Assembly: GCA_005881435.1 (NCBI GenBank)
Contig: VBHP01000028.1
Coordinates: 71,003 to 135,002, forward strand
Direction: 5' to 3'
Source of the DNA: Chloroflexota bacterium
Lineage (GTDB): Bacteria > Chloroflexota > Limnocylindria > P2-11E > CF-107
Length of the DNA: 64,000 nt
Shown here: piece after piece, positions 1 through 64,000 of the stretch
Layout: every line of letters starts with the position of its first letter
Numbering within the stretch: position 1 is the stretch's first letter
Made by a program: the position numbers and the translations under genes
Notes under the pieces: model-generated
Database searches by the model: none
What the model saw: only the letters and a program-made list of their open reading frames with translations
What the model was told of the DNA's origin: nothing

Positions 1-313
1 CGACCCGCTTCACCGCCGTCCAAAGCTCCTTCGGATCGGGCTCTGGGCGCCGAGCCATTTCGCCCGCTTCGATCAGTTGGGCCCACGGAATCTGTGGCGT
101 TCGCTCGCGCAGCGCTGACGAGAGCTTCGCCGCATCCTGACCCATCTCAGACAATCGCTCCGCGATCTTGTGCTGATCGTCGAGGCTCGACAGGAAATAC
201 GAGCGCTCATACGTCGCGAAGGCTTGCGCCAGCTGGGCGGACTGAACGATGCTTGCCAGGAGTTTGCGGTCGCGCGCGCTGGCGTAGCCCTTGATGTCGA
301 CGACGTCACCCAC
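1..313 (-). CDS. DUF86/HepT-like protein, truncated at the window edge
   Basis: Hand translation from GTG313: VGDVVDIKGYASARDRKLLASIVQSAQLAQAFATYERSYFLSSLDDQHKIAERLSEMGQDAAKLSSALRERTPQIPWAQLIEAGEMARRPEPDPKELWTAVKRV. The 'GQDAAKLS...R...PQIPW' and 'LW..V' patterns resemble DUF86. Confidence 0.5.
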   Translation of the reverse strand, partial: MGDVVDIKGYASARDRKLLASIVQSAQLAQAFATYERSYFLSSLDDQHKIAERLSEMGQDAAKLSSALRERTPQIPWAQLIEAGEMARRPEPDPKELWTAVKRV

Positions 314-572
314 AGCTCCGCACCTTCATGAGCACGGGCCTCATTGTCGCGCGCGACGCGTCGTTCAGCGATCTTCCGGCGGTACGTAGCGGGCGATCAG
401 CGCTTGAGCGATCAGCGGATCCACCGCCGGCGGACGAAGTATCGCCTTCACGATCACGCGAGGGGTGGCGCGATCGCTCTGCCTCTCAAAATTGAGATCG
501 CGGCGCTCCTCCCGCTCCACGCCTGCTCGCCGAGGCAAGAGGCATGCCATACACGGGGCTGGTCCGAGAGCT

Positions 573-594
573 ATTGAACTAAGCAAAGTTCAAT
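573..594. promoter_or_regulatory. Palindromic operator-like site ATTGAACT-N6-AGTTCAAT
   Basis: Perfect 8-bp AT-rich inverted repeat just upstream of a -10-like TAGGCT (620-625) and an XRE gene. Confidence 0.55.
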
Positions 595-635
595 TCCTGC
601 GCCTGCTTGCCCGCCGAGCTAGGCTTGCCTCCTCG

Positions 636-893
636 ATGCCGCGCTCTCGACGTACCGCAAAACGCCGCAGCCCCAGTGTCGACAACGACACGCGGAAGCG
701 CATCGGCCAGCACATCCGCGGGCTTCGCGAAGAACGGCGTATGACCCAGGCGAGCGTCGCCGATCCAGCGTTTACCGCGGCATTCATCAGCATGGTCGAG
801 AGCGGCCGCGCATTGCCCTCGATGAAGAGCCTGCTGCACATCGCGCGGCGTCTCCGCGTTCCGATCAGGCAGACGCTGCCCCCCGACCTTTAG
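636..893 (+). CDS. Stand-alone XRE-family helix-turn-helix protein (85 aa)
   Basis: IGQHIRGLREERRMTQASVA...AFISMVESGRALPSMKSLLHIARRL; start taken at ATG636. Confidence 0.85.
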   Translation: MPRSRRTAKRRSPSVDNDTRKRIGQHIRGLREERRMTQASVADPAFTAAFISMVESGRALPSMKSLLHIARRLRVPIRQTLPPDL

Positions 894-1188
894 CCAGCGA
901 ACGCGGCGCGGGCCAGCGATGGGCGTCGAGGTCGACGCGATCGCCCACGAACGTGACGCCCTCGTCCTCCAGTCGCGCCCGCTGGGACAGGAAGCCGGGT
1001 GCGAGCCGCCCGTTGCGGTCCACGACGCGATGACATGGCACCCGTCCGTCGTCGCAGGCCGCAAGGGCCCACCCGACTTCACGTCCGCCGTGGGTGCGAC
1101 CGAGCAGCAGCGCAACGCTGCCGTATGTGGTCACCCGACCGCGAGGGACGCGTCGGACGACGGCATACGCGCGGTCGGCGAAACGCAC
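865..1188 (-). CDS. MGMT/ATL-family DNA alkyl-repair protein
   Basis: VPRGRVTTYG and PCHRVV motifs; TAGCCT 7 nt before the GTG. Confidence 0.9.
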   Translation of the reverse strand: MRFADRAYAVVRRVPRGRVTTYGSVALLLGRTHGGREVGWALAACDDGRVPCHRVVDRNGRLAPGFLSQRARLEDEGVTFVGDRVDLDAHRWPAPRSLAKGRGAASA

Positions 1189-1419
1189 CGGGCGCAGGCT
1201 AGCGCCGAACTAGCGAGGGATCTTGCCGAAACCGAGCGCTTCGGCCCGGATCAGACGCTCCAGCGCGCGTTCGGGCCCGCCCGGTCGCTGCCGGCGCGGT
1301 GCCGTCCGCGGAGAGCGGTGGGCTTTGGGAGCGCGTCGCTCGAGGATCGCCACGCGCTGCGTGGCTGCACGGCCCGTGCCGGGTCGCGACTGGCACGCGG
1401 GCTGCGACGGCATCAGGGC

Positions 1420-1707
1420 ATGCCCGTCGTGATCGTTTCCGTCGTCTTCGCGCTGTACGGAGATTTGCGCGCTCTGGCGATCGGCTACACCGACGAAGCC
1501 GCGCTGGCTCGGGCGGCGGTGATCTTTGTCGCCTCGCTCGTGGTGCTGCGACTGCTCGGTTCGCTGTTCCGCACCTGGCGGCTACGACGACGGAGCGCTG
1601 GTATCGACCAGAGCGTCGTTGCGCCCGCGAGCTCCGAGCCGCCGGCATACCCGCCGCGTCGGGAATATCTGCGCGACGGCGCCGGCCGAAAGGATCGCGC
1701 CGCCTAG
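1420..1707 (+). CDS. Small hypothetical membrane protein
   Basis: Two hydrophobic segments in the 3' part of ORF 919-1707; start uncertain. Confidence 0.5.
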   Translation: MPVVIVSVVFALYGDLRALAIGYTDEAALARAAVIFVASLVVLRLLGSLFRTWRLRRRSAGIDQSVVAPASSEPPAYPPRREYLRDGAGRKDRAA

Positions 1708-1749
1708 GCACTGCCCGATCCAGCGGACGTGGCCTGTAGGCTCTTCGAG

Positions 1750-2907
1750 ATGACGGACGCACCGAGACCGCTGCTGATCCACTCCAACTCGTACGACGAT
1801 CCGGCGATGCTGCATGCCTCCGGCTTTCTCGCGACCGATCCATTCACGTATCTCGAGACGAACGGGCACCGCGTCATCCTGACCAGCGCGCTGGAAGCCG
1901 GACGGGCGCGCAAGCAGTCCCGCGCGACGGCGATACGTGAGATGGACGAATTCGGGATCCAGGCGCTGTTGCGGGAGACCAGATCCTGGGACGAGGCCTA
2001 TGCCGCCGCACTGGACCGGTTCCTCGCCGAATACGGCGTGCGTGACGCGCTCGTGCCGCGCGAGTTCCCGCTGTATCTGGCCGAGCTGTTGCGGAAGCGC
2101 GGCGTGAAACTCGAGGTCGCGCCAAAGCTGGGCGAGCAGCGCCGTCGAAAGACCGCGGCCGAGATCGCCGCGATCGAAGAGACCCAGCGCGCGACTGAGG
2201 CGGGGTTCGACGAGGCGTTGCGCATGCTGCGCGACGCGGACGTCGCCGGCGACCGATCACTGGTCCTCGACGGAAAGCCGCTGACGGCGGAGCGCGTCCT
2301 GGCCGAGATCGAGGTCACCATGCTGGAGCGTGGTTGCGTCGCCGACGACACCATCGCCGCCGGAGGTCCGCACGCGGCCGACCCGCACCAGGTCGGGACC
2401 GGTCCCTATCGCGCCAACGAAGCGATCGTAATCGACATCTATCCGCAGTCACGCCGCAGTCGTTTCTTCGCCGACATGACGCGTACGGTCTGCCGCGGTG
2501 AGCCGCCCGACGAGATCGTTCGTATGTACGACATCACCCTGCGCGCACAGCACGAGGGCATCGCGATGGTGCGGCCCGGCGTGACCGGTAAGGAGATCCA
2601 CGAGCGCATCGAGGATCTGTATTTCGACGCCGGCTACGGGACCACGCGAGAGGGTCAGCGCCGCCCCGGTGTCCCGTCGTTCATCCACGGGCTCGGCCAC
2701 GGTGTCGGGCTCGCGATCCACGAGGCGCCGTCGATCGGGCGCAGCGGCGTGCAGCCACTCGAGCCGGGCGACGTCATCACCATCGAGCCCGGTCTCTATC
2801 TCGAGGGCCTCGGCGGCGTGCGAATCGAGGACATGCTCGTCGTCACCGAGACCGGCGCGCGCAATCTCACGCGAGCGGCAAAGGTGCTTCGGCTCGACTC
2901 TGGCTAG
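1750..2907 (+). CDS. Xaa-Pro aminopeptidase (M24)
   Basis: Metal-ligand motifs DIYP...ADMTRT, HGLGHGVGL.IHE, TIEPGLY, GVRIED. Confidence 0.95.
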   Translation: MTDAPRPLLIHSNSYDDPAMLHASGFLATDPFTYLETNGHRVILTSALEAGRARKQSRATAIREMDEFGIQALLRETRSWDEAYAAALDRFLAEYGVRDALVPREFPLYLAELLRKRGVKLEVAPKLGEQRRRKTAAEIAAIEETQRATEAGFDEALRMLRDADVAGDRSLVLDGKPLTAERVLAEIEVTMLERGCVADDTIAAGGPHAADPHQVGTGPYRANEAIVIDIYPQSRRSRFFADMTRTVCRGEPPDEIVRMYDITLRAQHEGIAMVRPGVTGKEIHERIEDLYFDAGYGTTREGQRRPGVPSFIHGLGHGVGLAIHEAPSIGRSGVQPLEPGDVITIEPGLYLEGLGGVRIEDMLVVTETGARNLTRAAKVLRLDSG

Positions 2908-4244
2908 TTGTGCGGCTGGGTACGCAGCCAGGCCACGGCCGCGTCGCGCACCGTGTCCGTCGGCGCATCCGGCGCACGGGTCACGACCTCGTCCGGCACG
3001 ACGCCTTTACCGGATAGGTCATCGCGGGTCACGGCGGACTGGATCTTGGCGTACGTATACAGCAGCAGCCCTCCGTCCGGCAGCTCACGCGGGAGCGCGA
3101 TGCTGATGCAGCCGGCGGTGCCGGCACCAAAGACCCGTCCGGCGCCGTGCTCCTGGATGGCGGAGGCGATGATCTCGGCCCCCGAAGCCGTGTACTGGTC
3201 GACGAGCACGGCCAGCGGTTTCTGCCGGGGATAGAACGCCTTCGGGTTCACCGGCTTTGGCACAGCCTGACCATCGCGATCGACCTCGTAGAGCACGTTG
3301 CCGCTCTTGATGAAGGTGCTCGCAATCTGCTCCGCCGGATCGAGTAACCCACCGGGATCGCCGCGCAGGTCGAGGATCCATCCGACGGCACCTTCGCGAT
3401 CCAATCGCGAGAGTGCTGCGGTCAGATCGCCCGGGATGTTGGCGGTGATGTTCTGGATGTTCACGTAGCCGTATTGCGAATCCACGACTTCCTCGACGAT
3501 GTCCGGTGCGATCAGCGAGGCGCGCGTGATGCTGAGGTCCAGGTCGCTCGCACCTCGAGTGATGACGAGCTTCACCGCGGTGCCCTCGGGGCCCTTGATC
3601 AGGTTGGCGACCTCTTCGGCGGTCAAGCCGGAGACGTCCTTCCCGTCCACGCTCTTGATCCGGTCGCCGGTCTTGACGCCGGCCTTTTGCGCCGGGCTGT
3701 CCGGGAACACCTGCGTGATCTCCGGCAGCGTCGCCGTGTTCGGCTGCGGCTGCTGGATCCGCGCTCCGATGCCGCTGTAGCGCTGGTTCGAGGGCTGGTT
3801 GAAGGTCCTCGCGCGATCGGGATCCAGGTAGTAGGTGTGGCACTCGTGGGTCGATTTCGCCATGCCAGTCACTGCGGCGCGCTCTAGCTCGGTTTTCGCC
3901 GCGCCCGGCGATTGCTGCTGCGCCTTGTCCAGATAGGCGGCGAAGGCGCGGAGGTCATCGTCGGTGTTACCGGTGAACGCGGGCGTGTCGCCCGGAACCG
4001 TCAGGTTCTGGGCCTGCAAATAGGCAGCAACGTCGCTCACGGCCCCGTCGAGCAGTGTCTTTGACGACGGCTTATTGACCTGATGTTCCACCAGCACGTG
4101 GAGCGCCTGCTCCACGGTCGCATAGGTCGTCGTGCTCGCGGGCGCGCTTTCACTGGGGTTGGATTGAAAGGGGAGCGTGATCGTGCAGCCGGACAGAACA
4201 AACAGCGCGGCGATCAGCAGACTGACGATTCGGCGCGAGGTCAC
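2904..4244 (-). CDS. S41-family PDZ protease, predicted lipoprotein
   Basis: LSGC lipobox, YSGIGA PDZ region, LDLRGDPGG, TASGAE; TACACT 7 nt before GTG4244. Confidence 0.9.
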   Translation of the reverse strand: MTSRRIVSLLIAALFVLSGCTITLPFQSNPSESAPASTTTYATVEQALHVLVEHQVNKPSSKTLLDGAVSDVAAYLQAQNLTVPGDTPAFTGNTDDDLRAFAAYLDKAQQQSPGAAKTELERAAVTGMAKSTHECHTYYLDPDRARTFNQPSNQRYSGIGARIQQPQPNTATLPEITQVFPDSPAQKAGVKTGDRIKSVDGKDVSGLTAEEVANLIKGPEGTAVKLVITRGASDLDLSITRASLIAPDIVEEVVDSQYGYVNIQNITANIPGDLTAALSRLDREGAVGWILDLRGDPGGLLDPAEQIASTFIKSGNVLYEVDRDGQAVPKPVNPKAFYPRQKPLAVLVDQYTASGAEIIASAIQEHGAGRVFGAGTAGCISIALPRELPDGGLLLYTYAKIQSAVTRDDLSGKGVVPDEVVTRAPDAPTDTVRDAAVAWLRTQPHN

Positions 4245-4275
4245 GGGTTCGAGTGTATCTGCCGGACCCGCGAAG

Positions 4276-4857
4276 CTAGGCGACTTCCTCCGCCAGCAGT
4301 TTGCGCAAACGTCCAAGCGCGCGGAACTGCAGCGCGCGGACGGCACCTTCGTTCTTGCCGAGGACCTTCGCGACTTCCTGTGACGAATAGTTCTCCATGA
4401 AACGGAGCAGCAGAACTTCTTGCTGATCGCTGGTGAGCTTCGTCATCGCGCGACGCAGCGCGTCGGCGCGATCGCGCGCCTCGACATGCTCGTGCGCCGT
4501 CGGCGATTGATCCGCGACACCGAATGCATCCTCGAGGTCGACGGTCGGCCGCGCGCGACGCATGCGATCGGTGACGGCGTTGCGCGCGATCGTGTACAGC
4601 CAGGCCAGAAACGATTTGCCTTGCCAGCGGTAGCGTTTGATGTTCGCGAACGCGCGTGTGAACACCTCGCTTGTCAGGTCCTCAGCGTCAGAGGCGTCGC
4701 GCACGCGGTAGAGGAGGTAGCGGTAGACACGATCGACGTACTCGTCGTACAGCTCAGCGAACGCTTCGCGGTCGCCGCCGCGCGCCCTGGTGATCACGTC
4801 GGGCGCTTCGTCCGCAGCGGGCTGCGGGATCGTTATCGAAATCTGTGCGATCGTCAC
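4276..4857 (-). CDS. ECF sigma-70 factor
   Basis: AFAELYDEY..RVYRY, AEDLTSEVF, WLYTIARN, region 4 LGKNEGAVRALQFRAL; GAGGGGGA before GTG4857. Confidence 0.92.
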   Translation of the reverse strand: MTIAQISITIPQPAADEAPDVITRARGGDREAFAELYDEYVDRVYRYLLYRVRDASDAEDLTSEVFTRAFANIKRYRWQGKSFLAWLYTIARNAVTDRMRRARPTVDLEDAFGVADQSPTAHEHVEARDRADALRRAMTKLTSDQQEVLLLRFMENYSSQEVAKVLGKNEGAVRALQFRALGRLRKLLAEEVA

Positions 4858-5102
4858 TCGATCCCCCTCGTTTAGGTTCGTAAGGCGGTCACCATACGCG
4901 GTGATCCCCCGCACACGGAATAGCCCGTTCGTACCAATTCCGTAACTAGCGCGAACGGTCCATGACACGAGAAGGGCCTTGCTTAGTCGCTGACCATACG
5001 CTTAGTTCAGGGCTGCTGTCGAGCGCGAATTGCGTGCTGCCTCATTTGAACGTGAGACGCGCAGACAGGCGTCTCGGTGAGGAATGTCGCGGCCGGGACG
5101 AT

Positions 5103-6302
5103 CTAGTCCGCAGGTGAAGCGATGGTCGTGTGTTCGCGAAGCCACTCCTGCGGCGAGGCGCAGAAGCCTTCGTAGTCGATGTATTCGGTGATGGTGGGGT
5201 TGTCGCCGCAGGCCGGACATTTCGGATCACGATGGAGCTTGACCTCGCGGAAGCTCGTGTCCAAAGCATCGAAGAGCAGGAATCGTCCGACCAGTGGTTC
5301 GCCGATGCCGAGCAGGAGCTTCAGCGCCTCATTGGCCTGAAGTGATCCGATGATGCCTGGCAGGACTCCCAGCACACCGGCCTCCTCGCACGACGGCGCG
5401 AGTTCGGGAGGTGGCGGCTCGTGGAAGAGGCAGCGATAGCACGGACCCTCGAACGGCTTGAAGACCGTGATCTGTCCTTCGAAGCGGAAGATCGATCCAT
5501 GGACCACCGGCTTGTGATGTTTGACCGAGGCGTCGTTCACCAGATAGCGAGTCGGGAAGTTATCGGCGCCGTCGACGACGAGATCGTAGAACGGCAGGAT
5601 GTCGTCGATGTTCGCCGCGGTCAGTCGATCGCGATAGGCGATCACCTTCACGTCCGGATTCAAGCGCGTGAGTGTCTGTCGCGCCGACTCGACTTTCGGC
5701 ATCCCGATGCGCGAGGTGTCGTGCAGGATCTGTCGCTGCAGGTTGGTGCGATCGACGACGTCGCTATCGATGATCGCAAGCGTCCCGACACCGGCCGCCG
5801 CCAAGTAATACGCCGCGGGCGAACCGAGTCCACCCGCTCCGATCAAGAGCACTTTGGAGTCGAGCAGTTTCTGCTGACCCTCGATGCCGACCTGAGGGAT
5901 GAGGAGATGACGGCTGTAGCGCTGGAGCTGTTCGGTCGAGAGTCTTGATGGCTCTTCGATGGGCAGCCCCGCCTCTTCCCAGGCGACGATGCCGCCGGCC
6001 ATCGAAGACACATTGGTGTAGCCGAGCTGCTTCAACGCAAAGGCGGCTTTCACCGAGCGGACGCCGGATCGACACTGCATCACCAGCGGTGCGGTCTTGT
6101 CCGGGAAGCGTTTCGGGACCTCCTCCGCCACGGTGGCGAGCGGGACGTGCTCGGCGCCGCCGATGTGGCCGGCGTCCCACTCGTGCTGTTCGCGGACGTC
6201 GACGATGCGCAGTGTCTTCTCGCGCGCGCGCCGAGCCGCCACATCCCGGGCGGTCTCTTCTTTGATCTGGCGGCGCAACTGCGCGATCGGGTCTTGGGCC
6301 AT
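5103..6302 (-). CDS. moeB: Rhodanese-fused ThiF/MoeB adenylyltransferase (MoeZ-like)
   Basis: N-terminal rhodanese (DVRE..EW..GHI, CRSGVRS), GAGGLGS, CYRC and CPAC. Confidence 0.93.
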   Translation of the reverse strand: MAQDPIAQLRRQIKEETARDVAARRAREKTLRIVDVREQHEWDAGHIGGAEHVPLATVAEEVPKRFPDKTAPLVMQCRSGVRSVKAAFALKQLGYTNVSSMAGGIVAWEEAGLPIEEPSRLSTEQLQRYSRHLLIPQVGIEGQQKLLDSKVLLIGAGGLGSPAAYYLAAAGVGTLAIIDSDVVDRTNLQRQILHDTSRIGMPKVESARQTLTRLNPDVKVIAYRDRLTAANIDDILPFYDLVVDGADNFPTRYLVNDASVKHHKPVVHGSIFRFEGQITVFKPFEGPCYRCLFHEPPPPELAPSCEEAGVLGVLPGIIGSLQANEALKLLLGIGEPLVGRFLLFDALDTSFREVKLHRDPKCPACGDNPTITEYIDYEGFCASPQEWLREHTTIASPAD

Positions 6303-6379
6303 GAGTCAAAAAAGTATAACCCGACCAATTCAGTCGGAATTCCGTGCCGGCCCATTCTGGGCGGATATGGTGATCGACG

Positions 6380-6853
6380 ATGCCGGAGACCCTTGGCTTC
6401 GACCTGGTCCACTTTCTCCACGTCCTTGCCCTAGCGGCGATCGTCGGCGGAGGCTTCGCGCTCGGATCGGCGGCCGCGCCGACGCTGTTCCGGACGCTCG
6501 AGCGCCCGCAAGCCGGCACGATCTTCGGCGCGATCCTCGAGCGCTGGGACGGCGTCGCGATCCTGGCCGGGCTCGTTCTGCTCGGCACGACCGCCATCCG
6601 CTCCATCGCCTTCGAGACCGGCGAACCGCTCCTCTGGCGGTGGGCCGCCGTCGGCGTGGTGCTGATCGCGATCCTGTATTCGAGCGCGTGGGCGAATCCG
6701 ATCGCGCGAGCGCTGCGTCGTTCGCGACCCGACTTCGACGAGCTGCCGGCTTCCGCCGAGGAGCGGCGCGAGTTCGCGCGATACCACGCTCGTTCGGCTC
6801 GCGCGATGAGCGTGGCGATCCTCGCCGGACTCGTCGCGCTCTGGCTGTCATAG
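6380..6853 (+). CDS. DUF4149-like membrane protein
   Basis: Four hydrophobic helices, FLHVLALAAIVGG, APTLF, C-terminal F..YH..S. Confidence 0.7.
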   Translation: MPETLGFDLVHFLHVLALAAIVGGGFALGSAAAPTLFRTLERPQAGTIFGAILERWDGVAILAGLVLLGTTAIRSIAFETGEPLLWRWAAVGVVLIAILYSSAWANPIARALRRSRPDFDELPASAEERREFARYHARSARAMSVAILAGLVALWLS

Positions 6854-6856
6854 CCG

Positions 6857-7687
6857 GTGCGCTCGCTGGAGGCGGCGCTCGTCGAGCATCGACGCGCGCT
6901 CTTGCGCAAGCACCGCATCGCGACGGCCCGGCAGCTTACGCGCTTCGTCGACGCCTGTGGGTTTTGTTACGCCTTCACCGAGGGCGATCTGCCGATCCCG
7001 GCGTGCTTCGAACACCTCGCGACGCGGAGTGTCGATCGCATGTGGGGCTGGATGTGGGAGTGGAAGGACACGCTGCCCGAGGAAGGGAAGCTCTACTACG
7101 GCAAGCTGCTGAGAGCCAAGCCGACCTTCGTGTCTCTTGGATTCCTGCCGTACTTCTACGCCGTCCACGGCAGGGCCGGAGAGGACGACGACTATCTCGA
7201 GGACACGCGCGCCGGCCGCATCACCGAGGTCGGCCGCCGGATCTATGAGGCGCTGGACCAGCGCGGCGAGACGCAGACGAAGCGTCTGCGCGGCGAGCTC
7301 GGGATCGAATCGAAAGATGGACGCACCGAGTACGCGAAGGCGATGGAATCTTTGCAACGGCTGCTGTACGTCACGCGCGTGCGCGCGGTCGGCGAGGGAC
7401 GCGAGGACTACAACTACACCTACGATCTGTTCACACGGCGTTATCCCGACGTCGTCATGAAGGCCGCGCGTCTGAGCAGCGGTACGGCGATGCGGGAGAT
7501 CCTGCTGCGCGCGCTCGCGCTGGCCGGCGCGATGCCCGCGGCCAAGGTCGCAACGGTGTTCGGCTGGGACGACGAACGGACGGATCGCCTGGTCGCCGAT
7601 CTCGAGCGCGAGCAGAAGGTGCGGCGAGAAGGCAGCGGCCGAGCGCAGCTGCTGGTGCTGCCAAAGCTTCTAGCGCGCATCGCGTGA
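6857..7687 (+). CDS. AlkZ/YcaQ-related winged-helix protein
   Basis: WEWKD.L...YYGKL...KPTFVS pattern followed by winged-helix-like segments. Confidence 0.65.
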   Translation: MRSLEAALVEHRRALLRKHRIATARQLTRFVDACGFCYAFTEGDLPIPACFEHLATRSVDRMWGWMWEWKDTLPEEGKLYYGKLLRAKPTFVSLGFLPYFYAVHGRAGEDDDYLEDTRAGRITEVGRRIYEALDQRGETQTKRLRGELGIESKDGRTEYAKAMESLQRLLYVTRVRAVGEGREDYNYTYDLFTRRYPDVVMKAARLSSGTAMREILLRALALAGAMPAAKVATVFGWDDERTDRLVADLEREQKVRREGSGRAQLLVLPKLLARIA

Positions 7688-7737
7688 GGCGGCGCGCCGA
7701 AGCACGGAGCAGATTCGCTCCGTAGAGTTAGAAGTCC

Positions 7738-10518
7738 GTGGATATCCAGCAGCTGCGGTCGTGGATCTTCGAGCTCTACGAGCCCTTTCCCGAAGAGCGG
7801 ACGTACGCGATCCTGACCGGACACGACGGGATCCTGATCGACCTGCCGCCGTTCGATCGGCGCGTCGCGCTGCAGATCCTGGGCGTAATGACGCCGCGTC
7901 TGGTCTTCTTCACGCACGTGCACCGCACCACGGACATCGACCGTTGGCGTGAAGCGCTCCCCGACACGCGATTCGCGCTACACGAGGCGGACCGATCGGG
8001 CGTGAGAGGCGAGATCGTGCTGGCCAAGGACGGCGATCTGCTGTGGCGCGCTCCCGAGACGCGGGTGCTGCATATCGGCACGCGGACGCCGGGGGAGTCG
8101 ATGGTCATCACCAAGGTCCCCGGGGGCGTTCTCTTCGCCGGCGACGCGCTGGTGGTCACGGCGAGTGGCGGCATTGCGCTTCCCGAGGAGCGCTATGGCG
8201 CGGACGAGGACATCCGCGCCGGTCTGGAGAAGCTCCGCGCGGTCGAGTTCTCGGCGATGCTCTCCGCACATGGCCGGCCGGTGTGGAACGCCGCTAAGGA
8301 GCGCTATCAGCAACTGCTGAACGAGCTGCCACGTCCACACAAGCGTTTCGGACATCTGCTCGACGCACCCTGGGATCGCGACTATTTGCGGGTGCGCACG
8401 CAAATGACGCACAACCCGATCGTCCCGCAGGCCGAGACCATCGCAGAGGCCGCCGGACATGGACCGTCGACACTCGTCCCAGCCTGGGAGCATCGGCCCG
8501 CGCGCGCCGTGAGCTGGCCTCAGGCGCCCGTCGCGGCGCAGCCCGGCGCCGCGGGTGGCGACGGGAAGAAGTGGTCGCTGTCCAAGGAGGTACCGCGATC
8601 GCTTCCGCCGCAGCAGCGCTCGGCGGTGCAGAGCGTGCCGTTGGAGTTGCTGGAAGCGCCGGTCGCGTTCCGCCGCTTGAGCGCCGCTGACATCGCCGCG
8701 GTCCCGCAGGTCGACTGGGTTTACCGCTCGTTCGACCTGTCGCCGGACGGCGGTGAGGTCGTCTTTGCCTGGGATAAGACCGGCGCGTACGAGGTGTACC
8801 GGGCGCCCGTCGCGAGCGACGCGATCTATCAGTTGACAGACGGCGGGACGCGCTCGCGTTCGCTGCAGCCGAGGATCTCGCCGGACGGCAGGTGGATCGC
8901 CTTCCTCCGTGATCGCGATGGCGATGAACGTTTCGACATCTACCTCGTTGACCGGAGCGCGCGTGGCGAACGTCGCCTGACGGACCATCCGGCGACGCGC
9001 GGTGAGCTGATCTGGTCGCCGGACGGACGTGCGCTGGCGTCGATCTCCGATGAGGACGGTGGCCTCGCGCTCCACGTCATCGCTGTCGTGAGCGGCACGC
9101 ATCGCATCGTCGCCCGGAACCTCCGTGTCGTCGAGAACCTCGAGCACGCGCCGTCGTGGTCGGCTGACGGGCGCTTCATCGTCTATCACTCCGCCGATGC
9201 CGACGCGAATGTCGATCTTTACGTCGCGCCGGCGGACGGCTCGTTGCCGCCGTGGCGGCTCGAGACGCGCCCCGAGGCGGGCCAGTCGCGCCAGGGGCGT
9301 TTCAGCGCCGACGGCCGCGCCCTCGCCTTCTCCACCGACGTTCGCGGCCGGTGGGAGATCGCGGTGCTTCCACTCCGCGATGGCAGGGCCGATGGCAGTA
9401 CCCGCTACCTGCGGGACGGACACTTCGACGAGACCGATCCGCTGTGGGACGCCGATCCACGCCGCTTGCTGTACCGGCGCAACGCCGATGCCTTGGTCAG
9501 CGTGCGGCGGGCGTTCCTGGTGTCGAACGACGACGAGCCAGCGCTGGACGTACCCGGCGTGCACTTCGCCGCGAAGGTCGCGCCGGACGGGTCGCTCGTC
9601 TACCACTGGAGCGGCGCGCGCGAGCCGGCGGATGTTTTCGTTAGAGGCGCCGAGGACATCCTGCCGCGTCGTGTCACGCGTTCGCTTCCCGCGGGCATCC
9701 CGTCCGGCCTGTTCGTCGAGCCCCGCCACGTGCGGTATCCGAGTCTCGACGGCGTCGAGATCCCGGCGTTGCTGTATCTGCCGCACCGCGAGGCCGTCGA
9801 CGGGGAGCGGGAGCATCCACCCGCGGTCGTCTTCGCGCACGGCGGTCCGACGTCGCAGCATTTCGCTCAGTACGACGATTGGATCCAGTGGTTCGCGAAT
9901 CAGGGCTACGTGGTGCTCGCTCCGAACGCGCGCGGTTCGACCGGCTATGGTCGCGGCTTCCGCGAAGCGAATCGCGGCGACATCGGCGGCAAGGATGTCG
10001 ACGACATCGTGGCCGGGGCGACGTGGCTGGCGAGCGAAGGTGTGGCCGACGCGGAGCGCGTCGCCGTGTTCGGCGTGTCCTACGGTGGTTATCTCACGCT
10101 CATGACGCTGGCGCGCGCGCCGGAGCGGTTCGCCGCCGGTTGCGACGTCGTCGGTCCGACCTCGCTCGGACCGTTCCTCGGAGCGACGCGTCCCGACATC
10201 GCGCTCGCCGTCGAGCTGTACGTTCGCGGCCTGAACGAGACCGAACGTTCGGAGCGATCGCCGATCGATCTCGTCGACCAGATCAAAGCGCCGGTGCTGA
10301 TCCTGCACGGCAAGAAGGATCCGCGCGTGCCGGTCGCTGAGGCAGAACGACTGGTGGCGAAGCTTCGCGAGCGCGGCAAGGCGTTCTCGTACCACGCCTA
10401 CGACAGCGGCCACCAGCTGATCCTTCGCGAGCAGCGCCAGGATGCGCTGGAACGCACGATCGAGTTCTTCAACGAGCATGTCCGCGACCGCGTCGCGGCG
10501 CGGGTCGGGACCGCTTAG
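7738..10518 (+). CDS. MBL-fold / PD40 beta-propeller / S9 peptidase fusion (926 aa)
   Basis: THVH and LFAGD, then repeated SPDG/SADG blades, then HGGP, GVSYGG, D(PRVP) and (G)H triad. Confidence 0.9.
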   Translation: MDIQQLRSWIFELYEPFPEERTYAILTGHDGILIDLPPFDRRVALQILGVMTPRLVFFTHVHRTTDIDRWREALPDTRFALHEADRSGVRGEIVLAKDGDLLWRAPETRVLHIGTRTPGESMVITKVPGGVLFAGDALVVTASGGIALPEERYGADEDIRAGLEKLRAVEFSAMLSAHGRPVWNAAKERYQQLLNELPRPHKRFGHLLDAPWDRDYLRVRTQMTHNPIVPQAETIAEAAGHGPSTLVPAWEHRPARAVSWPQAPVAAQPGAAGGDGKKWSLSKEVPRSLPPQQRSAVQSVPLELLEAPVAFRRLSAADIAAVPQVDWVYRSFDLSPDGGEVVFAWDKTGAYEVYRAPVASDAIYQLTDGGTRSRSLQPRISPDGRWIAFLRDRDGDERFDIYLVDRSARGERRLTDHPATRGELIWSPDGRALASISDEDGGLALHVIAVVSGTHRIVARNLRVVENLEHAPSWSADGRFIVYHSADADANVDLYVAPADGSLPPWRLETRPEAGQSRQGRFSADGRALAFSTDVRGRWEIAVLPLRDGRADGSTRYLRDGHFDETDPLWDADPRRLLYRRNADALVSVRRAFLVSNDDEPALDVPGVHFAAKVAPDGSLVYHWSGAREPADVFVRGAEDILPRRVTRSLPAGIPSGLFVEPRHVRYPSLDGVEIPALLYLPHREAVDGEREHPPAVVFAHGGPTSQHFAQYDDWIQWFANQGYVVLAPNARGSTGYGRGFREANRGDIGGKDVDDIVAGATWLASEGVADAERVAVFGVSYGGYLTLMTLARAPERFAAGCDVVGPTSLGPFLGATRPDIALAVELYVRGLNETERSERSPIDLVDQIKAPVLILHGKKDPRVPVAEAERLVAKLRERGKAFSYHAYDSGHQLILREQRQDALERTIEFFNEHVRDRVAARVGTA

Positions 10519-10560
10519 CAGAGCGGCGAAGACGCAGCGCGGCGGCGGCATTGCGACGCG

Positions 10561-10657
10561 CGCCGAGCCGGGCACTCGCGGCGACCGTTGCGCATCGGTC
10601 GCGGGGAACGCGAGGATCGTGGTTCGCGGCTTAGACGCCGCGAACCCGGCGCACAGG
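10561..10657 (+). repeat. Dispersed palindromic element, copy 1
   Basis: Shares a 39-nt block (37/39 identical) and an identical 16-nt block with 23968-24090; 10-bp hairpin GGTTCGCGGC-TTAGAC-GCCGCGAACC. Confidence 0.8.
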
Positions 10658-10828
10658 AACAGGGGAAGGGCCCCTGCGCGCGAAGCGCTGGGGGCCCAGC
10701 GTCAGGCGCGGGTCGCCGTCTCAGTCGCTGCACAGGGCCGCGCTCCGGCGACGCGCCGGTTGGGGCGAAACCCCCCGGCGGTCGGTCGCGTGAGTCACTC
10801 CGCCGGGTCACGATGGCGGGTCGTGAGT

Positions 10829-12481
10829 ATGGCCGCCGCGGGCATGCCGCAAGAGAGTGCGGCGCGATTCGCCGAGCTGGCGTCGCCGATCGAGGCGACG
10901 TTGCGCATCTTGCAGTCGAGCGTGCCGAGCCTCATGGGCGCCGCGGTCGTGCGACAGGGCGGCGCCGGAACCGTCGCCGCGCAGCTGGGGCGGGTGCCGT
11001 GGCTCTTCGATCGTCGGCTCACGCAGCTGGAGCTCTCTGACGAAGCGCTGCCGGAGAACCATGCCGTGCTCCTGGACTGGCCGGTGCCGCATCAGGCCGA
11101 GTGGGTCGGCGCGCCGCCGCGTCTGCTCATCGCACGGCTCGTGGCCTCGAATCGCACCGTTGGCGTTCTGCTCGGCACGCTGATCACGCGCGAACAGCTC
11201 GACCCGAAAACGCGCCAGGCGGTGGAGCTCTCCTGTCAGCTCATCGCCGCCGCGGTCGCGACGGAGCGTCTGGTGTGGGAGAGCGAACAGCAGGCCAGGC
11301 GGCTGCGCGTGCTCAACGAGCTTCAGAGCGCGCTCTCGATCTCGCTCGATGCGCGGGCGCTTGGCCGCGTCTTGCGCGACGCGATGGGTGCGGTGCTGGA
11401 GCACATCGGCTTCGCCGTGTCGCTGTTCCATCCGCAGCGCGCGGAGGTCGCGTACCGCTATCGCGTCGTCGATGCCGATGCGCTGGCTGGCGAGAACGCA
11501 CGGCGTCCCCTCGAGGACGGGCCGGCTTCGCGCGCCGCTCAGACCTCCGCGCGCGTCGTGTTCACGCGCGAGATCGAGCTCGCGCTCGATGCCGGACGCA
11601 CCATGCGCCGAGCCGTGCACGTGGCGCAGTTCCCCCTTCTCGTGGCGCAGTCACCGATCGGCGTGGTCACGGTGCAGGCCTTCCGTCCGGACGGTTTCAG
11701 CAACGACGAGCTCGACCTGGCGCGAAGCGTCGTCGAAACGTCCGCGAACTATTTCGCCCACGCGCGCAAGGTCGGAGTCCGTCGCCCCGGTCCGGAGGAG
11801 CCGAAGTTCACGCTCGTGACCGGGACCGGACCCATCGCGCCGGCGGACGGGCAAGTGCCGGAGCTGGTGCCGCAGCGCGTCGAAACGCCGAAGCTCGTCG
11901 ATCCCGCGTCGCGCGCGCCGGCGAAGACTGTGGATCAGACCCTGCGGCAGTTGCTGGTCCACCTCGGCGCGCTCGGTTCGCCACACGCGTTCATCGTGCT
12001 GCTCGACGATTCCGGCACCGCGCTGGTGGGACACAGCGTGAGCGACTGGGCGTTCATGAAGGACCTGGACAAAGCGATCGGGATCACCAGCCGTATCTTC
12101 AGCGTGGCGCTCGAAGATCGCGCCAACGCGATCGCGCGCGCCTGCCGGGAAACGCGTGTCATCAGCGTCGCCTGGCTGTTCGAAGCGATCCAGCCGGCGC
12201 TGGTCTGGGACGACGCGCTCGCGCTGGAACGCTCGGCCGGCGGTGGACGGTGCACGATCGTCCCGCTCATCGTGTCCGGACGCCTGACGGGCGCGGTCGT
12301 CGCCGGTCCGTCAGGGCAGACCTTGTCGGCGACGACGATCACGCAGCTTGCGGCGCGGGTCGAAGCCGCGGCCGAGGAGCTCGCGCGAGCACTGCCGGGC
12401 GCGAGCACGAGCGGCGCACCGCTCACCGATCCGAACGCCCTGCGTCTCGCCGCCCTGCGCGAACTCGGCCCGACCGCCTGA
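10829..12481 (+). CDS. Multi-GAF-domain protein with no recognisable output domain
   Basis: GAF signatures (PLLVAQSPIGVVTVQA...FSNDELDL; VPLIVSGRLTGAVV); start uncertain. Confidence 0.7.
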   Translation: MAAAGMPQESAARFAELASPIEATLRILQSSVPSLMGAAVVRQGGAGTVAAQLGRVPWLFDRRLTQLELSDEALPENHAVLLDWPVPHQAEWVGAPPRLLIARLVASNRTVGVLLGTLITREQLDPKTRQAVELSCQLIAAAVATERLVWESEQQARRLRVLNELQSALSISLDARALGRVLRDAMGAVLEHIGFAVSLFHPQRAEVAYRYRVVDADALAGENARRPLEDGPASRAAQTSARVVFTREIELALDAGRTMRRAVHVAQFPLLVAQSPIGVVTVQAFRPDGFSNDELDLARSVVETSANYFAHARKVGVRRPGPEEPKFTLVTGTGPIAPADGQVPELVPQRVETPKLVDPASRAPAKTVDQTLRQLLVHLGALGSPHAFIVLLDDSGTALVGHSVSDWAFMKDLDKAIGITSRIFSVALEDRANAIARACRETRVISVAWLFEAIQPALVWDDALALERSAGGGRCTIVPLIVSGRLTGAVVAGPSGQTLSATTITQLAARVEAAAEELARALPGASTSGAPLTDPNALRLAALRELGPTA

Positions 12482-12482
12482 T

Positions 12483-15400
12483 TTAGACGCGCAGCGACGC
12501 CGCCAGCGCCTCGGCGCCGATCCGCTCGGCCATCGCTCGCGCGCGGCGGAGCAGCGGCTCGACATCCTCTTTCGCGTCACGAGCGCGCATGAGTGCCAGG
12601 TCGTACAGGCCCAGCGCCTCTTCGAACGCGAGTCCAAGCTTGCCGTACTCCGTGACCGCGCGCTCCAGGCCGGCGGCATCGCGGTCACGGATCGCGACCG
12701 CGTGCATCAGCAGCGCCTGGCCACGGGCGTGCCCGCTGGCGGTGACGGCATCGTTGGCCATCTCGTACAGATGGTCATCGCGCTCGCCCCAGCGCGACAT
12801 CGCCAGCACCACCAGCGGGAGGAACAGCACGCGACGCAGGGCGTGGCGGATCCAGCGCTGGTCCGGCTCGGTGGGCAGCTCGCGCAGGTCGGCGAGATAT
12901 TGCTCGCCGTTGCGCAGGCTGTAGAAGGCCGCCAGCACGTGCGTCGCCGCGACCGCCACGGCCGGGGGCTCGAGCCGCATGCCGTGATCCCACAGCTCCT
13001 GCTCGACCGGATCGCTCATCGCCGCGGCCGCCGCCACCGCGACCGAGAGCGCGTCGCCCCCGCCCTTTCGCGGCGGCTCGGCCAGAAGGACTCTTCCGAT
13101 CCCGAGCGCGCCTTCGAAGTCCGACGCCAGGAGCCGCGCCTGCGCCTCCTCGCCGATGGCCATGATCCGCAGCGCGTCCTTTCCCGTTGCGCGAGCGAGC
13201 TCGCTGGCTTCACTCGCGTGCGCGATCGCGTCCGACGGCGAGGCCACCACGAGCTCGCATTGCGAGATCATCGTCAGGGCGTCGATCAGCTCGTCGCTGT
13301 CGCGAAGAGTCCGCGTCAACGGCACGCGTCGTTGATGCGTCCGCAAGGCGTCGGCGAACCGTCCGAGCTCGCGTTCGGCATACCCGACAGCGTCGAGGCA
13401 GAGCGACACCTCACGCAGCGCGCCGAGCGATTCGGCGATGGACAGCGCCTCGCGTGCCGTGGCCAGAGCGGACTCCCAATCCTCACGGGTGACCTCGGCC
13501 CGGCGGCGCACCGCGAACGCGCGCGCCGCCAGGAGCAGCGCGCGCTCCCGCGTCGGGTCCGGACCGCACAGGGCCAGGCCCTTCTCGATGAAGACCTCGA
13601 GATCGGGAAGCATGCCGCCCCAGCGCGTCGACGTCTCCGCGATCAAGCCGTACAGCTCGCGGACGCGCTCGCCCGCGGGATCGATCCGCTCGGCGATCGC
13701 CAGCGCCCGCTGGTACGCGATGATCGCGGCATCGAGCTCGCCGCGATAGCGCTGCACCAGTCCCACGAGCATCAGCGCCCGCAGCGCATCTTCCTCGCGA
13801 GCCTCGCGCTCGAAGAGCGACGCCGCCTGCTCGGCGTGGCGCAGCGCCTCGCCGTGCGCGTGGTTGTCGAGCGCGACGGTCGCCGCGCGCTCGGCGTACT
13901 CCGCTGCGCGGCCGGGCACTTCGCCGAGCGCGTAGTGGTGCGCCAGTGTCGGATACAGGTCGGTGAGGTCCTTGGCGTAGACCTGCTCGATGGCTTCCGC
14001 CACGCGGCGGTGCATGTCGGTGCGACGGCGCACGAGCAGCGTCTGGTACGCGACCTCCTGCGTCACGGCGTGCCGGAAGCGGTAACGACCGATCCGGCCC
14101 TGCGCCGGCCCGGCGACGACGACGAGCTCCGCGTCGACGAGCTGATCCACGGCGTCGGCAACCTCCTGCCCGGCGGCGGCGACGAGCACGCGGTATCCGA
14201 AGCGCGGTCCGATGACGGCGGCGTACTGGATGCACTCCCGCGCCAGCGGCGGCAGGCGATCGATGCGCGACGCGACGAGGGCGTGAAGGGTCGCGGGCAC
14301 GTCGAGCTGCTCCGGTTCGCGCACCAGGCGCCAGCCGTCGGACTCGGGCACGATCATCCCGGCATCGATCAACGATCGCAGCGTCTCTTCGATGAAGAAC
14401 GGATTCCCGCCGGACCGCTCGACGATGACATCGCGCAGCGCTTCGGGTACCCACTGCAGGACGGACTCGACGATGCGCGAGGCCTCCTCTGGCGAGAGCG
14501 GGTCGAGGACCAGCGAGGTGAAGTTCGCACGCGGCGCGGTTTTGCTCAGGGCATCCGGCAGGCCGCGATACGTCAGCAGCACCAGCAGTCGCGCGCGGAC
14601 GGGGTGCGCGAGCATGAACCCAAGTAGCTCGATCGTCGCCGAGTCGGCGTTGTGCAGATCCTCGAGTACGAGGACGACCGGTCGCGCCCGCGTCAGCGCC
14701 GCGTACGTGTCGCGGATCGCGGAATAGCGCCGGCGTTTCACCTCCTCGACGTCGCCCGATTCCGGCGGCGCCGGCTTCAGCCCGAGGAAGACGGCAAGCT
14801 CGTGGTGCACGATCTGGTGGTTCGGCGGCTCGAGCACGTCGACCCATTGATCCAGCCGTTCCTTGGCGTTGGCGGCGGTGCGGTCGAAGCCGAACGCTTC
14901 GAAGAGCGTCTCGATGAAACCGGCGTACGAACGAACGCCGACGCCGGAGTACGTCCACCGCAGCACCAGCGGCGTCTCGCCGCCCTCCTCTCGGGCGGTC
15001 TCCAGCAGACCCAGGAACTCGTTGACCAGGCGGCTCTTCCCGATGCCGGGCTCGCCGGAGACAGCGACGAACTCGTTGCGTCCGACCATCGCCGACTGAT
15101 ACGCCAGATCGAGACGCGAGAGCTCCATCCAGCGACCGACGAGCGGCGTGTTCAGCTGGACGCTCGGCCGCGCCACCGGGTATTCGCCGGTGAGGGCGTA
15201 GGCCAGGACCGGCTGCTCCTTTCCCTTTACCTGCACCGGTCCGATCTCGCGGAAGGAGAAGCGCTGGTTGGTCAGCCGGAAGGTCGCCTGCGTCACCAGG
15301 ATCTCGCCCGGCTGCGCCATCTGCTGCAGCCGCGCCGCGACGTTGACGGTGTCGCCGACGACGCCGTACTCCGTCGGCACCCGCACGTTGCCGGCGACGA

Positions 15401-15767
15401 CGATGCCGGTGTGGACGCCGATACGCAGCGACAAGTCCCTGCCGTAGCGCGAGCGGACGACCGCGGCGTGCTGCGCGAAGGCCTTCTGCATCGCCGTTGC
15501 GGTGCGGAGAGCGCGCTCGGGGTCGTCCTCGTGCGCGATCGGCGCGCCGAACATGACGAAGATGGCGTCGCCGATGAACTTCTCGACCGTGCCCTCATAC
15601 CGTTCGGCCTCACGCACCAGCGACTGGAAGATGTCGCTCATCAGCTCCTGCAGCTCTTCGGGATCGAGCGTCTCGGCGAGCGAGGTGAAGCCGACGATGT
15701 CGGCGAAGAGCACCGTGACGAGGCGTCGTTCCTGTACGACCTCCTGGACCGCCCTGGTGGCGTTCAT
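12483..15767 (-). CDS. Class III adenylate/guanylate cyclase + AAA ATPase + TPR
   Basis: FADIVGFT, EKFIGDA, GDTVNVAARL, GEPGIGKS, LEDLH, TPR-like C-terminus. Confidence 0.93.
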   Translation of the reverse strand: MNATRAVQEVVQERRLVTVLFADIVGFTSLAETLDPEELQELMSDIFQSLVREAERYEGTVEKFIGDAIFVMFGAPIAHEDDPERALRTATAMQKAFAQHAAVVRSRYGRDLSLRIGVHTGIVVAGNVRVPTEYGVVGDTVNVAARLQQMAQPGEILVTQATFRLTNQRFSFREIGPVQVKGKEQPVLAYALTGEYPVARPSVQLNTPLVGRWMELSRLDLAYQSAMVGRNEFVAVSGEPGIGKSRLVNEFLGLLETAREEGGETPLVLRWTYSGVGVRSYAGFIETLFEAFGFDRTAANAKERLDQWVDVLEPPNHQIVHHELAVFLGLKPAPPESGDVEEVKRRRYSAIRDTYAALTRARPVVLVLEDLHNADSATIELLGFMLAHPVRARLLVLLTYRGLPDALSKTAPRANFTSLVLDPLSPEEASRIVESVLQWVPEALRDVIVERSGGNPFFIEETLRSLIDAGMIVPESDGWRLVREPEQLDVPATLHALVASRIDRLPPLARECIQYAAVIGPRFGYRVLVAAAGQEVADAVDQLVDAELVVVAGPAQGRIGRYRFRHAVTQEVAYQTLLVRRRTDMHRRVAEAIEQVYAKDLTDLYPTLAHHYALGEVPGRAAEYAERAATVALDNHAHGEALRHAEQAASLFEREAREEDALRALMLVGLVQRYRGELDAAIIAYQRALAIAERIDPAGERVRELYGLIAETSTRWGGMLPDLEVFIEKGLALCGPDPTRERALLLAARAFAVRRRAEVTREDWESALATAREALSIAESLGALREVSLCLDAVGYAERELGRFADALRTHQRRVPLTRTLRDSDELIDALTMISQCELVVASPSDAIAHASEASELARATGKDALRIMAIGEEAQARLLASDFEGALGIGRVLLAEPPRKGGGDALSVAVAAAAAMSDPVEQELWDHGMRLEPPAVAVAATHVLAAFYSLRNGEQYLADLRELPTEPDQRWIRHALRRVLFLPLVVLAMSRWGERDDHLYEMANDAVTASGHARGQALLMHAVAIRDRDAAGLERAVTEYGKLGLAFEEALGLYDLALMRARDAKEDVEPLLRRARAMAERIGAEALAASLRV

Positions 15768-15833
15768 TCCAAATTTGAAGACGACGCGGGCTTAGCCGGA
15801 AATTTGGAATGAGCGAAGCTCATCCTGTTGTCC

Positions 15834-17015
15834 TCAGGCGCGGACCGCGCTCTGCTCGCGGACCCAGCGGCTGAAGCGGCGAAGCGCCTCCTCGATGTTG
15901 TCCAGCGAGTTCGCGTACGACAGGCGCAGATAGCCTTCGCCCATTGCGCCGAAGGCGGTGCCGGCAAGGCATGCGACGCCGGCCTCGTTCAGCAACGCGT
16001 CGTTGAGCACGGCGGAGCGCCTGCCGAGTCGCTTCACGTTCGGGAAGGCGTAGAACGCGCCGCGCGGCATGACGCAGGTAACGCCCTCGATGTCGTTCAA
16101 GCCGGCGACGATGCGGTCGCGACGGCGCCTGAACTCACGGACCATCTCGTCGACCTCTTTGGGCCGCCGCTCGAGCGCTGCGACGCCGGCGCGCTGCACG
16201 AACGTCGCGGTGCACGAGACGCTGTTGGTCACGAGCTTGGTCACGCCGTCTACGAGGGGACGCGGGAAGATGCCGTACCCGAGGCGCCATCCGGTCATAG
16301 CGAAGGTCTTGGAGAACCCATCCAGAAGGATGGTCCGCTCGGCCATACCCGGCTGCGCCCACGGTGACACGAACCTGCCCTCGTAGAGCAGCTCGCCGTA
16401 GATCTCGTCCGACAGCACCCACAGGTCGTGCTCCTGTGCCAGTTGCGCGATTTCGCCGATCTGCTCCGCGGTCAGCACGCCGCCGGTGGGATTGTGCGGC
16501 GAGTTGAGGATGAGCAGCTTCGTGCGCGGCGTGACCAAGCGCCTGAGCTCGTCCACGTCGACGCCGAAGTCGTTCTCCTCGCGCAGCGGCAGCGACACGC
16601 TCTTGGCGCCGGAGAATTGGACCATCGAGGCGTAGATCGGGAATCCGGGATCGGGCACGATCGCCTCGTCGCCCTCGTCGAGCAGCGCGAGGATGGCGTA
16701 GAACATGATCGGCTTCGCGCCGGGCGTCACGATCACGTTCGCCGCATCGGCGGTGACGCCCCGCGTCCGCGTGACGTGATTGGCGATGGCCGCGCGAAGC
16801 TCGGGGATCCCGGCTGACGGCGTGTAGTGCGTTTGCCCGGCTCGGATCGCCTTGATGCCTTCGTCCGAGATCGCTGGCGGGGTATCGAAGTCCGGCTCGC
16901 CGATCTCGAGATGCACGATGTGGCGGCCCTGCGCCTCGAGGGCCCGCGCTTTGGCCAGGACCTCGAACGCCGTCTCGGTGCCAAGACGTTGCATGCGCGA
17001 AGCGACAGGACGCAC
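15834..17015 (-). CDS. PLP-dependent class I/II (aspartate-type) aminotransferase
   Basis: IGEPDF, NSPHNPTG, SDEIY, GFSKTFAMTGWRLG; TACTAT 6 nt before GTG17015. Confidence 0.93.
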   Translation of the reverse strand: MRPVASRMQRLGTETAFEVLAKARALEAQGRHIVHLEIGEPDFDTPPAISDEGIKAIRAGQTHYTPSAGIPELRAAIANHVTRTRGVTADAANVIVTPGAKPIMFYAILALLDEGDEAIVPDPGFPIYASMVQFSGAKSVSLPLREENDFGVDVDELRRLVTPRTKLLILNSPHNPTGGVLTAEQIGEIAQLAQEHDLWVLSDEIYGELLYEGRFVSPWAQPGMAERTILLDGFSKTFAMTGWRLGYGIFPRPLVDGVTKLVTNSVSCTATFVQRAGVAALERRPKEVDEMVREFRRRRDRIVAGLNDIEGVTCVMPRGAFYAFPNVKRLGRRSAVLNDALLNEAGVACLAGTAFGAMGEGYLRLSYANSLDNIEEALRRFSRWVREQSAVRA

Positions 17016-17046
17016 GCGCGAATAGTACGCGTCTAGCATGCCTTCG

Positions 17047-17556
17047 ATGTTCACGCTGTCGGTGCCGTGGTGGGAGATCGTGATGCGGACGATCGTCGTG
17101 TACGTCGTCGTCTTCGCGCTGCTACGAGTCTCCGGAAAACGCGAGCTTGGTCAGATGACGCCATTCGAGCTGGTCGTGCTCCTGGTCATCGCCAACGCGG
17201 TGCAGAACGCGATGAACGGCGGTGACAACTCATTGCTCGGCGGCCTCATCGCCGCGGTCACGCTCGTCCTGACCAACATGTTGTTCCAGCGCGTGGCGCA
17301 CCGCGTGCCGTTCCTGGAGCGGATCTTCTCCAGCGAGCCGACGCTCCTCGTCGACGACGGCAAGATCATCCAGCACCACATGGATCGCGAGGACGTCTCG
17401 ATGGACGAGCTCGAGATGGCGATTCGCGAAAAAGGTGTCGAAAAGGTCAGCGAAGTGAAGGCCGCCATCCTCGAGATCAACGGCGACATCAGCGTCATCC
17501 CCAAGGAGGGCTTCGGCACGCGCCGGAGGCGGCATCTGCGACAGCTGAAGCACTGA
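17047..17556 (+). CDS. DUF421/YetF family membrane protein
   Basis: LRVSGKRELGQMTPFELVVLLVIA, EPTLLV.DG.I, AILE.NG.ISVI; TAGCAT 7 nt before the ATG. Confidence 0.92.
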   Translation: MFTLSVPWWEIVMRTIVVYVVVFALLRVSGKRELGQMTPFELVVLLVIANAVQNAMNGGDNSLLGGLIAAVTLVLTNMLFQRVAHRVPFLERIFSSEPTLLVDDGKIIQHHMDREDVSMDELEMAIREKGVEKVSEVKAAILEINGDISVIPKEGFGTRRRRHLRQLKH

Positions 17557-17564
17557 GCGGCGCC

Positions 17565-17579
17565 TGGCACGCAGCTTGC
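17565..17579 (+). promoter_or_regulatory. Sigma-54-like -24/-12 promoter TGGCACGCAGCTTGC
   Basis: Exact TGGCAC-N5-TTGC with GG-N10-GC spacing, in an intergenic position. Confidence 0.45.
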
Positions 17580-17604
17580 GGCCGTTCGAAAGCCGCCGAC
17601 GGCG

Positions 17605-17826
17605 GTGGGAGCGCAGGATAACTGGGACGGCTGGGCGGAGCGCCGGCTGCGCGAGTGGAACGATCTCGGGCAGCGGGTCCTCGATGCCGTCCGTCCGGAC
17701 CCGCCCGCTAGCGGTCCTCCTCCGCTTTCTTCCCCTCCACGCAAGTCACGCCGTCGCGTCCCACGCGCGCCGAATGAACAGTCCCCGCCGCCAGCTCCAT
17801 CCGGTCGCCGGCGCGAAGCCCGATGA
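17605..17826 (+). CDS. Possible small protein (MGAQDNWDGWAERRLREW...)
   Basis: Lies downstream of the sigma-54-like site; its 3' half overlaps the cupin gene antisense; no RBS. Confidence 0.3.
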   Translation: MGAQDNWDGWAERRLREWNDLGQRVLDAVRPDPPASGPPPLSSPPRKSRRRVPRAPNEQSPPPAPSGRRREAR

Positions 17827-17989
17827 TGCGTCCCTCCGGCTCGACCACGAAGTCGATGCTGCCCGCGACGCAATACAGGATCTTCGTGTACGCGTGGCTA
17901 TGGGCACCGTAGCGATAGCCCGGTTCGTTCGACCAGGCATACGCGTCGCGCGCCTCGCGCTGTAGCCGCGTCATCAGCTCGTCGGTCAT
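17708..17989 (-). CDS. Cupin-domain protein
   Basis: HSHAYTKILYCVAGSI...L.AGD...GTVHSA. Confidence 0.85.
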   Translation of the reverse strand: MTDELMTRLQREARDAYAWSNEPGYRYGAHSHAYTKILYCVAGSIDFVVEPEGRIIGLRAGDRMELAAGTVHSARVGRDGVTCVEGKKAEEDR

Positions 17990-18002
17990 CGGGCAGAGAA
18001 CG

Positions 18003-18395
18003 TTAGGGTACGACGCGGACGATCCCGATCATCCCGTACTGCTCGTGGCCCGGCAGGTGACAGATCATCTGGAGCATGCCGGCGTCGGCGAAGGTGACCA
18101 CGGTCGCGCGAGTGGAGAGCGCGGGGATCGAGATCTCGGTGGGACGGCTGCCGTGGACCGGTTCGGTGCCGCTGCGGTGACGCGCATGCATCTCGGCGGT
18201 TCCGACGATCCACTCATGGTCGATGGGATCGTCGTTCCGCAGCACGATCGTGACCGGCACGCCGCGCGGCACGGTGATGATCGAGGGATCGAAGTGCGAA
18301 TAGTGGATGCGGATCTCGGTCTGGGTCGCGGCGGCCGCGCCACTCGGTGCGAGCAGCGCGGCCGCGATAGCTGCGATGACGAGCGCGCGGATCAA
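18003..18395 (-). CDS. Secreted cupredoxin-domain protein
   Basis: Signal peptide, N.D.IDHE, and type-1 Cu loop ICHLPGHEQYGM. Confidence 0.88.
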   Translation of the reverse strand: MIRALVIAAIAAALLAPSGAAAATQTEIRIHYSHFDPSIITVPRGVPVTIVLRNDDPIDHEWIVGTAEMHARHRSGTEPVHGSRPTEISIPALSTRATVVTFADAGMLQMICHLPGHEQYGMIGIVRVVP

Positions 18396-19426
18396 GCCGT
18401 GACCAGCTGGCGGCGACGCATCACCAGCAGCGCGAGCGCTGCGGCGACGTAGCCACCGGCCAACGCGATCGGCCAGATCAGGCCGAGATCGTCCGGGACG
18501 ACCGGCGGCGTCGAAGTGCCGAAGCCGGCGGCGATGCGCGACGGCGCGCCCTGACCGCTGGCGTCGATCGCGAGGTCGTACGTGAGCTGTCCCGCGGTCG
18601 CGGCGATGCGGAGTTTCGTGAGCCAGCCGTCCTGCGGGATCCAGGACATGCCTTTGTCGGCGCGGAGATCGTTCAACAGCGAAGCGGTCGCCGCGGCGTC
18701 GTGCTCGACGAACAAGCCGTGCGATCGGTCCGCCGCCGGCAGCATCGCCGGGCGGCGATCGGTGAGCAGGAAGACATCAGCGTCGACGGGCTCGCCCGAG
18801 AGCTTGCCCAGTCCAAGGATGCGGAGCGGGACCCACGGGTTCGGGGTCGGGATCGTGATGTGGACCGGCGTGCCGTCGCCGACGTTCTGCCCGCGCTGCG
18901 CCGCGGCATCGGCGTCGAAGACGGCTGCGAGAAAGATCGGGCTGCGCTGGGCGTAGAAGTCGAGGACCTCTGGTGCGTCGGGCGGCAGGCGGAAGCCGTG
19001 CTCCTTCGCCCATTCACCCACGGCCGCGCCGCCGCCTTTGAGAACGGTGACGTCAAGGGCGTCGATGCGCTTCTGCAGCAGCACCTGTACCGAATCCGCG
19101 GTGAGCGCGCTGCGCGCGGCCGGGGCGAATTGTTTGATCGGTGCGGTCTCGCGAATGAGCCGCTGCAGCGTCCAGTCGCCGCCACGCTCGACGTCCGAGG
19201 GGACGCCGGGCAGCGGCGTCAACGAGCCGAAGGCGCCACCGCCGCCGGCAAAGCTGAACGCGGTCACGTAGTGCTCGACACCGTTGTGATATCCGGCGAA
19301 CGTCGTCGTCCGAGTCAGCAGCACTGCGCCGTTCGGACCGATGAGCCCGCCGCAGGCGAATGCCGGCGTCGACGCCAGCAGCATGGTCAGGATCAGCGCC
19401 GGGAAGGCGAACAGGAACCGTCGCAT
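18392..19426 (-). CDS. DUF2330-family exported protein with C-terminal TM helix
   Basis: AAGGAGG RBS, signal peptide ending AFA-CGG, PLRIL motif, C-terminal anchor. Confidence 0.7.
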   Translation of the reverse strand: MRRFLFAFPALILTMLLASTPAFACGGLIGPNGAVLLTRTTTFAGYHNGVEHYVTAFSFAGGGGAFGSLTPLPGVPSDVERGGDWTLQRLIRETAPIKQFAPAARSALTADSVQVLLQKRIDALDVTVLKGGGAAVGEWAKEHGFRLPPDAPEVLDFYAQRSPIFLAAVFDADAAAQRGQNVGDGTPVHITIPTPNPWVPLRILGLGKLSGEPVDADVFLLTDRRPAMLPAADRSHGLFVEHDAAATASLLNDLRADKGMSWIPQDGWLTKLRIAATAGQLTYDLAIDASGQGAPSRIAAGFGTSTPPVVPDDLGLIWPIALAGGYVAAALALLVMRRRQLVTA

Positions 19427-19496
19427 GGCCTCCTCCTTCGTTCGGGTGCGATGGGCGTAGGACGACCGGAAGGAGTCCGCGGTTCCATCTGCGACG

Positions 19497-20789
19497 ATGG
19501 CGTGTCTGGACGCCGCCACCGTTCGCGCCTTGGTCCGACAGCTTCCCGATTACGAGGTCGCGGGCGGCTCGCCGTTCGCCGGCGCCGAGGCGGGCCTGCG
19601 GCGCACGGCGAAGCTCCTGGACCTGCTTGGGCGTCCCGATATCCGTTACCTCGTCGCGCAGGTCGCCGGGACCAACGGCAAGGGTTCGACCGCGGCGATG
19701 ATCGCGTCGATCCTCGAGGCCGCCGGCGCGCGCACCGGTCTGTACACCTCGCCGCACCTGGCGCGCTGGGAGGAGCGGATTCGCATCTCCGGCGAAGTCG
19801 TCGACGACGACATGCTCGCCAGAGCGGGCGCGCTGGTGCTCGATGCGGCGCTGCAACTGTCGCCCGACGATGGCGAGCTGACGCGCTTTGAATTCTGGAC
19901 CGCGCTCGCGTGCGTCTCGTTCGGACTGTCGTCGTGCCGCGCAGCGGTGCTCGAGGTCGGCCTCGGCGGCCGTTACGACGCCACGACAGCCGCGCGTGTC
20001 GATCTGGCGGTGATCACACGCATCGGTCTCGACCACACCGCGATCCTCGGCGCCAGCATCCCGGCGATCGCCAGGGAGAAGGCGGCGATCATCCGCGAGC
20101 GCATGCCGACCGTTTCGGCGCCGCAGGTGCACGCGGCCCGCGACGTCATCGTGGCCACGGCCGGGGAAGCCGCAGCGCCGCTGCTGCTCGGCGGCCGCGA
20201 CTTCAATTGGCGGCGCACGCCGGAGGGACTCGATGTGATGGTCCTGGAGCAGACCTATGCGGGTCTGCGGCTGCCGCTCCGCGGCGCGTATCAGGAAGAG
20301 AACGCGGCGACAGCCGTGACCGCGGCGCTGGCGCTGGGGACGCTCGGTATCAAGCTCAACCCAGAGATGGTCTCGGCCGGCATCGCCGCCACGCGGTGGC
20401 CGGGCCGCTTCGAAGTCATCGACCACATCGTCCTCGATGGGGCGCACAACCCCGACGGCGCGCGCGCTCTCGCGGCAGCGCTGCGCGGCGAGTTTCCCGG
20501 CGAGCGCTTCAGCTTCGTGCTCGGGACGATGCGGGACAAGGATCTGACCGGCATGCTGCAGGAGCTGGTGTCCCTCGCCGTCAAGGTCATCGCGGTCCGG
20601 TCGGCCTCGCCGCGAGCCCGCCCCGCCGAGGACGTGGCCTCGTCAGCGCGACAGCTCGGGCTGGCGGCGGTGGTGGCCGAGAGTGTCTCTGCGGCGCTGT
20701 CGCGAAGGAGCGACACGGATCGAACGGTGGTGTGCGGATCGCTCGCGGTCGTGGCCGAGGCGCGCGCGGCCTTGGGCCTCAGTGATTAG
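19497..20789 (+). CDS. folC: Folylpolyglutamate/dihydrofolate synthase
   Basis: VAGTNGKGST, YTSPHL, EVGLGGRYDAT, DHTAILG, WPGRFE, DGAHNP. Confidence 0.95.
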   Translation: MACLDAATVRALVRQLPDYEVAGGSPFAGAEAGLRRTAKLLDLLGRPDIRYLVAQVAGTNGKGSTAAMIASILEAAGARTGLYTSPHLARWEERIRISGEVVDDDMLARAGALVLDAALQLSPDDGELTRFEFWTALACVSFGLSSCRAAVLEVGLGGRYDATTAARVDLAVITRIGLDHTAILGASIPAIAREKAAIIRERMPTVSAPQVHAARDVIVATAGEAAAPLLLGGRDFNWRRTPEGLDVMVLEQTYAGLRLPLRGAYQEENAATAVTAALALGTLGIKLNPEMVSAGIAATRWPGRFEVIDHIVLDGAHNPDGARALAAALRGEFPGERFSFVLGTMRDKDLTGMLQELVSLAVKVIAVRSASPRARPAEDVASSARQLGLAAVVAESVSAALSRRSDTDRTVVCGSLAVVAEARAALGLSD

Positions 20790-20950
20790 GACGCGGATCG
20801 GTCTTCGCCTTCGTCGCGAAGAGCGCGGCGGAACTCGGCGACGCCGCGACCGAGGTCGCGGCCGATCTCCTCAGCTTTTCCTGGAACGAAGACGATCAGC
20901 GATATCACCATGATCAACAGCAGATGACCGGGCTGGAGCAGACCTTCCAT
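20786..20950 (-). CDS. tatA: TatA/E-like protein
   Basis: Short TM segment then amphipathic EIGRDLGRGVAEFRRA. Confidence 0.7.
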   Translation of the reverse strand: MEGLLQPGHLLLIMVISLIVFVPGKAEEIGRDLGRGVAEFRRALRDEGEDRSAS

Positions 20951-21003
20951 GACTCGAGCGTGCGTCGCGTGGGGTGCCACCGCACGGGTCCTAGGCTCTA
21001 GCG

Positions 21004-21351
21004 GTGAACGAGCCGGTCCCTGCGGCTCTGTCGCTGGCGCGTCGCTGGTTCAAAGCGCTCGACGACCGCGATCCGTCGACCGCGGCGGCGCTCGTCAGCG
21101 ACGATTGCCGCATCACCAATCCGACCGGCAACGAGGACCTGGTCGGTCCGGCGGGGGTGCGCGAGCTGCTGCGCATGGCGCCGCCGACGCTGCGTCGATC
21201 CGTGCGCGCCGAGCGCGTCGAGGGCGACACCGCAATCGTCACCGGGCTGACCCGTGTGCCGGGAGCGTTCGCCAACTACACCACCTGGACGATCGAGACC
21301 AACGGCGACCGCATCACGCGCATCGGCTTCGCCTGGCGTTCGGCGAACTAG
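21004..21351 (+). CDS. SnoaL/NTF2-like protein
   Basis: RRWFKALDDRD...LVSDD...VG.AGVRE pattern; TAGGCT 6 nt before the GTG. Confidence 0.75.
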   Translation: MNEPVPAALSLARRWFKALDDRDPSTAAALVSDDCRITNPTGNEDLVGPAGVRELLRMAPPTLRRSVRAERVEGDTAIVTGLTRVPGAFANYTTWTIETNGDRITRIGFAWRSAN

Positions 21352-21605
21352 CTCTTTCCTAACTTCGCCAGCCGCTCGAGCACCTCGCGCTGCCGCGAGA
21401 GCACATGCGTGGTGACCTCGGCCAGCCAGTGGTCCAGGTCCGCGGTGAGCTCGACCGCTTCCGCAAGCGCGCTCTCCAGCTGTGATCTGTCTCTCTCGGC
21501 CTGCTCCAGCAGCACCCCCGTCTTCGCTTCGTAGTCCGTGACCTTCACGCCGAAGACCTTCAGCAATTTCCGCGTGGGGTCCACGGCGCGCCGTTCTTCT
21601 TCCAT
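21348..21605 (-). CDS. Hypothetical helical protein
   Basis: GGAGG RBS; GC3-rich codons. Confidence 0.65.
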   Translation of the reverse strand: MEEERRAVDPTRKLLKVFGVKVTDYEAKTGVLLEQAERDRSQLESALAEAVELTADLDHWLAEVTTHVLSRQREVLERLAKLGKS

Positions 21606-21621
21606 CGCTTCCTCCTTCCAA

Positions 21622-21987
21622 TCAGGACGTGGTGATGCCTCTGATCGCGAGCCCGGCGGCGAAGAGCATTACCAGCCCGAGCAGCAGCGATTGCTGCGCC
21701 GGCGGTCGATCACGTGAGTAGAGATAACCGGCAGGCAAAGCCGCCGCGAGCGCGAAACCATAAAGAATGTGCAACGGGTCGCGCGGACCAGTCCCGCCGA
21801 TCCACACCGCCAATCCGAAGACGCCCTGCGCGAGCGCGGTGATCCAGGCGATGACGAGCGCGCCGCGATAGCTGGGCGAGATGCCACTGCCACGTCGCCA
21901 GGCCACGAGTCCCCAGACGCCGATGAAAGCGAGATAGAGGACGAGAGCGCGCGCGAGGCCGGCGTGAAGATTGGTCAGCTCCGACAC
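21622..21987 (-). CDS. Hypothetical 4-TM membrane protein
   Basis: Four hydrophobic helices, LHILYG motif; TAGCAT 6 nt before the GTG. Confidence 0.75.
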   Translation of the reverse strand: MSELTNLHAGLARALVLYLAFIGVWGLVAWRRGSGISPSYRGALVIAWITALAQGVFGLAVWIGGTGPRDPLHILYGFALAAALPAGYLYSRDRPPAQQSLLLGLVMLFAAGLAIRGITTS

Positions 21988-22000
21988 GCGGCGATGCTAG

Positions 22001-22030
22001 GCCCCGCCCGCCGGGATCGACGGGCGGGGC
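22001..22030 (-). terminator. GC-rich hairpin after the repeat-peptide gene
   Basis: GCCCCGCCCG-N10-CGGGCGGGGC perfect stem 12 nt after the stop; no U-tract. Confidence 0.6.
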
Positions 22031-22042
22031 ACCAGCGTCGCT

Positions 22043-22165
22043 TTAGCGGCCGCCGCCCGGCGGAAGAACCGGGTCGGCGTATCGGCCGCCACCCGGCGGC
22101 AGGACCGGATCGCTCTTACCGCCACCGGGCGGCAGGACCGGGTCGAGGCGGAACATCGCGAACAT
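22043..22165 (-). CDS. 40-aa repeat peptide MFAMFRLDPVLPPGGGKSDPVLPPGGGRYADPVLPPGGGR (candidate signal/RiPP precursor)
   Basis: GGAGG upstream of the ATG; three DPVLPPGGG units differing only at synonymous positions; downstream hairpin. Confidence 0.88.
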   Translation of the reverse strand: MFAMFRLDPVLPPGGGKSDPVLPPGGGRYADPVLPPGGGR

Positions 22166-22288
22166 CTGGGCCTCCCCGGCAGGGCGCAAAATAAGCAAAA
22201 CTCAAACGCCCCACCTGCCGGGCATATTGGCACACGCCTGCAACCCTTAAAGAAGGACTCAAACTGAACTGTGCTTATACTCGGCGCC

Positions 22289-22648
22289 GTGGCGACTCGG
22301 GTCCTCGTGCTGTTCTGCGAGGAGTACGCCCGCGGGGCGTTTGTGTCCCAGGCCCTGGCCGGAGCGGGCTATGCGGTGAAATGGGTACGCGGCGTCGAGA
22401 CCGCACACCAGCTCGCCGAGCGCCAGCGCGTCGACGCCCTGGTCGCGGATGCACGCAGCGAAGAGCTGCTGGGGTGGCTCGTCGGCGGCTGGCGCCGACG
22501 GACTCCTGCTGCGCCCGTCGTCTTGCTCGCGCGGGCCGGTACCAGCGATTCAGCGCCACTTGCCGACGAGGTCGTATCGTCTCCCCTGACCGTGGATGCC
22601 ATACGGCGCTCAGTGGAGCGTGCGCTGTCGGAGAGCACGAGTGCCTAG
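22289..22648 (+). CDS. Atypical single-domain receiver (CheY-like) protein
   Basis: Receiver-like pattern (RVLVL..EE, DALVAD, PVVLL); the conserved Lys-Pro reads Ser-Pro; TATACT 7 nt before the GTG. Confidence 0.65.
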   Translation: MATRVLVLFCEEYARGAFVSQALAGAGYAVKWVRGVETAHQLAERQRVDALVADARSEELLGWLVGGWRRRTPAAPVVLLARAGTSDSAPLADEVVSSPLTVDAIRRSVERALSESTSA

Positions 22649-23918
22649 CGGCCTCAGGCGCGCGTCCACCGCGGCGAACAATTTCGGAGCTCGATTACGT
22701 GTCCTTCGCCGCGCCAAGGGGTTGCGGCAGCAGGACCTCGCCGGCGGCGAGTATTCCGCGGCCTACATCTCGATGCTCGAAAGCGGCAGGACCCGCGCGT
22801 CGATGAAGGCGCTCGAGCACATCTCGCGCAAGCTCGGGATCGGCGTGGCCGAGCTGCTGGGCGGTGTTCCACAGCCGAACCAGGCCGAAGCGCGTCTCGA
22901 GGTCGCGCGCACGCTCCTCGCCGCCGAAGAATCGGAGCGGGCGTTGCAGGTCCTGGCTGAGGTCCGCGACAAGGAGCTGACGCCGCGACAGCACGTGGCG
23001 CGTCTGCGGCTCGAGGGTCGCGCCCACCTGCAGCTGCGAAACGCCAAGGCCGCGATGCCGGTGCTCCAGCGTGCGCTGCTGCTGGCGCAGCAGTTGAACG
23101 ACAACGTCGAGGTTGCGCACGTGCGCAACCAGATCGGCCTGTGCTGCTACTACAACGCAGCGCATCGCGAGGCCGTGCAGCACCACCTGGCGTGTCTCGA
23201 GGCGATCCATCGTGGCGAGGTGCGCGACGCGGTCCTGGAGTTCCGCGTCCTATCGAACCTCGGCAACGAGCACGGCGCTCTGGGCGAGCTTCCCGCCGCG
23301 ATCGGCTACTACGAACGTGCGCTCGCTATGGCCAACGACGTCGTCGACCACGAGCGTCTGGCGGGGATCCATGCCGGGCTCGCGTTCGCTTACACCAAGC
23401 AGGAGGACTACGAGGGCGCGATCACCCACGCGCGCACGAGTTTCGAGCTCTACGAGCAGATCGGGGCCAAGAAGACGCTTCCCGAGATCATGAACAACCT
23501 CGCGTACCTCTACGGAAAGGTCGGCAATCGCACTCGCGCCGACGCGCTGCTGGTTCAGGCCATCGATGGCGCGCGGACCAATCGCAACCTGTACGCGTTG
23601 CCGCACCTGATCCTCAGCCGCGCCGAGCTGCACAAGACCACCGACCCGGAGCAGGCCCGCCGTTTTGGACGTGAAGCTCTCGCCGCGGCCGAGGCCGCCG
23701 AGCAGCGCGAGGCGATCCTTTCGGTGCGGCTGTTCTTGGCCGGGTTGGAGACCGATCCCACGACCGCGCGCGTCGCGTTCGATCAGTGCCTGTCGCTGGC
23801 GCGCCTCAGCGTCCCGGAGCGCGAGCGCCGCGTGCTCGAAGCGCACGCCGACTGGGAGCAGGCGCACGGCGACGTCCGCCGCGCGGCCAAGCTGTTAAAG
23901 GAAGCGCTGCACAAGTAA
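22641..23918 (+). CDS. XRE-HTH + TPR transcriptional regulator (RRNPP-like architecture)
   Basis: HTH FGARLRVLRRAKGLRQQDLA...YISMLESG followed by TPRs (SNLG..H..LG, MNNLAYLY); 8-nt overlap with the upstream gene. Confidence 0.9.
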   Translation: MPSGLRRASTAANNFGARLRVLRRAKGLRQQDLAGGEYSAAYISMLESGRTRASMKALEHISRKLGIGVAELLGGVPQPNQAEARLEVARTLLAAEESERALQVLAEVRDKELTPRQHVARLRLEGRAHLQLRNAKAAMPVLQRALLLAQQLNDNVEVAHVRNQIGLCCYYNAAHREAVQHHLACLEAIHRGEVRDAVLEFRVLSNLGNEHGALGELPAAIGYYERALAMANDVVDHERLAGIHAGLAFAYTKQEDYEGAITHARTSFELYEQIGAKKTLPEIMNNLAYLYGKVGNRTRADALLVQAIDGARTNRNLYALPHLILSRAELHKTTDPEQARRFGREALAAAEAAEQREAILSVRLFLAGLETDPTTARVAFDQCLSLARLSVPERERRVLEAHADWEQAHGDVRRAAKLLKEALHK

Positions 23919-23967
23919 CACCCGAGGCGAATGGCAGCGCGGCGCGGCGAGTGCGCGGCGCGCGCCG

Positions 23968-24090
23968 GCGCCGAGCGGGCCGATCGCGGCGACCGTTGCT
24001 CAACTACTCGCCAGAAGATGGCGTTGTGGTTCGCGGCTTCGACGCCGCGAACCAGGCGCACAGGGAGCGGCGAGCGGGACCGCTCGGCGC
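23968..24090 (+). repeat. Dispersed palindromic element, copy 2
   Basis: Same blocks as copy 1; hairpin loop TTCGAC; enclosed by GCGCCGAGCG/CGCTCGGCGC. Confidence 0.8.
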
Positions 24091-24104
24091 TAGAGCCCGC
24101 GTGG

Positions 24105-25262
24105 CTACTCGACGAGCCGACCGCGCTGGAACACGAGCCACACTCGCCACAGCGCGGCGGGATCGGAGAGCGGATCGCCGTGCACGAGAAAGAGATCGGC
24201 GGCTCCACCTTGCCGGAGCGTGCCGGCGTCTTTTAGTCCGAGCACCTCGCCGCCTTCGAAGGTCGCGGCCGCGAGGGCCTCGTGCGGCTCGAGCCCGGCC
24301 TTCACCAGATGCTCGACTTCCCACGCCAGATGACCAGGGCGTACCGAGCCGCCACCGAAATCGCTGCCCGTGGCGATCCGCACGCCGGCCTTCTTCGCGG
24401 CGCGAACAGCGCCGTAGGCCTGCTCCAGCAGCTCCGCCGTTTTTGCCTGCGCCTCGGCGAACGCTCCGCCAACGGTGTCGCCGAAACCAATGAACGAGTC
24501 GAGGACGTTCAGCGTCGTCACCAGTGCAGTGCGGCCGCGCATCGACCGCGCGATCACGTCGTCGACGCCGAAACCGTGCTCGACGGAATCCACTCCCGCA
24601 TCGACCGCGACCTTCGCGCCCTTGCCCTGCGCGTGCGCGGTGACGCGCTTGCCGCGCGCGTGCACCGCCTCGACCGTCGGTCGCAGTTCGTCGGCGCTGA
24701 ACGTCACAGTCTCGCCCAGGCGGCCGGTATCGACGGCCAGCTTGACCAGGTCCGCTCCGGCGTCGAGTTCCGCGATCGCCGCCGCCCGCAGTTCCGCCGC
24801 CGAGTCGACGAAGACCGTAAACGGCGGGAACCGATCACGCCGCGCGATCCAGGTGCCGGCGGCGAGAATCGTCGGCAGACCCTCCCGTCCGGACAGCTCG
24901 TCGCGGATGCGGAGGTTCAGCCGATGGGGCGCGCCCACTTCCCGAGCGGTGAGGACACCCATACGCACGAGGGCACGCCCGGCGCGTGGCCCGCGCGCCA
25001 GCAGCTCTTCGGGCGGGTCGCCGAAGCGCGCGATCCAGTTCGCCCCGCCGGACCCGGTGAAGTGGGCGTGGCAATCGACGAGCGCGGGAACGAGCGTCGC
25101 GCCAGCCGCGTCGATGACCTCGGCGCCGGCGGCGTCAGGTTCGCCGTCGCGCGGGCCGAGATAGGCGACGCGATCGCCGCGCACCACGAGGGAGACATCG
25201 CGTTCGAGAGTGGGGGAGCGTCCGTCCGCGAGAGCCGCGCCGCGAATGTGGATCGCGGGCAC
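24105..25262 (-). CDS. Metal-dependent amidohydrolase
   Basis: PALVDCHAH, GADLVK, AHAQG, SVEHG, GSDFG. Confidence 0.9.
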   Translation of the reverse strand: MPAIHIRGAALADGRSPTLERDVSLVVRGDRVAYLGPRDGEPDAAGAEVIDAAGATLVPALVDCHAHFTGSGGANWIARFGDPPEELLARGPRAGRALVRMGVLTAREVGAPHRLNLRIRDELSGREGLPTILAAGTWIARRDRFPPFTVFVDSAAELRAAAIAELDAGADLVKLAVDTGRLGETVTFSADELRPTVEAVHARGKRVTAHAQGKGAKVAVDAGVDSVEHGFGVDDVIARSMRGRTALVTTLNVLDSFIGFGDTVGGAFAEAQAKTAELLEQAYGAVRAAKKAGVRIATGSDFGGGSVRPGHLAWEVEHLVKAGLEPHEALAAATFEGGEVLGLKDAGTLRQGGAADLFLVHGDPLSDPAALWRVWLVFQRGRLVE

Positions 25263-25774
25263 TACTCGACGCGAATGGTCTTGATGACGTCACCGATCTT
25301 GATGCCGGTGACGACATCCATGCCGCTTTCGACCTGACCGAAGTTGGTGTACTGACCGTTCAGCCAGGAAGCGTCCTTCTTCACCACGAACCACTGGTAG
25401 TCGTTGTTGATCTTGGGATCGTTGCCGCGAGCGATGCCGGCGGCGCCGACCTTGAACGGCAACTGGTTCATCTCGCTCGGCATCTTGCCGCCTCCCATCC
25501 CCGAGCCGAGCGGATCGCCGCCCTGCACGACCCAGTCTTCGACGCGGTGGAACTTGAGGCCGTCGTACTTGTGGTCGCGCGCCTTCTGCACGAAGTTCGC
25601 GACCGTGCTCGGAGCGGCGTCGGCTCGGAGCGTGATCGTGAACGAACCGCCCTTAGCCAGTTCGACGATCGCGCGCTTCGCCGTGCCCGTTGCCTGGGAG
25701 GGAGATGGTTGTTGCGCCACGGTGCACGACAGAATAAAGAAAAGGGCCCCGGCAAGCGCCGAGGCCCTTCTCAT
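25262..25774 (-). CDS. Cyclophilin-type peptidyl-prolyl isomerase, probable lipoprotein
   Basis: AP.TVANF, YDGLKFHRV, VQGGDP, YTNFGQV; ILSC lipobox-like. Confidence 0.92.
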   Translation of the reverse strand: MRRASALAGALFFILSCTVAQQPSPSQATGTAKRAIVELAKGGSFTITLRADAAPSTVANFVQKARDHKYDGLKFHRVEDWVVQGGDPLGSGMGGGKMPSEMNQLPFKVGAAGIARGNDPKINNDYQWFVVKKDASWLNGQYTNFGQVESGMDVVTGIKIGDVIKTIRVE

Positions 25775-25795
25775 TCGATGCGATCCCTCGCGGTA

Positions 25796-26128
25796 CTAGG
25801 CGTACCGGCTACGAGATGCGCTCGGACGGACCTGCTCGAAGCAGGAGCTGCAGTAGACCGGCTTGTCGCCGCGTGGCACGAATGGCACGCGGGCCTCGCC
25901 GCCGCAGTTGCTGCAGGTCGCGACATGGAACTCGCGCGGGCCCGAGGACCGGTCGGAGGCGTAACCGCCACCGCCGCCGCCCGAGGTCCGACGTGCCGCA
26001 CGGCACGAAGGACAACGACCCGGCTGGTTCATGAGACCACGGGACTGGTAGAACTCCTGCTCGCCCGAGGTCCAGATGAATTCCTGACCGCAATCCTTGC
26101 AGGTCAGAGTCTTGTCAGAGAAGCTCAC
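25796..26128 (-). CDS. Zinc-ribbon (CxxC-x17-CxxC type) protein
   Basis: DKTLTCKDCG.EF...EQEFY...P.RC..CR and CSNCG...VPF.P...KPVYC..CF. Confidence 0.93.
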   Translation of the reverse strand: MSFSDKTLTCKDCGQEFIWTSGEQEFYQSRGLMNQPGRCPSCRAARRTSGGGGGGYASDRSSGPREFHVATCSNCGGEARVPFVPRGDKPVYCSSCFEQVRPSASRSRYA

Positions 26129-26133
26129 GAAGA

Positions 26134-26192
26134 AGCTTCCTCCCTTAAGTTGTAGTGCTGGTCACGCGAGGTTCGCGATTGCGGAGGAAGCT
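26134..26192 (-). promoter_or_regulatory. 5' leader helix sequestering the Shine-Dalgarno sequence
   Basis: AGCTTCCTCC is exactly complementary to GGAGGAAGCT, which contains the RBS; inner hairpin CGCGA-ACC-TCGCG. Confidence 0.6.
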
Positions 26193-26301
26193 CATTAGGC
26201 TTGGTCTACCGCGCTAGCGAAGGACTCGGCGTCACCGCCGGATGTCATCTTAGCAGGATGCGTTCTTCAGGTCGAGGGTCGCTGTTCCGTAGCAACGGCC
26301 G

Positions 26302-26850
26302 CTAATCGCGGTGATCCCGCTCCCAGTCGCTTCTGAGGATCTCGCCCAGCCACAGGTCATGACGCCGTAAGCCGCGCCGGAAGACGCCGGGGATCCGACC
26401 CTGCTCGCGGTAGCCGATCTTCTCGTTCGCCTTTCGGCTGCCGATGTTGTCGTACACGATCCAGTTGTAGACCCGGTGCAAGTTCAGCTCGCGGAAGGCG
26501 AACTGGGTCCGCAGCCGGACAGCCTCGCTGGCGATGCCTCGTCCGTGCAGACCGTGCTCGCCAATGATGATGTAGGACTCGCCTTGACGACGGATCCAGT
26601 CGATGCCGTCGATGCCGCTGAAGCCGATGCTGCGGTCATCGAGCTGGATGGCCCAGTGGACGCCGTGCTCCTCCTTGGCCGATTCCTTGAATCGCTCCTC
26701 CGCCGAGGTTTCAGTCCACTTGCCCGCGCGCGGACCCCAGAAGTAGGTGATCTCGGGCTGTGCCGCCCAGACCGGATAGCGCTTGAAGTCCTCCAGTGTC
26801 GGTGGGGCCAGCGCCACGCCGTCGCGACCAGCGAGACGCGGCCCGAGCAC
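26302..26850 (-). CDS. RimJ/RimL-type GNAT acetyltransferase
   Basis: GRGIASEA...AFRELNLHRV...NIGSRK..EKIGY..QG. Confidence 0.88.
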   Translation of the reverse strand: MLGPRLAGRDGVALAPPTLEDFKRYPVWAAQPEITYFWGPRAGKWTETSAEERFKESAKEEHGVHWAIQLDDRSIGFSGIDGIDWIRRQGESYIIIGEHGLHGRGIASEAVRLRTQFAFRELNLHRVYNWIVYDNIGSRKANEKIGYREQGRIPGVFRRGLRRHDLWLGEILRSDWERDHRD

Positions 26851-27444
26851 TCAGACCGCCTGACGGACGCCGGCCGGACCGGCCGGATATTCAAGCTCGC
26901 TGGGGAAGCGCTTGCGGAATTCCTCGGCTCTGAGTATGCCGCGCCAGTCATCCCAGTAGCGACCGTGGTGATAGAAGACGTCGCGCCCGTGCCCGTACTC
27001 CACATAGCCGAGCCGTTCGGCGAGACGGCGTCCGGCGGTGTCGCTGCGGTACAGCCACACGTCGCCGAAATCCAAGCCGAGGTAGTCGACGAGGTAGCGA
27101 TGGAGCGCCCGAGCGGCGTCGCCTCCCAGACCACGCCGGCGCAGCTCCGGCGCGATGAAGAAGGTGTCGACCAACCAGGCGTCGGCCATCGGCGGCCACA
27201 TCAGACGAGCGGCGCAGTACCCGGCGTGGGCGCCATCGGCCTCCAGCTCCCAATGGATCAGGCCGCGATCCTTCGCCGTCTCCTTCAACCATTCCTTACG
27301 CTGCTCGAGCGAGTGCGGCTGCGGCCGGTGTGGTAGCCAGGTGGTCGAGTCGGCATCGGCGTGCCAGCGGGTGTGATCGGTGAGGTCGCTCTCCGTGGTG
27401 GTGCGGAGCGTCACACCCGTGCCCCTGACCGTTCCGCCGAGCAT
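26851..27444 (-). CDS. GNAT acetyltransferase (tandem paralog)
   Basis: IAPELRRRGLG motif; same overall layout as the neighbouring GNAT. Confidence 0.85.
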   Translation of the reverse strand: MLGGTVRGTGVTLRTTTESDLTDHTRWHADADSTTWLPHRPQPHSLEQRKEWLKETAKDRGLIHWELEADGAHAGYCAARLMWPPMADAWLVDTFFIAPELRRRGLGGDAARALHRYLVDYLGLDFGDVWLYRSDTAGRRLAERLGYVEYGHGRDVFYHHGRYWDDWRGILRAEEFRKRFPSELEYPAGPAGVRQAV

Positions 27445-27451
27445 CCTCGGA

Positions 27452-27754
27452 CTATCGCACGTAGCGGAAGCTCCGCGGAATCTTGTCGATGCCGAACGCA
27501 TCGATCGGTCTCGGCCGGCGGTACGCCTTCGGCGACGCGATCGGAAGCAACGTGCCGTCGGCGCCGGACCCCACCGGCTCGCCGAGGACGCATTCGCCGT
27601 GGACCGCGCCGGTGCCGGTGATCGCCAGATAGGCGCGCGCCGGCAGCCGCCGCGGCGGGAACCGGCGGACGTCGACGGCGCGCTTTCCAGACAGGATCGC
27701 GTCCGCGTTCTCGCGCGTCACCGCCAGGATCAGGTGGCTCTCGTATTTCGGCAT
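27452..27754 (-). CDS. ASCH/PUA-like domain protein
   Basis: ADAILSGKRAVDVRR...G.V.GE..L; GGAGG RBS. Confidence 0.7.
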   Translation of the reverse strand: MPKYESHLILAVTRENADAILSGKRAVDVRRFPPRRLPARAYLAITGTGAVHGECVLGEPVGSGADGTLLPIASPKAYRRPRPIDAFGIDKIPRSFRYVR

Positions 27755-27808
27755 CCATGACCTCCCACTCGGATCGACATCGGCGCCGGCTTGCCACAAT
27801 GTGCCGCC

Positions 27809-29215
27809 GTGCGCACCGCCGCCCCGCCGTACCTGGCGCCCCACGTCGATCGGCTGGAGGCCTACCAAAAGGAGTCCGGGCTCGATGGCTTCCTGCTCGG
27901 GACCGGACAGAAACTCGTCGCCGATCGCGGCATACATGCGCGGTATCGCGAGCTGAACGACGGCGCGCTGCTATCGCGCGCTCTCGAGCGCGAGGATCGC
28001 GTGTACGCGCGCGCGCTCCTCGGCGCGCATTTCAGCGCGGCGCTGCTGGAGGCGAGCGATCGGCTCCGCGCCGCGCAGCGCGAGATCACCGCCGAGCTCG
28101 ACGGCGGCCGGCTCACGCACGGGCAGCTGCTGGCCGCGTGGCGGCGCGCGCCGGACGCCGCCGCACGCGAGCGCGCGGCGACGGCGACCGATGCGGTGCT
28201 GCACCGGCTCACCGGCGAGCAGCAGCGCTGGCTCGAGGAGTACGCCAGGGTAAGGCGCGCGCTCGGGTTTGAGACGCAGGCCGCATTGATCCGCGCGCTG
28301 CACCCTGATGTCGACGCCTGGCTGGCGCACGTGCGGCAGTGGCTCGACGAAACGCGGGACGAGTTCGTCAGACGCTGGCGACGCTGGCGCGAGCGCGATG
28401 GCCTCTCGCACGCCAGGCTCCTCGACTCGCGGCTCGTCGCCAACTTCATTCCGCTGCCACACGACGCGAAGAGCGCGCCGGAGGCCATCCGCACGACCGC
28501 GACGACGTGGGGTTTCGGCGCCGTCGCCGAACGCATCCCGATCGACACCGATGTCCGTCCGGGCAAGGCGCCGACAGCGTTCTGCTCACGCATCGATCCG
28601 CCGCGCGACGTACGCGTGTCCTTTCAAGAGTCCGGGGTCGTCACCGACCACGTCACGCTGCTTCACGAGTTCGGCCACGCGCTGCACTTCTCGGTCGGTC
28701 CGGAGCGTCCCTTCGACATCTTCGGCGATTACCCGGCCATCACCGAAGCGTTCGGCATGGTGTTCGAGCGCGCCGCGGCGACGAGCGAGTGGTTCGAACG
28801 CTTCGTCGGTGTTCGCCTCGACGAGGACAGCCGCGAACGGGTCGCCTTCGACGACGCGGCCGTTCAGCGCCTGATCGCGGCGAGCGTTCTATACGAGTTC
28901 GCGGTGCACGAAGAGCGAGTCGAGCCAACGCGCGAGTACCCAGCCGTCTTTTCGCGTGAGTTCGACGTGACGGTCTCGCCGCTCGACGCGTACACCCGCC
29001 TGCAGTCCTATCTCGCCAGCCGTCCGTTTTATCCGCTGCTGTATCACCAGGCGTTCGCCATGACCGATGGCATGTGGCGCGATCTGGTCGAGGCGGCGGG
29101 TGCGCAATGGTTCCTCGGGGACGCCGCGCGCGAGCGGCTGACCGAACGGTTCCGCCTGAGCTGCGAGGTGGATCTCCCGGAATGGCTGGCGACGCTGGGG
29201 CTGCGGCTGCCCTAG
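27809..29215 (+). CDS. Gluzincin metallopeptidase (M3/M32-like)
   Basis: LLHEFGHALH plus downstream ITEAFG; DVRPGKAP.AFC. Confidence 0.8.
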   Translation: MRTAAPPYLAPHVDRLEAYQKESGLDGFLLGTGQKLVADRGIHARYRELNDGALLSRALEREDRVYARALLGAHFSAALLEASDRLRAAQREITAELDGGRLTHGQLLAAWRRAPDAAARERAATATDAVLHRLTGEQQRWLEEYARVRRALGFETQAALIRALHPDVDAWLAHVRQWLDETRDEFVRRWRRWRERDGLSHARLLDSRLVANFIPLPHDAKSAPEAIRTTATTWGFGAVAERIPIDTDVRPGKAPTAFCSRIDPPRDVRVSFQESGVVTDHVTLLHEFGHALHFSVGPERPFDIFGDYPAITEAFGMVFERAAATSEWFERFVGVRLDEDSRERVAFDDAAVQRLIAASVLYEFAVHEERVEPTREYPAVFSREFDVTVSPLDAYTRLQSYLASRPFYPLLYHQAFAMTDGMWRDLVEAAGAQWFLGDAARERLTERFRLSCEVDLPEWLATLGLRLP

Positions 29216-29913
29216 CTGGCGATGCCGAGCGTGCCGGTGAGCGATCGTGTGATCGCGCGCGCGCGACGGTCCGAGAGCGGCGAGCGGTTCCAGCCGCGCA
29301 GATGCTTCACCAGCATGTCCACGCCTTCGATGGCGGTGATCGTCGAGCCGACGATCTCGCTGATCCGGGCATATGGAAAGAAGACCAGCGATTCGACCGG
29401 CGTGCGGACGAAGCCGCTGTCGGCCACGTCCGACTTCAGCCGAGCCGCTTTCCAGCGGACGACGCGAGTCGGCGATACCGGGAAGCGCCACGCGGTCGAG
29501 CCGTGCCTGCGGTACCAGACGTCGTCGTAGCACGCGACCTCGCCGGCGAATTCGCAGACCTCGATGGCGAACACGCCGGTCGGTCCAACGACGACGAGAT
29601 CGATGTCGAGCTCGACGCCGTCGTGCGGGACGTATGCGGCCATCACCGCGAATTCCTCGCCGGCACTCTGCTGCAGCTCCGCGCCGAGCCGCCGGAGCCG
29701 CCCGTCGCGGGCGAGCTTCGGCAGCGCGCGGATCAGGAGCAGGATCCCGGCGGCCAGTGAGCCGACGGGCAGGATGTCGGTTAGCGGCGCCAGCGACAGC
29801 TCCGATACGAAGCCGGCCGCCAGCGAGCCGCCACCCACCAGCGCCAGACCGGCGCGAAGGGGTAGCCGCCAGCCGCGCGACGGCAGGCTCAAACGCGACG
29901 CCAGACCGAGCAT
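29212..29913 (-). CDS. NERD-domain membrane protein
   Basis: Two TM helices then DIDLVVVGPTGVFAIEV. Confidence 0.8.
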   Translation of the reverse strand: MLGLASRLSLPSRGWRLPLRAGLALVGGGSLAAGFVSELSLAPLTDILPVGSLAAGILLLIRALPKLARDGRLRRLGAELQQSAGEEFAVMAAYVPHDGVELDIDLVVVGPTGVFAIEVCEFAGEVACYDDVWYRRHGSTAWRFPVSPTRVVRWKAARLKSDVADSGFVRTPVESLVFFPYARISEIVGSTITAIEGVDMLVKHLRGWNRSPLSDRRARAITRSLTGTLGIAS

Positions 29914-29916
29914 TTG

Positions 29917-30822
29917 CTAGGAGAACGCGGGAAGCTCTCCCAGGGCACGGCGAAGCGACCCGTTCGCAACCGCCAGACGCCGTTCGGCCTCGGCGCGGTC
30001 GATACCTGCCCGCACCATCAGGATCGCCGGCTTCAACGCCCATCCGGTGGCCTCCAGGGCCGCTCGCGCGCGACCGTCGTCGGCGCCGGTGGTCTCGCGA
30101 AGGATGCGCAGCGCGCGATCGCGAAGCTTCGCGTTCACCGCGCGGAGATCGACCATCAGATCGCCGTACGTCTTGTTGAGCCGGACCATCGACGCGGTCG
30201 TGAGCATGTTGAGGACGAGCTTCTCGGCGGTGCCGCTCTTTAATCGCGTCGATCCGGCGATGACTTCGGGTCCGACTTGCGGCGCGATGACGACGGCGAC
30301 GCCCTCGATCATCGGCGCGGTGGCGTTGCACGTCAGGGCGATGGTGTACGCGCCCGCGGCCTTCGCCCGCACCAGCGCGCCGCGCACATACGGCGTCCGC
30401 CCGCCGGCGCTGATGCCGACGACCGCGTCGTTCGGCCCGACGCCGAGGGCGTCGAGCGCCTTCGTGGCAGCGTCGGCGTCGTCCTCGGCGCCTTCGATGG
30501 AACGACGCAGCGCGTCGTCGCCGCCGGCGATGATGCCGACGACCATCGTCGGCGGCACGCCGAAGGTCGGCGGGGCCTCTGAAGCGTCGAGCACGCCCAA
30601 CCGTCCCGACGTCCCGGCGCCGACGTACAGCAGCCGGCCGCCGGCGCGGAATTGCTCGACGATGCCGTCGACGGCGCGGGCGATGTCGTCGAGACAGGCG
30701 CGCACCGCGGAGGGCACCCCGGCATCTTCGTCGTTCATCAGCGCCACGACGTCCTTCGTCGAGAGCAGGTCGAGCTCTCGCGCACGCTGGTTGCGCCGCT
30801 CGGTTGGCGGAAGATCGGTCAT
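29917..30822 (-). CDS. murQ: N-acetylmuramate-6-phosphate etherase
   Basis: TERRN, GAGTSGRLGVLDASE, GPEVIAGSTRLKSGTAEK, N.KLRDRA. Confidence 0.96.
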   Translation of the reverse strand: MTDLPPTERRNQRARELDLLSTKDVVALMNDEDAGVPSAVRACLDDIARAVDGIVEQFRAGGRLLYVGAGTSGRLGVLDASEAPPTFGVPPTMVVGIIAGGDDALRRSIEGAEDDADAATKALDALGVGPNDAVVGISAGGRTPYVRGALVRAKAAGAYTIALTCNATAPMIEGVAVVIAPQVGPEVIAGSTRLKSGTAEKLVLNMLTTASMVRLNKTYGDLMVDLRAVNAKLRDRALRILRETTGADDGRARAALEATGWALKPAILMVRAGIDRAEAERRLAVANGSLRRALGELPAFS

Positions 30823-30871
30823 CGGCGCTGGCATAACGCTGGCAGCGGATGCCCGCAACTGGAGGTGCGAG

Positions 30872-31255
30872 ATGCCGAGAGAGCGAGGCCGGGACGAGTT
30901 GCCCTCGACGATCGAGCGATCGCCGGCCCATGCGCAGCACATCTGGATCAAGGCGCACGACAGCGCGATCAAGACCTATGGCGAGGGACGCCGCGCGCAC
31001 ATGGTCGCGTTCGCGGCGCTGAAACACATGTACCGCAAGGTGGAGGACCGTTGGGTGCGTAAGGCGCGACCCGGGCCGTCGGATCCGCAGGCGGCGCGTG
31101 GACCGACGACGCCGAAGAAGTCGACCGACCCGCATCGCCTACCGACGGCCGGCGGCAAGATCGCGAGGACCGTCGCCGAAGCGCGACGGAAGGCACGAGA
31201 AGCGAAACGCGAGTACGCGCGCGACTACCGCCGCCGGAAGAAGCGGGCCGCCTAG
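30872..31255 (+). CDS. chaB: ChaB-family protein
   Basis: ELPSTIERSP.HAQ..W.KAHDSA..TYGE..RAH.VAFAALKH; GGAGG RBS. Confidence 0.8.
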   Translation: MPRERGRDELPSTIERSPAHAQHIWIKAHDSAIKTYGEGRRAHMVAFAALKHMYRKVEDRWVRKARPGPSDPQAARGPTTPKKSTDPHRLPTAGGKIARTVAEARRKAREAKREYARDYRRRKKRAA

Positions 31256-32379
31256 GGTCGATACACCGCGCCAGCGATGACCGCGCGTCTCGCGCCGGTG
31301 CAACGCGGCAGCGTGTTCGGCTCGCCGCGGATCGCGAATGCGCCGAGGATCGCGAAGGCCAGAGCCTCGCGCGCTTGCGCCGGAACGCCGAGATCGTCGG
31401 AGAGCATGAGCCGCACCGCACCGAGCGACTCGCCGAGCATTCGCAACAGCGTCGGGTTTCGCGCGCCGCCGCCCGCGACGATGACCTCGTCGATCCGCGT
31501 CGCCACGAAACGTCGCAAGGCCTCGGCGATCGAGCGCGCCGCAAGTGCCGTCGCCGTTGCCACCAGATCCTCCGGCGCCAGACCGCGACCGTGGTCCATC
31601 ACGTCGTCGGCGTAGTCGGCGCCGAACATCTCGCGGCCGGTGGACTTCGGCGGCGTGCGCGCGAAGTACTCGTGCGACAGCGCGCGCTCCAAGAGCGACA
31701 CGTCGACCGTTCCCTGGGCGGCGAGCGCGCCGCCGGCGTCATACGTCTGGCGCCGCTCGGTCACGCGCGCGATGACGGCATCGATGACCATGTTGCCGGG
31801 CCCGGTATCGAAGGCGATCACGTCGTCGCGGCCGGCGTTCGCCGGCAGGACGGTGACGTTGGCGATCCCGCCGACGTTGAGGATGGCCCGCGACCGTTTG
31901 CCATCGGTGAAGACAACCCAGTCTCCGAACGGCACCAGCGGCGCACCCTCACCGCCGGCGGCCATGTCGGCGCTGCGAAAGTCGGTGACGACCGCGACAC
32001 GAAGTGCCTCCGCGACGCGCGCGGCGTCGACGAGCTGCAGCGTGGCTCGCGGACGCTCGTCCGGAAGGTGCGCCACCGTCTGCCCGTGCGTCGCGACGGC
32101 CGCGACGTCGTCGAGCGCGAGCGCGGCCTGATTCGCGCACGCCAGCGCGGCATCGGCATGCTCCTCGCCGATGCGAACACGCAGCCGCGCGATGTCCGCG
32201 GCGGTGAGACTCTCACCCTCGCCGGCGGCGAGGATCGCGCCGCGCAGCGGCGCCGGGTAGTCGCGATGCGAGTGCGCGATGAGACGGACGCGTGGTCGCG
32301 GGCGCTCGTCGCCGACCTCGACCGCGGCGGCATCGACGCCGTCCGCCGACGTGCCCGACATCAGACCGATGACGATCAC
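31252..32379 (-). CDS. anmK: Anhydro-N-acetylmuramic acid kinase
   Basis: IGLMSGTSADGVD, HGQT, DFR..D.AAGGEGAPL, NVGGIAN, FDTGPGN, PKSTGRE. Confidence 0.96.
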   Translation of the reverse strand: MIVIGLMSGTSADGVDAAAVEVGDERPRPRVRLIAHSHRDYPAPLRGAILAAGEGESLTAADIARLRVRIGEEHADAALACANQAALALDDVAAVATHGQTVAHLPDERPRATLQLVDAARVAEALRVAVVTDFRSADMAAGGEGAPLVPFGDWVVFTDGKRSRAILNVGGIANVTVLPANAGRDDVIAFDTGPGNMVIDAVIARVTERRQTYDAGGALAAQGTVDVSLLERALSHEYFARTPPKSTGREMFGADYADDVMDHGRGLAPEDLVATATALAARSIAEALRRFVATRIDEVIVAGGGARNPTLLRMLGESLGAVRLMLSDDLGVPAQAREALAFAILGAFAIRGEPNTLPRCTGARRAVIAGAVYRP

Positions 32380-32397
32380 GTCGCTCAGTCTGGACGC

Positions 32398-33153
32398 TTA
32401 GGCGGCGGCTGGCTTCCGGGCGCGGATGTAGGCGCTCGCGATCTTCTCCTCGGACTGGGGGACGCCAATCTCGCGCGTGATCTCGAACTCGATGTCGGCG
32501 AAGCCGGCCTTCTCGAGCGCCTGACGATAGTCCGCGACGGTGATCGTCCCGGAGATGCACCCGGCCCACAGATCCAGCTGGCGTTTGAGGAACGGCGAGA
32601 TCTCGTTCAGCGCGACCATGTCGGCGACGGCGAAGCGCCCGTTCGGGCGCAGGACGCGGAAGGCCTCACGCAGCACGGCGGTCTTGTCGGCTGCGAGGTT
32701 GATGACGCAATTGGAGATCACCACGTCGACAGCCGCATCGGGCAGGGGAATCTCCTCGATGGTGCCCTTCAGGAACGTGGCGTTGCCTAGCCCGCTCTTG
32801 CGCTGATTGTCACGCGACAGCGAGAGCATTTCGTCGGTCATGTCCACGCCGAACGCGTGACCGCCCGGTGACACGCGTCGTGCCGACAGGAGCACATCCA
32901 ACCCCGCGCCGCTGCCAAGATCGAGCACGGCTTCACCAGGGCGCAGGTCCGCGAGCAAGGTCGGGTTGCCGCACCCGAGGCTGGCCTTGGGGTCGAAACC
33001 CACGCTGGCCAGCTCCGCCGCGCTGTACCCGCACCCCGCGCTGTCGCTGATCTCGCCGCAGCAGTCGGAATCGCAGCAGCCGGACCCCCCGCCCGCGATG
33101 TTCAGCGCGCGTTCGGTGTACTTGTCGCGGACGGCGTCACGCAGCTCGTTCAT
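32398..33153 (-). CDS. arsM: Arsenite S-adenosylmethyltransferase
   Basis: SLGCGNP, LDLGSGAG.D, ISNCVINL, WAGCISG; Cys-rich N-terminus. Confidence 0.93.
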   Translation of the reverse strand: MNELRDAVRDKYTERALNIAGGGSGCCDSDCCGEISDSAGCGYSAAELASVGFDPKASLGCGNPTLLADLRPGEAVLDLGSGAGLDVLLSARRVSPGGHAFGVDMTDEMLSLSRDNQRKSGLGNATFLKGTIEEIPLPDAAVDVVISNCVINLAADKTAVLREAFRVLRPNGRFAVADMVALNEISPFLKRQLDLWAGCISGTITVADYRQALEKAGFADIEFEITREIGVPQSEEKIASAYIRARKPAAA

Positions 33154-33162
33154 CGCGTCTCC

Positions 33163-33258
33163 TTAGCAACAGCCATCGCAATCGTCGCCGCAGCCCTCGC
33201 AGCAGCAATCCCCGCAGCAGTCCTGGGGCACCGCGCTCGCGACCGTGTTCTCGTCCAT
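33163..33258 (-). CDS. 31-aa Cys-rich metallothionein-like peptide MDENTVASAVPQDCCGDCCCEGCGDDCDGCC
   Basis: GGAGG RBS; 9 Cys; its TAA overlaps the AAGGAG RBS of arsM. Confidence 0.85.
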   Translation of the reverse strand: MDENTVASAVPQDCCGDCCCEGCGDDCDGCC

Positions 33259-33287
33259 GACCAACCTCCCAGCAACCAATAGATGAT

Positions 33288-33332
33288 TGTCGATGGGAAA
33301 CAGTGGCGGACCCATCGACAGTTGTCAATGGG
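33288..33332. promoter_or_regulatory. ArsR/SmtB-type operator repeats
   Basis: CCCATCGACA-GT-TGTCAATGGG (33311-33332) plus another TGTCGATGGG half-site (33288-33297), between divergent genes. Confidence 0.75.
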
Positions 33333-33350
33333 TAACATAGACTGCAAGAC

Positions 33351-33695
33351 GTGGCCAAACCCAGCATCCTCCCCGAGCGCGAACGTGGCGTGTGCTGCAC
33401 CGTCGAGCTCGAGCTGCCGCAGTCCCGAGCGGACGAGGTCGTGACGGTGCTGAAGGCACTGGCCGATCCGACCCGGGTGCAGATGGTGCTCGCGCTGCGG
33501 CAAGCGTCCGAGCCAGCCTGTATCTGCGACTTCACCGCGACGTTCAAGCTCTCGCAGCCGACGGTCTCGCATCACATGAAGAAGCTACGCGACGCCGGGC
33601 TGGTCGAGGCCAGCCGCAAGGGCATCTGGACCTACTACCGCTTGCGCCCGCATCTGTCGGAACGCGTCCGCCGCATCATCGACGCCCTGGCTTAG
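33351..33695 (+). CDS. arsR: ArsR/SmtB-family repressor
   Basis: KALADPTR, ACICDF, LSQPTVSHHMKKL..AGLV; N-terminal CC; TAGACT 7 nt before the GTG. Confidence 0.92.
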   Translation: MAKPSILPERERGVCCTVELELPQSRADEVVTVLKALADPTRVQMVLALRQASEPACICDFTATFKLSQPTVSHHMKKLRDAGLVEASRKGIWTYYRLRPHLSERVRRIIDALA

Positions 33696-34381
33696 CGCGC
33701 CTTCGGCAGGACCTTCGTCTTCTTCGGATAGGGACAGAGGTCGCGCACGACGCACTCGGGACAGCGCGGTGTCGGGGTGCAGGTGCGCCGGCCGTGGAGC
33801 ACCAGGCACCACGTCGCCTTGACCCAATCCTTTTTCGGGAAGCGCGCGGCGATGGCGTCCTCGATCTTGACCGGATCGTCGGCCTTGACGAAGCCAAGCC
33901 GCTGCGCCACGCGCGCGACGTGACGGTCGACTGCGACCGAAGGCACCCCGTACGCGGCGCCGACGACGATGGAGGCGGTCTTCCGTCCGACGCCGTAGAG
34001 CTCGGTGAGACGCTCCACCTCGGGCGGCACGTCGCCGCCGAATTTCTCGAGCACGCCCTGTGACATGAGCTTCACTGCCTTGGCCTTGTTGCGAAAGAAG
34101 CCCAACGAGTGCACGTCCTTCTCCAGCTCCGCCTGCGGCGCGTTGATGTACGCGGTCGGTCCGACGTATTTCTTGAACAGGTCGACCGTGACCCGGTTCA
34201 CGCTCTCATCGGTGGCCTGGGCCGCGAGGATCGTCGCCACCAGGAGTTCGAAGGGCGTGGAGAAGCGGAGCGTCGGTCCCCAATCGGGATAGGCCTTCGC
34301 CAGGCGTCGCAGGATCGTGGCGGCGCGCCGCTTCTCTTCCGGCGCGGGCGGCTTCGCGACCGCCTTCTTCTTGGCGCTCAT
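33692..34381 (-). CDS. nth: Endonuclease III
   Basis: PFELLVATILAAQATD, HhH LYGVGRKTA, VDRHV, C-terminal 4-Cys cluster motif. Confidence 0.95.
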   Translation of the reverse strand: MSAKKKAVAKPPAPEEKRRAATILRRLAKAYPDWGPTLRFSTPFELLVATILAAQATDESVNRVTVDLFKKYVGPTAYINAPQAELEKDVHSLGFFRNKAKAVKLMSQGVLEKFGGDVPPEVERLTELYGVGRKTASIVVGAAYGVPSVAVDRHVARVAQRLGFVKADDPVKIEDAIAARFPKKDWVKATWCLVLHGRRTCTPTPRCPECVVRDLCPYPKKTKVLPKAR

Positions 34382-35388
34382 CCAGCAATGGACTCGTGCA
34401 CGGCGATGCGGAAACGATAGGGATCGCGGTCGCGGCCGTAATAGAGGCTATTCGTCAGCAGCACCACGAGCAGGTCCTTTTCCGGGTCGTACCACACGCT
34501 CGTCCCGGTGAAGCCGGTGTGACCGATGGACGACAGCGAGAATCGCTCGGAGCAGTTCGGACCCACCGGCGGGCGCAGCACCAGACCCAGACCGCGGCGC
34601 ATGTTCGGACCGACGGCCTGCTCCCGACGCGCCTCGGTCGCGAGCGCCTCGCCGATGACCGCGCCACGACTGAACACCGGCATGAGCCTGGCGTATCCGG
34701 CGGCAGTCCCGAACATTCCGGCGTGCCCCGAGACGCCGCCCATGGCGAACGCGTTCTCGTCGTGCACCTCGCCGCGGATGCGCCGTTTCCGCCACGAAGC
34801 ATCGAACTCCGTCGCCGCGCAGGCCGTGGCGTCGGGCGGGTTGTAGAAAAGTTCGGCCTCGTTGATCCCGAGCGGGCGCAGGACTCGGTCGGCGAGGAGC
34901 TCCGGGTATGGCTTGCCGCCAAGGCGCGCCAGGGCGACGGCCAGCATGATGAAACCGAGGTCGCTGTAGGCGTAGCCGCGTCCCGGCGGATAGGCCAGCT
35001 CCTCCTTCGCCGCGAGCGTCGCGACCGCGTCCATGCCGCTCGCCACCTTGTAGTAATCGCGATGCCAGGCCAGGCCGGCGGTGTGCGTCAGCACCTGTCG
35101 CAGCGTCGAGCGCGGATCGAGGAAGCTCGGCATGAGCCTCTGGAACGGATCGTCCAGTCCGATCGCGCCGTCGCGGACGTACGACAGCATCAGTGCCGTC
35201 GTGGCGAGCTTGGTCAGCGAGGCCAGGTCGAAGATCGCGCTCACGGCGCAGGGCTCGCCGGTGTCAGGATCGAGGGTTCCCGCCGCGTACGACTCGGTCG
35301 TGCCGCCGCGTTCGACGCGAACGACGCAGGCGGTGCAGACGGTGCCGATCGCGGCGTCGATGATCGGTCTCGCGCGCTCCAGCAACAC
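34378..35388 (-). CDS. Beta-lactamase-like serine hydrolase (AmiE-like)
   Basis: FDLASLTK (SxxK), YSDLGF, VHDENA...GVSGHAGMF, GHTGFTGT; TATCGT 6 nt before GTG35388. Confidence 0.9.
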   Translation of the reverse strand: MLLERARPIIDAAIGTVCTACVVRVERGGTTESYAAGTLDPDTGEPCAVSAIFDLASLTKLATTALMLSYVRDGAIGLDDPFQRLMPSFLDPRSTLRQVLTHTAGLAWHRDYYKVASGMDAVATLAAKEELAYPPGRGYAYSDLGFIMLAVALARLGGKPYPELLADRVLRPLGINEAELFYNPPDATACAATEFDASWRKRRIRGEVHDENAFAMGGVSGHAGMFGTAAGYARLMPVFSRGAVIGEALATEARREQAVGPNMRRGLGLVLRPPVGPNCSERFSLSSIGHTGFTGTSVWYDPEKDLLVVLLTNSLYYGRDRDPYRFRIAVHESIAG

Positions 35389-35416
35389 GCGCGAACGATA
35401 TCGACTGGCTACGCTC

Positions 35417-36412
35417 TTGGTCCTGAACGAGCTGCTCGTCCGCGAGATCGAAGAGCAACCCGCCGTCGCCCGCCGCGTCCTCGCCTCCGGAGATCCCGAG
35501 ATCGCGCGCACGGCGGTCGCGGCGCGGTCGGTGGTGTACCTCGCGGCGCGCGGCTCGTCGGACAACGCCGCCACATACGCTAAGTACCTCTTCGAGACGC
35601 GTGGACGCATCGCCGCTCTCGCAGCGCCGAGCCTGTTCACGCTCTATCGCGCCGCGCCAGACCTGTCCTCCGCGGCGGTCATCGGCGTGTCGCAATCGGG
35701 AGCGTCGCCGGACGTGGCCGCAGTCGTGCGCGCCGCACGGCGGGCGGGAGCGCCGACGATCGCGATCACCAACGTTCGCCGCTCGTCGCTCGCGCGCGCG
35801 GCCGAGCATGTCGTCGCGCTCGAGGCCGGCACCGAGCGCAGCCTCGCGGCGACGAAGACCTTCACCGCAACCTGCGTGGCGCTGGCGCGAATCGCGGGCG
35901 CGCCGATCGATGAGGCGCCGGACCTGCTGACCGCCGCTCTGAACACGCGGCCCGCGGCGGAGCGTCTGGCGCGGCGGGTGCGGCACCCGCTGCTCGTCAT
36001 CGGCCGTGGCTACACCTATCCGATCGCTCTGGAGATCGCACTCAAAGTCAAGGAGCTGGCCGGCGTGTGGGCCGAGCCGCATTCGGCCGCTGATTTCGCG
36101 CACGGGCCGATCGCGCTGGCGCGCCGGGGGGCATGTGTGCTGCTGCTCGCAGCGCGCGGGCCGACGATCCGATCGCTGCGCGCGCTCGCGCGCGAGCTGC
36201 GCCAGCGGGGCGCGCGCGTCTATGCGCTGACGGACGACGAGCCGCTGGCGGCGTCGTGCCATGCCGCGGTGCTGATACCGACCGCGGCGGAGCACGTGGT
36301 CGCGCTCGCGCTCGTCGTGCCCGGCCAATTCCTGGCGCGGGCCCTCGCGATCGCGCGCGGTCGCGATGTCGACCGTCCTGCCGGTCTGACCAAGGTGACG
36401 CGGACGCGATGA
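35417..36412 (+). CDS. SIS-domain sugar-phosphate isomerase/deaminase (GlmS C-terminal-like)
   Basis: EIEEQP, ARGSSDNA, SQSG.SPD, E.SLAATKTF, EIALKVKE, HGP, LTKVTRT; start uncertain. Confidence 0.9.
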   Translation: MVLNELLVREIEEQPAVARRVLASGDPEIARTAVAARSVVYLAARGSSDNAATYAKYLFETRGRIAALAAPSLFTLYRAAPDLSSAAVIGVSQSGASPDVAAVVRAARRAGAPTIAITNVRRSSLARAAEHVVALEAGTERSLAATKTFTATCVALARIAGAPIDEAPDLLTAALNTRPAAERLARRVRHPLLVIGRGYTYPIALEIALKVKELAGVWAEPHSAADFAHGPIALARRGACVLLLAARGPTIRSLRALARELRQRGARVYALTDDEPLAASCHAAVLIPTAAEHVVALALVVPGQFLARALAIARGRDVDRPAGLTKVTRTR

Positions 36413-36750
36413 TCGATCTGCTGCAGCTCGCCAACGTGGTGCTGCGGCTGCTGCTCGAGTTCGGCGCGCTCGTCGCGCTGGCATACGCCGGTTATCACAG
36501 CAGCCGCAGGCGCGTCGTGCGTGGCGCGCTCGCAATACTCGCGCCGCTGATCGCCGCGGCGCTGTGGCTCACCCTCGGCGCGCCCGGCGGTGAGCGCACG
36601 CTCGACGATCCCTGGCATCTGTTGCTCGAGATCGCGATCTTCGGCGGCGCCGCCGTCGGCCTCGTCTCGACCGGGCGCGTGCGTGTGGGTGTCGCGTTCT
36701 TCCTGCTCTTCGCGCTCAACCGTGCGCTGCTGTACCTCTGGGGCCAGTGA
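36409..36750 (+). CDS. YrdB/DUF2568-like membrane protein
   Basis: LRLLLE...ALAY.G pattern with W...AP; ATGA overlap with the upstream gene. Confidence 0.75.
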   Translation: MIDLLQLANVVLRLLLEFGALVALAYAGYHSSRRRVVRGALAILAPLIAAALWLTLGAPGGERTLDDPWHLLLEIAIFGGAAVGLVSTGRVRVGVAFFLLFALNRALLYLWGQ

Positions 36751-38097
36751 TCAGGGGTCGCGTCGGGGCGTAAGCCTGCCGAAGAAGCGGACCCATCGCA
36801 CACTGCCATTTCCATCGCGGGCGAACCAGACCGGCATCTCGGCGAAGGGGCCGTTGCGCACGACCGCGCGATCGTCGTCGCTGAAGTCGAGCCGCATCCG
36901 CGGCAGCGGCTCCGGGCGCGGGCGCTGGTGGGCATCCATACCGCCACGGCGGACGGCCTCGAGCCACACGCCATCGGCGTCGCTTCCGACTGTGACCTCG
37001 TAGATCGCCGCGCGGTAGCGGCCGGCGTACTCAGCCGCACGCTCCCGAGGCACCGCGCGCCATTCTGCCGGCGCCGGGGCGGGAAGGCCGAGGTGGCCCT
37101 GAAGGACGGCCCGCGAGACCGCGCGGACGACGGGCGCGCCGCGATCCGCATTCGTCAGCACGGCGAAGGCGACGTCGCGATCCGGCACCACCGCGAGATG
37201 CGCGGTGTGGCTGACGGTGCTGCCGCCGTGGGTCAGGATGCGAACGCCGCCGACTGCGGCAACGGTCCACGCCATCGCGGCCGGACTCTTCTGCGGTGCG
37301 TACAGCGGCTCGCGCATGCGCTCGACCGCGCCCGCGGACAGCACGGGCTCGCGCCGTCCGAGGTGCAGCCGCGCGTAGGCGAGCAGCTCGCGCGCGGTGC
37401 TGACCAGCGCGCCGCCCGAGGCGAACGAGCGGAACAGACGCCACGGCCGCACGACTCGCGCGGCGCCGTCGATCACGACGTGACCGCTGGCCGCATGCGT
37501 CGCGGTCTCCCAGGCGAAGCCAGTACGTTTCATTCCGAGCGGCTCGAGCACGTGTTCTCGCGCCGCCGCGTCGAACGGCCGTCCGCGCAGCACTTCGACG
37601 ATGCGTCCGAGGATCGCATAGCCGGCGTTGCAGTACGCGCGCGTCCAGTCGAATGGCGCGACCTGCGGCGTATCCGCGAGCGCGGCGACGTATCGCGCCA
37701 GAGCGTCGTCTCCGGCGCCGGTGTCGATGAAGACGTCGCCTTCGAATCCGGCCACGTGCGCGAGGAGGTGACGCGGTGTGACCGCCCGCGCCACGGTCTC
37801 GTCGGCGAGTCGCAGCTCCGGGAGATAGGTGCGCACGGGCGCGTCGAGATCGAGTCGCCCCTCCTCGAGCAGCTGTTGCAGCAGCGTTGCCGTGAGCGTC
37901 TTGGTGACCGAGCCGCACTGGAACAGCGTGTCGACGTCGACCGGATCGCCGCGCTCGGCATCGGCGACGCCGACGCAGCGGATGATCTCGGTCTCGCCGT
38001 CGACCACCGCAATCGCGACGCCGGGAACTCCGCTCTCGCGGATTGCCTCCGGCACGGTGCGGTCGAGGCTCGCGATGAGCGCGCCGCGGTCGCGCAT
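36751..38097 (-). CDS. Beta-lactamase-like serine hydrolase with C-terminal extension
   Basis: FQCGSVTK, YCNAGY, THGGS; coupled to namZ. Confidence 0.88.
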   Translation of the reverse strand: MRDRGALIASLDRTVPEAIRESGVPGVAIAVVDGETEIIRCVGVADAERGDPVDVDTLFQCGSVTKTLTATLLQQLLEEGRLDLDAPVRTYLPELRLADETVARAVTPRHLLAHVAGFEGDVFIDTGAGDDALARYVAALADTPQVAPFDWTRAYCNAGYAILGRIVEVLRGRPFDAAAREHVLEPLGMKRTGFAWETATHAASGHVVIDGAARVVRPWRLFRSFASGGALVSTARELLAYARLHLGRREPVLSAGAVERMREPLYAPQKSPAAMAWTVAAVGGVRILTHGGSTVSHTAHLAVVPDRDVAFAVLTNADRGAPVVRAVSRAVLQGHLGLPAPAPAEWRAVPRERAAEYAGRYRAAIYEVTVGSDADGVWLEAVRRGGMDAHQRPRPEPLPRMRLDFSDDDRAVVRNGPFAEMPVWFARDGNGSVRWVRFFGRLTPRRDP

Positions 38098-39161
38098 CAG
38101 TACCGCAGGTAGTGACGGCGGATGTCCGCGAAGGTCTCGAGCGGCGCGCGCCACGACGCCACGATCTCGTCGGCGCTCCGTCCGTCATCCAGCGCGAGGC
38201 GGAGCGCGTCGGTGCCGGCGAGATGATCGAAGCGCTCGGCGTCGATCGTCAGCTCCCGGTGCGTGTCGCGGATGGCGGCGAGGAGGCGCACGCCGATGGC
38301 GACCGGCCGAAGGCGCGCACGATCGGCGATCTCGATACGTACGCCGCGGCCGGTTTCACGATCCTCGGCGCACAGCCGGATCCCATCGAGGTCGAGGCGC
38401 GACAGCCGCGCCGCATCGAGCCACGGCGCGCCGATCCACTCGAACGGCGCGCTCGTGCCGCGGCCGGGAGACACGTTCGTGGCCTCGAACAGCACCGTAC
38501 CGGCATAGAGCGCGCACGCCGGCAGCGAGCGCAATGCCGGCGACGGCGGCTCGAACGGGACGCGCGCGTCATCGAGCCACCCGCGACGCCAGCCGTCCAG
38601 GTCGACCACGGTGAGGTCGCAGGCGATCGGCAGGCAATCGACATAGAAGGAGGCAAGCTCGCCTGGCGTCATGGCGTAGCGCAACGGCACCGGTGACGCC
38701 CCGACGAACGAAGCGAAGCGTAGGTCGAGCACCGGACCGTCGGCGGGCAGATCGCCTAGCGGATCCGGACGATCAAGGACCACCACGGGGATGCCATGCG
38801 CGCCACAGGCGCGCATCACCTCGGCCAGGGTGGTGACATAGGTGAAGCAGCGCGCCGCGACGTCCTGGAGGTCATAGACCATGACCTCGATATCGGTGAG
38901 CATCTCGTCCGTCGGCCGTTGGATCGCGCCGTACAGGCTGTGCACCGGCAGACGGGTCGTGGGATCGATGCTCGACGCGATCGGCGCGCCCGCCGCGGCC
39001 GTGCCCGACAGGCCGTGCTCGGGCGAAAACAGTGCCGCGAGGTCGTGCGCCGAGAGGAAGGCTCCGATCGTGGCGCGACCGCTGTGGTTGGTCACGAGGC
39101 CGACGCGCTTACCGGCAAAGAGGTCGGCGCGCTCGGCGATGCGGTCTCGGCCGAGGCGCAT
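38097..39161 (-). CDS. namZ: Exo-beta-N-acetylmuramidase (DUF1343)
   Basis: VGLVTNHSG, FSPEHG, HSLYG, DLQDV, LDRP.P, PSP.L, GRGT..PFE.IGAPW. Confidence 0.92.
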   Translation of the reverse strand: MRLGRDRIAERADLFAGKRVGLVTNHSGRATIGAFLSAHDLAALFSPEHGLSGTAAAGAPIASSIDPTTRLPVHSLYGAIQRPTDEMLTDIEVMVYDLQDVAARCFTYVTTLAEVMRACGAHGIPVVVLDRPDPLGDLPADGPVLDLRFASFVGASPVPLRYAMTPGELASFYVDCLPIACDLTVVDLDGWRRGWLDDARVPFEPPSPALRSLPACALYAGTVLFEATNVSPGRGTSAPFEWIGAPWLDAARLSRLDLDGIRLCAEDRETGRGVRIEIADRARLRPVAIGVRLLAAIRDTHRELTIDAERFDHLAGTDALRLALDDGRSADEIVASWRAPLETFADIRRHYLRY

Positions 39162-39913
39162 CAGAGCTGGGCGAAGGTGATGAGCTCGAACCGTTCCTTC
39201 GCCGCTGACATGACGTCGGGCGACGTCAATGTCGCGAGCTCTGCGGGACGCTCGCGGGCGTATGACGACGTCAGCAAGGCGTCGTCGATTTCGGCGGGGT
39301 GGCACATCAGCTCACTCGTGCCTTCGGCGATACGGCCGAAGAGCGCGAGCAGCGATTTCGGCGTGACGGCTTCGGTGCCGTAGAAGTCGCGGACGAACTG
39401 ATCCGGGGTGCGCAGGCCGCTCTTGCGCAAGGCCTCGCGCTGCGCCCGTGACTGGTTGCGCACCGGCATGCCGCGCTCCTTGGCCACGGTGGTGAAGGCC
39501 CAGAGCACCTCGGGCTCGTCCTGCACGAAATGGTGCGTGTCCAGATGCGTCGGTGTGCGCTTGAGGAGCTTTGTGACGCGGTCGATCTGACGGCGGAACT
39601 CGGCCAGAACCTCCTCGCCGCGCAGCTTGCCGCGAACGAGATGCGGACGGGGAGGGAACGAACCGTCCTCACGCACCAGCGAGGGGACCGCGCCCACCGG
39701 CGACAGTGGCTTCCCGTACGTGAGCACCAGGTGCACGCCGACGCCGAGGCGCTTCTGATCCCGCACCAGCGCGGCAGCGTCCTCAGCCGCCTCGGCATTC
39801 GCCATCAGCGTCGTGCTGGTGACGATGCCGTCGCGGTGCGCTCGTAGCACGCCGCGGTTCACGCCGCGAGAGCGGCCGAGATCGTCGGCGTTGACGATCA
39901 GGCGCCGGCTCAT
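39161..39913 (-). CDS. ChbG/YdjC-family carbohydrate deacetylase
   Basis: LIVNADDLG, GVHL, PTHLDTHH, ELMCHP. Confidence 0.9.
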   Translation of the reverse strand: MSRRLIVNADDLGRSRGVNRGVLRAHRDGIVTSTTLMANAEAAEDAAALVRDQKRLGVGVHLVLTYGKPLSPVGAVPSLVREDGSFPPRPHLVRGKLRGEEVLAEFRRQIDRVTKLLKRTPTHLDTHHFVQDEPEVLWAFTTVAKERGMPVRNQSRAQREALRKSGLRTPDQFVRDFYGTEAVTPKSLLALFGRIAEGTSELMCHPAEIDDALLTSSYARERPAELATLTSPDVMSAAKERFELITFAQL

Positions 39914-40809
39914 GCCGTCGCGCCCCACGCCGCGCGCGCGGCGATGCGCGCGGCCCCGACGACGGGCTCGTTCGTCATCCGCGACACGCGCGCGGCGGGA
40001 AGCACCGCCGCGAGGCGGGCGCGCGTGTCCTGCTCGAGCCGCGGCAGCGCCTCGAACGCGCCACCGCCGAGGAAGACATCGTCGAGTGCGAGGCGCTCGG
40101 CGACGACGCGCGCCGCGCGCGCGAGCTCGTCCGCCCCGGCCGCGACGATCCGCCGCGCGACATCATCGCGATCCAGGACGGCACCGAGAGCGCGGAACGC
40201 GGCCAGGATCGCCGGGGCGGGATGAGGCACGCCGTACAGCTGTGGCAGCGCCGCGCGAAGTCCGGACACGCGCAACTCGGCCGCGATCGCGTCGCCGAGC
40301 AGCGTCGGTTCAGCTCTGCCGTCGGTCGCCCTGGCCGCGGCGCGAAGCGCTTCGAGGCCCAGCCACGTGGCGCTGCCCTCGTCGCCGATGAGGTGTCCCC
40401 AGCCGCTGGCCCGCGCCTCGCGACCCGTAGCGTCACGGCCGTAGGCGATCGCGCCGGTGCCGGAGATCAGCACGATGCCGATTCCTTCAGGCGTGGCCGC
40501 GTGTAACGCCGCGGCCGCGTCGTGCGCGACCACGACCCGCGTCCCGGGCACCAGCTCCGCGAGAAAGGCGGCGACGCGCGCCCGCGAGGCCTCGTCCTCG
40601 GTGCCGGCGGCGCAGAGCGCGACGGCTGCCGGGACCGTTCCGTTGGTGACCCCGGCGATCGCCTCGCGCAGGCGCTCCAGCGCATCGGCGGAGGCCAGGA
40701 GATTCGCGCCCGCGACCAGGTCATGCGCGCGCAGCGATCGTCCCTCGCGATCCACCGCCAGCGCGCGCGTGCGCGAGCCACCGGCGTCGATGCCGACGAC
40801 ATAGGCCAC
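39910..40809 (-). CDS. BadF-type N-acetyl-sugar kinase (NagK/MurK-like)
   Basis: GIDAGGSRT, HDA.AAL, ISGTG.IAYG, GWGHLIGDEGS. Confidence 0.9.
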   Translation of the reverse strand: MAYVVGIDAGGSRTRALAVDREGRSLRAHDLVAGANLLASADALERLREAIAGVTNGTVPAAVALCAAGTEDEASRARVAAFLAELVPGTRVVVAHDAAAALHAATPEGIGIVLISGTGAIAYGRDATGREARASGWGHLIGDEGSATWLGLEALRAAARATDGRAEPTLLGDAIAAELRVSGLRAALPQLYGVPHPAPAILAAFRALGAVLDRDDVARRIVAAGADELARAARVVAERLALDDVFLGGGAFEALPRLEQDTRARLAAVLPAARVSRMTNEPVVGAARIAARAAWGATA

Positions 40810-40818
40810 GGCCAGAGG

Positions 40819-41385
40819 CTAGGCGAAAGAGGTCAGCCGAGCCGACGCGGCGTACTCCGGCCAGCGCTCCAACAGTCGACGCGCGATCGCGCCGTGGTCG
40901 CCCGGCGCGATCCCGTCGAGGAACGCGTCCGTCTCCGCGAGAAGACGGCGTTCGTGCGCGTCGTCCTCGCCTGTCCTTCGCGCGCTCGCATGACCCTCGA
41001 GCGGCCACGCGGGCAGTACTCGAGCGAACACCGCGAGCGCGCGCGGCAGATGGGACGGCGAGGTCACCACGACGAGCGGTCGCGGACGAAGCTCGCCGAG
41101 ATAGCGCAGCGCGACGAACAGCGCGTTGCCGATGGTGTCGCGAGACTCATCTTCGACGAAGACGCGGTCCGTCGCGACGCCGGCGGCGACGAGGGCTTCG
41201 CGCATCGCCGCGGCCTCGCTCGGGCCCGCCTCCGGCGTTCCGAGGCCGTACCCGCCGGACACGATCACGGCATCGCGCGGGCGCGTCAGCGCCAGGTCAG
41301 CCGCGGCTCGAGCGCGATCGCGCGTGGTCGCACCCGGACCGCCTCCGAGGACGACGAGGAGCTCCGGCGCCGCAGCGAGATTCAC
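40819..41385 (-). CDS. YdcF/DUF218 (ElyC/SanA-like) protein
   Basis: VVLGGG, VSGG, SEA.AM, EDESRDTIGNA, VTSPSHLPRA. Confidence 0.88.
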   Translation of the reverse strand: MNLAAAPELLVVLGGGPGATTRDRARAAADLALTRPRDAVIVSGGYGLGTPEAGPSEAAAMREALVAAGVATDRVFVEDESRDTIGNALFVALRYLGELRPRPLVVVTSPSHLPRALAVFARVLPAWPLEGHASARRTGEDDAHERRLLAETDAFLDGIAPGDHGAIARRLLERWPEYAASARLTSFA

Positions 41386-41404
41386 AGCGCGGGCACCGTT
41401 CGCA

Positions 41405-41445
41405 GAAAAGCGGAAGCCCGCGATCCCGATGGGTCGCGGGCTTCC
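41405..41445 (-). terminator. Intrinsic terminator after the solute-binding protein gene
   Basis: 12-bp stem GGAAGCCCGCGA/TCGCGGGCTTCC followed by GCTTTTCT on the minus strand. Confidence 0.8.
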
Positions 41446-41472
41446 AGGATTCGCCTGCGCGTCATGCGCGTC

Positions 41473-43263
41473 CTAAATCGAGTGCAGGGTCCCATTCATC
41501 AACATGATGATGGTGAAGTTATCGCCACCGGGGTTCTGGTAGATCTTGTCCGACAGATCCGGCCAGACCACACGCTTCTTGTCGTTGAGTGGATTGTTGC
41601 CCAGACGCTGCCACAGCGGGACGCACGGCAGGATCTCGTTGAAGGCGAGCGAGATCTGCGTGATCGCCGTCTTCTGTTTCGCTAGATCGGTCCCCGCGGC
41701 CGCGTCGACGAGGAGCTTCTCGAAATCGATCGTGCCACCGGACCACTTCTGCGTGGTGGGGTAGTGCATGCCGCCGCCGGCGTTGGTGGTGTTGTATTCA
41801 CGGAACGGGCGGGCGAGGGACGCCTGCGGGTGTGGATTGCCGATGCCCCAGGCGTTCAGCGTGATCTCGAACTTGCCATCGTTCGTGTCCGGCAGGTGCG
41901 TGGCACGCGGCGCGCCGCGAGGTGTGATCTTGATGCCGAAGGTGTTGAGCGACTTCTGCGCGTGATCCGCGGCCGCGGACCAGTCGGTGAAGTCGCTGGG
42001 GAAGTACAGCTCGTAGGCCAGCTTCTTCCCGCCCTTGGCGTAGATGCCGTCGACTTTGGCGAAGCCGGCGTCCTTCATGAGCTGGTCGGCCGCGGCGACG
42101 TTGTAGTCGTACGACTTGAACTTGGACTGATCGCCGGACGCGATCCAGTTCGGGACGAGCTCGTCGGGGAAGCCGGTCATGTACTTCGGTGGCTTCGCGC
42201 TCTGGCCGTAGGCGATCGTTCCGCTCTCGACGCGGTTGATCGCCATCGCGACGGCCTGACGCAGCCTCGGGTCCTGGAACTCCGGAGTCTTGTCCCAGTT
42301 GAAGTAGATGGCCGGTCCGGTGAACAGCGGGCCGCGCGCGATCTTCAGGCCGGCGTCCTGGAAGGATCGGTCCTGCGCGACGCTGAAGCCGTGCGTGGCG
42401 TAGTCGACGTCGCCGGAAAGGACCAGCGGCGCGATCGCCGCGGTCTCGCCCTGGTACACGACGACCTTGTCGAAGGTCACGCTATCGCCGAAGAGGCCGC
42501 CCGCGTTGCGCACGAAAGTCACCTGCGCCGCGGTCAACGTCGACGTATCCATCTTGTACGGGCCGACCGAGAGCGGGCCGGCCGGGCGGAGATTGTCCTT
42601 CTCGGTGCGCAGCGCCTTGACCTCGTCCGAGGTCGTGGTCTTCCCAGCCTTGTACAGCGCCTCGGCGCGCTTGGCGAAGTCGCCGAACTGAGAGTCGGCA
42701 CGGATGCCATTGGCGCGGAGGATCAGGCGTTCGCCGAGCGTGGTCGGGGTCTTGAAGTGGAACCGCACCGTGTTGTCGTCGGGCATGGTCACGTCATCGA
42801 TGTAGGACCAGATCCCGAATCCCTCCATGCGTCCGACCCAGTACGTGGTCCAGACGTCCTTCGAGGTGAACGGCTTGCCGTCGTCCCACTTGAGGCCCTT
42901 GCGGAGCTTCACGTCGAGGTTGTCGCCGTTCATCGCGTGCGACTCCGCCAGCCAGTAGTCGTACTTGTCCTCGGACCAGCGGTATGCCGCGAGCGAGGGG
43001 AGCATGAGGTCGCCGTAGATGCTCACGCCGGAGGTGGCGAGGATCGAGCCCGTGGTGAAGTAGTTGTAGTGACCCTTTGGCGGCAGGTCGTACGGCCACG
43101 CGCCGTGGAACTCGCCGCCTTTCTTTCCGGTGCCTCCGCTCGGTGTGGCCGTACCGGGCTGGCAGGCGGCGGCGAGCATGCCGATGGACACGAGGGTCGC
43201 GTCGCGCAGGAACATACGGCGCGTGGGTGCGTAGACGGGTGCCTTGGGTTTGTCTGCTGTCAT
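41473..43263 (-). CDS. ABC family-5 solute-binding protein, Tat lipoprotein
   Basis: TRRMFLR...LAAC; LRKGLKWDDGKPFTSKDV; D.RLRQAVAMAINR. Confidence 0.92.
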   Translation of the reverse strand: MTADKPKAPVYAPTRRMFLRDATLVSIGMLAAACQPGTATPSGGTGKKGGEFHGAWPYDLPPKGHYNYFTTGSILATSGVSIYGDLMLPSLAAYRWSEDKYDYWLAESHAMNGDNLDVKLRKGLKWDDGKPFTSKDVWTTYWVGRMEGFGIWSYIDDVTMPDDNTVRFHFKTPTTLGERLILRANGIRADSQFGDFAKRAEALYKAGKTTTSDEVKALRTEKDNLRPAGPLSVGPYKMDTSTLTAAQVTFVRNAGGLFGDSVTFDKVVVYQGETAAIAPLVLSGDVDYATHGFSVAQDRSFQDAGLKIARGPLFTGPAIYFNWDKTPEFQDPRLRQAVAMAINRVESGTIAYGQSAKPPKYMTGFPDELVPNWIASGDQSKFKSYDYNVAAADQLMKDAGFAKVDGIYAKGGKKLAYELYFPSDFTDWSAAADHAQKSLNTFGIKITPRGAPRATHLPDTNDGKFEITLNAWGIGNPHPQASLARPFREYNTTNAGGGMHYPTTQKWSGGTIDFEKLLVDAAAGTDLAKQKTAITQISLAFNEILPCVPLWQRLGNNPLNDKKRVVWPDLSDKIYQNPGGDNFTIIMLMNGTLHSI

Positions 43264-43562
43264 TCCTCTTTCCCCCCAGGGGCTGAAGCCCCTGTGCGCG
43301 TCGCGTCTGGACTTCGCTGGTTGTAACGGTCCGCGATGCTTCTGTCACGCCGTTGCCGCGTGGCCGCGTCCTCCGGAAGGCGCGAGCTTGTGAGCCGAGC
43401 GATCAGGGCCACGCCTGCGACGAAGAGTAGCCCGACCAGGAGCGCAAGCACGTCCACGACGAACGAGGCCGACGACGGATCCTGGAACGGCAGCGTGATC
43501 GCGGCAAGAAGCGCGATAAGCACGCCGATGCGCATCCCGCCGCGCAGGAGCTCCGGATCCAC
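43260..43562 (-). CDS. Small 2-TM hypothetical protein
   Basis: Two hydrophobic helices; its stop overlaps the SBP start (ATGA). Confidence 0.75.
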   Translation of the reverse strand: MDPELLRGGMRIGVLIALLAAITLPFQDPSSASFVVDVLALLVGLLFVAGVALIARLTSSRLPEDAATRQRRDRSIADRYNQRSPDATRTGASAPGGKEE

Positions 43563-43564
43563 CC

Positions 43565-44635
43565 TTAACCGGCGGACCCTTCCGATTTGTCGATGTCGAC
43601 CCAGGGAAGGTCAAATCGGAAGGGTCCGGTAGCCGCGGCGAGCGCAGTGCGTTCACGCACAGCCACGTGGCACGCGACCGAGCGCGTCCCGCCGATCGGG
43701 GTCAATGCCGGCACCAGCACGTCACAGAGTCCCGCTTCGGCGCGCGGGCAGCGCGGATGGAAACTGCATCCGGGCGGAAGGCGCAGCAGGCTCGGCACGT
43801 CGGCCGATTTCAGCGGCAGCCGCTGCTTGCTCCGGGTCAGGTCCGGGTCGGCCTCGGGGATCGCACCGATCAGGGCCGTCGCGTACGGATGCGCCGGATC
43901 GTCGATGAGCTCCTGCGTCGCCGACAGCTCGACCACGCGTCCGAGGTACATCACGGCGATCCGGCCGGCGCGCCCGAAGTAGCGGGCCACCGCCAGATCG
44001 TGGGTGATGAGCACGATGCTGACGCCGAACTCGTCGCGCAGACCGAGCAGCAGGTCCAGGAGCGTGATGCGGATCGAGACGTCGACCATCGACACCGCTT
44101 CGTCGGCGACGATCACGCGCGGGTCGACGGTCAGGGCGCGGGCGATGGACACGCGCTGCCGTTGACCGCCCGAGAGCTGGTGCGGAAACTTGTGCAAGAA
44201 ATCGTCCGGCGGCGTGAGACCGACGCGCTGCAGCAGGGAGCGCGCCGCTGCCCGCGCCTGCTTCGCCGTCTGCGCCTTCCGGTGATGGCGCAACGGTGCC
44301 GCGAGCACCTGCTCGACCGTGCGCACCGGATTGAGCGACGCGTAGGGATCCTGATGCACGAGCTGCACGGCGCGGCGAAACCGCACCTGGTCAGCGCCGC
44401 GCGACCGCCACACGTCGTTGCCCTCGAACAGGAGCTCGCCACTGGTCGGCCGGAGCAGACCCGCGAGCAGGCGTCCGGTAGTGGTCTTGCCGCATCCGGA
44501 TTCACCGACAAGGCAGATCGCCTCGCCGCGATCGAGATCGAGCGAGACGTCGTCGACGGCCTTGATCACGCCCGCCGGTGTTTTGAACTCGCGCGTGACG
44601 TGCACCAGCCGGATCAGCGGCGACCCGTTCGTCAC
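43565..44635 (-). CDS. ABC ATPase (OppF/DppF-like)
   Basis: GESGCGKTT, QLSGGQRQR, ADEAVSMVD, C-terminal HPRC. Confidence 0.93.
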   Translation of the reverse strand: MTNGSPLIRLVHVTREFKTPAGVIKAVDDVSLDLDRGEAICLVGESGCGKTTTGRLLAGLLRPTSGELLFEGNDVWRSRGADQVRFRRAVQLVHQDPYASLNPVRTVEQVLAAPLRHHRKAQTAKQARAAARSLLQRVGLTPPDDFLHKFPHQLSGGQRQRVSIARALTVDPRVIVADEAVSMVDVSIRITLLDLLLGLRDEFGVSIVLITHDLAVARYFGRAGRIAVMYLGRVVELSATQELIDDPAHPYATALIGAIPEADPDLTRSKQRLPLKSADVPSLLRLPPGCSFHPRCPRAEAGLCDVLVPALTPIGGTRSVACHVAVRERTALAAATGPFRFDLPWVDIDKSEGSAG

Positions 44636-45660
44636 GCCAGCTTCTCCGCGACGTGCCGCTCCGCGGTCCCGATCGTTCGCGCCACCTCTTGCCAGCGGAT
44701 GCAGGCGGCGTCGTGTCGCGGCATGTCGACCGGCAGCAGCGGCGGGACCGCCGCGAGGCAGGCATCGATCGCGAGCGGACACCGTGGGTGATACGGACAG
44801 CCGGGAGGCGGACTGATGAGATCGGGCGGCGAGCCGGGGATGGAGGCGACGCTGCCGAGCGCTCCGGTCACGCGGGGCACGGCGCGAAGCAGTCCGATCG
44901 AGTAGGGATGACGCGGCCGGTAGAAGAGATCCTCGACGCCGGCCCGTTCCACGGCGCGCCCGGCGTACATCGTCACCACGCGATCGGCGAGCTCGGCAGC
45001 CAGCGAGAGGTCGTGCGAGATGAACAGCATCGAGAAGCCGAGCTTCGTGCGGAGCTCGCGAAGCAGATCGATGATCGCGCGCTGCGTGAGGATGTCGAGC
45101 GCCGTGGTCGGCTCGTCGAGGATCAGCAATGCCGGATGGAGGAGCAGTCCCAGCGCGATGAGCACCCGCTGACGCATGCCACCGGAGAGCTCGTGGGGAT
45201 AGGCGCGGAGCACGCGCTCGGGATCGAGGTGCACGAGGTCGAGCAGCTCGAAGGACCGATCGCGTACGGCTTTGGTGTCCTTCATGCCGTGGGCGCGCGC
45301 GGTGTCGAGGAACTGCGACCAGATGTCGATGACCGGATTGAACGCGTTGAGCGCGGACTGGAACACGAGCGCGCACTCGCGCCAACGGAATTCGCGCAGC
45401 TCCTCGTCGTCCAAGCGCAGCACGTCGCGGGTGATGCCGTCGCGGGTGAAGCGGATCGCTCCGGCGCTGACGCGCGCGTTGCGCGGCAAGAGCCGCACCA
45501 GCGCGACCGCGAGCGTCGTCTTGCCCGACCCACTCTCGCCGATGATCGCGACCGTCTCGCCCGACTCTACGTCGAAGGAGACATCGCGCGCCGCGCGCAG
45601 CGCACCACGACGCGTGGCATATTCGACCGACAGCTCCTGGACGGAGAGGATGGGGTCCAT
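44632..45660 (-). CDS. ABC ATPase (OppD/DppD-like)
   Basis: GESGSGKTT, ELSGGMRQR, LDEPTTALD. Confidence 0.94.
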   Translation of the reverse strand: MDPILSVQELSVEYATRRGALRAARDVSFDVESGETVAIIGESGSGKTTLAVALVRLLPRNARVSAGAIRFTRDGITRDVLRLDDEELREFRWRECALVFQSALNAFNPVIDIWSQFLDTARAHGMKDTKAVRDRSFELLDLVHLDPERVLRAYPHELSGGMRQRVLIALGLLLHPALLILDEPTTALDILTQRAIIDLLRELRTKLGFSMLFISHDLSLAAELADRVVTMYAGRAVERAGVEDLFYRPRHPYSIGLLRAVPRVTGALGSVASIPGSPPDLISPPPGCPYHPRCPLAIDACLAAVPPLLPVDMPRHDAACIRWQEVARTIGTAERHVAEKLA

Positions 45661-46502
45661 TAAGCGGCGCGCAGTCGTGGATTGAAGATGTCCTCGAGAC
45701 CGGACGCGAGCGAGACGAGCGACAGCTGGAACAGCACGATGGCCAGGATCGGCGAGAGGATGTACCAGAGCGAGTCACGGAAGTAGAGCGCGCCCTGATC
45801 GCGCGCGAAGTACAGCATGATCGCCCAGTTCTCGCCGGAGAGCGGGACCAGCCCGAGGATGATGAGTCCGACCTGCGCGTAAATCGCCTGCGTCATCGCC
45901 AGGATGAAGTGGATGACGATGTAGCTGGTCATGTTCGGCAGCATCTCGCGGAAGATGATGTGGAAGATGCCGAGATCGAGCGATCGCGCCGCCTCGACGT
46001 AGTCGCGTTCCTTCAGGCTCAGCACCTGCGCGCGGACCTGGCGCAGCAGGCTGGCCCACTGCAGCAACGCCAGGATCACGGCCATGACCAGGAAGCTCGA
46101 GGGATGCACGATCGCGGCGACCACGATGAGCACGATGAGCTGCGGGATCGTGAGCACGATGTCGGTGAGGCCAAGGGTGGCGGCGTCGAAGCGACCACCG
46201 AGGGTCGCCGACAGCGAGCCGAAGGTCACGGCGATAGCGGTCGAGATGAATGCCGCAAGAAACGCCACGGTGAGGATGTCTGCACCGCCGTGCACGATCT
46301 GGTTCAGCACATCACGGCCCTGGTAGTCGGTGCCGAGCGGATGCGCGAGCGACGGCGACAGGTACACCGAGGTGACGTCGGGCGCGTCCTGCAGCGACAC
46401 GACCAGCGGAGCGACATACGCCAGCAGCACGAAGAAGATCACGCCGCCAAGGCCGATCAAGGCGACCGGCCGGCGGGACAGCAGCCGCAGCGTTTCGATC
46501 AT
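45660..46502 (-). CDS. ABC permease (OppC/DppC-like)
   Basis: HPLGTD..GRD, EAA motif DYVEAARSL. Confidence 0.93.
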   Translation of the reverse strand: MIETLRLLSRRPVALIGLGGVIFFVLLAYVAPLVVSLQDAPDVTSVYLSPSLAHPLGTDYQGRDVLNQIVHGGADILTVAFLAAFISTAIAVTFGSLSATLGGRFDAATLGLTDIVLTIPQLIVLIVVAAIVHPSSFLVMAVILALLQWASLLRQVRAQVLSLKERDYVEAARSLDLGIFHIIFREMLPNMTSYIVIHFILAMTQAIYAQVGLIILGLVPLSGENWAIMLYFARDQGALYFRDSLWYILSPILAIVLFQLSLVSLASGLEDIFNPRLRAA

Positions 46503-47590
46503 CCGGTCGCGCCTCCGGCGCGGCCGATGCGCGGATCGAGCCGCCCGTACAACAGATCTGCCGCCAGATTTGCGATGACGACCGCCGTCGTGGTGATCAG
46601 CAGGATTCCCTGCACCAACGGGTAGTCGCGCTGGTTGATCGCCGCCAGCAGGCGCAGGCCGATGCCCTCGTAGACGAAGATCTGCTCGATCACCACGGCG
46701 CCGCCGAGGACGAACCCGGTGGCGATCGCGAACTGCGTGACCAGCGGCAGGATCGCGTTCCGGCCGACATAGGCCGTGGTGATGCGTCCGTCGGTGAGCC
46801 CCCGCGCCCGCGCCGCGACGACGTAGTCCTCGTCGAGCGCCGCGAGCGTGGCGCTGCGCATGGACAGGATCCAGTTCCCCAGCTGCGTGAGGAAGAAGAT
46901 CGTGATCGGGAGAGAGGCGTGATAGAAGATGTCGCCGATGAAATCGAGGGTGAACCCGGGATGCATCCCCGGGCTGAAGGCGCCGCGCATCTGCGCGATC
47001 GGGATCAGCCGCAGCTGGCTGCCCAGGATGACCACGATCATCAGCGCCAGCAGGTAGTTCGGGATCGAGCTCACCACCGAGCCCCCGGTGGTGACCAAAC
47101 GGTCGAAGAACGAATTGCGTCGGTACGCCGCCAGCAGCCCGAGGGCGATGCCGACGCTGAATGACAGCAGCAGCCCGGTGCCGACGGCGAACAGCGTCCA
47201 CGGGAGGACGGCGAGGATGATCGACGTGACCGACGTGCCCGCCGAGAGGAACGAGTTGCCGAGGTTGCCGTGCAGCACGTTCCCCATGAACGACAGGTAC
47301 TGCTCGTGGAGCGGCGCGTTGAGATCGATGCTGAAGAGTCCGGACGCGATCGCCCGTGCGTCGTCGTAGGTCAGCGCGCCGTTCGAGGTCTGCATCAGCT
47401 CGTCGATCTTCAGGTCGACGGGGCTGCCCGGCATGAGGCGGATCAGGAAGAAGGTCAGCGTCGTCGTGACCCAGATGGTGAGGATCGCTTTGAGCGCGGC
47501 GCGCAGGACCGGATGCGTCCAGAACGCGCCGAAGACCTCGCGCGGGCCGAGTCGCGCGGCGAGCCGGACTTCCGCAGGCGTGACGCTCAT
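46499..47590 (-). CDS. ABC permease (OppB/DppB-like)
   Basis: LIRLMPGSP, GNLGNS, EDYVVAARARGL, RDYPLVQG. Confidence 0.93.
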   Translation of the reverse strand: MSVTPAEVRLAARLGPREVFGAFWTHPVLRAALKAILTIWVTTTLTFFLIRLMPGSPVDLKIDELMQTSNGALTYDDARAIASGLFSIDLNAPLHEQYLSFMGNVLHGNLGNSFLSAGTSVTSIILAVLPWTLFAVGTGLLLSFSVGIALGLLAAYRRNSFFDRLVTTGGSVVSSIPNYLLALMIVVILGSQLRLIPIAQMRGAFSPGMHPGFTLDFIGDIFYHASLPITIFFLTQLGNWILSMRSATLAALDEDYVVAARARGLTDGRITTAYVGRNAILPLVTQFAIATGFVLGGAVVIEQIFVYEGIGLRLLAAINQRDYPLVQGILLITTTAVVIANLAADLLYGRLDPRIGRAGGATG

Positions 47591-47639
47591 GCCGAATTTC
47601 CCCTTCGAACCGTCTTCCTCAAATTCGGCATGAGCGCGC

Positions 47640-49142
47640 TCATGCCCGAACACTAATCCGCGGCGCGTCGCCTGTGGACTCGGGAAGGCGCACGGGAAGG
47701 CGGCCATCGGGCGCGCGTTCGCCCGACAGCACCATCGCCAGCGCCTCGCACGACGCCGGCACGTCGGAATAGGTGAGCAGCGCGGGCACATCGGGAAAGA
47801 GCGCCGCGTCGTACGGCGAGCGGATCGCCGCCAGCACGGGGCGCACCCCGCGCGACAGCAGCTCGCGCGCCCGTGTGGTCTGCTCGCGATCGAAGAACGC
47901 GCTTGAGGTGACGACCAGCAACGCCCCGTCGTTCGTCACGTCGACCTCAGACGGCAGCCCCACAAAGCGCAAGCGCGATCCGAAGCGCCGCGCCAGCGCT
48001 CGCTCCAGAGTGCCGAGCGGATCGTTCAGCTCCTCCGCCCGGGACGCGCGCGCGGCGGGAAAGGCGGCGACGGTCAGCGGCCCGGAGCGCAGGTCCGGGA
48101 GCGCCGGACCGACGCGTGTCACCGCGCGCGCCGCGACCTCGATGGCGAAGGCGTGGTCCGGCTCGGCGGGCCGTTCGGCCGGAACGCAGGTCCAGCGGGC
48201 CGCGAACGCGCGCGACCGGCGCAGCGCGTCGGCCATGCGCTCCGCGGCGATCTCGCCCGCCGAGGCCGCGCGTTCGACGGCGTCGAGGGCTCGCTCCGGC
48301 TGCCTCGGCTCGGGCAGGCACACGTGCGCGATGTCGACGCCCGCGGCGATGGCGCGCGCGGCCGGTTCGGCGCCGGCGAGCGCCGCGCCCTTCATCTCCA
48401 GAGCATCGCTGCACAGCACGCCGTCGAAACCGAGCCGGCGGCGCAGCAGGTCGACGTTGATGCGTCGCGAGTAGGTCGCTGGCAGCGTGTCCAGCGCGGC
48501 GAAGACGACGTGCGCGGTCATCACCTGGGCCACGCCGGCGGCGATCGCGGCTCGGAACGGCACGAGGTCGCGCCGCTCGAGCGTCTCGGCGTCGTCGCCC
48601 ACGGTCGGCAGCGTCAGGTGCGAGTCCAGATCGGTCGCGCCGTGCCCCGGAAAGTGCTTGGCCGTGCAAGCGACTCCGGCCGACTGCATCCCGCGGATCC
48701 ATGCCGCGGCAAGAGCGCCGCAAAGCGACGGATCGTCGGAGAACGCGCGCGTGCCGATGACCGGGTTCGCCGGCTCGACGTTCACGTCGCAGACCGGTGC
48801 GAAATCGATGGCGATCCCGAGCGCTCGCAGCTCACGCGCGACGACGCCGGAAACGCGCTCCACCAACGCCTCGTCGCGCGTCGCGCCGAGTGCCATCGCG
48901 CTCGGAAACACGGTGCCGAAGGCGATGCGTACGACGTTGCCGCCCTCCTGGTCCAGCGCGATCGGTACCGGCCGGGCCTCGTGGATCTCGCGCAGCAGGT
49001 CGCGGGTCTGCCGCGCGTCCCTGAAGTTACGAGCGAAGAGCGAGAGGCCGCCGACGTCGCCGTCGCGAAGGAGCGTGCGCACGTGGTCGGGCAGCGTCGG
49101 ACCCTCGATGCCGGTCCACACCAGCGGTCCTGCGCGACGCAC
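47640..49142 (-). CDS. nagZ: GH3 beta-N-acetylhexosaminidase
   Basis: LDQEGG, KHFPGHG.T.LDSH, SDALEM; TAGCGT 6 nt before the GTG. Confidence 0.93.
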   Translation of the reverse strand: MRRAGPLVWTGIEGPTLPDHVRTLLRDGDVGGLSLFARNFRDARQTRDLLREIHEARPVPIALDQEGGNVVRIAFGTVFPSAMALGATRDEALVERVSGVVARELRALGIAIDFAPVCDVNVEPANPVIGTRAFSDDPSLCGALAAAWIRGMQSAGVACTAKHFPGHGATDLDSHLTLPTVGDDAETLERRDLVPFRAAIAAGVAQVMTAHVVFAALDTLPATYSRRINVDLLRRRLGFDGVLCSDALEMKGAALAGAEPAARAIAAGVDIAHVCLPEPRQPERALDAVERAASAGEIAAERMADALRRSRAFAARWTCVPAERPAEPDHAFAIEVAARAVTRVGPALPDLRSGPLTVAAFPAARASRAEELNDPLGTLERALARRFGSRLRFVGLPSEVDVTNDGALLVVTSSAFFDREQTTRARELLSRGVRPVLAAIRSPYDAALFPDVPALLTYSDVPASCEALAMVLSGERAPDGRLPVRLPESTGDAPRISVRA

Positions 49143-49151
49143 GTTTTGACG

Positions 49152-49676
49152 CTACCGCATCAGCACCGCATAAGTGACGGTCACGCTGAACTGCCGGCAC
49201 CACACCACGACCGAACGCACCGCGGCGAGGTCCGCCGTCGCGGGGACGGCGTAGTTGAACGAGCCGTTCGTCGCCTTCAGCTTGCCGAGGTCGATGTACG
49301 TCCCCGGTTTGCCGTCGTCACGATCCGACAGGTACACGTACATGTCCGGCGCGCCGGCGATGTCGACGTTTTCGAATCGAACGAAGCGGTCCTTTCCGAG
49401 GGTCAGGATGCGCACGACACCGCTGCCGTAGTCGACCGCGGTGATGTGCACGAGGTCGCCCCTGGCCAGCGTCGCCGGCGTCGGCTGCGCGGTCGGTATG
49501 ATCTCGGGCGCGTTGGTGCCGAGCACGGCGGGCGTCATCGCCGGAAGTGGCTCGGACAGCGTGGAGCGAACAAAGATCGGAACGATGACGTAGACGACGA
49601 GCGGCACGGACAGCGCGGCCGCGAGCGCCACCGCCGCCGCTCCGACCAGGCGCGGATGCCGCGATAGCGCGCCCAT
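49152..49676 (-). CDS. DM13-domain membrane-anchored protein
   Basis: GAPDMYVYLS, LG.LK...GSFNY.VP, SVVVWC.QF. Confidence 0.9.
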   Translation of the reverse strand: MGALSRHPRLVGAAAVALAAALSVPLVVYVIVPIFVRSTLSEPLPAMTPAVLGTNAPEIIPTAQPTPATLARGDLVHITAVDYGSGVVRILTLGKDRFVRFENVDIAGAPDMYVYLSDRDDGKPGTYIDLGKLKATNGSFNYAVPATADLAAVRSVVVWCRQFSVTVTYAVLMR

Positions 49677-49767
49677 CAGGCCGGCGATGCTACCGGGGCC
49701 GCATGACGAATCGATGACACGGGAGAACCGGAGGCGGAGGGGAGCGAGCTCGCCTCCGCCCCGACGT

Positions 49768-50235
49768 TTACGGCTGGACCTGCAGCTTGATCTCGTTCGC
49801 GCCTGATCGCACACGGACGGTCCGGGTCGCGCGGTCGATCCAGATGTCGATCTCGTCGCTCTCTCCGGGAAGCAATTGCGATCGGTCGGCGACGAGGCTG
49901 TGGACCGCGAGCACACCGTCCTGCACCGCGACACCGGTCACGCGAAGGGTTTGCGAGAGTCCCGGCAGCGCGATATCGCTCATGCCGTCGGGCGCGCCGG
50001 CCATCACTGTGCGCGTGAGCATTCCGTTTTTCCGCGCCGGATCGACGTAGCCCTGGAGCACGTACGACGCGTAGCTCGGCAGCGGCGCCGCGGGAACGCC
50101 GCCGATGGCGTGGACCGTGATCGTTTCGTCGCGCTCTCCGAGCGTCTTCGCGATCGGTGGGATGGCCGCACCGGCGGCCACGGCGGTGCCGATCCCGGCC
50201 ATCTTCAGGAATCTCCTGCGACTGGTCTTCGACAT
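49768..50235 (-). CDS. Tat-exported hypothetical protein
   Basis: SRRRFLKMAG signal; AAGGAG RBS. Confidence 0.8.
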   Translation of the reverse strand: MSKTSRRRFLKMAGIGTAVAAGAAIPPIAKTLGERDETITVHAIGGVPAAPLPSYASYVLQGYVDPARKNGMLTRTVMAGAPDGMSDIALPGLSQTLRVTGVAVQDGVLAVHSLVADRSQLLPGESDEIDIWIDRATRTVRVRSGANEIKLQVQP

Positions 50236-50245
50236 GTCTTTCTCC

Positions 50246-51239
50246 TTAGTGCGGCGTTCCGACGTAGGGGAACACAGACAGGTAGTCGCTGTGCGGACCG
50301 ACGCCGTCGCCGATGCTCGAGCTCCCGGTGAGCAATTGCAGCTCGGCGTCGATGACGTCGTCCTGCAGCCGCCGTCCGTTCAGGAAGCCGGCGGCTGTGG
50401 CGTAGTTGTAGGTGAGGATGTCTGGCAGCAGCACGCTCGCGAGCGTGCCCGCCGTCGCGGCGTCGCGGTTGAAGGGCGCTCCCTCCAGCACCGTGACGAA
50501 CTTGTCGCGGAACTGAAGGACGTCTTGTGTCGGCGGGATGGCGTTAAAGGTGTTCTTGTCATTGCCATGGTTGAAAACGGTGTTGATCGCCGGCCGGCCC
50601 ATCCGATCTTTCTGCGTCCACACGCCGTTCACCGGCACAAGGCAGCGCGCCCAATAGCCGACTGCGGTGCTGCCGCCAAGGAGCTGGGCCTTCGGAGCCG
50701 AGAGCACGATGCTGAACACGTTCTTGGCGACGAAGAAGTCGCTGCCCGGGCTGGTGAAATCGAGCGGATGCCTGTGCGGCGGCAATCCGAGAAACGCCGC
50801 CAGATCGAAGAAGAAGGGATCGCTGCGCAGGCCGGCGAAAAACTTGTAGCCATCGACCTCGGTGATCGTCCGGGCCGCTCGTTTTGACGAGGTCGGCCGG
50901 CGCTTTGTTGATCAGGATCTGGCCGCCGTCGTTGTCCCCCGATGCGGCGTGGCCCGTGGCACGATGGACCTTCGCCGTCTGGCGTCCGAGCGCGTCGTCT
51001 GAGAAACGAATGCGGTACGCGATGTCGGCGTCGGCGTCGCCGTTGGTGTCGATCTTCAGCTCGTAGAGGGCATCTGGGTTGAACGCTGTCGCGAGCGTGG
51101 GTGCGAGCGGATTCACGTTGAGGATGAGGACCGAGCGGCTCGCGTCGTCGGGCGCCTCGAACGCGTAGATGTCGGTGATGTCGATGCGAGCGTCCATGTT
51201 CGGCGACATCAGGCCTGGAGCATCGAGATGGTCTGCCAT
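50246..51239 (-). pseudogene. DUF4331-family gene split by a +1 frameshift near 50882-50885
   Basis: 5' half MADHLDAP...DITDIYAF; the 3' half continues in the next frame with FFAGLRSDPFFFD, DRMGRPAIN, NGRRLQDDV, FPYVG.PH. Confidence 0.85.
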
Positions 51240-51285
51240 CCGTAACCTGCCTTCCCCGCCGGCTTGTGGCCGGCACCGACGGTGG

Positions 51286-51314
51286 GTTACGAGGCAACAG
51301 AGCGCGACGGATCA
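51286..51314 (-). promoter_or_regulatory. Candidate ECF promoter TGATCC-N17-CGTAAC
   Basis: ECF-like bipartite motif about 45 nt upstream of the DUF4331 start. Confidence 0.45.
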
Positions 51315-51346
51315 GTCGGGCCCGGGGCAATTCGTCGCCCGCCGCG

Positions 51347-52879
51347 TTACGACGCCTTGGTGATCCGGACGGTGACCAGGTGATAGCCGGTCGCGCCGGC
51401 GGGGAACGGATCGCGCGGCGACGAGACCTGCGGCACGCCCTTGCCGTCCGTCGCGCGCACCATCACCTTCGCCTCGCCCGAACCCGCCGGCGTCCAGTTG
51501 AAGAACCAGCGGCGCCAGGTGAAGCCGTTGATCTCGCGGCCGAGCGTCGCGTCGGCCCAGGTGCGCCCCTGATCGGTGCTCACCTCGACCTTGGCGATGC
51601 CGCGCGCGCCGGCGTGCGCGATGCCGGCGATGCGCAGCGGCCCGCCGCTCCAGGCGACCGTCGGCTGCGGAACGTCGATGCGCGAGTTGGTCACGATCAC
51701 CGCCGGATCGGCCCAGCCGCGATCCTGCCAGTAGCCCTTGTAGTCGTAGTTCTCGACGGTCAGCCGCACCAGCCACTTCACGTTCTTCATGCCGTAGATG
51801 TCCGGCACCAGCACCCGCGCGGGATAGCCGTGATCGATCGGCAGCACGTCCCCGTTCATCCCGTACACCACCAGCGTGGTCGGCTCGAGGGCCTTCTGGA
51901 TCGGGATCGAGTCGGTGTAGCCGTCCGTCGATGTCATCACCAGGTCGTATGCCTCGGAGCGCACGCCGGCGCGCGCGAGCAGGTCGGCCATGCGCACGCC
52001 CACCCATTTCGCCGTCGAGATCAGGTCGCCGCCGACGGGATTGCTGATGCACTCCAGCGTCTGCACCTGCTCGATCGCGTCCATCGCCAGCAGGTCGTCA
52101 TAGCCGAGGTCGTAGGGATGGTCGACGTGCCCGTCGATCGCCAGACGCCACGTCGAGGCGTCGATCGTCGGTTTGAACAGCGCGGTGTCGACGACGTAGA
52201 AGGCGTCGTTAGCCGTGAGCTGCGGCGACAGTCCCGGGGTCGCGTCGAACGCCGGGTCCTCGGACGCGAACGGCGCGACGGTCACGACCGGCGGACGCGC
52301 CAGCACCAGCTGTCGCGCGACGGCGACGCCGCGGCGCCCCAGCGACGACAGGAACATGCCGCCCGCGCCGAGGGCGACCACGATCGCGCCAAGGCCGAGC
52401 AATGTCCGGCGGCGGGAGGCATCGGCCGGCACTTCGAGGCGCGACGCGCTCCACGACAGCGCGGCGCTGTACGCCGCGAGCCCGACGACCGACGCGATCG
52501 TGGTCCCGACCGGATCGAACTGCCGCGACGACGAGACGCTCGCGCCGACGATGCTCAGCGCCCACGGGATCGCGGCCACGAGCACCGCGCGGCCCCGCGT
52601 CGCTCCGGCGGCCACGAGCGCGCCGCCGAGCGCGCCGGTCGCGAGCACGAGTCCGACGACGCCGACCTCGAGTAGGCGCTTCGCCCAGAACTGCAGCGCG
52701 TCGATGACCGCGCTCGACAGCGAACCCGGGAGCGCGTCGACGACCGCCAGGCCGAAGGCGTACGGCGCGAAGGGCAGGAGCCCGAGGGTGCTGCCGATGA
52801 AGACGATCTCGAGCGCGACCAGCGCCGAGAACGCTCCCGCCAGAAGGCCGCCGGGGTGGCGCCGGATGAGTTGAACCAT
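51347..52879 (-). CDS. Membrane-bound sulfite-oxidase-family molybdoenzyme (MsrP-like)
   Basis: N-terminal TM helices; FYVVD, LECISNPVGG, HGYPARVLVP..YG.KNVKWL, YW..RGW. Confidence 0.92.
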   Translation of the reverse strand: MVQLIRRHPGGLLAGAFSALVALEIVFIGSTLGLLPFAPYAFGLAVVDALPGSLSSAVIDALQFWAKRLLEVGVVGLVLATGALGGALVAAGATRGRAVLVAAIPWALSIVGASVSSSRQFDPVGTTIASVVGLAAYSAALSWSASRLEVPADASRRRTLLGLGAIVVALGAGGMFLSSLGRRGVAVARQLVLARPPVVTVAPFASEDPAFDATPGLSPQLTANDAFYVVDTALFKPTIDASTWRLAIDGHVDHPYDLGYDDLLAMDAIEQVQTLECISNPVGGDLISTAKWVGVRMADLLARAGVRSEAYDLVMTSTDGYTDSIPIQKALEPTTLVVYGMNGDVLPIDHGYPARVLVPDIYGMKNVKWLVRLTVENYDYKGYWQDRGWADPAVIVTNSRIDVPQPTVAWSGGPLRIAGIAHAGARGIAKVEVSTDQGRTWADATLGREINGFTWRRWFFNWTPAGSGEAKVMVRATDGKGVPQVSSPRDPFPAGATGYHLVTVRITKAS

Positions 52880-53013
52880 TCCCTCTAAAAGCGTACGGCG
52901 GCCGCCCTGGGCCGCCCTGAACGCTCGGCCGAGCATAGTGCGTTTGGACTAGTCGACTTCATCAGCGCGGCTAATTGTTGCGAAGGTCATGCACCCCTAC
53001 ACCTTTGATGGCG

Positions 53014-53271
53014 ATGGTTACCTGGGAGCTTCCCGACGGCAGCGAGGTCCGCTGCGAGCAGCTCACCGTCGACGCGCGCGCGCTCCGGACGTTCGTGATG
53101 CGCTTCATGGCCGCGCATCCGCGGTACTGGGACGCCGGGTCGTGGGACGTTGAGGAGCTTGCGACGGAGTTCGAGCGACACTTCGGCGAAAAAGTCGAAG
53201 TGCGCAAGACCGTTCGTCCCGACGGCGTGACGGTACACACCGTGCGGCCGCGCTTCGCCCCATCGATGTGA
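53014..53271 (+). CDS. Hypothetical protein coupled to the HD-GYP gene
   Basis: GC3-rich codons; GTGA overlap with the next gene; start may be 53008. Confidence 0.7.
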   Translation: MVTWELPDGSEVRCEQLTVDARALRTFVMRFMAAHPRYWDAGSWDVEELATEFERHFGEKVEVRKTVRPDGVTVHTVRPRFAPSM

Positions 53272-54605
53272 CCGCGCGAACGACGAACGCGTACGTCGCG
53301 ACCATCGCCGCCGCGGCGGCGATCGTGTTCACGCTCGAGCTGGCGCGTCTCGAACCCTCGCGAATCGATGTGCTCGCGTTCCTATTCCTCGCCGTCCTCG
53401 CCGCGGTGGCGCAACGGATCCCGATCTACTTGTTCCGATCCAGTGCCGTGAGCGTGGCGTACGTCGCGACCATCGCCGCGTATGTGCTCTTCGGCACGCC
53501 GGCGGCGCTTTTGGTGAATTTCGCTTCGGCCATCGTCAACGCCTTCACGCCGCGTCCCAAGCCGTGGCCCAAGATCCTTTTCAACACCGGCAGCGTCACG
53601 ATCGCGGCCGCGTTCGCCGGCAGCGTGTACGAGCTTCTCGGCGAAGTGCCGCCGCTGCAGGTCCTGCCGACGATCGCAGCGGTCGCGGTCAGCGGCCTGG
53701 TCTACTTCGCGGTGAGCTCCGCGCTCACCGCCACCGTCATCGCCCTCTCCACCGGAGGGAATCCCATTGCGGTCTGGCGCGAGAACTACTCCTGGATGAC
53801 CGTGAACTATGGCGCGACCGCCGTGATCGGCGCGATGCTCGCGCTGGCGTACCGCTCCCTGGGGATCCTCGGCGCCGCGAGCTTCGTCCTGCCGCTCGCC
53901 GTGGCGTGGTACTCGTTCAAGCTCTACATGACGAGCACGCGGCAGTTGCGCGACCGCAATCGCGAGCTGCAACAGCTCAATGAATCACTGCGCCAGAGCT
54001 CAACGCAGCTCGAAGAGGCCTATGTCTCGGGCGTCCGGGCGCTCGTCGACGCCATCGAGGCGAAGGACGAGAACCGGCGCGGACATGCGGTCGCGACCGC
54101 GGCGCTGGCGACGTCGCTTGGCAGACGGTTAGGCCTGAGCGCCGACGAGCTCACCCGGCTCGAGGTCGCGGCACTGGTGCACGACATCGGTCGCGTCGGA
54201 GTCTCGGAGGACGTGCTGCTGAAGGCCGATTGGCTCACCGATGACGAGTGGTCCGAGGTCAAGCGTCATCCGGTGATCGGAGCGAACCTCCTCTCGCACG
54301 TCGGTCCGCTCGCGGAGCTGCGACCGATCGTGATCGCGCACCACGAGTCCTGGAACGGCAACGGCTACCCCTCCGGTCTCAAGGGTCAGGACATTCCCCT
54401 CGCGGCTCGGATCATCGCCGTCGCCGATGCCTATCAGGCCATGATCTCGCCGCGCACGTACCGGCCGGCGTTCAAGCCGCACCAGGCGCTCGAGGAAATC
54501 TGCGCCGGAGCCGGCGAACGCTTCGATCCCGCCGTCGTCAGCGCGCTGCTCGAGGCCGTCGCGAGTGTGCGGCCTGAAGTCGCGCGCGTCGCGATCCACG
54601 TGTAA
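53268..54605 (+). CDS. Membrane-sensor HD-GYP phosphodiesterase-like protein
   Basis: About 220-aa multi-TM N-terminus, coiled coil, HDIG, KRHP, HHE...GYP. Confidence 0.92.
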   Translation: MTARTTNAYVATIAAAAAIVFTLELARLEPSRIDVLAFLFLAVLAAVAQRIPIYLFRSSAVSVAYVATIAAYVLFGTPAALLVNFASAIVNAFTPRPKPWPKILFNTGSVTIAAAFAGSVYELLGEVPPLQVLPTIAAVAVSGLVYFAVSSALTATVIALSTGGNPIAVWRENYSWMTVNYGATAVIGAMLALAYRSLGILGAASFVLPLAVAWYSFKLYMTSTRQLRDRNRELQQLNESLRQSSTQLEEAYVSGVRALVDAIEAKDENRRGHAVATAALATSLGRRLGLSADELTRLEVAALVHDIGRVGVSEDVLLKADWLTDDEWSEVKRHPVIGANLLSHVGPLAELRPIVIAHHESWNGNGYPSGLKGQDIPLAARIIAVADAYQAMISPRTYRPAFKPHQALEEICAGAGERFDPAVVSALLEAVASVRPEVARVAIHV

Positions 54606-54617
54606 GGAGGTCGCAAG

Positions 54618-54779
54618 ATGAAGAGAGCGCTCATCACCGCCGCGCTCATCGCCGTGATGGCGTTGGCCGGCTCGCCCGCGAACGCCGCCGTGCCTTACGC
54701 CGTCGACGAAGTGACGGTCCAGGCCGTCAGCGTCAGCGACGGCACGATCCTGCCGCTCAACATCACCTGGGAGGACTGA
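54618..54779 (+). CDS. 53-aa secreted peptide MKRALITAALIAVMALAGSPANAAVPYAVDEVTVQAVSVSDGTILPLNITWED
   Basis: AAGGAGG RBS overlapping the HD-GYP stop; classic Sec signal with an ANA cleavage site; ~30-aa mature part. Confidence 0.88.
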   Translation: MKRALITAALIAVMALAGSPANAAVPYAVDEVTVQAVSVSDGTILPLNITWED

Positions 54780-54781
54780 CG

Positions 54782-55309
54782 CTACGCCGGCCGGAGTCGC
54801 CCGACGAGCAGCAGCACGCCCAGCACAACCAGCACGAGCGGGAAACCAACCGACGCGACCGGCCCGAAGTCCCTGCCACTGATGTGCAGCACGCCTTCGA
54901 AGAACGCCGCGAAGCCGAGGAACATCGCGAACCCGACGCCGGCCGTGTTCAGGCCACGCCGAATTTGGGTCGGGCTGCCCTGCAGCGCGCCCATCAACGC
55001 CACGCCGACGCCCGACGCGGTGGGGCCCACGAGCGCCCAGGCATACGCCCAACTCTCCCAATCGTCCGTGGCGTTCTGATAAAGCAGCACCAAGCCGACG
55101 GTGGTGACGATCGTTCCCGGGATCACCAGCGCGGCGCTCGGTCCCCGGCCCGCGGCGATCCCGGCGACGAGCAGCAGGACTCCGGGGACGATCACGAAGA
55201 GCGGCCAGCCGTAGCGACCGACATCGAAGTTCGCGAGCTGGCCGATAAGGAAGATGACGCCCGCCGCGATCAGGATCAGGCCGACGACGGTCCCGCCCTG
55301 CCGCTCCAT
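54782..55309 (-). CDS. Multi-TM membrane protein (LiaF-TM/DUF5668-like)
   Basis: GLILIAAGVIFLI...WPLFVIVPG; about 6 TM helices. Confidence 0.8.
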   Translation of the reverse strand: MERQGGTVVGLILIAAGVIFLIGQLANFDVGRYGWPLFVIVPGVLLLVAGIAAGRGPSAALVIPGTIVTTVGLVLLYQNATDDWESWAYAWALVGPTASGVGVALMGALQGSPTQIRRGLNTAGVGFAMFLGFAAFFEGVLHISGRDFGPVASVGFPLVLVVLGVLLLVGRLRPA

Positions 55310-55337
55310 GACGCGGAGATTGTGCTCCCTTTGGGCG

Positions 55338-55520
55338 CTATTGACCCCAGAAGCGGCGGTCTTCTTCCTCGTCGCTGCGGGCCTTGCGGTGCGGGCAGTA
55401 GCGGTTCTTACAGTTGTGCGGCTGGTTCCACACCACCAAAAGCATCAGTGCGGAGACTCCGCACGTGATCGAGAACAGCAGCGCGGTCATGGCTTCGCCG
55501 GTGAAGCCGAGGTCGTTCAT
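55338..55520 (-). CDS. 60-aa single-TM protein with HNCKNRYCPH motif
   Basis: One hydrophobic helix, a Cys/His cluster and an acidic tail; divergent from the kinase. Confidence 0.55.
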   Translation of the reverse strand: MNDLGFTGEAMTALLFSITCGVSALMLLVVWNQPHNCKNRYCPHRKARSDEEEDRRFWGQ

Positions 55521-55577
55521 TGCCCGCGGAGCCATGCATAGCCTGTGCCGCCCACGGCGCGATCGATAATCGCCGCG

Positions 55578-57347
55578 ATGGACGTCGCGCTGCGCGAGGC
55601 GAAGGCGCTGGAGCGGGGCATCGCCTTTGGCCGCTGGGGCGGTGTCGCTCTGGCGTTGGTCCTGGGACCGATCTTCCCGAACCTCTCGCTCCCCGCCGTG
55701 GTCGTGCTCGGGATCGGCATCGCGGCGTACAACGTCTGGGTCATGCGCGCGTCGTCGCGCGCGCTAACGCTCGCCGAGCATCGCCGCATCGAACGCCTGA
55801 CCTTCATGGCCGACCTCACGGCGCTCGCTGTGGGCATGCTGCTCTTCTCGCCGGACCCCTACTGGACCACGTTCCTCATCGTCCCGGTGGTCATCATGGC
55901 CGGCGCGTTCCGTTTCGGGAACGAGGGCGCCCTGGCGTCGAGCGTAGTGCTCGGGGTCTCGTATCTCGGGATCAGCGTGTTCCGCGCCATCGCTTTCGGT
56001 TACGGCATCGAACCGGAGCGTGTGCTGTTCCACCTCTCCGTTTTCGCCCTGACCGCCTTCATGGTCGAGCGCATCCTGCGCGAGGGGCGAGGCGTGCGCG
56101 CCGAGCGCGAGCGGCTGATCGGCGAGCTGCAACGCCGCATCGCCGAAGACGACGCTTTGGTCGAGGTCGGCCGCATCGTGGGCAGGCTCCGCGACCCAGC
56201 CGAGGTCGTTCCGGCCGTGCTCGAGGCCAGCCGGAAGGTCTTCCGCTTCGAACGCGCGACCGTGTTCACGATCGACGAGCATCGCGGCGAATACCGCGCC
56301 ATCTACCGCCTGACACCGTCCGGCGAGCCCCCCGGCGCGGCGCCGGCATTCGCGATCGGCGAGGGCCTCGTGGCCGCGGCGCTGGCGGAGGACCGGCCGC
56401 TGCTCGTGCGCGACGTGCTGAGCGATCCGCGCTACGTGCCGCGGCACATGCGCGAGCGCCGCCGCTCCGTGATCCTGGTGCCGCTCCGTGTCGCCGGACG
56501 TCCGGTCGCAGTGCTGTCGCTCTCGCGCGGGCTGCCGGACGAGTTCGGGCCGGAGGACCTTCGTCAGGCCGAGATCGTCGCCGCTTACGTCGCGCAGGTC
56601 CTGGAGAACGAGCGGCTCTTCGCCGAGGCGAGCCAGGCCGAGGCGCTGCGAGCCGCGGACCGCATGAAGGACGAGTTCCTCGCGACCGTGAGCCATGAGC
56701 TGCGCACGCCGCTCGCGGTCGTGCGTGGCGCCCTCGAGCTGCTGCAACGAGGTGTGGCGGCGCGCGAGCAGCTATTCGACCAAGCCACGCGCAATCTGGA
56801 GCGATTGAGCCACAGCGTCCAGGACCTGATCGATCTGGCGCAGCTGCGCGAGGCGCGCGTCGAGCTCGAGCGGGAGTACACCTCCGCGCGCGACCTGCTT
56901 GAAGAGACCTCGCGCGCGCACCAGCTCCTGGCGACGCAGCGCGGCCAGAGTCTGATCGTCGAAGGACGGGCGGATCTGCCGCCCGCATACGTCGATCGCG
57001 CGCGTATGCTTCAGGTCCTCGGAAACGTGGTTGCCAACGCCATTCACTACGGCCCGCTGGACGCGCCGATCACACTGTTCTGCGAGCATGTCGACGATGA
57101 GCTTCGCTTCCGCATCGTGGACCGCGGACCCGGCGTGTCCGTCGACGAGCGCGACCGCATCTTCGAACGCTTCTACCGCGCCGAGGCCACGCGCGACACC
57201 GTCTCAGGCACCGGGCTCGGGCTCGCCATCGCGCGCCGCCTCATCGAGCTGCATGGCGGCCGGATCTGGTTCGAGGACGCCGAGCCCGGGAGCGCGTTCG
57301 TGATCGCCGTGCCTCTGGACACGACCAACGCCGAGGCCGCGTCATGA
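55578..57347 (+). CDS. Membrane sensor histidine kinase with GAF domain
   Basis: TM region, GAF, VSHELRTPL, QVLGNVVANA, DRGPG, GTGLGLAI. Confidence 0.95.
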   Translation: MDVALREAKALERGIAFGRWGGVALALVLGPIFPNLSLPAVVVLGIGIAAYNVWVMRASSRALTLAEHRRIERLTFMADLTALAVGMLLFSPDPYWTTFLIVPVVIMAGAFRFGNEGALASSVVLGVSYLGISVFRAIAFGYGIEPERVLFHLSVFALTAFMVERILREGRGVRAERERLIGELQRRIAEDDALVEVGRIVGRLRDPAEVVPAVLEASRKVFRFERATVFTIDEHRGEYRAIYRLTPSGEPPGAAPAFAIGEGLVAAALAEDRPLLVRDVLSDPRYVPRHMRERRRSVILVPLRVAGRPVAVLSLSRGLPDEFGPEDLRQAEIVAAYVAQVLENERLFAEASQAEALRAADRMKDEFLATVSHELRTPLAVVRGALELLQRGVAAREQLFDQATRNLERLSHSVQDLIDLAQLREARVELEREYTSARDLLEETSRAHQLLATQRGQSLIVEGRADLPPAYVDRARMLQVLGNVVANAIHYGPLDAPITLFCEHVDDELRFRIVDRGPGVSVDERDRIFERFYRAEATRDTVSGTGLGLAIARRLIELHGGRIWFEDAEPGSAFVIAVPLDTTNAEAAS

Positions 57348-58042
57348 CGCGGATCCTGGTCATCGACGACGAGCCCGACGTGACCTCGCTCGTCGCAGTC
57401 GCGCTCGAGCACGACGACGGCAAGAAGGTCGTGTCCCAGTGCAACGACGCCGCCAGCGCGATCGGCCGCATCGCCGCCGACGCGCCCGACGTGGTCATTC
57501 TCGACATCGCCATGCCGCGGCTGGAAGGGTTCGCGATCCTCGAGGAGCTCCGGCGCGAGGGGAATCAGGTACCGGTGATCCTGCTGACCGCCAAGGGCCT
57601 GGAGCAGGACAAGGTGCGGGGCCTGGAGCTGGGCGCGGACGACTACGTCACCAAGCCGTTCAGCACCAAGGAGCTCGCCGCGCGCGTGGAAGCGGTGCTC
57701 CGGCGCTACCGCGCCTCGGACCGCGCCTCTCGCTCCAAGGTCTTCGAGCACGACGGACTACGCGTCGACTTCGCCACCCGCGACGTCACCGTCGACGGTC
57801 AGCCCATCCGGCTCACGCCGACCGAGTACGAGCTGCTCGCGCACCTGGTGTCCAATCGCGATCGCGTGCTCGAGCACCGGGCCCTGCTGGCGAAGGTCTG
57901 GGGGCCGGAGTACGCCGACGAGGTGCACTACCTGAAGGTGTACATCGGGCGCCTGCGCGCAAAGCTCGAAGGCGACCAGCAGCGGCCGCGGTACATCGAG
58001 ACCGTGCGCGGCGTCGGCTACCGCTTCCCCGCGTCGCACTAG
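57344..58042 (+). CDS. OmpR/KdpE-type response regulator
   Basis: IDDE, LDIAMP, TAK, KPF, LTPTEYELL, ETVRGVGYRF. Confidence 0.95.
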   Translation: MTRILVIDDEPDVTSLVAVALEHDDGKKVVSQCNDAASAIGRIAADAPDVVILDIAMPRLEGFAILEELRREGNQVPVILLTAKGLEQDKVRGLELGADDYVTKPFSTKELAARVEAVLRRYRASDRASRSKVFEHDGLRVDFATRDVTVDGQPIRLTPTEYELLAHLVSNRDRVLEHRALLAKVWGPEYADEVHYLKVYIGRLRAKLEGDQQRPRYIETVRGVGYRFPASH

Positions 58043-58116
58043 CAAGCGCCCGTCCGGCCGAGCGGGGCCGCGCACGCGCGCCGGCCATCCGTGCGACGAG
58101 GCGGCATGTGATATGC

Positions 58117-58141
58117 GGAACCCGCCGACACTGAAGACGTC
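58117..58141 (+). promoter_or_regulatory. Candidate ECF promoter GGAAC-N16-CGTC
   Basis: Typical envelope-stress ECF motif upstream of the VanW-family gene. Confidence 0.5.
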
Positions 58142-58176
58142 TCATCTAACACGCCCCAGTGACACGAAAGGAATTC

Positions 58177-59928
58177 ATGTCGGCACAGGTCCGCGCACTG
58201 CGTTCGCTTCCGCGCTTGCCCACGCCAGCGGCCATTGGCGTCCTGCTCAGTGCGGTCGTTCCGCTGGCGCTGGTCGCGCTCGCGCTTTCGGCGCAGCTCG
58301 CCTTCGCTGATCGCGTGCTGCCGGGCGTGCGCGTCGACGGCATCGACCTCGGTGGGTTGACGCTGTCGGAGGCGCGCGATCGGATCGACGCCGCGGCCGC
58401 GCGGCTGCAGGGCCAATCCGTGACCGTGTCCGCCGGTGATCGCGAGTGGCGCACGACGTATGCGGATCTCGGCGTGTCGGCCGATGCCGAAGCTGGGCTC
58501 GCGCGTGCCGCAGCCTTCGGTCATGAGGGCTCGGCGGTGACGCGACTGCGCGCCTGGAGCGATGCGCTCATCGCCGGCGTTGATCTGTCCCTGCCGCGCG
58601 TCGCCACCGACGACCGCCTGGCGCGATTCGTAGCCGGAGCGGCGCAACAGGTCGATCGGGCCGCCGTCGACGCCACCGTTGTCGTCGGCGCCGACGGCGT
58701 GACGGTGACGCCGGCGCAGAACGGTTCGCGACTGCCGCAAACGCAGGTCGTATTCGATGCTCTCGCGTCCGGTCCAGTGGGAGCGCGCGTCGTAGACGTC
58801 GCCCTCGAGACCGTCGCTCCGGAGATCGGCGACGGTCTGTCGCGGCCGGCGGCGGATCAGGCCGGCGCAGCCTTCGCGCCGCTCGCGGTGAGCCTGGGCG
58901 GAACGACGGTCGACGTCCCCGCCGCTCGCGCCGGCTCGCTGCTGCGCATAGAAAAGGAGGCGGTCGACGGCATCGTCCGGCTGAAGGTCGCAGTCGATCC
59001 CGCCGGGCTCGACGCGCTCGTTGCCGATGTCGCGGCGAAGCTCGACCGTCCGGCGCGGGACGCCACCCTGCGTGCGGCGGCGAACGGGTTCGAGGTCATT
59101 CCCTCCCAGGACGGCGTGAGCGTGGATCGCGACGCGCTGCGGACCGCACTGAGCAGCGCACTCTTCGGCAGCGGGGAGGGCCGATCGATCACGCCCAAGA
59201 CAGCGATCGTGACGTCGCGTCTCACTACGCAGGCGGCGAAGCAATTCGCCGGTCAGATGACACTGGTCTCGACGTACACGACGTACTTCCCGGTGAATCC
59301 CTCGCGTGGCACGAACATCCGCCTCGGGTCGAGCCGGTTCAATGGTCTGGTGATCGCGCCCGGTGCCTCGTTCTCGTTCTGGAATAACATCGGCAACGTT
59401 TCCTACGCCACCGGATTCGTGGACTCCGGCGCGATCATCGACGGCAAGTCGGACACCGCGCTGGGCGGCGGCCTGTGCCAGGTCTCGACGACACTGTTCA
59501 ACGCGGTCGTGCGTGCCGGGTACCAGATCGACGAGCGTGGCCCGCATTCTTATTACATCGAGCGCTATCCCATCGGTCTGGACGCGGCGGTGTTCTCGCC
59601 GGGGCAAGACTTCCGCTGGACCAACGACACCCCGTATCCGGTGCTGATCCGCACCTCGTCGAGCTCGTCCTCGGTGACGTTCTCGCTGTACAGCGTGCCA
59701 ACCGGACGCGTCACCACGTTCTCGGGTGCCTCGCAGGCGAACCTGGCGATGCCGTCGAAGGATCAGTTCGCCGATCCGGCGTACCCCCGGGGCTATGTCG
59801 TGCGCGGCCGCGACGTTTCGGTGACGCGCACCGTTATGGCCAACGGCGCGCTGGTGCGCCGCGACGTTTTCTACAGCCACTACTCGCCGGTGTGGGGCGG
59901 TTCGGCAACGACTCTGACTGTGCGCTAA
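58177..59928 (+). CDS. VanW-family protein with peptidoglycan-binding repeats
   Basis: TM anchor, GV.V.GIDLGG, R.TNI.L, PG..FSF, GGGLCQVSTTLFNA, ER.PHS. Confidence 0.92.
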   Translation: MSAQVRALRSLPRLPTPAAIGVLLSAVVPLALVALALSAQLAFADRVLPGVRVDGIDLGGLTLSEARDRIDAAAARLQGQSVTVSAGDREWRTTYADLGVSADAEAGLARAAAFGHEGSAVTRLRAWSDALIAGVDLSLPRVATDDRLARFVAGAAQQVDRAAVDATVVVGADGVTVTPAQNGSRLPQTQVVFDALASGPVGARVVDVALETVAPEIGDGLSRPAADQAGAAFAPLAVSLGGTTVDVPAARAGSLLRIEKEAVDGIVRLKVAVDPAGLDALVADVAAKLDRPARDATLRAAANGFEVIPSQDGVSVDRDALRTALSSALFGSGEGRSITPKTAIVTSRLTTQAAKQFAGQMTLVSTYTTYFPVNPSRGTNIRLGSSRFNGLVIAPGASFSFWNNIGNVSYATGFVDSGAIIDGKSDTALGGGLCQVSTTLFNAVVRAGYQIDERGPHSYYIERYPIGLDAAVFSPGQDFRWTNDTPYPVLIRTSSSSSSVTFSLYSVPTGRVTTFSGASQANLAMPSKDQFADPAYPRGYVVRGRDVSVTRTVMANGALVRRDVFYSHYSPVWGGSATTLTVR

Positions 59929-60042
59929 AGCCGAGCAAGCAAGCGCGCGTTTACTTCGACTCAGTACGGATGTACTAGAGGGAATCGGCCCGGTTTCACC
60001 ATTCCCAGATGCGGCCTCCGCGGCGTTCACTGTGCTGAACAG

Positions 60043-61692
60043 ATGAGCGTGCAACCGGCCCGATTCGAATGGCTTCGCGAAGTCGTCGCCAACCTCCCCG
60101 TGGTGCTGTTCGCGATCGACAGCGAGGGTACGTTCGTGCTCGCGGAGGGCGGCGCGCTCCAGCACCTCGGCTTCGCGCCGGGACAGATCGTCGGCCGTTC
60201 GGCATTCGAGGTCTACGGGGACGCGCCCGATGGCACCGCCGGCGTCACGCGCGCGCTCGAGGGCGAATCGGTACGCATGACCGCCGACGTCGGCGACAGC
60301 ACCTTCGACGTCCAGCTCGTTCCCGTCAGCGGCGACGAGCGTTTCGCCGTGCTCGGTCTGTCGATCGACGTAAGCGAGCACCGTCGCGTGCGCGAAGAGC
60401 TCGAGCATCTCGCGCTGCACGATCCGCTCACCGGTCTGCCGAATCGCGCACTGCTGCTGGACCGGCTGGGGCAGGCGATCCGCAACGCGCGCCGCGAGGA
60501 AGCCGGCGCGGCGCTGCTGCTGATGGACCTCGATCGTTTCAAGGAGGTCAACGATCGCTTCGGACATCCGGCCGGCGACGAGCTGCTGCGGCAGGTCGCG
60601 GCGCGACTGCAGGCCAACGTGCGCGACGTCGACACCGTCGCGCGTCTCGGCGGCGACGAGTTCGCGATCGTCTTGCCCGGCGCGGCGCTCGTCGCCGCGG
60701 GTCGCGTCGCGCGCGCCGTCCGTCGCGCGCTGGAAACACCGTTCGCCACCAACGGCGAGCTTCTCGACGTGCAGCCCTCCGTCGGCGTCGCGCTCGTTCC
60801 CGAGCACGGCGTCGATCCCGATACGCTCCTGCGCCGCGCCGACATCGCCATGTACGTCGCGAAGCGGAGCGGGTCGGGCACCACCATCTTCTCCAGCGAG
60901 CACGAGCTCGGCGGCGCAAGTCGGCTCTCCCTCCTAGCCGACCTGCGCGCCGGGCTCGAGCGCGACGAGCTCGTCCTGGATTACCAGCCGGAAGTGGAGC
61001 TCGCGACCGGCCGCGTCGCGCACATCGAAGCGCTGGTGCGCTGGCGCCATCCGACGCGCGGCCTACTGTCGCCGGAGCAGTTCATCCCGCTCGCCGAGGA
61101 GGGCGGACTCATCCGCCGGCTGACGACGTGGGTGCTTCGTCACGCGCTCGCCGATTGCCGCGCCTGGCGTGCCTCCGGCCTCTCGTCCGGCGTCTCGGTC
61201 AACCTGTCGATGCGCGACCTGCTCGATTCGCGGCTGCCGCAGCGGGTGTCGTCGCTGGCCGGCGCGGCGCGCGCGGACGTGCGCTGGTTGTCGCTCGAGC
61301 TCACCGAGAGCGCCCTGATGTCGGATCCGCCGCGCGCCGTCGACGTGGTCGCGCGACTGCGCCGCCTTGGGGCGCGGGTCGCCATCGACGACTTCGGGAC
61401 GGGCTATTCGTCGCTGGCGTACCTGCACCGTCTCGCCGTGGACGAGGTCAAGATCGATCGCTCCTTCGTCCGCGAGCTGCCGGGTTCGAACGCGCGCGCG
61501 GTGGTGCGCGCCGGCGTGGACCTCGCGCACAGTCTCGGCTGTGTCGCCGTCGGCGAGGGTGTCGAGGGACGGCGTGGCTGGGAGGCGCTGGCGGCGCTCG
61601 GCTGCGACGCGGCGCAGGGGTGGTACGTCGCCCGACCGATGCCGGCCTCGGCGCTGCTGGCCTGGCGCGCCGAGAGCGCGGTCTCGAAGTAA
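60043..61692 (+). CDS. PAS-GGDEF-EAL protein
   Basis: HDPLTGLPNR, RDVD I-site, RLGGDEF, IEALVRW, DDFGTGYSSL. Confidence 0.95.
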   Translation: MSVQPARFEWLREVVANLPVVLFAIDSEGTFVLAEGGALQHLGFAPGQIVGRSAFEVYGDAPDGTAGVTRALEGESVRMTADVGDSTFDVQLVPVSGDERFAVLGLSIDVSEHRRVREELEHLALHDPLTGLPNRALLLDRLGQAIRNARREEAGAALLLMDLDRFKEVNDRFGHPAGDELLRQVAARLQANVRDVDTVARLGGDEFAIVLPGAALVAAGRVARAVRRALETPFATNGELLDVQPSVGVALVPEHGVDPDTLLRRADIAMYVAKRSGSGTTIFSSEHELGGASRLSLLADLRAGLERDELVLDYQPEVELATGRVAHIEALVRWRHPTRGLLSPEQFIPLAEEGGLIRRLTTWVLRHALADCRAWRASGLSSGVSVNLSMRDLLDSRLPQRVSSLAGAARADVRWLSLELTESALMSDPPRAVDVVARLRRLGARVAIDDFGTGYSSLAYLHRLAVDEVKIDRSFVRELPGSNARAVVRAGVDLAHSLGCVAVGEGVEGRRGWEALAALGCDAAQGWYVARPMPASALLAWRAESAVSK

Positions 61693-61839
61693 CGCGATAG
61701 CGGCCCGTCTCGATACCGCGATCAACTTAGTCGACGGCACAGAAGATCTTTTACATTCGCACGACCATCCGTCGCCGCGCCCGGCTCAGCGATTGCGTCC
61801 GGCGATGACTATCATTCGGCTCTCCAGGAGGCCACACCG

Positions 61840-62712
61840 TTGACCACCCTCGACTCTGGCACCCGTGCGCGATTGCCCGACAGCGCCTTCGCGTACGTCG
61901 ACGCAACGGGCAAACGGCGGCTGCCGATCCACGACGCCTCGCACGTTCGGAACGCGCTCGCCCGCTTCGACCAGACCGCCTTCGAGGACGACGACGCTCG
62001 GGAACGCGCCCGCCAGCGCCTGCTGCGAGCGGCGAAGAAGTACGGCATCGTGCCGCTCGGCTTCTTCGACGGGCAGCTGCGCAAGGAGCGAACGCAGGGC
62101 GCGCTCGAAGCCCGCGCCATCGACGTCAAGCAGCTGCCGCGCGGGACCGTGACCTTCCTGTTCACCGACATCGAGGGCTCGACCGCGCTCATCCGTCAGC
62201 TCGGCGACGGCTACGCGACCGTGTTGCGGCGGGTGCGAACGATCATCCGCGCCGGCGTCCGCAAAGAGGATGGCCACGAGGTCGACAGCCGGGCCGATGA
62301 GTTCTTCGCCGTGTTCCGCGCGCAAGATGCGGCGCTGAAAGCCGCGCTGGAGATCCAGCGCTGCTTGCCAAAGCGCGAATGGCCCCGACGTGCCGCGGTC
62401 CGGGTGCGTATCGGCATCCACACCGGGCGTCCGAGGATCAGCGAGACCGGCTACATCGGCATCGCCGTCCACACCGCGGCGCGGGTGTGCTGGGCCGCGC
62501 ACGGCGGGCAAATCCTGCTGAGCGCTGCCGTGCGCGACGGCATTGACGGACAGGTCGACGGCATCACCATGCGCAGCCTCGGCCGTCATGTCCTGGCCGG
62601 ATTGCCGGAGCCAGAGCTGTTGTTCCAGGTCGTGGCGTCGGACCTGCGCACGGATTTCCCGGCGCCGCGGGTTGCGACGAACGGCCCCCAGGATCCAGCG
62701 GCTGCGCGGTAG
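61840..62712 (+). CDS. DUF6582-like domain fused to a class III nucleotidyl cyclase
   Basis: AGGAGG then TTG; N-terminal RARLPDSAFAY...PIHDASHVRNALARF; C-terminal FTDIEGST, ADEF, RIGIHTG, VHTAARV. Confidence 0.85.
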   Translation: MTTLDSGTRARLPDSAFAYVDATGKRRLPIHDASHVRNALARFDQTAFEDDDARERARQRLLRAAKKYGIVPLGFFDGQLRKERTQGALEARAIDVKQLPRGTVTFLFTDIEGSTALIRQLGDGYATVLRRVRTIIRAGVRKEDGHEVDSRADEFFAVFRAQDAALKAALEIQRCLPKREWPRRAAVRVRIGIHTGRPRISETGYIGIAVHTAARVCWAAHGGQILLSAAVRDGIDGQVDGITMRSLGRHVLAGLPEPELLFQVVASDLRTDFPAPRVATNGPQDPAAAR

Positions 62713-62727
62713 GCGCACGCGAGCTTC

Positions 62728-62756
62728 TGTCGAAAAGACCGCTCGTCATTCGATAG
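62728..62756 (+). promoter_or_regulatory. Candidate ECF42-type promoter TGTCGA-N17-CGATAG
   Basis: Matches the TGTCGA/CGA motif reported for ECF42 and lies upstream of a DGPF-ECF42 operon. Confidence 0.6.
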
Positions 62757-62800
62757 ATGGATGAGGGCCTGAACTAGGGTCCAACAAGGAGGAGACAGAA

Positions 62801-63148
62801 ATGCGTGTGCTCGTGCTGGCAAAGGAAGAACAGCAGACAAGGGCGGCGACTCCCCCGACTCCAGAGGCTATGGCGGAGCACCAGAGGTTCAACGGAGAGC
62901 TCGTCAAGGCCGGAGTCGTTGTGGGAGCTGGCCGTCTCTCCCCGAGCGCGCAGGGTAAGCGGGTTCAGTTCGAGGGGAAGAAGCGCACCGTCATCGACGG
63001 ACCGTTCGCCGAGAGCAAGGAGCTCGTGGCCGGGTACTGGCTGTGGGAAGTGCGCTCGATCGATGAGGCCCTCGAGTGGCTCAAGCGGGCACCCTACGAC
63101 GGCGGGACCTTCGAGGTCCGTCAGGTCTCTCAGTACGAGGGTGCATGA
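62801..63148 (+). CDS. YciI/DGPF-family protein
   Basis: VIDGPFAESKELVAGYW; AGGAGG RBS. Confidence 0.93.
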   Translation: MRVLVLAKEEQQTRAATPPTPEAMAEHQRFNGELVKAGVVVGAGRLSPSAQGKRVQFEGKKRTVIDGPFAESKELVAGYWLWEVRSIDEALEWLKRAPYDGGTFEVRQVSQYEGA

Positions 63149-64000
63149 GGCAGACCTCGCTGCCCTCTGATACGCATCGCGCGATCGAAGCGATCTGGCG
63201 TATCGAGTCGGCCCGGCTCATCGCCGGGCTCGCTCGCCTCGTCGGCGATATCGGGACGGCTGAGGAGCTCGCACAGGACGCGCTCGTCGCCGCGCTCGAG
63301 CAGTGGCCCACATCGGGCGTACCGGAGAGGCCGGGCCCCTGGCTGATGGCGACGGCAAAGCATCGGGCGATCGATCTGATCCGCCGGCGCAAGACACTCG
63401 AGCGCAAGTACGAAGAGCTCGGACGCGATATCGAGCGAGATCATGATCGCAGGGACGTGGACGCCGCGATCGACGAGGAGGTCGGGGACGATCTTCTCGG
63501 CCTCATTTTCATGGCGTGCCACCCCGTCCTCTCCAAGGACGCTCGTATCGCGCTCACCCTTCGCGTCCTGGGCGGTCTCACAACAGAAGAGATTGCACGG
63601 GCGTTCCTTGTGCCGGTGTCGAGCATCGCGCAACGCATCGTTCGCGCGAAGCGGACCCTCGCCGAGGCGCACGTGCGGTTCGAGGTCCCGGGCGGACCCG
63701 AGCGCGCGGCGCGCCTGGCTTCGGTCCTCGAGGTGATCTACCTGATCTTCAACGAGGGTTATTCCGCGACCGCGGGCGAGGATTGGATCCGACCGGCGCT
63801 GTGCGAAGAGGCCTTGCGGCTCGGTCGCATTCTGGCGGAGCTCGCTCCGGGGGAGTCGGAGGTCCACGGCCTCGTCGCGCTCATGGAAATCCAGGCGTCG
63901 CGTCTAAGCGCTCGCGTCGGACCATCCGGTGAGCCCGTACTTTTGCTCGAGCAGGACCGGGCGCGCTGGGACCGCATGCTCGTCGGACGTGGCCTGGCGG
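63145..64000 (+). CDS. ECF42-type sigma factor, 3' truncated
   Basis: Hand translation: AIWRIESARLIAGLAR...AEELAQDAL.AALEQWP, LIFMACHPVL, EIARAFLV, YLIFNEGY; ATGA overlap with the DGPF gene. Confidence 0.92.
   Translation, partial: MRQTSLPSDTHRAIEAIWRIESARLIAGLARLVGDIGTAEELAQDALVAALEQWPTSGVPERPGPWLMATAKHRAIDLIRRRKTLERKYEELGRDIERDHDRRDVDAAIDEEVGDDLLGLIFMACHPVLSKDARIALTLRVLGGLTTEEIARAFLVPVSSIAQRIVRAKRTLAEAHVRFEVPGGPERAARLASVLEVIYLIFNEGYSATAGEDWIRPALCEEALRLGRILAELAPGESEVHGLVALMEIQASRLSARVGPSGEPVLLLEQDRARWDRMLVGRGLA

Follow-up and report, generated by a model that had tools for sequence, protein, structure and literature searches.

A candidate leaderless, multi-copy peptide gene divergent from a receiver-like and HTH-TPR regulator operon in Limnocylindria (Chloroflexota)

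Introduction

Peptide signalling through cytoplasmic TPR receptors has been described as a trait of the Bacillota (Firmicutes) (PMC10075063). Some RRNPPA propeptides carry one to four tandem copies of their pheromone (PMC11343458, PMC9765709), and the Rap-Phr systems raise the question of why pheromones become duplicated and stay identical (PMC11343458). NprR can switch its target between DNA and a receiver domain, and Spo0F is the target of NprR and Rap (PMC5349214). Streptococci and other Firmicutes also have leaderless communication peptides (LCPs), such as SIP with RopB (PMC10518010).

Here we describe a small gene in a 64,000-nucleotide stretch of a Chloroflexota contig (the window), encoded close to an HTH-TPR regulator, and compare it with these systems. 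The closest are NprR-NprX-Spo0F and Rap-Phr of the RRNPP(A) group. As in these, a small peptide gene lies beside a putative receptor with an N-terminal XRE-type HTH and TPRs; at about 425 aa the regulator falls within the ~250–500 aa expected of receptors with a TPR-type domain, and the peptide falls within the 10–120 aa expected of the small ORF. NprR and Rap act on the single-domain receiver Spo0F, and here a receiver-like protein is translationally coupled to the putative receptor. The window locus differs in that its host belongs to the Chloroflexota (Limnocylindria) and not to the Bacillota or their mobile elements, in that the precursor has neither a Sec nor a PptAB-type signal and practically no non-core sequence, in that its units are Pro- and Gly-rich 10-mers, and in that the peptide gene diverges from the putative receptor gene with the receiver-like gene in between.

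LCPs are similar in lacking a secretion leader, in being encoded beside a cytoplasmic HTH-TPR-type receptor, and in the obscurity of their export route, but each LCP is translated directly as one short, mature peptide, whereas the two to four tandem copies here would need endoproteolysis, and the LCP receptors belong to a different family. Tandem identical units with basic cleavage sites are also familiar from yeast alpha-factor, Kex2-processed fungal RiPPs and multi-core bacterial RiPPs. In those precursors too, copy number varies among relatives and the units are kept identical by selection, but they carry a signal or leader and are handled by dedicated enzymes or the secretory pathway, and nothing of the kind is found for the window precursor.

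Results

A 40-codon gene with three repeated units

The peptide gene is encoded on the minus strand, with an ATG at 22165–22163 and a TAA at 22045–22043, and its product is MFAMFRLDPVLPPGGGKSDPVLPPGGGRYADPVLPPGGGR. This is laid out as MFAMFR-LDPVLPPGGGK-SDPVLPPGGGR-YADPVLPPGGGR-stop, a six-residue N-terminus followed by three copies of DPVLPPGGG[K/R] with one or two linker residues between them (Table 1). A preliminary description of this DNA had pointed out GGAGG-N5-ATG, a 40-aa product, three DPVLPPGGG units and a downstream hairpin, and all of these are borne out, as is its statement that the three units in the window differ exclusively at third codon positions. Its term 'unannotated' is right in that the product has no name or family, but the exact 40-aa product is called as a gene on 16 metagenome contigs; the ORF is missing from the listed gene calls of the related loci L082–L087.

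Table 1. Features of the peptide locus (window coordinates)
Feature	Position	Strand	Remarks
Hydrophilic 85-aa protein	21348..21605	-	no assigned function; conserved 3' of membrane gene in peptide loci
Membrane protein, 121 aa	21622..21987	-	four hydrophobic segments (by eye); no Pfam family
TAGCAT, -10-like TAnnnT	21994..21999	-	6 nt 5' of membrane-gene GTG; predicted leaderless-type promoter
GC-rich hairpin	22001..22030	-	13 bp (one G.U), 4-nt loop; 12 nt past stop
Peptide gene	22043..22165	-	40 codons + TAA
Unit 3, DPVLPPGGGR	22046..22075	-	protein C-terminus
Unit 2, DPVLPPGGGR	22082..22111	-	
Unit 1, DPVLPPGGGK	22115..22144	-	
Shine-Dalgarno GGGGAGG	22171..22177	-	GGAGG + 5 nt + ATG
Inverted-repeat box 2, ATAAGCAAAACTCAA on + strand	22191..22205	+	25 nt 5' of peptide ATG
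Conserved central element TGTGCCAATAT	22224..22234	-	TGn + CA[A/G]TAT, extended -10-like
Inverted-repeat box 1, ATAAGCACAGTTCAG	22264..22278	-	+ strand holds TATACT just 5' of receiver-like gene
Receiver-like single-domain protein, 125 aa as called	22271..22648	+	first gene of divergent operon
XRE-type HTH + TPR regulator, 425 aa	22641..23918	+	start overlaps receiver-like gene end by 8 nt

An antisense frame (plus strand, 22047–22247) uses the same wobble positions and also contains PPGG three times, because CCN-CCN-GGN-GGN is self-complementary, and the third-position argument alone therefore cannot choose between the strands. The sense strand is chosen on the basis of the Shine-Dalgarno (SD) sequence and ATG, the identity of units among orthologues in the sense frame only, and switches between codon families for Ser, Leu and Arg. 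Tandem Repeats Finder reported no repeat in the peptide gene because the units diverge too far at wobble positions and in spacing.

Purifying selection acts on the whole unit

An ORF at the same position is present in seven further diverged lineages (Chloroflexota, class Limnocylindria, mostly from soil), with a consensus of two to four units of DP-x-[L/I]-PPGG-x-[K/R]. The unit varies between lineages (DPVLPPGGG, DPALPPGGG, DPGIPPGGD, DPELPPGGS, DPVLPPGGT, DPGLPPGGS), the third residue being V, A, G, E, C or S, and PPGG is invariant throughout; within any one precursor the units are identical, with two exceptions. All units but one terminate in Lys or Arg, and the whole protein terminates in Arg. 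Between units of the same precursor 70 nucleotide columns vary in the eight precursors, 55 of them at third positions, and 59 sit in codons whose amino acid is unchanged. Codon-family switches between units include Ser (TCN/AGY), Leu (CTN/TTG) and Arg (CGN/AGG), and all ten unit positions are held identical within a precursor by purifying selection. The SD, ATG and stop are conserved in all lineages, with an SD-like GGAGG or GGGAGG 4–9 nt 5' of the start in every orthologue. Judged from these comparisons the ORF is a real protein-coding gene, far beyond chance, since the same architecture recurs in seven diverged lineages and the unit differences are overwhelmingly synonymous. These synonymous differences, with the concerted change of units between lineages, also uphold the earlier proposal that selection acts on the peptide and not on a DNA repeat. 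Units that are alike within a precursor and different between lineages are what would be seen if every unit had to match a single, co-evolving partner.

We considered whether the 33–36-bp repeats might instead be DNA or RNA elements, such as iterons or a structured RNA, with the ORF incidental. A self-complementary CCGCC-N3-4-GGCGG occurs in every unit, a mirror-image repeat can be read in the antisense frame, and the peptide mRNA is unusually structured, folding far better than shuffled sequences (z = -5.2) with units able to pair mutually. Nonetheless, the low nucleotide identity between units falls right at the wobble positions and leaves the amino acids unchanged, a single precursor uses both TCN and AGY for Ser, the translation signals are conserved as above, and the antisense repeats are non-identical in L009 and L010, all of which make this explanation scarcely credible.

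The N-terminus ahead of the first unit is only three to eight residues long (for example MAR in L081, MFAMFR and MSLLVAR) and there is therefore neither a Sec signal, in agreement with the preliminary description, nor a RiPP-type leader. There is no follower peptide either, as the precursor ends at its last unit. The same description had offered a RiPP as an alternative; this would be a multi-core precursor whose cores are excised after modification by tailoring enzymes. Two to four repeated cores with basic flanks do resemble multi-core precursors, an anatomy found in cyanobactins and in fungal Kex2-processed RiPPs. However, the leader is too short for recognition by leader-guided enzymes, the core lacks the Cys/Ser/Thr patterns usual for such chemistry, and no radical-SAM, YcaO, lanthipeptide, P450, prenyltransferase or dedicated protease or transporter gene is present within ~10 kb in any lineage. 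The neighbours encode a SnoaL-like protein, FolC, DUF2330, a cupredoxin, an amidohydrolase, a cyclophilin and GNATs, with no known RiPP enzyme among them, and this origin is very improbable. The conserved neighbourhood also contains no exporter, processing protease or Opp-type importer gene.

The peptide gene is linked to a receiver-like and HTH-TPR operon

Short, biased peptides cannot reach significance among 5.8 billion sequences, and relatives were therefore sought through the neighbouring genes; a protein search with the 40-mer gave a single match, on a 564-bp contig that breaks off within the repeat. The peptide is present in all seven distinct lineages with readable receiver-like gene DNA, as an ORF of 30–50 aa located 105–150 bp from the divergent operon (7/7 readable lineages), and at all loci with readable upstream DNA it is divergent to an operon of a receiver-like gene and an XRE-HTH/TPR gene. 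The proposed tie between peptide and HTH-TPR regulator thus holds in 7/7 lineages, and the two have a conserved inverted-repeat control region in common. The divergent HTH-TPR neighbour of the preliminary description is indeed present, but it is the second gene of an operon in which the receiver-like gene comes first.

The peptide gene was found in this conserved locus only. A search with a two-core DNA pattern retrieved two JGI metagenome loci, both of them this locus, and gave no match in viral contigs. The relatives are all Chloroflexota or Candidatus Limnocylindria MAGs or soil metagenome contigs, and the receiver-like family comprises only 15 clusters in 5.8 billion proteins. With a single narrow clade, the conserved adjacency may partly reflect recent common ancestry.

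Each peptide locus also has, downstream and on the same strand, the membrane gene and an 85–88-aa gene. Because no peptide locus lacks the membrane gene, the two may be functionally linked. Homologues of the membrane protein with at least ~58% identity have a locus in common with the window, and those with 50–56% identity (L011–L013) lie 5' of genes for an aminotransferase and an SDR, at loci that have neither peptide nor regulator; the membrane gene was accordingly ruled out as a marker of the peptide. One interpretation of these neighbours is that the peptide has a function unrelated to the regulator, either with the membrane and 85-aa proteins or as a secreted or surface peptide, and that its adjacency to the regulator is inherited synteny. 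The constant presence of both downstream genes agrees with this, and in so narrow a clade synteny is weak evidence of function. On the other hand, a promoter-like element of its own precedes the membrane gene, which also exists elsewhere without the peptide, the inverted-repeat boxes described below tie the peptide promoter region to that of the regulator operon, and sister regulators likewise have their own adjacent peptide. We consider an unrelated function distinctly unlikely.

Control region and transcription units

A 15-nt inverted repeat, ATAAGCAAAnTTCAG, flanks the control region common to the peptide gene and the divergent operon. The distance between the two boxes is 73 bp in the window and 73–74 bp in each lineage in which both are matched, and the repeat was found in peptide loci only. 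Between them the central element T-G-T-G-n-C-A-n-T-A-T is invariant in seven lineages. A sigma-70 consensus scan of the control region gave no match, and the promoter assignments (TGnCAATAT, TATACT and TAGCAT) are a reading of conserved blocks rather than program calls. A box similar to the inverted repeat is also located 5' of an HTH-only paralogue, at window positions 579–593.

The hairpin beyond the peptide stop is probably the terminator of the peptide transcript; no U-tract was found after it, and in orthologous loci a hairpin stands at the same place, its stem preserved although the sequence differs. The start codon of the membrane gene has no SD, and a TAnnnT lies 6–10 nt ahead of it in all loci, including the peptide-less L011–L013. 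As read from these signals, the peptide gene is a stand-alone monocistronic unit, since it has its own SD and terminator hairpin and a separate leaderless-type promoter is predicted for the membrane gene 3' of it.

These features bear on whether the ORF could be a regulatory leader, in which stalling at PPG senses EF-P or Pro/Gly-tRNA and the hairpin gates read-through into the membrane gene, much as mgtP, a proline-codon leader ORF, acts in the Salmonella mgtCBR leader. PPGG is invariant in each unit and PPG is a strong EF-P-dependent stalling motif; a strong hairpin stands 12 nt past the stop, and the structured mRNA could permit unit-unit pairing. Such pairing follows automatically from CCN-CCN-GGN-GGN codons, however, and the hairpin is without a U-tract. 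Moreover, the membrane gene carries its own -10-like element ahead of an SD-less start whether the peptide is there or not, and its distant homologues have no such ORF. Attenuator leaders are constrained only in their regulatory codons, whereas here the whole unit is constrained, and positions irrelevant to stalling (x3, x9, D1 and the terminal K/R) are also kept identical by selection. A leader ORF is thus quite improbable.

The receiver-like protein and the HTH-TPR regulator

The receiver-like gene encodes 119–125 aa across lineages, and its 3' end is overlapped by the HTH-TPR gene; in the window, a GTG at 22289 is probably the true start of the receiver-like protein. A model of the protein has a receiver-domain fold (TM 0.70–0.77, with Spo0F among the matches), but Pfam Response_reg is matched only at E 0.079, and while Asp60 is invariant, the DD pair is replaced by EE and the conserved Lys position by Ser-Pro. 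It is therefore taken to be an atypical or pseudo-receiver.

The regulator contains HTH_31 (residues 30–86 of the long ORF) followed by TPR_12 and further TPR families. Its AF2 model (single-sequence, pLDDT 75) is all-helical and matches TPR superhelices, the closest solved folds being the peptide-binding TPR superhelices of LGN/Pins, with eukaryotic LGN at the top; in the same Foldseek search with this single-sequence model, RapI, the Rap-CSF complex and NprR are at ranks 38–50 with TM ~0.4. A profile search of the PDB matched PlcR and ComR through the HTH only (E 0.008–0.04), and LGN and kinesin light chain through the TPR part. In neither the profile search nor Foldseek did the TPR domain have specific sequence or fold affinity to RRNPPA receptors past generic TPR similarity. 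None of the five locus proteins passed a curated cut-off in NCBIfam or PADLOC.

A sister regulator family with a secreted peptide

An HTH-TPR alignment scan of the genome collection gave 66 loci, all of them paralogues with 32–48% identity (nearly all 32–37%) and none an orthologue of the window regulator. A generic repeat screen of small ORFs at these loci was swamped by Arg-rich off-frame ORFs in the high-GC DNA, but a targeted screen 5' of the paralogous regulators found Sec-signal Cys...Cys peptides. Such a peptide is adjacent to the sister HTH-TPR family (33% full-length identity) at 60 of the 66 loci, and together with the orthologues this gives substance to the earlier expectation that similar peptides should be encoded beside homologous regulators. 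The sister peptides end in C-DP-x3-6-G-x-C, with G(G) variants, and have 54 distinct tails. The distance between tails correlates with that between TPR domains when the neighbouring CysM gene is controlled for (partial r 0.36, p 0.0005), although this partial Mantel correlation could be partly due to a TPR clock faster than that of CysM.

The sister system resembles that of the window in having a regulator of the same family and an adjacent, hypervariable small peptide gene, and in both peptides Asp-Pro opens the variable part and Gly(-Gly) stands close to its end. The sister peptide differs in that it is present as one copy behind a classical signal peptide and contains two Cys, which likely form a disulfide ring; its gene is on the same strand as the regulator and upstream of it, and the loci have neither a receiver-like gene nor ATAAGCAAAnTTCAG boxes.

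Discussion

We propose, at a probability of roughly 45%, that the gene encodes a leaderless multi-copy peptide ligand of the HTH-TPR regulator in an RRNPP/NprR-like system, with processing, export and binding all putative. The product would be a pro-peptide with two to four copies of one 10-residue unit, and cleavage after the conserved Lys or Arg would yield several identical 10–12-mers, whose N-terminal X-Pro bond could shield them from aminopeptidase trimming. The peptides, which may leave and re-enter the cell, would act as the ligand of the TPR domain of the divergent XRE-HTH/TPR regulator, co-translated with its receiver-like partner. The regulator would bind the pair of inverted 15-nt boxes on either side of the common control region, spaced 73 bp apart, so that peptide level would be coupled to transcription of both the peptide gene and the regulator's own operon.

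It is also conceivable that the product is an uncleaved, unexported intracellular protein whose repeats each dock one TPR domain and so cluster or sequester the regulator. Such a protein would serve as a scaffold or an anti-regulator, comparable to SinI, which acts on the XRE-type repressor SinR. All of the linkage evidence for the ligand reading counts equally here, there is no signal peptide or exporter, the leader is reduced to as little as MAR, LGN-type TPR domains bind extended linear motifs, and two operator-like boxes at a fixed 73-bp distance could be bridged by a multimer. However, a copy number that varies from two to four among close lineages would be odd for a fixed stoichiometry, the basic residue that closes nearly every unit and the C-terminus resembles a cleavage or trimming signal, and the peptide of the sister family is clearly secreted, with a Sec signal. 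We judge this multivalent partner to be fairly unlikely.

A broader proposal, possible if doubtful, is that Limnocylindria use genetically encoded RRNPP-type peptide-receptor signalling in two forms, a widespread one with a Sec-secreted, probably disulfide-cyclised C-DP...G-x-C peptide, and the one in the window with a leaderless 'polyprotein' of two to four identical DPxLPPGGx[K/R] units, which the HTH-TPR regulator would sense together with a pseudo-receiver partner.

The system is compact, comprising the 40-codon gene, a single regulator with its receiver-like partner, and a pair of 15-nt boxes. A repeat-only precursor bears on the question raised for Rap-Phr of pheromone duplication, and, if the ligand reading is correct, it would be an unusually clean model, a precursor consisting of signal units alone. 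Should the peptide instead act intracellularly, it would represent a new type of regulator, a multivalent small protein acting on an XRE-TPR factor. The host class comprises abundant, essentially uncultured soil and freshwater Chloroflexota, and a counterpart in these organisms, if true, would widen the known range of TPR-receptor peptide communication.

A tandem-unit peptide gene and its orthologues

The 40-aa product of the minus-strand peptide gene reads MFAMFR-LDPVLPPGGGK-SDPVLPPGGGR-YADPVLPPGGGR; from one DPVLPPGGG unit to the next, its three copies vary at third codon positions alone. This feature, together with the Shine-Dalgarno sequence, the 5-nt spacing to the ATG and the following hairpin, is present in the sequence as the preliminary description had read it. 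The gene was also said there to be unannotated, which holds in that it carries neither family nor name; gene callers nevertheless predict the exact product on 16 metagenome contigs, none with a family, and 'unnamed' is thus the better term.

Coordinates of the features (window unless a locus is given)
Feature	Position	Strand	Remark
Shine-Dalgarno GGGGAGG	22177-22171	minus	5 nt ahead of ATG
Peptide ORF	ATG at 22165, TAA at 22045-22043	minus	40 aa
Hairpin, GC-rich	22030-22001	minus	13 bp, 4-nt loop; begins 12 nt past stop
TAnnnT hexamer ahead of membrane gene	21994-21999	minus	conserved across loci
Box 1	22264-22278		
Box 2	22191-22205		25 nt upstream of peptide ATG
Third, weaker box copy CTAAGCAAAGTTCAA	579-593	plus	within palindrome TTGAAC-N8-GTTCAA
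Sister peptide ORF, example	L050 2676-2813	plus	
Sister peptide ORF, example	L039 2692-2817	plus	

Using neighbour genes as anchors, with exact-protein contig look-ups and a scan for a two-core DNA pattern, we recovered an ORF at the identical place in seven further diverged lineages, with an SD-like GGAGG 4-9 nt ahead of the start in every orthologue. The skeleton D-P-x-[L/I]-P-P-G-G-x-[K/R] is kept throughout; positions 3 and 9 are lineage-specific and constant within each precursor, except for Cys/Ser/Cys in L085.

Orthologous precursors at the loci fetched for comparison
Locus	Precursor	Units
L008 / L080	MSIAFR-LDPVLPPGGGK-SDPVLPPGGGR-SADPVLPPGGGR	3
L082-84	MARSFR-SDPALPPGGGR-TDPALPPGGGR-SDPALPPGGGR	3
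L085 / 86	MSRTSF-ADPCLPPGGGR-ADPSLPPGGGR-ADPCLPPGGGR	3
L081	MAR-IDPVLPPGGTR-SDPVLPPGGTR-TDPVLPPGGTR	3
L010	MSLLVAR-TDPELPPGGSR-TDPELPPGGSR-ADPELPPGGSR	3
L009	MSFTLVAR-TDPGIPPGGDR-TDPGIPPGGDR	2
L087	MAFRITI-DPGLPPGGSR-TDPGLPPGGSA-SDPGLPPGGSR-TDPGLPPGGSR	4

Comparing the units within each of the eight precursors gives 70 variable nucleotide columns; 55 of these are third positions and 59 fall in codons whose amino acid is unchanged. Codon families are also switched: a single gene uses TCC, AGC and TCG for Ser, and the alternatives are CTN or TTG for Leu and CGN or AGG for Arg. Because the variation is mostly third-position or synonymous and includes such switches, the DNA of the units has diverged while selection on each unit has kept the encoded peptide the same, which supports the earlier proposal of selection on the peptide. 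Recent gene conversion does not explain the identity, since the DNA of the units has diverged.

Two assemblies call for comment. L007, a 564-bp contig (P0001), reads MFAMFQLDPVLPPGGGKSDPVLPP and then unrelated sequence, probably because the assembly broke or formed a chimera within the repeat, and illustrates that short-read assemblers can mis-join at the peptide gene. MAG GCA_030157145.1 has both L009 and L010 (DPGIPPGGD twice and DPELPPGGS three times), with neighbour genes 60-70% identical; the housekeeping genes on the flanks are duplicated as well, which makes a bin of two mixed, related populations more likely than two paralogous systems in one genome.

The antisense frame (22047-22247, plus strand) contains a mirror repeat, RPPPGGRTGS three times, with wobble positions common to the sense frame, because the Pro-Pro-Gly-Gly codons CCN-CCN-GGN-GGN are self-complementary. 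We rejected it as the gene: it has no in-register start, its repeats are non-identical in orthologues, and the sense-frame codon-family switches are explicable only by protein-level selection.

A stand-alone gene or a leader

Two genes follow downstream on the same strand. One encodes a membrane protein of 121 aa, with four hydrophobic segments by eye, and the other a hydrophilic protein of 85 aa; a family search assigned a family to neither. The peptide ORF could be a leader in which stalling at PPG controls the downstream gene, and its RNA is very stable (z = -5.2), unit 1 pairing with unit 2. This stability is, however, accounted for by the self-complementary PPGG codons, and selection acts on every residue of the unit. 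The post-stop hairpin is kept in all lineages with its stem preserved and its sequence different, and directly after it a TAnnnT hexamer lies 6-10 nt before the GTG or ATG start of the membrane gene, with no SD (L008-L013, L081-L087). As the identical arrangement persists at distant membrane-gene homologues with neither peptide nor regulator nearby (L011-L013), the membrane gene seems to be read from a leaderless-type promoter of its own, with the peptide ORF as a monocistronic unit. These points argue against an attenuator.

A TAnnnT hexamer at 22275-22281 (plus strand) probably serves the receiver-like gene likewise, 6-10 nt before an SD-less start, which points to leaderless mRNAs being frequent in this organism; the peptide gene, unlike these two, has a strong SD. 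A 1094-aa adenylate/guanylate cyclase, AAA_16 ATPase and TPR protein is encoded at 12483-15767 (minus strand), and a homologue also adjoins the peptide-less locus L011.

The preliminary description had offered a RiPP precursor as an alternative, and two defining features of RiPPs are missing. Only 3-8 residues precede the first unit and none follow the last in the precursors compared, leaving no leader or follower, and within about 10 kb either side, in any lineage, only housekeeping-type genes are found (SnoaL-like, FolC, DUF2330, cupredoxin, cupin, amidohydrolase, cyclophilin, GNATs and the adenylate-cyclase/AAA/TPR protein). The cyclophilin-type peptidyl-prolyl isomerase (25262-25774, minus strand), about 3 kb from the peptide gene, has an N-terminal hydrophobic lipoprotein-like signal and conserved synteny in close lineages. 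Three peptidase genes 12-20 kb away, which may be housekeeping, encode an M24 peptidase (1729-2907, plus), an S41 C-terminal processing peptidase with PDZ (2904-4346, minus) and a 926-aa S9 prolyl-oligopeptidase-family protein with PD40 repeats (7738-10518, plus).

The divergent operon and a shared control region

The divergent operon encodes a 119-125-aa protein and then a 425-aa XRE-HTH and TPR regulator, whose start overlaps the end of the first gene by 8 nt. The smaller protein matches Pfam Response_reg below threshold (E 0.079), and its AlphaFold model (14 homologues, pLDDT 68) has TM 0.70-0.77 to receiver domains, including Spo0F. The phospho-acceptor Asp is invariant, but Glu-Glu forms the acidic pair and another residue takes the place of the conserved Lys, and the protein is therefore predicted to be an atypical or pseudo-receiver. 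By sequence, the TPR part of the regulator resembles LGN/Pins and kinesin light chain, binders of extended peptides, and its HTH resembles DdrO and ClgR, and weakly PlcR and ComR. A single-sequence model of the regulator (pLDDT 75) finds LGN first, with RapI, the Rap-CSF complex and NprR at ranks 38-50. The TPR is thus predicted to be a peptide-binding type of domain, short of RRNPPA family membership.

Alignment of the control region from seven lineages revealed three invariant blocks, AGTATAAGCA, TGTGnCAnTAT and CTGAAnTTTGCTTAT, of which the first and third form a 15-nt inverted repeat (ATAAGCAAAnTTCAG), Box 1 and Box 2. The boxes are 73-74 bp apart (about seven helical turns) wherever both were matched and, among the 87 loci fetched, are confined to peptide loci. 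Box 1 overlaps a TATACT hexamer (assigned by eye) just upstream of the probable GTG start of the receiver-like gene at 22289. With Box 1 close to this start and Box 2 close to the peptide ATG, one symmetric control region is common to the peptide gene and the regulator operon, an arrangement to be expected under co-regulation or feedback. A consensus sigma-70 scan of the region gave no match, and the promoters here are putative. The third box copy lies upstream of a short XRE HTH-only paralogue (ORF 465-893, plus strand), whose recognition region (FISMVESGRALPSMKSLLHIA) is similar to the one in the regulator (YISMLESGRTRASMKALEHIS).

A sister family of regulators with secreted-type peptides

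Scanning species genomes with the regulator alignment gave 66 loci, nearly all from Limnocylindria, with paralogues 32-48% identical (nearly all 32-37%); none of the 66 has the receiver-like gene, the membrane gene, a PPGG ORF or the boxes. The search for small ORFs beside homologous HTH-TPR genes, which had been suggested earlier, was productive, as 60 of these loci have a Sec-signal ORF of about 40 aa on the same strand, about 150-300 bp upstream of the HTH-TPR gene. The product (for example MSIRRALQIVTFAFALVFAMSVPAASLSAYACDPTDTGGLC) carries a typical signal peptide and an A-x-A site, and it ends in a hypervariable tail, C-[D/P]-P-x3-6-G-x-C. In all, 54 distinct tails occur, 43 starting CDP and 37 having GG. 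The loci sit between BlaI/BlaR-like genes and CysM/CysO(ThiS-like)/JAMM genes. Tail distance and TPR-domain distance are correlated across 38 complete loci when adjacent CysM is controlled for (partial Mantel r 0.36, p 0.0005), and the reverse partial correlation is negative, although the TPR changes more quickly than CysM and may just be the better gauge of divergence.

A TPR receptor with an adjacent Sec-signal propeptide is the 'strict' RRNPP signature (PMC10075063), and the sister family carries it by its predicted features. A literature search on Chloroflexi or Limnocylindria found no RRNPP-type system described, and the sister loci look like an undescribed RRNPP-style peptide-receptor pair in Chloroflexota. 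Because they have this signature, peptide sensing is plausible as a family trait of these regulators. The Asp-Pro ... Gly-Gly pattern common to both peptide kinds hints at one binding mode, and is suggestive only.

A model for the peptide locus

At the level of sequence, the peptide gene, with its repeated identical units, is shown to be translated, under selection and monocistronic, and to be tightly linked, with shared cis elements, to the receiver-like and HTH-TPR operon. We give a probability of about 0.45 to the peptide being a processed ligand. Cleavage after K/R would release 10-12-mers and, as an N-terminal X-Pro bond halts aminopeptidase trimming, trimming would stop at Asp-Pro. The TPR groove would then bind the peptides, and this would shift the regulator between its receiver-like partner and the two boxes, much as NprX binding switches NprR between Spo0F and DNA (PMC5349214). 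Several unit copies would give more peptide each time the gene is translated, an effect discussed for duplicated Phr pheromones (PMC11343458). Exit of a signal-less peptide from the cell has a precedent in leaderless communication peptides (PMC10518010), and the peptide may just as well act inside the cell. That the precursor instead stays uncleaved, as an intracellular multivalent partner, is unlikely; a function unrelated to the regulator, a stalling leader, a RiPP and a non-coding element share the remaining probability.

One main weakness of the peptide-ligand reading is its narrow clade. The neighbour proteins have their homologues in MAGs labelled 'Chloroflexi bacterium' or 'Candidatus Limnocylindria' and in soil metagenomes (the G+C of the window is 62-72%), the receiver-like neighbour forms only 15 clusters among 5.8 billion proteins searched, and the two-core DNA pattern has 2 loci in the JGI metagenome collection and zero matches in viral contigs.

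The locus, known here from sequence alone, would work in the manner of an RRNPP/NprR-type cassette whose pheromone is tandemly duplicated. Its membership of the RRNPP family is not demonstrable, because its precursor lacks a secretion signal, its phylum, Chloroflexota, is a different one, and the receptor homology stays at the likeness of a peptide-binding-type TPR. What is new is an all-core leaderless precursor with a Pro/Gly-rich 10-mer unit, a putative receiver-like partner, and the occurrence of such a locus in Chloroflexota.

Follow-up and report, generated by a model that had tools for sequence, protein, structure and literature searches.

An arsM-linked cysteine-pair mini-ORF in Chloroflexota as a candidate As(III)-binding partner of the methyltransferase ArsM

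Introduction

The methylation of arsenic by soil bacteria governs the mobility of this element, its volatilization, and its entry into crops, and ArsM, the arsenite S-adenosylmethionine methyltransferase, is usually regarded as an enzyme that acts by itself and is supplied by glutathione conjugates. ArsD, a protein of ~120 amino acids (aa) with a thioredoxin-like fold, is encoded in ars operons; its vicinal Cys pairs bind As(III) (at a site formed by Cys12/Cys13/Cys18) and pass it by ligand exchange to the partner protein, the ArsA ATPase. The SmtA/BmtA and MymT metallothioneins (~53–56 aa) are small and Cys-rich, lack aromatic residues, and are regulated by ArsR/SmtB-type repressors. In the mercury-resistance proteins MerA, which has a C-terminal vicinal Cys pair, and NmerA/MerP, a flexible Cys-Cys arm and a detachable or fused metal-binding module take up a thiophilic toxic element and pass it to buried catalytic cysteines.

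The preferred substrate of ArsM is As(GS)3, which is loaded via three thiol transfers (PMC6138428), and, according to a 2025 paper, no gene for sequestration inside the cell is known from ars operons (PMC12093948). The radical-SAM enzyme ArsL of arsinothricin synthesis (assigned to NCBIfam NF040542 in the paper describing it) ends in an RCCLKC tail that binds As(III) and on which product formation depends; As(III) substrate binding was shown by truncation of the tail (bioRxiv 10.1101/2024.02.01.577332). Here, we describe a mini-ORF that immediately precedes arsM in a Chloroflexota genome, and the relatives of this mini-ORF at other arsM loci.

The Mini-ORF and Its Genomic Context

The DNA analyzed was a 64 kb window (the whole stretch under study) of contig VBHP01000028.1 from a Chloroflexota bacterium, with a GC content of 68.5%, at which stop codons are rare. 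An initial annotation of this window had described a short ORF with its own ribosome-binding site, a Cys-dense C-terminal part, and a stop codon overlapping the ribosome-binding site of arsM, with operator repeats and a divergent arsR upstream; all of these elements are present, the ORF being on the minus strand. The mini-ORF (33258..33163, minus strand; ATG GAC GAG ... TGT TGC TAA) comprises 31 codons plus TAA, and specifies the 31-aa product MDENTVASAVPQDCCGDCCCEGCGDDCDGCC, in which all nine Cys (29%) fall within the final 18 residues; eight residues are Asp or Glu, and Lys, Arg, His, Phe, Tyr, and Trp are absent. A Shine–Dalgarno (SD) sequence, GGGAGG (33270..33265, minus strand), is situated 6 nt 5′ of the ATG. 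At the distal end (33165..33159, minus strand), the TAA of the mini-ORF (33165..33163) overlaps the AAGGAG of arsM (33164..33159), which is separated by a 5-nt spacer from the arsM ATG (33153). This overlap of stop codon and SD suggests translational coupling between the two genes.

The arsM gene (33153..32398, minus strand) encodes a 251-aa protein that matches NCBIfam NF008823 with 294.8 bits (cut-off 263) and aligns with CmArsM in the PDB (4kw7; E = 9e-26), such that the cysteines of its GCG, ISNCV, and GC(I/L)xG motifs are the equivalents of CmArsM Cys72/Cys174/Cys224. The N-terminal CC..CC loop is present, and the C-terminus (..IRARKPAAA) has no Cys tail of the kind found in some other ArsMs (see below). 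The match of this ArsM to NF008823 is shorter (to position 246 of 272), which would point to a lost tail if the curated model included the Cys tail; this was rejected, since NF008823 stops short of the tail in tail-bearing ArsMs, and a shorter C-terminal subdomain accounts for the difference.

The divergent arsR (33351..33695, plus strand) encodes a 114-aa regulator of the ArsR/SmtB type (PF01022, NF033788), with N-terminal Cys15-Cys16 and with Cys57/Cys59 in helix 3. Its best PDB match is CgArsR (6j0e, “Arsenic responsive repressor ArsR”), with ECCT aligned to VCCT. This gene is nearly leaderless: its GTG start lies 8 nt after the −10, and a promoter scan gave a plus-strand promoter-like site at 33315-33343. 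Two predicted operator boxes precede the mini-ORF. Box 1 (33310..33333), the palindrome ACCCATCGACA-GT-TGTCAATGGGT (inverted repeat I2), includes both TTGACA, the putative −35 of the mini-ORF/arsM promoter (33328..33323, minus strand), and TCGACA, the putative −35 of arsR (33315-33320, plus strand); its core, ATTGACA..GTC.AT, is invariant across nine aligned loci. Box 2 (33279..33297), which reads CCCATCGACAATCATCTAT on the minus strand (inverted repeat I1), lies between the putative −10 and the mini-ORF SD, and its pattern C.TCGA..(N5)TC.AT is conserved in nine of nine aligned loci. The putative −10 (CACTGT, 33305..33300) was assigned by eye, with a 17-nt spacer and with A2 and T6 conserved. 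Taken at the level of sequence, these features support the view that the mini-ORF is a genuine gene-like ORF within an ArsR-controlled arsM transcription unit.

A Pfam scan of the 43 predicted genes of the window found no acr3, arsB, arsC, arsA, or arsD. There are no terminator-like sites between 32200 and 33800, and no Rfam family matches within the window. An RNA element was rejected as an identity for the region, given an unremarkable fold (z-score of +0.73 versus shuffles) together with the lack of a terminator and of an Rfam family; the idea of a RiPP precursor found no support, because modification enzymes are lacking in the vicinity and the neighboring methyltransferase is a true ArsM.

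Database Searches and Syntenic Orthologs

The exact mini-ORF product has no record among 153 billion gene calls or in a 15-billion protein collection. It matched no families in Pfam (hmmscan, E ≤ 1 and E ≤ 10) or NCBIfam, no PDB entries (phmmer, E ≤ 10), and none of 1.84 billion representatives (phmmer). Searches of 5.8 billion clusters gave no match to a 50-aa extended ORF, and a profile of 11 family members (A2) recovered only its own 42-aa member (E = 0.23), the sequences being short and of low complexity. The description of the peptide as unannotated therefore holds across gene calls, the protein collection, Pfam, NCBIfam, and the PDB; likewise, in keeping with its supposed dissimilarity to SmtA and MymT, no SmtA-type or other catalogued metallothionein model was matched in Pfam, NCBIfam, or the PDB. 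Database homologs of the window mini-ORF are absent because gene callers miss such ORFs; only 41–42 aa variants of the family are present in protein databases, where they are labelled “hypothetical protein.” The family thus represents conserved genes that are invisible to standard gene callers.

Relatives of the mini-ORF were located by retrieving the DNA around ArsM homologs. Scans of genome and metagenome collections with ArsM gave nothing above 73% identity, and closer relatives came from protein search and contig look-ups. We define here an “arsM-linked Cys-pair mini-ORF family,” the members of which are ~19–42 aa in length, have their own GGAGG-type SD, and adjoin arsM or arsR on a predicted arsenic-regulated transcript; they contain at least six Cys, mostly in CC runs spaced 1–4 residues apart, with Cys at or near the C-terminus, acidic/Gly/Pro spacers, and few basic residues. 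The window ORF has each of these properties. Membership is proposed from position, composition, and Cys pattern, not from significant alignment, and orthology is supported by synteny.

The initial annotation had staked its reading partly on conservation, and conservation was found: the mini-ORF occupies the same slot in seven of eight distinct syntenic lineages. Besides an identical copy 5′ of arsM in L164, there are divergent copies in L161/162, L165, L166-169, L170, L171-173, and L174. The gene order is beta-lactamase–nth–arsR<>arsM–anmK–murQ-like SIS wherever the contig extends that far, and ArsM identities in the mini-ORF-bearing syntenic contigs are 99, 90, 80, 79, 78, 74, and 73%. The orthologous mini-ORFs encode 22–42 aa with 6–9 in-frame Cys codons (0–1 in the other frames), 6–12 Asp/Glu, and 0–2 Lys/Arg. 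In most of them, the Cys-rich part is free of aromatics, although Tyr is found at the N-terminus of several and a single Trp in L171. Every ortholog has a GGAGG-type SD 5–7 nt before the start, as does every ORF of the related “CCP” type described below, and the ortholog stops lie 10–16 nt before the arsM ATG or overlap it as ATGA.

Between the window and L161, DNA identity is 68% for the mini-ORF, compared with 85% for arsM and 88% for arsR, yet the start, the nine Cys, and the frame of the mini-ORF are kept, with a net length change of 6 nt. Non-Cys positions of the mini-ORF change faster than operator DNA, which fits a constraint on composition only, a pattern that weak constraint would reproduce identically. 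In the remaining syntenic lineage (L163; ArsM 84%), there is no mini-ORF, and the arsR–arsM gap is only 87 nt; thus, the mini-ORF is dispensable for ArsM as such. Most of the arsM loci surveyed (e.g., L001 and L002) also have none, and so the module is accessory.

CCP Mini-ORFs and Fused ArsM Tails

A related mini-ORF type, “CCP” (MNEPCCPAPCCPAPDCCPPDEAPCC), was identified at 11 further loci, in each case with its own AAAGGAGG/TGGAGG site. The CCP ORF is 5′ of arsM in L021, L105, and L120; 3′ of arsM, with an ATGA overlap, in L010, L089-L091, L093, L094, and L129; and after arsR in L003. Differences between CCP ORFs are mostly at codon position 3 (seven synonymous versus one non-synonymous codon between L010 and L094), and on this substitution pattern the CCP family is judged to be under purifying selection. 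The window and CCP types may plausibly be homologous, given the intermediates L171 and L174 (alignment A1), although sequences of this kind are low in complexity.

In addition to these free-standing ORFs, 16 ArsMs from other phyla have a fused C-terminal Cys tail, mostly composed of Cys pairs (such as ..SCCGPTCCS, ..ACCGDGCCA, and ..EPCCDPSCCS); these proteins are from Acidobacteriota, Gemmatimonadota, Burkholderiales, and other MAGs. Our literature search found no published function for such tails. Tail and mini-ORF are mutually exclusive, in that they occur together in none of the 174 loci surveyed. In ~0.8 Mb of loci, 19 of 21 matches to the Cys-pair motif outside arsM adjoin arsM or arsR, and these two genes are the sole constant partners of the mini-ORFs over at least 20 loci. 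The presence of Cys-pair modules both 3′ of arsM and fused to its product supports a link to ArsM that appears stronger than the initial annotation could have known.

Comparison With Described Systems

The fused ArsM tails are similar to the window peptide in motif class (CC-x(2-3)-CC), in their acidic/Gly/Pro spacers and often terminal CC, and in having the same partner enzyme; for example, DCCGDCCC of the window peptide compares with ACCGDGCCA of the ArsM of L050. However, the tails are covalent, contain 2–6 Cys, and lie outside the curated NF008823 model, whereas the window peptide is the separate product of an upstream ORF and has nine Cys. The RCCLKC tail of ArsL is also a short Cys-rich segment with a vicinal pair that serves an arsenic-transforming SAM enzyme, but both the motif and the enzyme family are different, and the ArsL tail is always fused, has only three Cys, and is basic, unlike the acidic window peptide.

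In a broad sense, the window peptide resembles a metallothionein, with its low mass, high Cys content, and lack of aromatics (F/Y/W/H absent). It shares with SmtA/BmtA and MymT small size, richness in Cys, absence of aromatics, and (here predicted) regulation by an ArsR/SmtB-type repressor; it differs in its shorter length of 31 aa, in the lack of His ligands, in the arrangement of Cys mostly as CC/CCC runs instead of CxC/CxxC, and in the partner gene, arsM. The SmtA/BmtA-type family (Pfam Metallothio_Pro) was not among its matches. ArsD likewise is encoded in ars operons and uses vicinal Cys pairs, but it is a folded protein of ~120 aa, and its partner is an ATPase instead of a methyltransferase; the window has no ArsA among its predicted genes, and the window peptide matches no Pfam or NCBIfam model. 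The Cys pair of MerA and the NmerA/MerP modules are conceptual analogs only, which differ in element, enzyme, and fold, and have no sequence relationship to the window peptide.

Alternative Explanations

In six-frame translation, the nine Cys per 19 aa of the mini-ORF constitute the maximum across the 64 kb window; the next independent segment has six, in an R/S/W-rich junk frame. Two further frames of high Cys density, at 36413-36550 and 22981-23097, were rejected as out-of-frame artefacts, being R/S/W-rich and without start signals. An origin as a recent duplicate of the N-terminal Cys loop of arsM (SGCCDSDCCGE) was also rejected, because the DNA local alignment was matched by 69 of 500 codon-shuffled controls. 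GC content by codon position in the mini-ORF is 0.58/0.58/0.87, and GC3 is 0.86–0.89 for arsM, arsR, anmK, and nth. That the mini-ORF is a non-functional open frame, a product of chance or of TGC-rich simple sequence within a GC-rich 5′ UTR, seems to us very improbable. Imperfect direct repeats of 12–15 nt inside the mini-ORF, the scarcity of stop codons in 68.5% GC DNA, and the one lineage without the ORF (L163) would each be compatible with such an origin. It is difficult to reconcile with the retention of SD, start, frame, Cys count, and arsM coupling in ORF DNA that is only ~68% identical, with a GC3 of 0.87 when the remaining intergenic DNA around the ORF is 50% GC, with a Cys density unmatched in the 64 kb window plus 0.8 Mb of loci, or with the third-position-biased substitution in the CCP family.

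A functional ORF might act as a regulatory upstream ORF, by which a Cys-codon-rich leader tunes arsM through coupling, or senses depletion of Cys-tRNA or thiols, or As(III) via the nascent chain, the peptide itself having no task. The location upstream, a stop that overlaps the SD or start of arsM in all window-type loci, and poor conservation outside Cys, as in many leader peptides, would suit this role. We nevertheless regard it as improbable: the alternative RNA structure or terminator that is expected of an attenuator or leader before its regulated gene is missing (fold and terminator scan above), arsM has its own strong AAGGAG, and acidic composition is conserved besides Cys. Furthermore, CCP ORFs located 3′ of arsM or after arsR, and segments fused at the C-terminus, cannot act as leaders. 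We see little prospect that the peptide is a general soft-metal metallothionein that serves mainly to buffer Cu(I), Cd(II), or Zn(II), and that owes its place beside arsM only to the control of both kinds of gene by ArsR/SmtB regulators. Its composition (29% Cys, no aromatics) is that of a metallothionein, and the ArsR/SmtB family includes Zn, Cd, and Cu sensors, with CmtR and SmtB-like models among the weaker matches of arsR; but the only constant partners over at least 20 loci are arsM and arsR, the module is fused to ArsM in other phyla, the As(III) sensor CgArsR is the closest structural relative of the regulator and aligns with it at the Cys-Cys site, and no SmtA or other metallothionein model was matched. 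A redox relay, which was absent from the initial annotation, is unlikely. The Cys pairs would here form a mobile dithiol/disulfide shuttle, itself reduced by thioredoxin (Trx), that re-reduces the disulfides of the ArsM cascade, so that the peptide would do in trans what the fused tail does in cis. The 6–9 Cys far exceed the needs of a shuttle, and disulfides between vicinal Cys are strained. On the other hand, ArsM turnover makes Cys-Cys disulfides that need Trx reduction (PMC6138428), class I ribonucleotide reductase employs a C-terminal Cys pair for just this purpose (PMC4078304), and the module occurs as a flexible C-terminal ArsM tail in 16 loci and is always predicted to be co-expressed with ArsM. 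Yet characterized ArsMs function with Trx or GSH alone (PMC6138428), and the ArsL tail, the only arsenic-enzyme Cys tail to have been experimentally tested, binds substrate and does not relay electrons.

Proposed Role in Arsenic Methylation

The reading that we favor, and hold on balance to be probable, is that the mini-ORF specifies a translated, arsenite-inducible, ArsR-controlled partner that binds As(III) and donates it to ArsM, as a free-standing Cys-pair arm. The mini-ORF would be the first cistron, followed by arsM, of an ArsR-repressed bicistron that is induced by arsenite, and its translation would be coupled to that of arsM. The product would be an acidic thiol peptide, probably unstructured, with its nine Cys mostly in vicinal pairs, and would be a member of a rapidly evolving and hitherto undescribed family of ArsM-associated Cys-pair modules, which stand alone 5′ or 3′ of arsM, follow arsR, or form the C-terminal tail of the enzyme. 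With three thiolates per arsenic, up to three As could be bound per peptide, and the As(III) could then be passed on, through exchange of thiols, to the catalytic cysteines of ArsM, in a role analogous to that of As(GS)3 for characterized ArsMs and of the RCCLKC tail for ArsL. The peptide might also buffer free As(III)/MAs(III), the locus being without an efflux pump. The initial annotation had offered a choice between a minimal arsenic metallothionein and an As(III) chaperone for ArsM; a genuine, conserved, arsM-linked gene-like ORF stands behind this choice, and bulk sequestration and donation to ArsM are inseparable in silico, although the fused forms would favor an enzyme-linked role over bulk sequestration.

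More tentatively, and as a possibility to which we lean less than to its opposite, soil Chloroflexota (Ca. Limnocylindria and their relatives) may possess, in this peptide, a dedicated thiol carrier inducible by arsenite. Such a carrier, made on ribosomes, would stand in for glutathione or phytochelatin, loading As(III), possibly holding MAs(III), and feeding ArsM through thiol exchange, as a swappable module placed upstream, downstream, behind arsR, or fused. If this is true, the carrier would be without precedent both as a sequestration/donor component of an ars operon and as a chaperone of an arsenic methyltransferase, and the methylation pathway would gain a missing component that captures or buffers the substrate. 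The Cys-pair tails on many ArsMs, so far unexplored, would also be explained and given a function, and biosensing or bioremediation would gain a natural As(III)-binding tag of very small size.

The gene that follows arsM, anmK (31252..32379, minus strand), begins 18 nt 3′ of arsM with no terminator-like site between the two, and may be co-transcribed with arsM; it is outside the arsenic function. The arsM–anmK order is conserved in those of the L161-L174 loci that reach past arsM.

A Cys-Rich Mini-ORF Upstream of arsM

An unannotated 31-codon ORF (mini-ORF; product MDENTVASAVPQDCCGDCCCEGCGDDCDGCC) lies on the minus strand directly upstream of arsM (33258..33163; ATG GAC GAG AAC ACG GTC GCG AGC GCG GTG CCC CAG GAC TGC TGC GGG GAT TGC TGC TGC GAG GGC TGC GGC GAC GAT TGC GAT GGC TGT TGC TAA). 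A Shine–Dalgarno (SD) sequence (GGGAGG) is positioned 6 nt 5' of its ATG, and its TAA overlaps the AAGGAG of arsM, which is followed after 5 nt by the arsM ATG (33153). The elements described in the initial annotation (ORF, ribosome-binding site, stop overlapping the ribosome-binding site of arsM, divergent arsR, and operator repeats) are all present in the sequence, with the ORF on the minus strand. At nine Cys in 19 residues, its Cys density is the highest in all six frames of the 64-kb window; the next independent Cys-dense segments (6 Cys/19) are Arg/Ser/Trp-rich, out-of-frame artefacts, and the highest density in 0.79 Mb of related loci is at most 7/19. GC content at codon positions 1/2/3 (0.58/0.58/0.87) follows the pattern of arsM, arsR, anmK, and nth (GC3 0.86-0.89); the rest of the surrounding intergenic DNA is 50% GC (window: 68.5%). 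The secondary structure of the mini-ORF transcript is not unusual (fold z = +0.73), a scan around the mini-ORF and arsM found no terminator-like site, and across the whole window no match to an Rfam family attains the gathering score.

The arsM gene (33153..32398, -) matches NCBIfam NF008823 (294.8 bits; cut-off 263), and its GCG, ISNCV, and GC.xG cysteines align with the CmArsM structure 4kw7. The divergent arsR (33351..33695, +) encodes an ArsR/SmtB regulator; among solved structures, it is best matched by the arsenic-responsive CgArsR (6j0e), and its Cys15-Cys16 align with ECCT of that protein. Its 3' end overlaps the stop of the convergent nth by 4 nt (33692-33695).

The 92-nt spacer between arsR and the mini-ORF contains two putative ArsR operators: box 1, a palindrome (ACCCATCGACA-GT-TGTCAATGGGT; 33310-33333), and the related box 2 (33279-33297). 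In an alignment of nine loci, both boxes are invariant in arsR-proximal spacers (ATTGACA..GTC.AT and C.TCGA.(N5)TC.AT), whether these carry a window-type mini-ORF, a mini-ORF of a second, related Cys-pair type (CCP), or none. Because box 1 bears the -35 of both strands (TTGACA for mini-ORF/arsM, TCGACA for arsR), a single putative repressor site spans both -35 elements. Read by eye from the alignment, CACTGT (33305..33300) is the putative -10 of the mini-ORF promoter. The arsR promoter-like site identified by promoter scan (TCGACA-17-TAGACT; 33315-33343, +) is separated from the GTG start by only 8 nt lacking an SD, and thus arsR is probably transcribed with little or no leader.

Conservation in Syntenic Loci

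The mini-ORF peptide has no match in Pfam, NCBIfam, or PDB, including SmtA/BmtA and other catalogued metallothionein models, which bears out its initial placement outside SmtA-type patterns; by the same searches it is not a member of ArsD. Neither a protein search of 1.84 billion representatives nor a word-indexed search of 5.8 billion clusters returned a match, and the exact product is absent from the gene calls on record and the protein collection searched. These missing matches reflect a gene-caller blind spot rather than real absence.

Syntenic contigs were reached through ArsM homologues (73-99% identity), and their arsR-arsM spacers were then inspected. The shared gene order is beta-lactamase - nth - arsR <> arsM - anmK - murQ-like SIS, as far as contigs extend, and the nearest relatives are soil Chloroflexota/Ca. 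Limnocylindria MAGs. Conservation, on which the initial annotation had made its reading depend, is evident: similar ORFs occupy these spacers in all lineages but one (L163). The peptide is identical in L164 (ArsM 99%), and its counterparts are MDQNRVSDALSEECCADGCCCEACTPPDDCCGC in L161/162 (Chloroflexi bacterium 13_1_40CM_4_68_4; 90%), MYIGDERTTDDAPPQDACGPCCDECCCDEACADAPCC in L170 (80%), MYLGDDRDEERVAEATAANEAFCPCDECCDCCGDASNEQVCC in L165 (79%), MYEHETREQDCCGDDCDCCACG in L166-169 (78%), MLDEYVSPDPSAAQPDWCDCCETCCPPEACALLDETRRCDG in L171-173 (74%), and VRDECCCPDCCGESDDCCPAVTK in L174 (73%). Every one has a GGAGG-type site 5-7 nt 5' of the start, with 6-9 Cys codons in frame vs. 0-1 in other frames, 6-12 Asp/Glu, and 0-2 Lys/Arg; stops fall 10-16 nt 5' of the arsM ATG or overlap it (ATGA). 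Protein databases contain only the 41- and 42-aa versions, named "hypothetical protein."

Between the window and L161, DNA identity is 68% in the mini-ORF, 76% in the operator region, 85% in arsM, and 88% in arsR; the mini-ORF retains its start, nine Cys, and frame, with a net length change of 6 nt. Judged from these alignments, constraint would act on composition, not sequence, and in that respect the mini-ORF is metallothionein-like. The L163 lineage (ArsM 84%; 2413-2501) has no mini-ORF in its 87-nt arsR-arsM spacer; both operator boxes are present, and the SD and GTG start of arsM directly follow box 2. L163 is a natural presence/absence counterpart to the mini-ORF loci, of experimental use.

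CCP Mini-ORFs and Cys Modules Fused to ArsM

A survey of 160 loci around more distant ArsMs identified the recurring CCP mini-ORF (M(N/S..)EPCCP(A/E)PCCPxP(D/E)CCPPxxxPCC; 19-28 aa), bridged to the window type in alignment by L171 (..CDCCETCCPPEAC..) and L174 (..CCCPDCCGESDDCCP..). It lies between arsR and arsM, the same slot as in the window, in L021, L105, and L120, and directly 3' of arsM in L010 (2064-2141), L089 (3244-3327), L090 (769-846), L091 (3229-3306), L093 (3247-3306), L094 (1332-1409), and L129 (610-693). The downstream copies (e.g., MNEPCCPAPCCPAPDCCPPDEAPCC) overlap the arsM stop (ATGA), with the SD (AAAGGAGG) within the last codons of arsM; they are unannotated and have no entry in protein databases. 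In a Limnocylindria MAG (L003), a GTG-initiated CCP (VSEPCCPEPCCPSADCCPPVDEPCC; 2482-2559, -; SD AAAAGGAGG) is located behind the divergent arsR and not behind arsM, indicating that the module has moved within the ars locus. CCP members diverge chiefly at codon position 3 (L010 vs. L094: 8/9 differences; seven synonymous and one non-synonymous codon changes), which is direct evidence that selection acts on the protein.

Sixteen ArsMs from other phyla carry a Cys-pair segment fused at the C-terminus, outside the region that the curated ArsM model covers (e.g., ..RSCCGPTCCS, ..ACCGDGCCA, ..EPCCDPSCCS, ..EGCCTGSDGLPCCV, ..AESCC), and tail and mini-ORF never occur together in one surveyed locus. 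No description of such tails was found in the literature searched. The downstream CCP looks like a tail split into its own cistron, or a precursor of fused tails. In ArsM relatives without a mini-ORF (P0043, P0068, P0075, P0097, and P0034), the N-terminal domain often contains an expanded loop of repetitive Cys/Gly/acidic sequence (SCCDESCGEGSCGEGSCGEG; SSCCESGGSCCGGGSCGDGRSCGEG), in P0034 together with the ..AESCC end. The position of the Cys-rich module seems to vary, inside or outside ArsM. When all six frames of the loci were scanned for CC-x1-4-CC with at least six Cys and few Arg/Trp, 19 of the 21 matches outside arsM adjoined arsM or arsR. A further Cys-rich frame (STGCDGCCGGCSCCDSACDG...; 6320-6481, +) occurs ~3.4 kb 3' of the arsM start in a Gemmatimonadaceae contig (L073), the ArsM of which bears the ..EGCCTGSDGLPCCV tail.

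Proposed Function

The mini-protein would correspond to the ArsM Cys-pair tails in detached form. As its most likely role, we propose a free-standing Cys-pair arm that would capture As(III), donate it to ArsM, and also buffer the metalloid at a locus devoid of a pump gene. ArsD hands As(III) to ArsA via vicinal Cys pairs, and MerA has a C-terminal Cys-Cys arm. The predicted mode of action appears closest to these and to the C-terminal RCCLKC tail of ArsL, which binds As(III) and is needed for product formation (bioRxiv 10.1101/2024.02.01.577332). For ArsM, As(GS)3 is the preferred substrate, from which As(III) is loaded in three thiol transfers (PMC6138428). The putative product would fall into a known kind of protein, the thiol-rich modules or chaperones that bind metal(loid)s; its gene family would be new and largely unannotated. 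According to a 2025 paper, ars operons contain no known sequestration gene (PMC12093948).

Disulfides arise in ArsM turnover and are reduced by thioredoxin (PMC6138428); a mini-protein serving this cascade as a dithiol shuttle is conceivable, if unlikely. A purely regulatory uORF is less probable still, as the module is also found downstream of arsM and fused to ArsM, and there are no RNA switches. We give equally little weight to a general Cu/Cd/Zn metallothionein, given that the module is linked exclusively to arsM/arsR. A chance open frame is highly improbable in view of the unmatched Cys density, coding-like GC3, conservation in syntenic spacers, and the wider CCP family and fused ArsM forms.

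Genomic Surroundings

The 43 genes predicted in the window include no acr3, arsB, arsC, arsA, arsD, or arsH, and the ars locus has no pump gene; ARAGORN found no tRNA or tmRNA. The arsenic module is surrounded by genes of peptidoglycan/MurNAc recycling: NamZ (38097-39311), AnmK, MurQ-like SIS, GH3, Mur-ligase, Opp components, and beta-lactamase-like genes. Because anmK starts 18 nt after the arsM stop on the same strand with no terminator-like site between (31252-33153, -), an order kept in all syntenic contigs extending past arsM (L161-L174), arsenite might also de-repress anmK/murQ by read-through. The window is also rich in signaling genes, including adenylate cyclase/AAA/TPR (12483-15791), a GAF histidine kinase with response regulator (55542-58042), and GGDEF-EAL (59929-61692).

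Follow-up and report, generated by a model that had tools for sequence, protein, structure and literature searches.

A peptide motif encoded beside a MASE9–HD-GYP membrane protein in Dormibacterota and Chloroflexota

What might a 53-aa reading frame with a signal peptide be doing at the end of an operon whose largest product is a membrane protein of the HD-GYP family? The question arises from one locus in the window, by which we mean the whole 64-kb stretch of DNA that was analysed. On sequence evidence, the adjacency of the two genes and a motif shared with the related loci point to an undescribed peptide signal that would act directly on a membrane enzyme.

The operon and its membrane protein

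Three coupled genes occupy positions 53014-54779, all on the forward strand: an 85-aa protein (53014..53271), a 445-aa MASE9–HD-GYP membrane protein (53268..54605), which its Pfam matches identify as a putative sensor phosphodiesterase, and a 53-aa signal-peptide ORF (54618-54779). A first, sequence-only reading had described a three-gene operon containing an HD-GYP gene and a small ORF, and each feature that it listed is in place. The TGA stop of the 85-aa ORF overlaps the GTG start of the sensor gene in the sequence GTGA at 53268-53271, an arrangement of translational coupling. At the other junction, the Shine-Dalgarno sequence AAGGAGG (54604..54610) overlaps the TAA stop of the sensor gene (54603-54605), and the ATG of the small ORF follows 7 nt later at 54618.

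The membrane protein divides into a MASE9 domain with eight TM helices (aa 1-222, 53268-53933; AF2 model and Pfam), a stalk helix reaching to about aa 264 in the AF2 model, and an HD-GYP domain (aa 258-423, 54039-54536). The MASE9 model PF20972 matches residues 28-201 with 30.9 bits against a gathering cutoff of 24.3, so that membership in the family is met, and a precomputed match to it is present on nearly all of the 120 homologues listed. The sequence-only reading had spoken of "MASE9-like" sensors and proposed an HMM of the TM region as a check; the HMM bears this out. The AF2 model has a mean pLDDT of 88.9, with helices at residues 3-25, 35-48, 59-75, 77-93, 100-124, 132-162, 175-198 and 200-264 and very short outer loops. 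Its eight N-terminal TM segments agree with the published description of MASE9 (bioRxiv 10.1101/2021.11.05.467447).

The HD_5 (HD-GYP) match has E=3e-38 over residues 258-423. Across 94 homologues, little or no variation is seen at H273, H305-D306, H334, H358-H359-E360, G366-Y367-P368 and D387. Since these include the GYP motif and the H/HD/H/HH/D residues that bind metal, the domain qualifies as HD-GYP. The best Foldseek matches of the model are the solved HD-GYP domains 9rbz, 4r8z and 4mcw, and the cGAMP-specific HD-GYP 5z7c is also among the fold matches. The sensor probably breaks down c-di-GMP. Hydrolysis is inferred in the absence of assay data, and whether the substrate is c-di-GMP or cGAMP is not established. 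A GGDEF protein is encoded at 59929-61692 of the window, so c-di-GMP synthesis is present in the organism.

The 85-aa protein is cytoplasmic-looking, has no known function and gave zero Pfam or NCBIfam matches. It occurs with the same N-terminus in all nine Dormibacterota-clade loci, and its family is small (17 representative clusters). It starts MVTWELPDG and contains YWDAGSWD; the MVTWE start together with YWDxGxWD is striking, given how rare the motif discussed below is. However, the W is not invariant across the family, and one homologue, 43% identical, is encoded away from any sensor, so that a role in the module is left open. A LiaF-like gene and a GAF-kinase/response-regulator pair were also considered as parts of the module and rejected, since their synteny holds only in close relatives. 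The GAF-HisKA kinase adjoining the operon (55545-57347) is of the soluble type, is transcribed separately from the module, and is not conserved with it in L004, L154 or the Limnocylindria loci.

A conserved motif at the end of small precursors

The 53-aa ORF begins with MKR, a 15-residue hydrophobic core and SPANA|A, and continues into a 30-aa tail ending LPLNITWED. We divide it into a Sec-type signal peptide (aa 1-23, 54618..54686), with a cleavage site predicted by eye at ANA|A; a variable pro or spacer region (aa 24-47, 54687..54758) with no sequence or length conserved among orthologues; and the C-terminal motif N-I-T-W-E-D with the stop codon (54759..54779), which we propose, without binding data, to be a receptor-binding epitope or the mature signal. 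The layout of Sec signal, spacer and distinctive C-terminus that the sequence-only reading assigned to the ORF is thus present as read from the sequence.

A chance reading frame with a coincidental motif has to be considered for any ORF this short. The protein database offers just one entry similar to the peptide (98% identical), and gene callers sometimes miss such ORFs, as they do at L155. On the other side, GC by codon position is 0.61/0.46/0.93 in the small ORF and 0.67/0.48/0.87 in the sensor gene, a resemblance by which the small ORF looks coding, and its Shine-Dalgarno sequence is at the right spacing. The pattern [ILVMFA][TS]W[ED] has only two copies in all six frames of the window, both within the operon. 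A signal-peptide ORF ending in the same motif is kept at orthologous loci, the n/h/c layout with P-A-x-A recurs, GGAGG or GGGGGA precedes the peptide ORFs at other loci, and the spacer diverges completely between orthologues whose sensors are 70-80% identical. Together with the enrichment statistics given below, this conservation effectively refutes the chance explanation.

Of three chemical identities considered for the product, two were rejected and one was judged unlikely. N-I-T would fit an N-glycosylation sequon, but the N is replaced by G or D in other clades. There is no lipobox Cys after the signal peptide, as a lipoprotein would require. A RiPP was judged unlikely, because no radical-SAM, YcaO, lanthionine or prenyl-transferase genes were found among the called genes nearby; this covers the operon's flanking genes in the window and the Pfam-listed genes around L001, L002, L004 and L153-L156.

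Since database searching is insensitive for relatives this short and divergent, we scanned the sensor loci in six frames instead. The set consisted of 65 non-redundant loci encoding this sensor clade in Dormibacterota and Chloroflexota/Limnocylindria. In 62 of them, the motif [GNDS][IVL][TS]W[ED] lies on an adjacent partner on the same strand. The partner is either one to three mini-precursors ending in the motif (12 loci), an S8 subtilase with a tail of tandem pentapeptides (34 loci), or both (16 loci). Of the three loci without such a partner, two lie at contig edges and one has only a partial match to the sensor. The sequence-only reading would have been undone if homologous sensors lacked such peptides, and this near-universal adjacency is the opposite. 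Terminal motifs end 38 of 964 ORFs beside the sensor and 4 of 15,945 elsewhere (Fisher p=2e-43). At 72 loci (about 300 kb) where the sensor match is confined to the HD-GYP domain, neither terminal motifs nor W-period-5 runs were found.

The 34 distinct peptides end in [GNDS][IVL][TS]W followed by E (27), EE (5) or ED (2). All have signal-peptide-like N-termini and varied middles, most are preceded by a purine-rich sequence resembling a Shine-Dalgarno, and some carry Cys pairs directly before the motif. In the clade of the window itself, the peptide is present in eight of nine loci; L156 shows none within the sequence available, and in the L153 orthologue the residues IGLR follow the motif, so that it is not terminal. 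The peptide gene follows the sensor gene in the window, L001, L002 and L153 and precedes it in L004, L073, L154 and L155. The link between sensor and motif spans two phyla and paralogous modules in at least 12 MAGs, and it holds where a GAF domain is inserted (L057, L058). It does not extend to the distant MASE9–HD-GYP loci L097 and L082, where the motif is absent and DUF5317 is paired instead; therefore, the motif is not a general MASE9 ligand.

Neither Pfam nor NCBIfam was found to have a model covering this module. The peptide family is invisible to standard annotation because its ORFs are often uncalled or unnamed. Literature searches (HD-GYP/subtilisin/pheromone, c-di-GMP/peptide/Chloroflexi and Dormibacterota/quorum sensing) gave no description of the module, and searches with motif strings gave irrelevant matches.

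Subtilase tails, dialects and the place of the protease

The S8 gene is found at 50 of the 65 loci, upstream or downstream of the sensor. Its product matches Peptidase_S8 (PF00082) with E=1e-47 to 1e-51, contains the catalytic D/H/S motifs (DTG, HGT, GTSxA), and ends in a tail of 6-11 tandem copies of the pentapeptide motif. Repeats of the form [IV]-[TV]-W-[EDG] on S8 proteases next to MASE9-like sensors had been suggested by the sequence-only reading, subject to verification, and the related loci confirm them. In the window, no W-period-5 repeat protein or S8-repeat gene occurs anywhere in the 64 kb.

The first residue of the motif defines a dialect (G-, N-, D- or S-type) in which the peptides and the S8 repeats of a locus match. 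The first motif residue of the peptide is the dominant residue of the S8 units in 11 of 14 cases (permutation p=0.006, no phylogeny correction). This co-variation is observed; adjacency and shared descent could be its source. The residue preceding the pentapeptide is L, F or Q in the mini-precursors and E or D in the S8 tails, so that one protease specificity would not suffice for both types of precursor.

The frequency of the S8 gene raises the possibility that the protease is at the centre of the module. The motif would then be a recognition, product or inhibitor sequence of the subtilase, as an autoinhibitory tail or as decoys, and the sensor would be merely co-regulated or would report extracellular proteolysis. 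Control by pro- or tail segments is common among S8 enzymes, and a TPR-BTAD regulator encoded upstream of the S8 gene at 13 loci suggests a regulated protease operon. However, six loci with full flanks (the window, L001, L002, L004, L048 and L052) have sensor and peptide but no adjacent S8 gene, and the window lacks the repeat protein altogether. What invariably accompanies the motif is the sensor and not the protease. We find this explanation hard to favour.

The same regulator also supports a different proposal, in which the peptide is imported and sensed in the cytoplasm in the manner of the RRNPPA systems, or by some other receptor, and the HD-GYP protein is a co-regulated output. A TPR protein is conserved beside those 13 related loci, and the layout of the precursor matches that of Phr, PapR and AimP. 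The sequence-only reading had drawn this parallel; it stands for the precursor and fails for the receptor, as no cytoplasmic TPR receptor is adjacent in the window. Neither the window nor the other Dormibacterota-clade loci have a TPR gene or an oligopeptide permease gene next to the module, tblastn with the TPR-BTAD protein found no match in the window, and the gene is absent from type B S8 loci, leaving the sensor as the sole constant neighbour. Import of the peptide seems improbable on these grounds.

A third possibility is that the motif is a binding tag. The S8 tail would be a beta-solenoid tethering the protease to the sensor or the cell surface, and the mini-proteins would be regulatory subunits held on the sensor, as MgrB is on PhoQ. 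The [IV]-[TS]-W-[ED]-[GND] repeats place hydrophobic residues at positions i-2 and i, with G/N/D at i+2, an arrangement also found in the classical pentapeptide repeats of the A(D/N)LXX family. The Cys pairs before the motif, with the long pro-regions of some peptides, suggest larger mature forms that are retained, and adjacency fits as well as it does with a ligand. Against this, models of pentapeptide repeats (PF00805 and relatives) have no match on the tails; in eight repeat-bearing proteins, only Peptidase_S8 (plus I9) scored at E<0.01. The tails vary by whole 5-residue units (8-11 copies in the set compared), hence by single units and not by whole 4-unit coils. A solenoid is impossible from a single 5-residue unit at a free C-terminus, and the mini-peptides have no membrane anchor once the signal is cleaved. 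In an AF2 model of the S8-repeat protein, the tail has pLDDT 22-37, although the whole model is poor (mean pLDDT 52). We regard a tag as unlikely, while giving it more weight than either the protease-centred or the import proposal.

A proposed peptide ligand for MASE9 and its counterparts in known systems

In the reading that we prefer, the MASE9 domain binds the motif peptide from outside the cell, and this ligand gates the hydrolysis of c-di-GMP. We put the probability of this reading at roughly 0.55. It is inferred from gene adjacency and the co-variation of the motif, and there are no binding, secretion or activity data. The 53-aa product would be exported by Sec, and the signal peptide would be removed after ANA, as its sequence implies. 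The free 30-mer, or a shorter C-terminal fragment ending NITWE(D), would then act from outside the cell on the eight-helix MASE9 domain; the mature length is not established. Since the domain has almost no extracytoplasmic loops, the pocket is presumed to be membrane-embedded, and the peptide may enter it from the outside. The MASE9 part of the AF2 model weakly resembles the ECF S-components RibU and ThiT (Foldseek TM-score 0.6-0.65 normalised to the target, E 0.2-1.7), and an independent prediction by Galperin and Chou also has MASE9 binding its ligand within the membrane (bioRxiv 10.1101/2021.11.05.467447). Binding is proposed to be relayed through the long TM8-stalk helix to the HD-GYP domain, whose catalytic residues are intact, and to alter c-di-GMP hydrolysis. 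Where the S8 tail is present, its 6-11 head-to-tail cassettes plausibly make it a self-processed polyprecursor, again by inference.

The locus-specific dialects and the several paralogous modules per genome suggest separate signalling channels. In its widest form, the idea is of an unrecognised pheromone system in Dormibacterota and Chloroflexota, in which peptides ending [GNDS][IV][TS]WE, released from Sec mini-precursors or self-cut S8 tails, would bind an S-component-like MASE9 pocket and directly switch the HD-GYP domain, the dialects being orthogonal pherotypes within a genome. We offer this as tentative, with odds somewhat short of even.

MASE-type sensor domains are very common in c-di-GMP enzymes, and almost none has a known ligand; the module offers a candidate that can be synthesised. 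If the reading is true, no MASE9 domain would have had a ligand assigned before this one, and the sensor would be the first receptor enzyme to link a peptide directly to c-di-GMP. Gating of HD-GYP by the peptide would let a single protein connect a peptide outside the cell with second-messenger turnover, bypassing the kinase cascades and transcription steps through which quorum sensing reaches c-di-GMP in known systems. It would also be the first cell–cell signalling system proposed for Dormibacterota and Limnocylindria, which are abundant, largely uncultured soil lineages, and an S8 protease whose tail bears the motif copies would represent a new type of polyprecursor in bacteria.

Parts of the module have precedents. 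The MASE9–HD-GYP architecture, with eight predicted TM segments and an unknown ligand, is that of T. maritima TM1467 and S. venezuelae HdgA (bioRxiv 10.1101/2021.11.05.467447), for which, unlike here, no partner peptide is reported. The S-components RibU and ThiT, with which the MASE9 part aligns, are small helical membrane proteins with a ligand pocket inside the membrane that is open to the outside. They have six helices where MASE9 has eight, the sequences are not similar, no ECF module is encoded nearby, and we treat the resemblance as a lead only.

The precursor resembles those of Phr, PapR, NprX and AimP of the RRNPPA systems, which are likewise small Sec-exported pre-pro-peptides whose active part, behind a variable spacer, lies at the very C-terminus. 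RRNPPA precursors are matured by extracellular subtilisin-type (S8) proteases. Their peptides re-enter the cell and bind cytoplasmic TPR receptors encoded by adjacent genes, whereas the neighbour that stays constant here is a polytopic HD-GYP membrane protein. RRNPPA systems belong to Bacillota and phages, unlike this module of Dormibacterota and Chloroflexota. Tandemly duplicated RRNPPA propeptides are documented (PMC11343458).

The cassette arrangement recalls yeast alpha-factor with Kex2 and cyanobactin PatE with PatA/PatG, where tandem copies of a short peptide are combined with a subtilisin-family protease and copy number changes by whole cassettes. Unlike in those precursors, the cassettes here are on the protease's own C-terminal tail and contiguous without spacers, and their processing is inferred.

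Like AgrC, ComD and ComP, the membrane sensor is polytopic, has very short outer loops and would respond to a secreted peptide from its own locus, and the allelic pherotypes of those systems parallel the G/N/D/S dialects. MASE9 has no sequence relation to their sensor domains. The sensor is fused to HD-GYP instead of working through a histidine kinase and response regulator, and a Sec signal takes the place of the dedicated AgrB or ComAB exporter, with no modification enzyme seen in the locus. Finally, in the DSF–RpfC–RpfG system of Xanthomonas, a cell–cell signal ends by activating an HD-GYP c-di-GMP phosphodiesterase, and the signal proposed here would end at an enzyme of that kind too. DSF is a fatty acid, and the hybrid kinase that senses it is a separate protein, which phosphorylates a REC–HD-GYP protein; the module described here would instead use a peptide, and its sensor and enzyme are one polypeptide.

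The three-gene operon

All three open reading frames proposed in the sequence-only reading are found in the operon at 53014–54779. The 85-aa product of gene 1 (53014–53271, + strand) lacks hydrophobic segments and matches no Pfam or NCBIfam model; within the sequence GTGA, the gene's TGA stop shares bases with the GTG from which gene 2 starts. Gene 2 (53268–54605, +) encodes the sensor, a protein of 445 aa. The HMM search named earlier as a check identifies its membrane domain as MASE9 (PF20972; residues 28–201, 30.9 bits against a gathering cutoff of 24.3), and Pfam assigns residues 258–423 to HD_5, an HD-GYP-type domain (E = 3e-38). The sequence AAGGAGG overlaps the TAA stop of gene 2, and gene 3 (54618–54779, +) starts 7 nt beyond it. 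The 53-aa product of gene 3, MKRALITAALIAVMALAGSPANA followed after the signal-peptide cleavage point by AVPYAVDEVTVQAVSVSDGTILPLNITWED, is a secretion-signal-type precursor in which a positively charged n-region leads into a hydrophobic core of 15 residues and an A-x-A cleavage site, leaving a tail of 30 residues. The next gene, for a LiaF-like membrane protein (54782–55309, minus strand), is convergent, so the peptide gene is the end of the operon. Codon-position GC in gene 3 (0.61/0.46/0.93) has the same pattern as in the neighbouring sensor gene (0.67/0.48/0.87). The possibility that gene 3 is a chance frame is excluded by this in-frame pattern, together with the 34 similar precursors and the enrichment beside the sensor described below.

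Further downstream, a GAF–HisKA–HATPase kinase gene (55545–57347, +) overlaps that of an OmpR-type response regulator (57344–58042, +), and the gene at 59929–61692 (+) specifies a GGDEF protein of 587 aa. Synteny of the LiaI/LiaF-like gene, kinase and regulator is seen only in the close relatives L001, L002 and L153 (L numbers denote collected loci encoding relatives of the sensor). By the names its homologues carry, the organism falls in or near Candidatus Dormibacterota. All 9 loci of the Dormibacterota clade, the window's own, encode the 85-aa protein and the Limnocylindria loci do not; one homologue of 43% identity (L151) has no sensor beside it. In the window and in its relatives (L001 3747–4004; L004 3570–3824; L153–L156) the 85-aa protein starts M-VTWE, a tetrapeptide shared with the secreted motif, contains two period-5 W-D units (YWDAGSWD) and lacks a signal peptide. 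The resemblance may be coincidental, or the protein may act as a motif mimic in the cytoplasm.

Motif-bearing partners of the sensor

Loci were collected from gene-context look-ups, one scan of GTDB representative genomes (L005–L070) and one JGI metagenome scan (L071–L150), and all six frames were scanned for ORFs ending in [hydrophobic][TS]W[ED] plus 0–2 residues. A same-strand neighbour bearing the motif, [GNDS][IVL][TS]W[ED], occurs in 62 of 65 non-redundant sensor-clade loci (39–99% identity; Dormibacterota and Chloroflexota/Limnocylindria). Such peptides beside homologous sensors had been predicted, and the outcome is far stronger than expected. The partner is solely small signal-peptide ORFs ending in the motif at 12 loci, solely a 450–650-aa protein with a C-terminal region of tandem pentapeptides at 34, and both together at 16. 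The three loci without one are L055 and L072 (sensor at contig edge) and L078 (partial match). On the sensor's strand and right beside it, 38 of 964 ORF ends are motif-terminal, versus 4/15,945 in the remaining fetched DNA (Fisher p = 2e-43). The negative control, 72 metagenome-scan loci matching the sensor over the HD-GYP domain alone (~300 kb), gave no terminal motifs and no Trp-period-5 runs. In six frames of the 64-kb window, [ILVMFA][TS]W[ED] occurs twice, both times inside the operon. Some contigs with typical Limnocylindria-type modules are filed under unrelated MAG taxa (L015/L028, titled Bathyarchaeia; L025, Udaeobacter; L016, Gaiellaceae; L037, Eisenbacteria); these labels are probably binning errors.

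We recovered 34 distinct mini-precursors of 41–79 aa. A basic n-region and a hydrophobic core are common to all 34, GGAGG or GGGGGA stands ahead of most, and tandem peptide genes can overlap stop to start. Their middle regions cannot be aligned with one another, and their ends are [GNDS][IVL][TS]W followed by E (27), EE (5) or ED (2). In the clade that includes the window, the precursors end in NITWED, GNITWE, GNLTWE, LNVTWED, VNITWEE, ENVTWE and DNITWE, with one variant, AITWEIGLR, running four residues beyond the motif; L156 has no peptide in the available sequence. The family is under-annotated; the L155 peptide ORF (2350–2496, MAKVTRAVLV...LPDNITWE, GGAGG ahead) is absent from its source annotation, and the window peptide's cluster in the protein collection has 3 member sequences in all. 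Some peptides carry a Cys pair directly ahead of the motif, as in PPTCTEGCLQSITWE, and others a second, internal motif copy, as in GVTWENIFQPVGVTWEE. Peptide ORFs of L011, L016, L041, L044, L046 and L074–L076 have the pair 2–10 residues ahead (also KCASTKLPACQLGITWE). As read from the primary structure, these pairs suggest a disulfide loop and a mature peptide of more than 5 residues. The residue ahead of the pentapeptide is L/F/Q in mini-precursors versus E/D in the tandem tails, so no one cleavage rule covers both precursor types. The mature form cannot be deduced, with the Cys pairs only hinting at longer ones.

Every one of the large tandem-repeat partners is a subtilase of the Peptidase_S8 family (E = 1e-47 to 1e-51), which bears out the association of the motif repeats with S8 proteases suggested in the sequence-only reading. 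In one of them the D/H/S triad can be made out, along with a signal sequence at the N-terminus. The tandem region of L007 reads GITWDGITWEGISWESVSWEGVAWEAVSWEGVTWDSVTWELR, and tails in close relatives vary by whole 5-residue units (8–11 copies). The repeats might fold as a solenoid through which the protease docks, the mini-proteins being accessory subunits that stay bound, but the tails match no Pfam pentapeptide-repeat model; the tail is of low confidence in an AF2 model that is poor as a whole. The system might also be centred on the protease, except that sensor-plus-peptide pairs without an adjacent S8 gene occur, the window among them. A larger S8 subtype, type B (L006, L009, L012, L014, L015, L017, L018, L025–L027, L031), has a short basic tail after the repeats and, as its final residues, ...GWEALD or ...GKVLD; in a related subtype these are ...SWAKLD, ...DWEQVD or ...SWNPVD. 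By its sequence the type B end adds a second conserved, as yet unexplained element at the very C-terminus.

We take several features as evidence that the link between sensor and motif may be functional and more than inherited gene order. In the window, L001, L002 and L153 the peptide gene lies 3' of the sensor; in L004, L073, L154 and L155 it separates the sensor from the 85-aa gene. The S8 gene may be 5' or 3' of the sensor, and partner type alternates between S8 tail and mini-precursors with the motif retained. The partner persists in L057 and L058 despite a GAF domain inserted between MASE9 and HD-GYP, and at least 12 MAGs (e.g., GCA_030157145.1) have two paralogous modules with a separate partner for each. 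Finally, the first residue of the motif, its dialect, is locus-specific and agrees between peptide and S8 repeats: DITWE peptides adjoin DITWE/DITWD repeats, NITWE and SITWE peptides adjoin NITWE repeats, G[IV][TS]WE peptides adjoin G-type repeats, and SGSWD repeats go with the most distant sensors. Concordance is 11/14 (permutation p = 0.006, uncorrected for phylogeny).

The sensor and its putative ligand

The AF2 model of the sensor (94 homologues) is confident (mean pLDDT 88.9), with eight TM helices, the last extending as a 65-residue stalk into the HD-GYP domain. Our reading of topology combines this model with the positive-inside rule. With the catalytic domain placed in the cytoplasm and the basic loops QRIPIYLFR and TPRPKPWPK facing the same side, each extracytoplasmic loop has just 2–10 residues. 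The predicted topology fits intramembrane ligand binding by MASE9, itself a published inference (bioRxiv 10.1101/2021.11.05.467447). In Foldseek searches with the model, the C-terminal half matches solved HD-GYP domains (9rbz, 4r8z, 4mcw), and the MASE9 part (53268–53933) weakly matches the ECF S-components RibU (5kbw/5kc0) and ThiT (3rlb), with target-normalised TM-scores of 0.6–0.65 and E of 0.2–1.7. These S-components bind small ligands in an intramembrane pocket; the modelled likeness is no more than a lead. Since the metal-binding residues and GYP motif are all conserved, the enzyme is probably active. Distant MASE9–HD-GYP proteins (30–32% identity; L097 2890–4819, L082 23–1879) are followed by a DUF5317 membrane protein, and their loci have no TWE-motif partner. 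From this pairing we infer that the TWE module is specific to this sensor clade; partners may differ among MASE9 subfamilies.

The observations comprise gene structures and domain identities, the statistics on adjacency and the agreement of dialects. As far as such data reach, they support the original interpretation, in which secretion, processing, binding and effect on activity are all inferred. The peptide would be exported and its signal sequence removed, it or a C-terminal fragment would bind MASE9 from outside, and the bound peptide would modulate c-di-GMP hydrolysis in a direction that is likewise inferred. In relatives the S8 tail plausibly supplies many copies of the same epitope. Without binding data, we put the chance that the peptide is the sensor's ligand slightly above even, at about 0.55. 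The peptide might instead be imported and sensed in the cytoplasm. A 750-aa TPR + BTAD (SARP-like) transcription regulator, conserved directly 5' of the S8-repeat protease in G-type and N-type clades, favours that route; it lies beside 13 related loci (L007 45–2303; also L010, L020, L024, L033, L054, L008, L011, L016, L019, L044, L075, L076), where regulator, S8, sensor and peptide make up a module of four genes, but the regulator is absent from the window.

Relation to known systems

Neither the peptides nor the repeats are covered by any model in Pfam (2025) or NCBIfam (release 20), and literature searches found no description of the peptide–sensor module. Judged on conservation across genomes, the module is real and strongly conserved, and it is apparently undescribed. 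If the inferred ligand role holds, it would amount to peptide cell–cell signalling in which the precursor type and the class of receptor and output are new. Of the likeness first drawn to Phr/PapR/AimP, the precursor layout stands, but the adjacent TPR receptor that defines those systems is missing, which places the peptide outside that family. Among the known multi-cassette precursors processed by S8 enzymes are alpha-factor with Kex2 and the cyanobactins. To our knowledge, neither these nor tandem RRNPPA propeptides have cassettes on the protease's own tail. The tandem RRNPPA propeptides are documented (PMC11343458). The receptor logic resembles that of AgrC, ComD and ComP, polytopic sensors with pherotypes, but their output is a kinase, whereas here it is the fused HD-GYP domain. 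DSF–RpfC–RpfG also links quorum sensing to an HD-GYP enzyme, as proposed here, but it does so with a fatty acid and a phosphorelay, unlike the module in the window.
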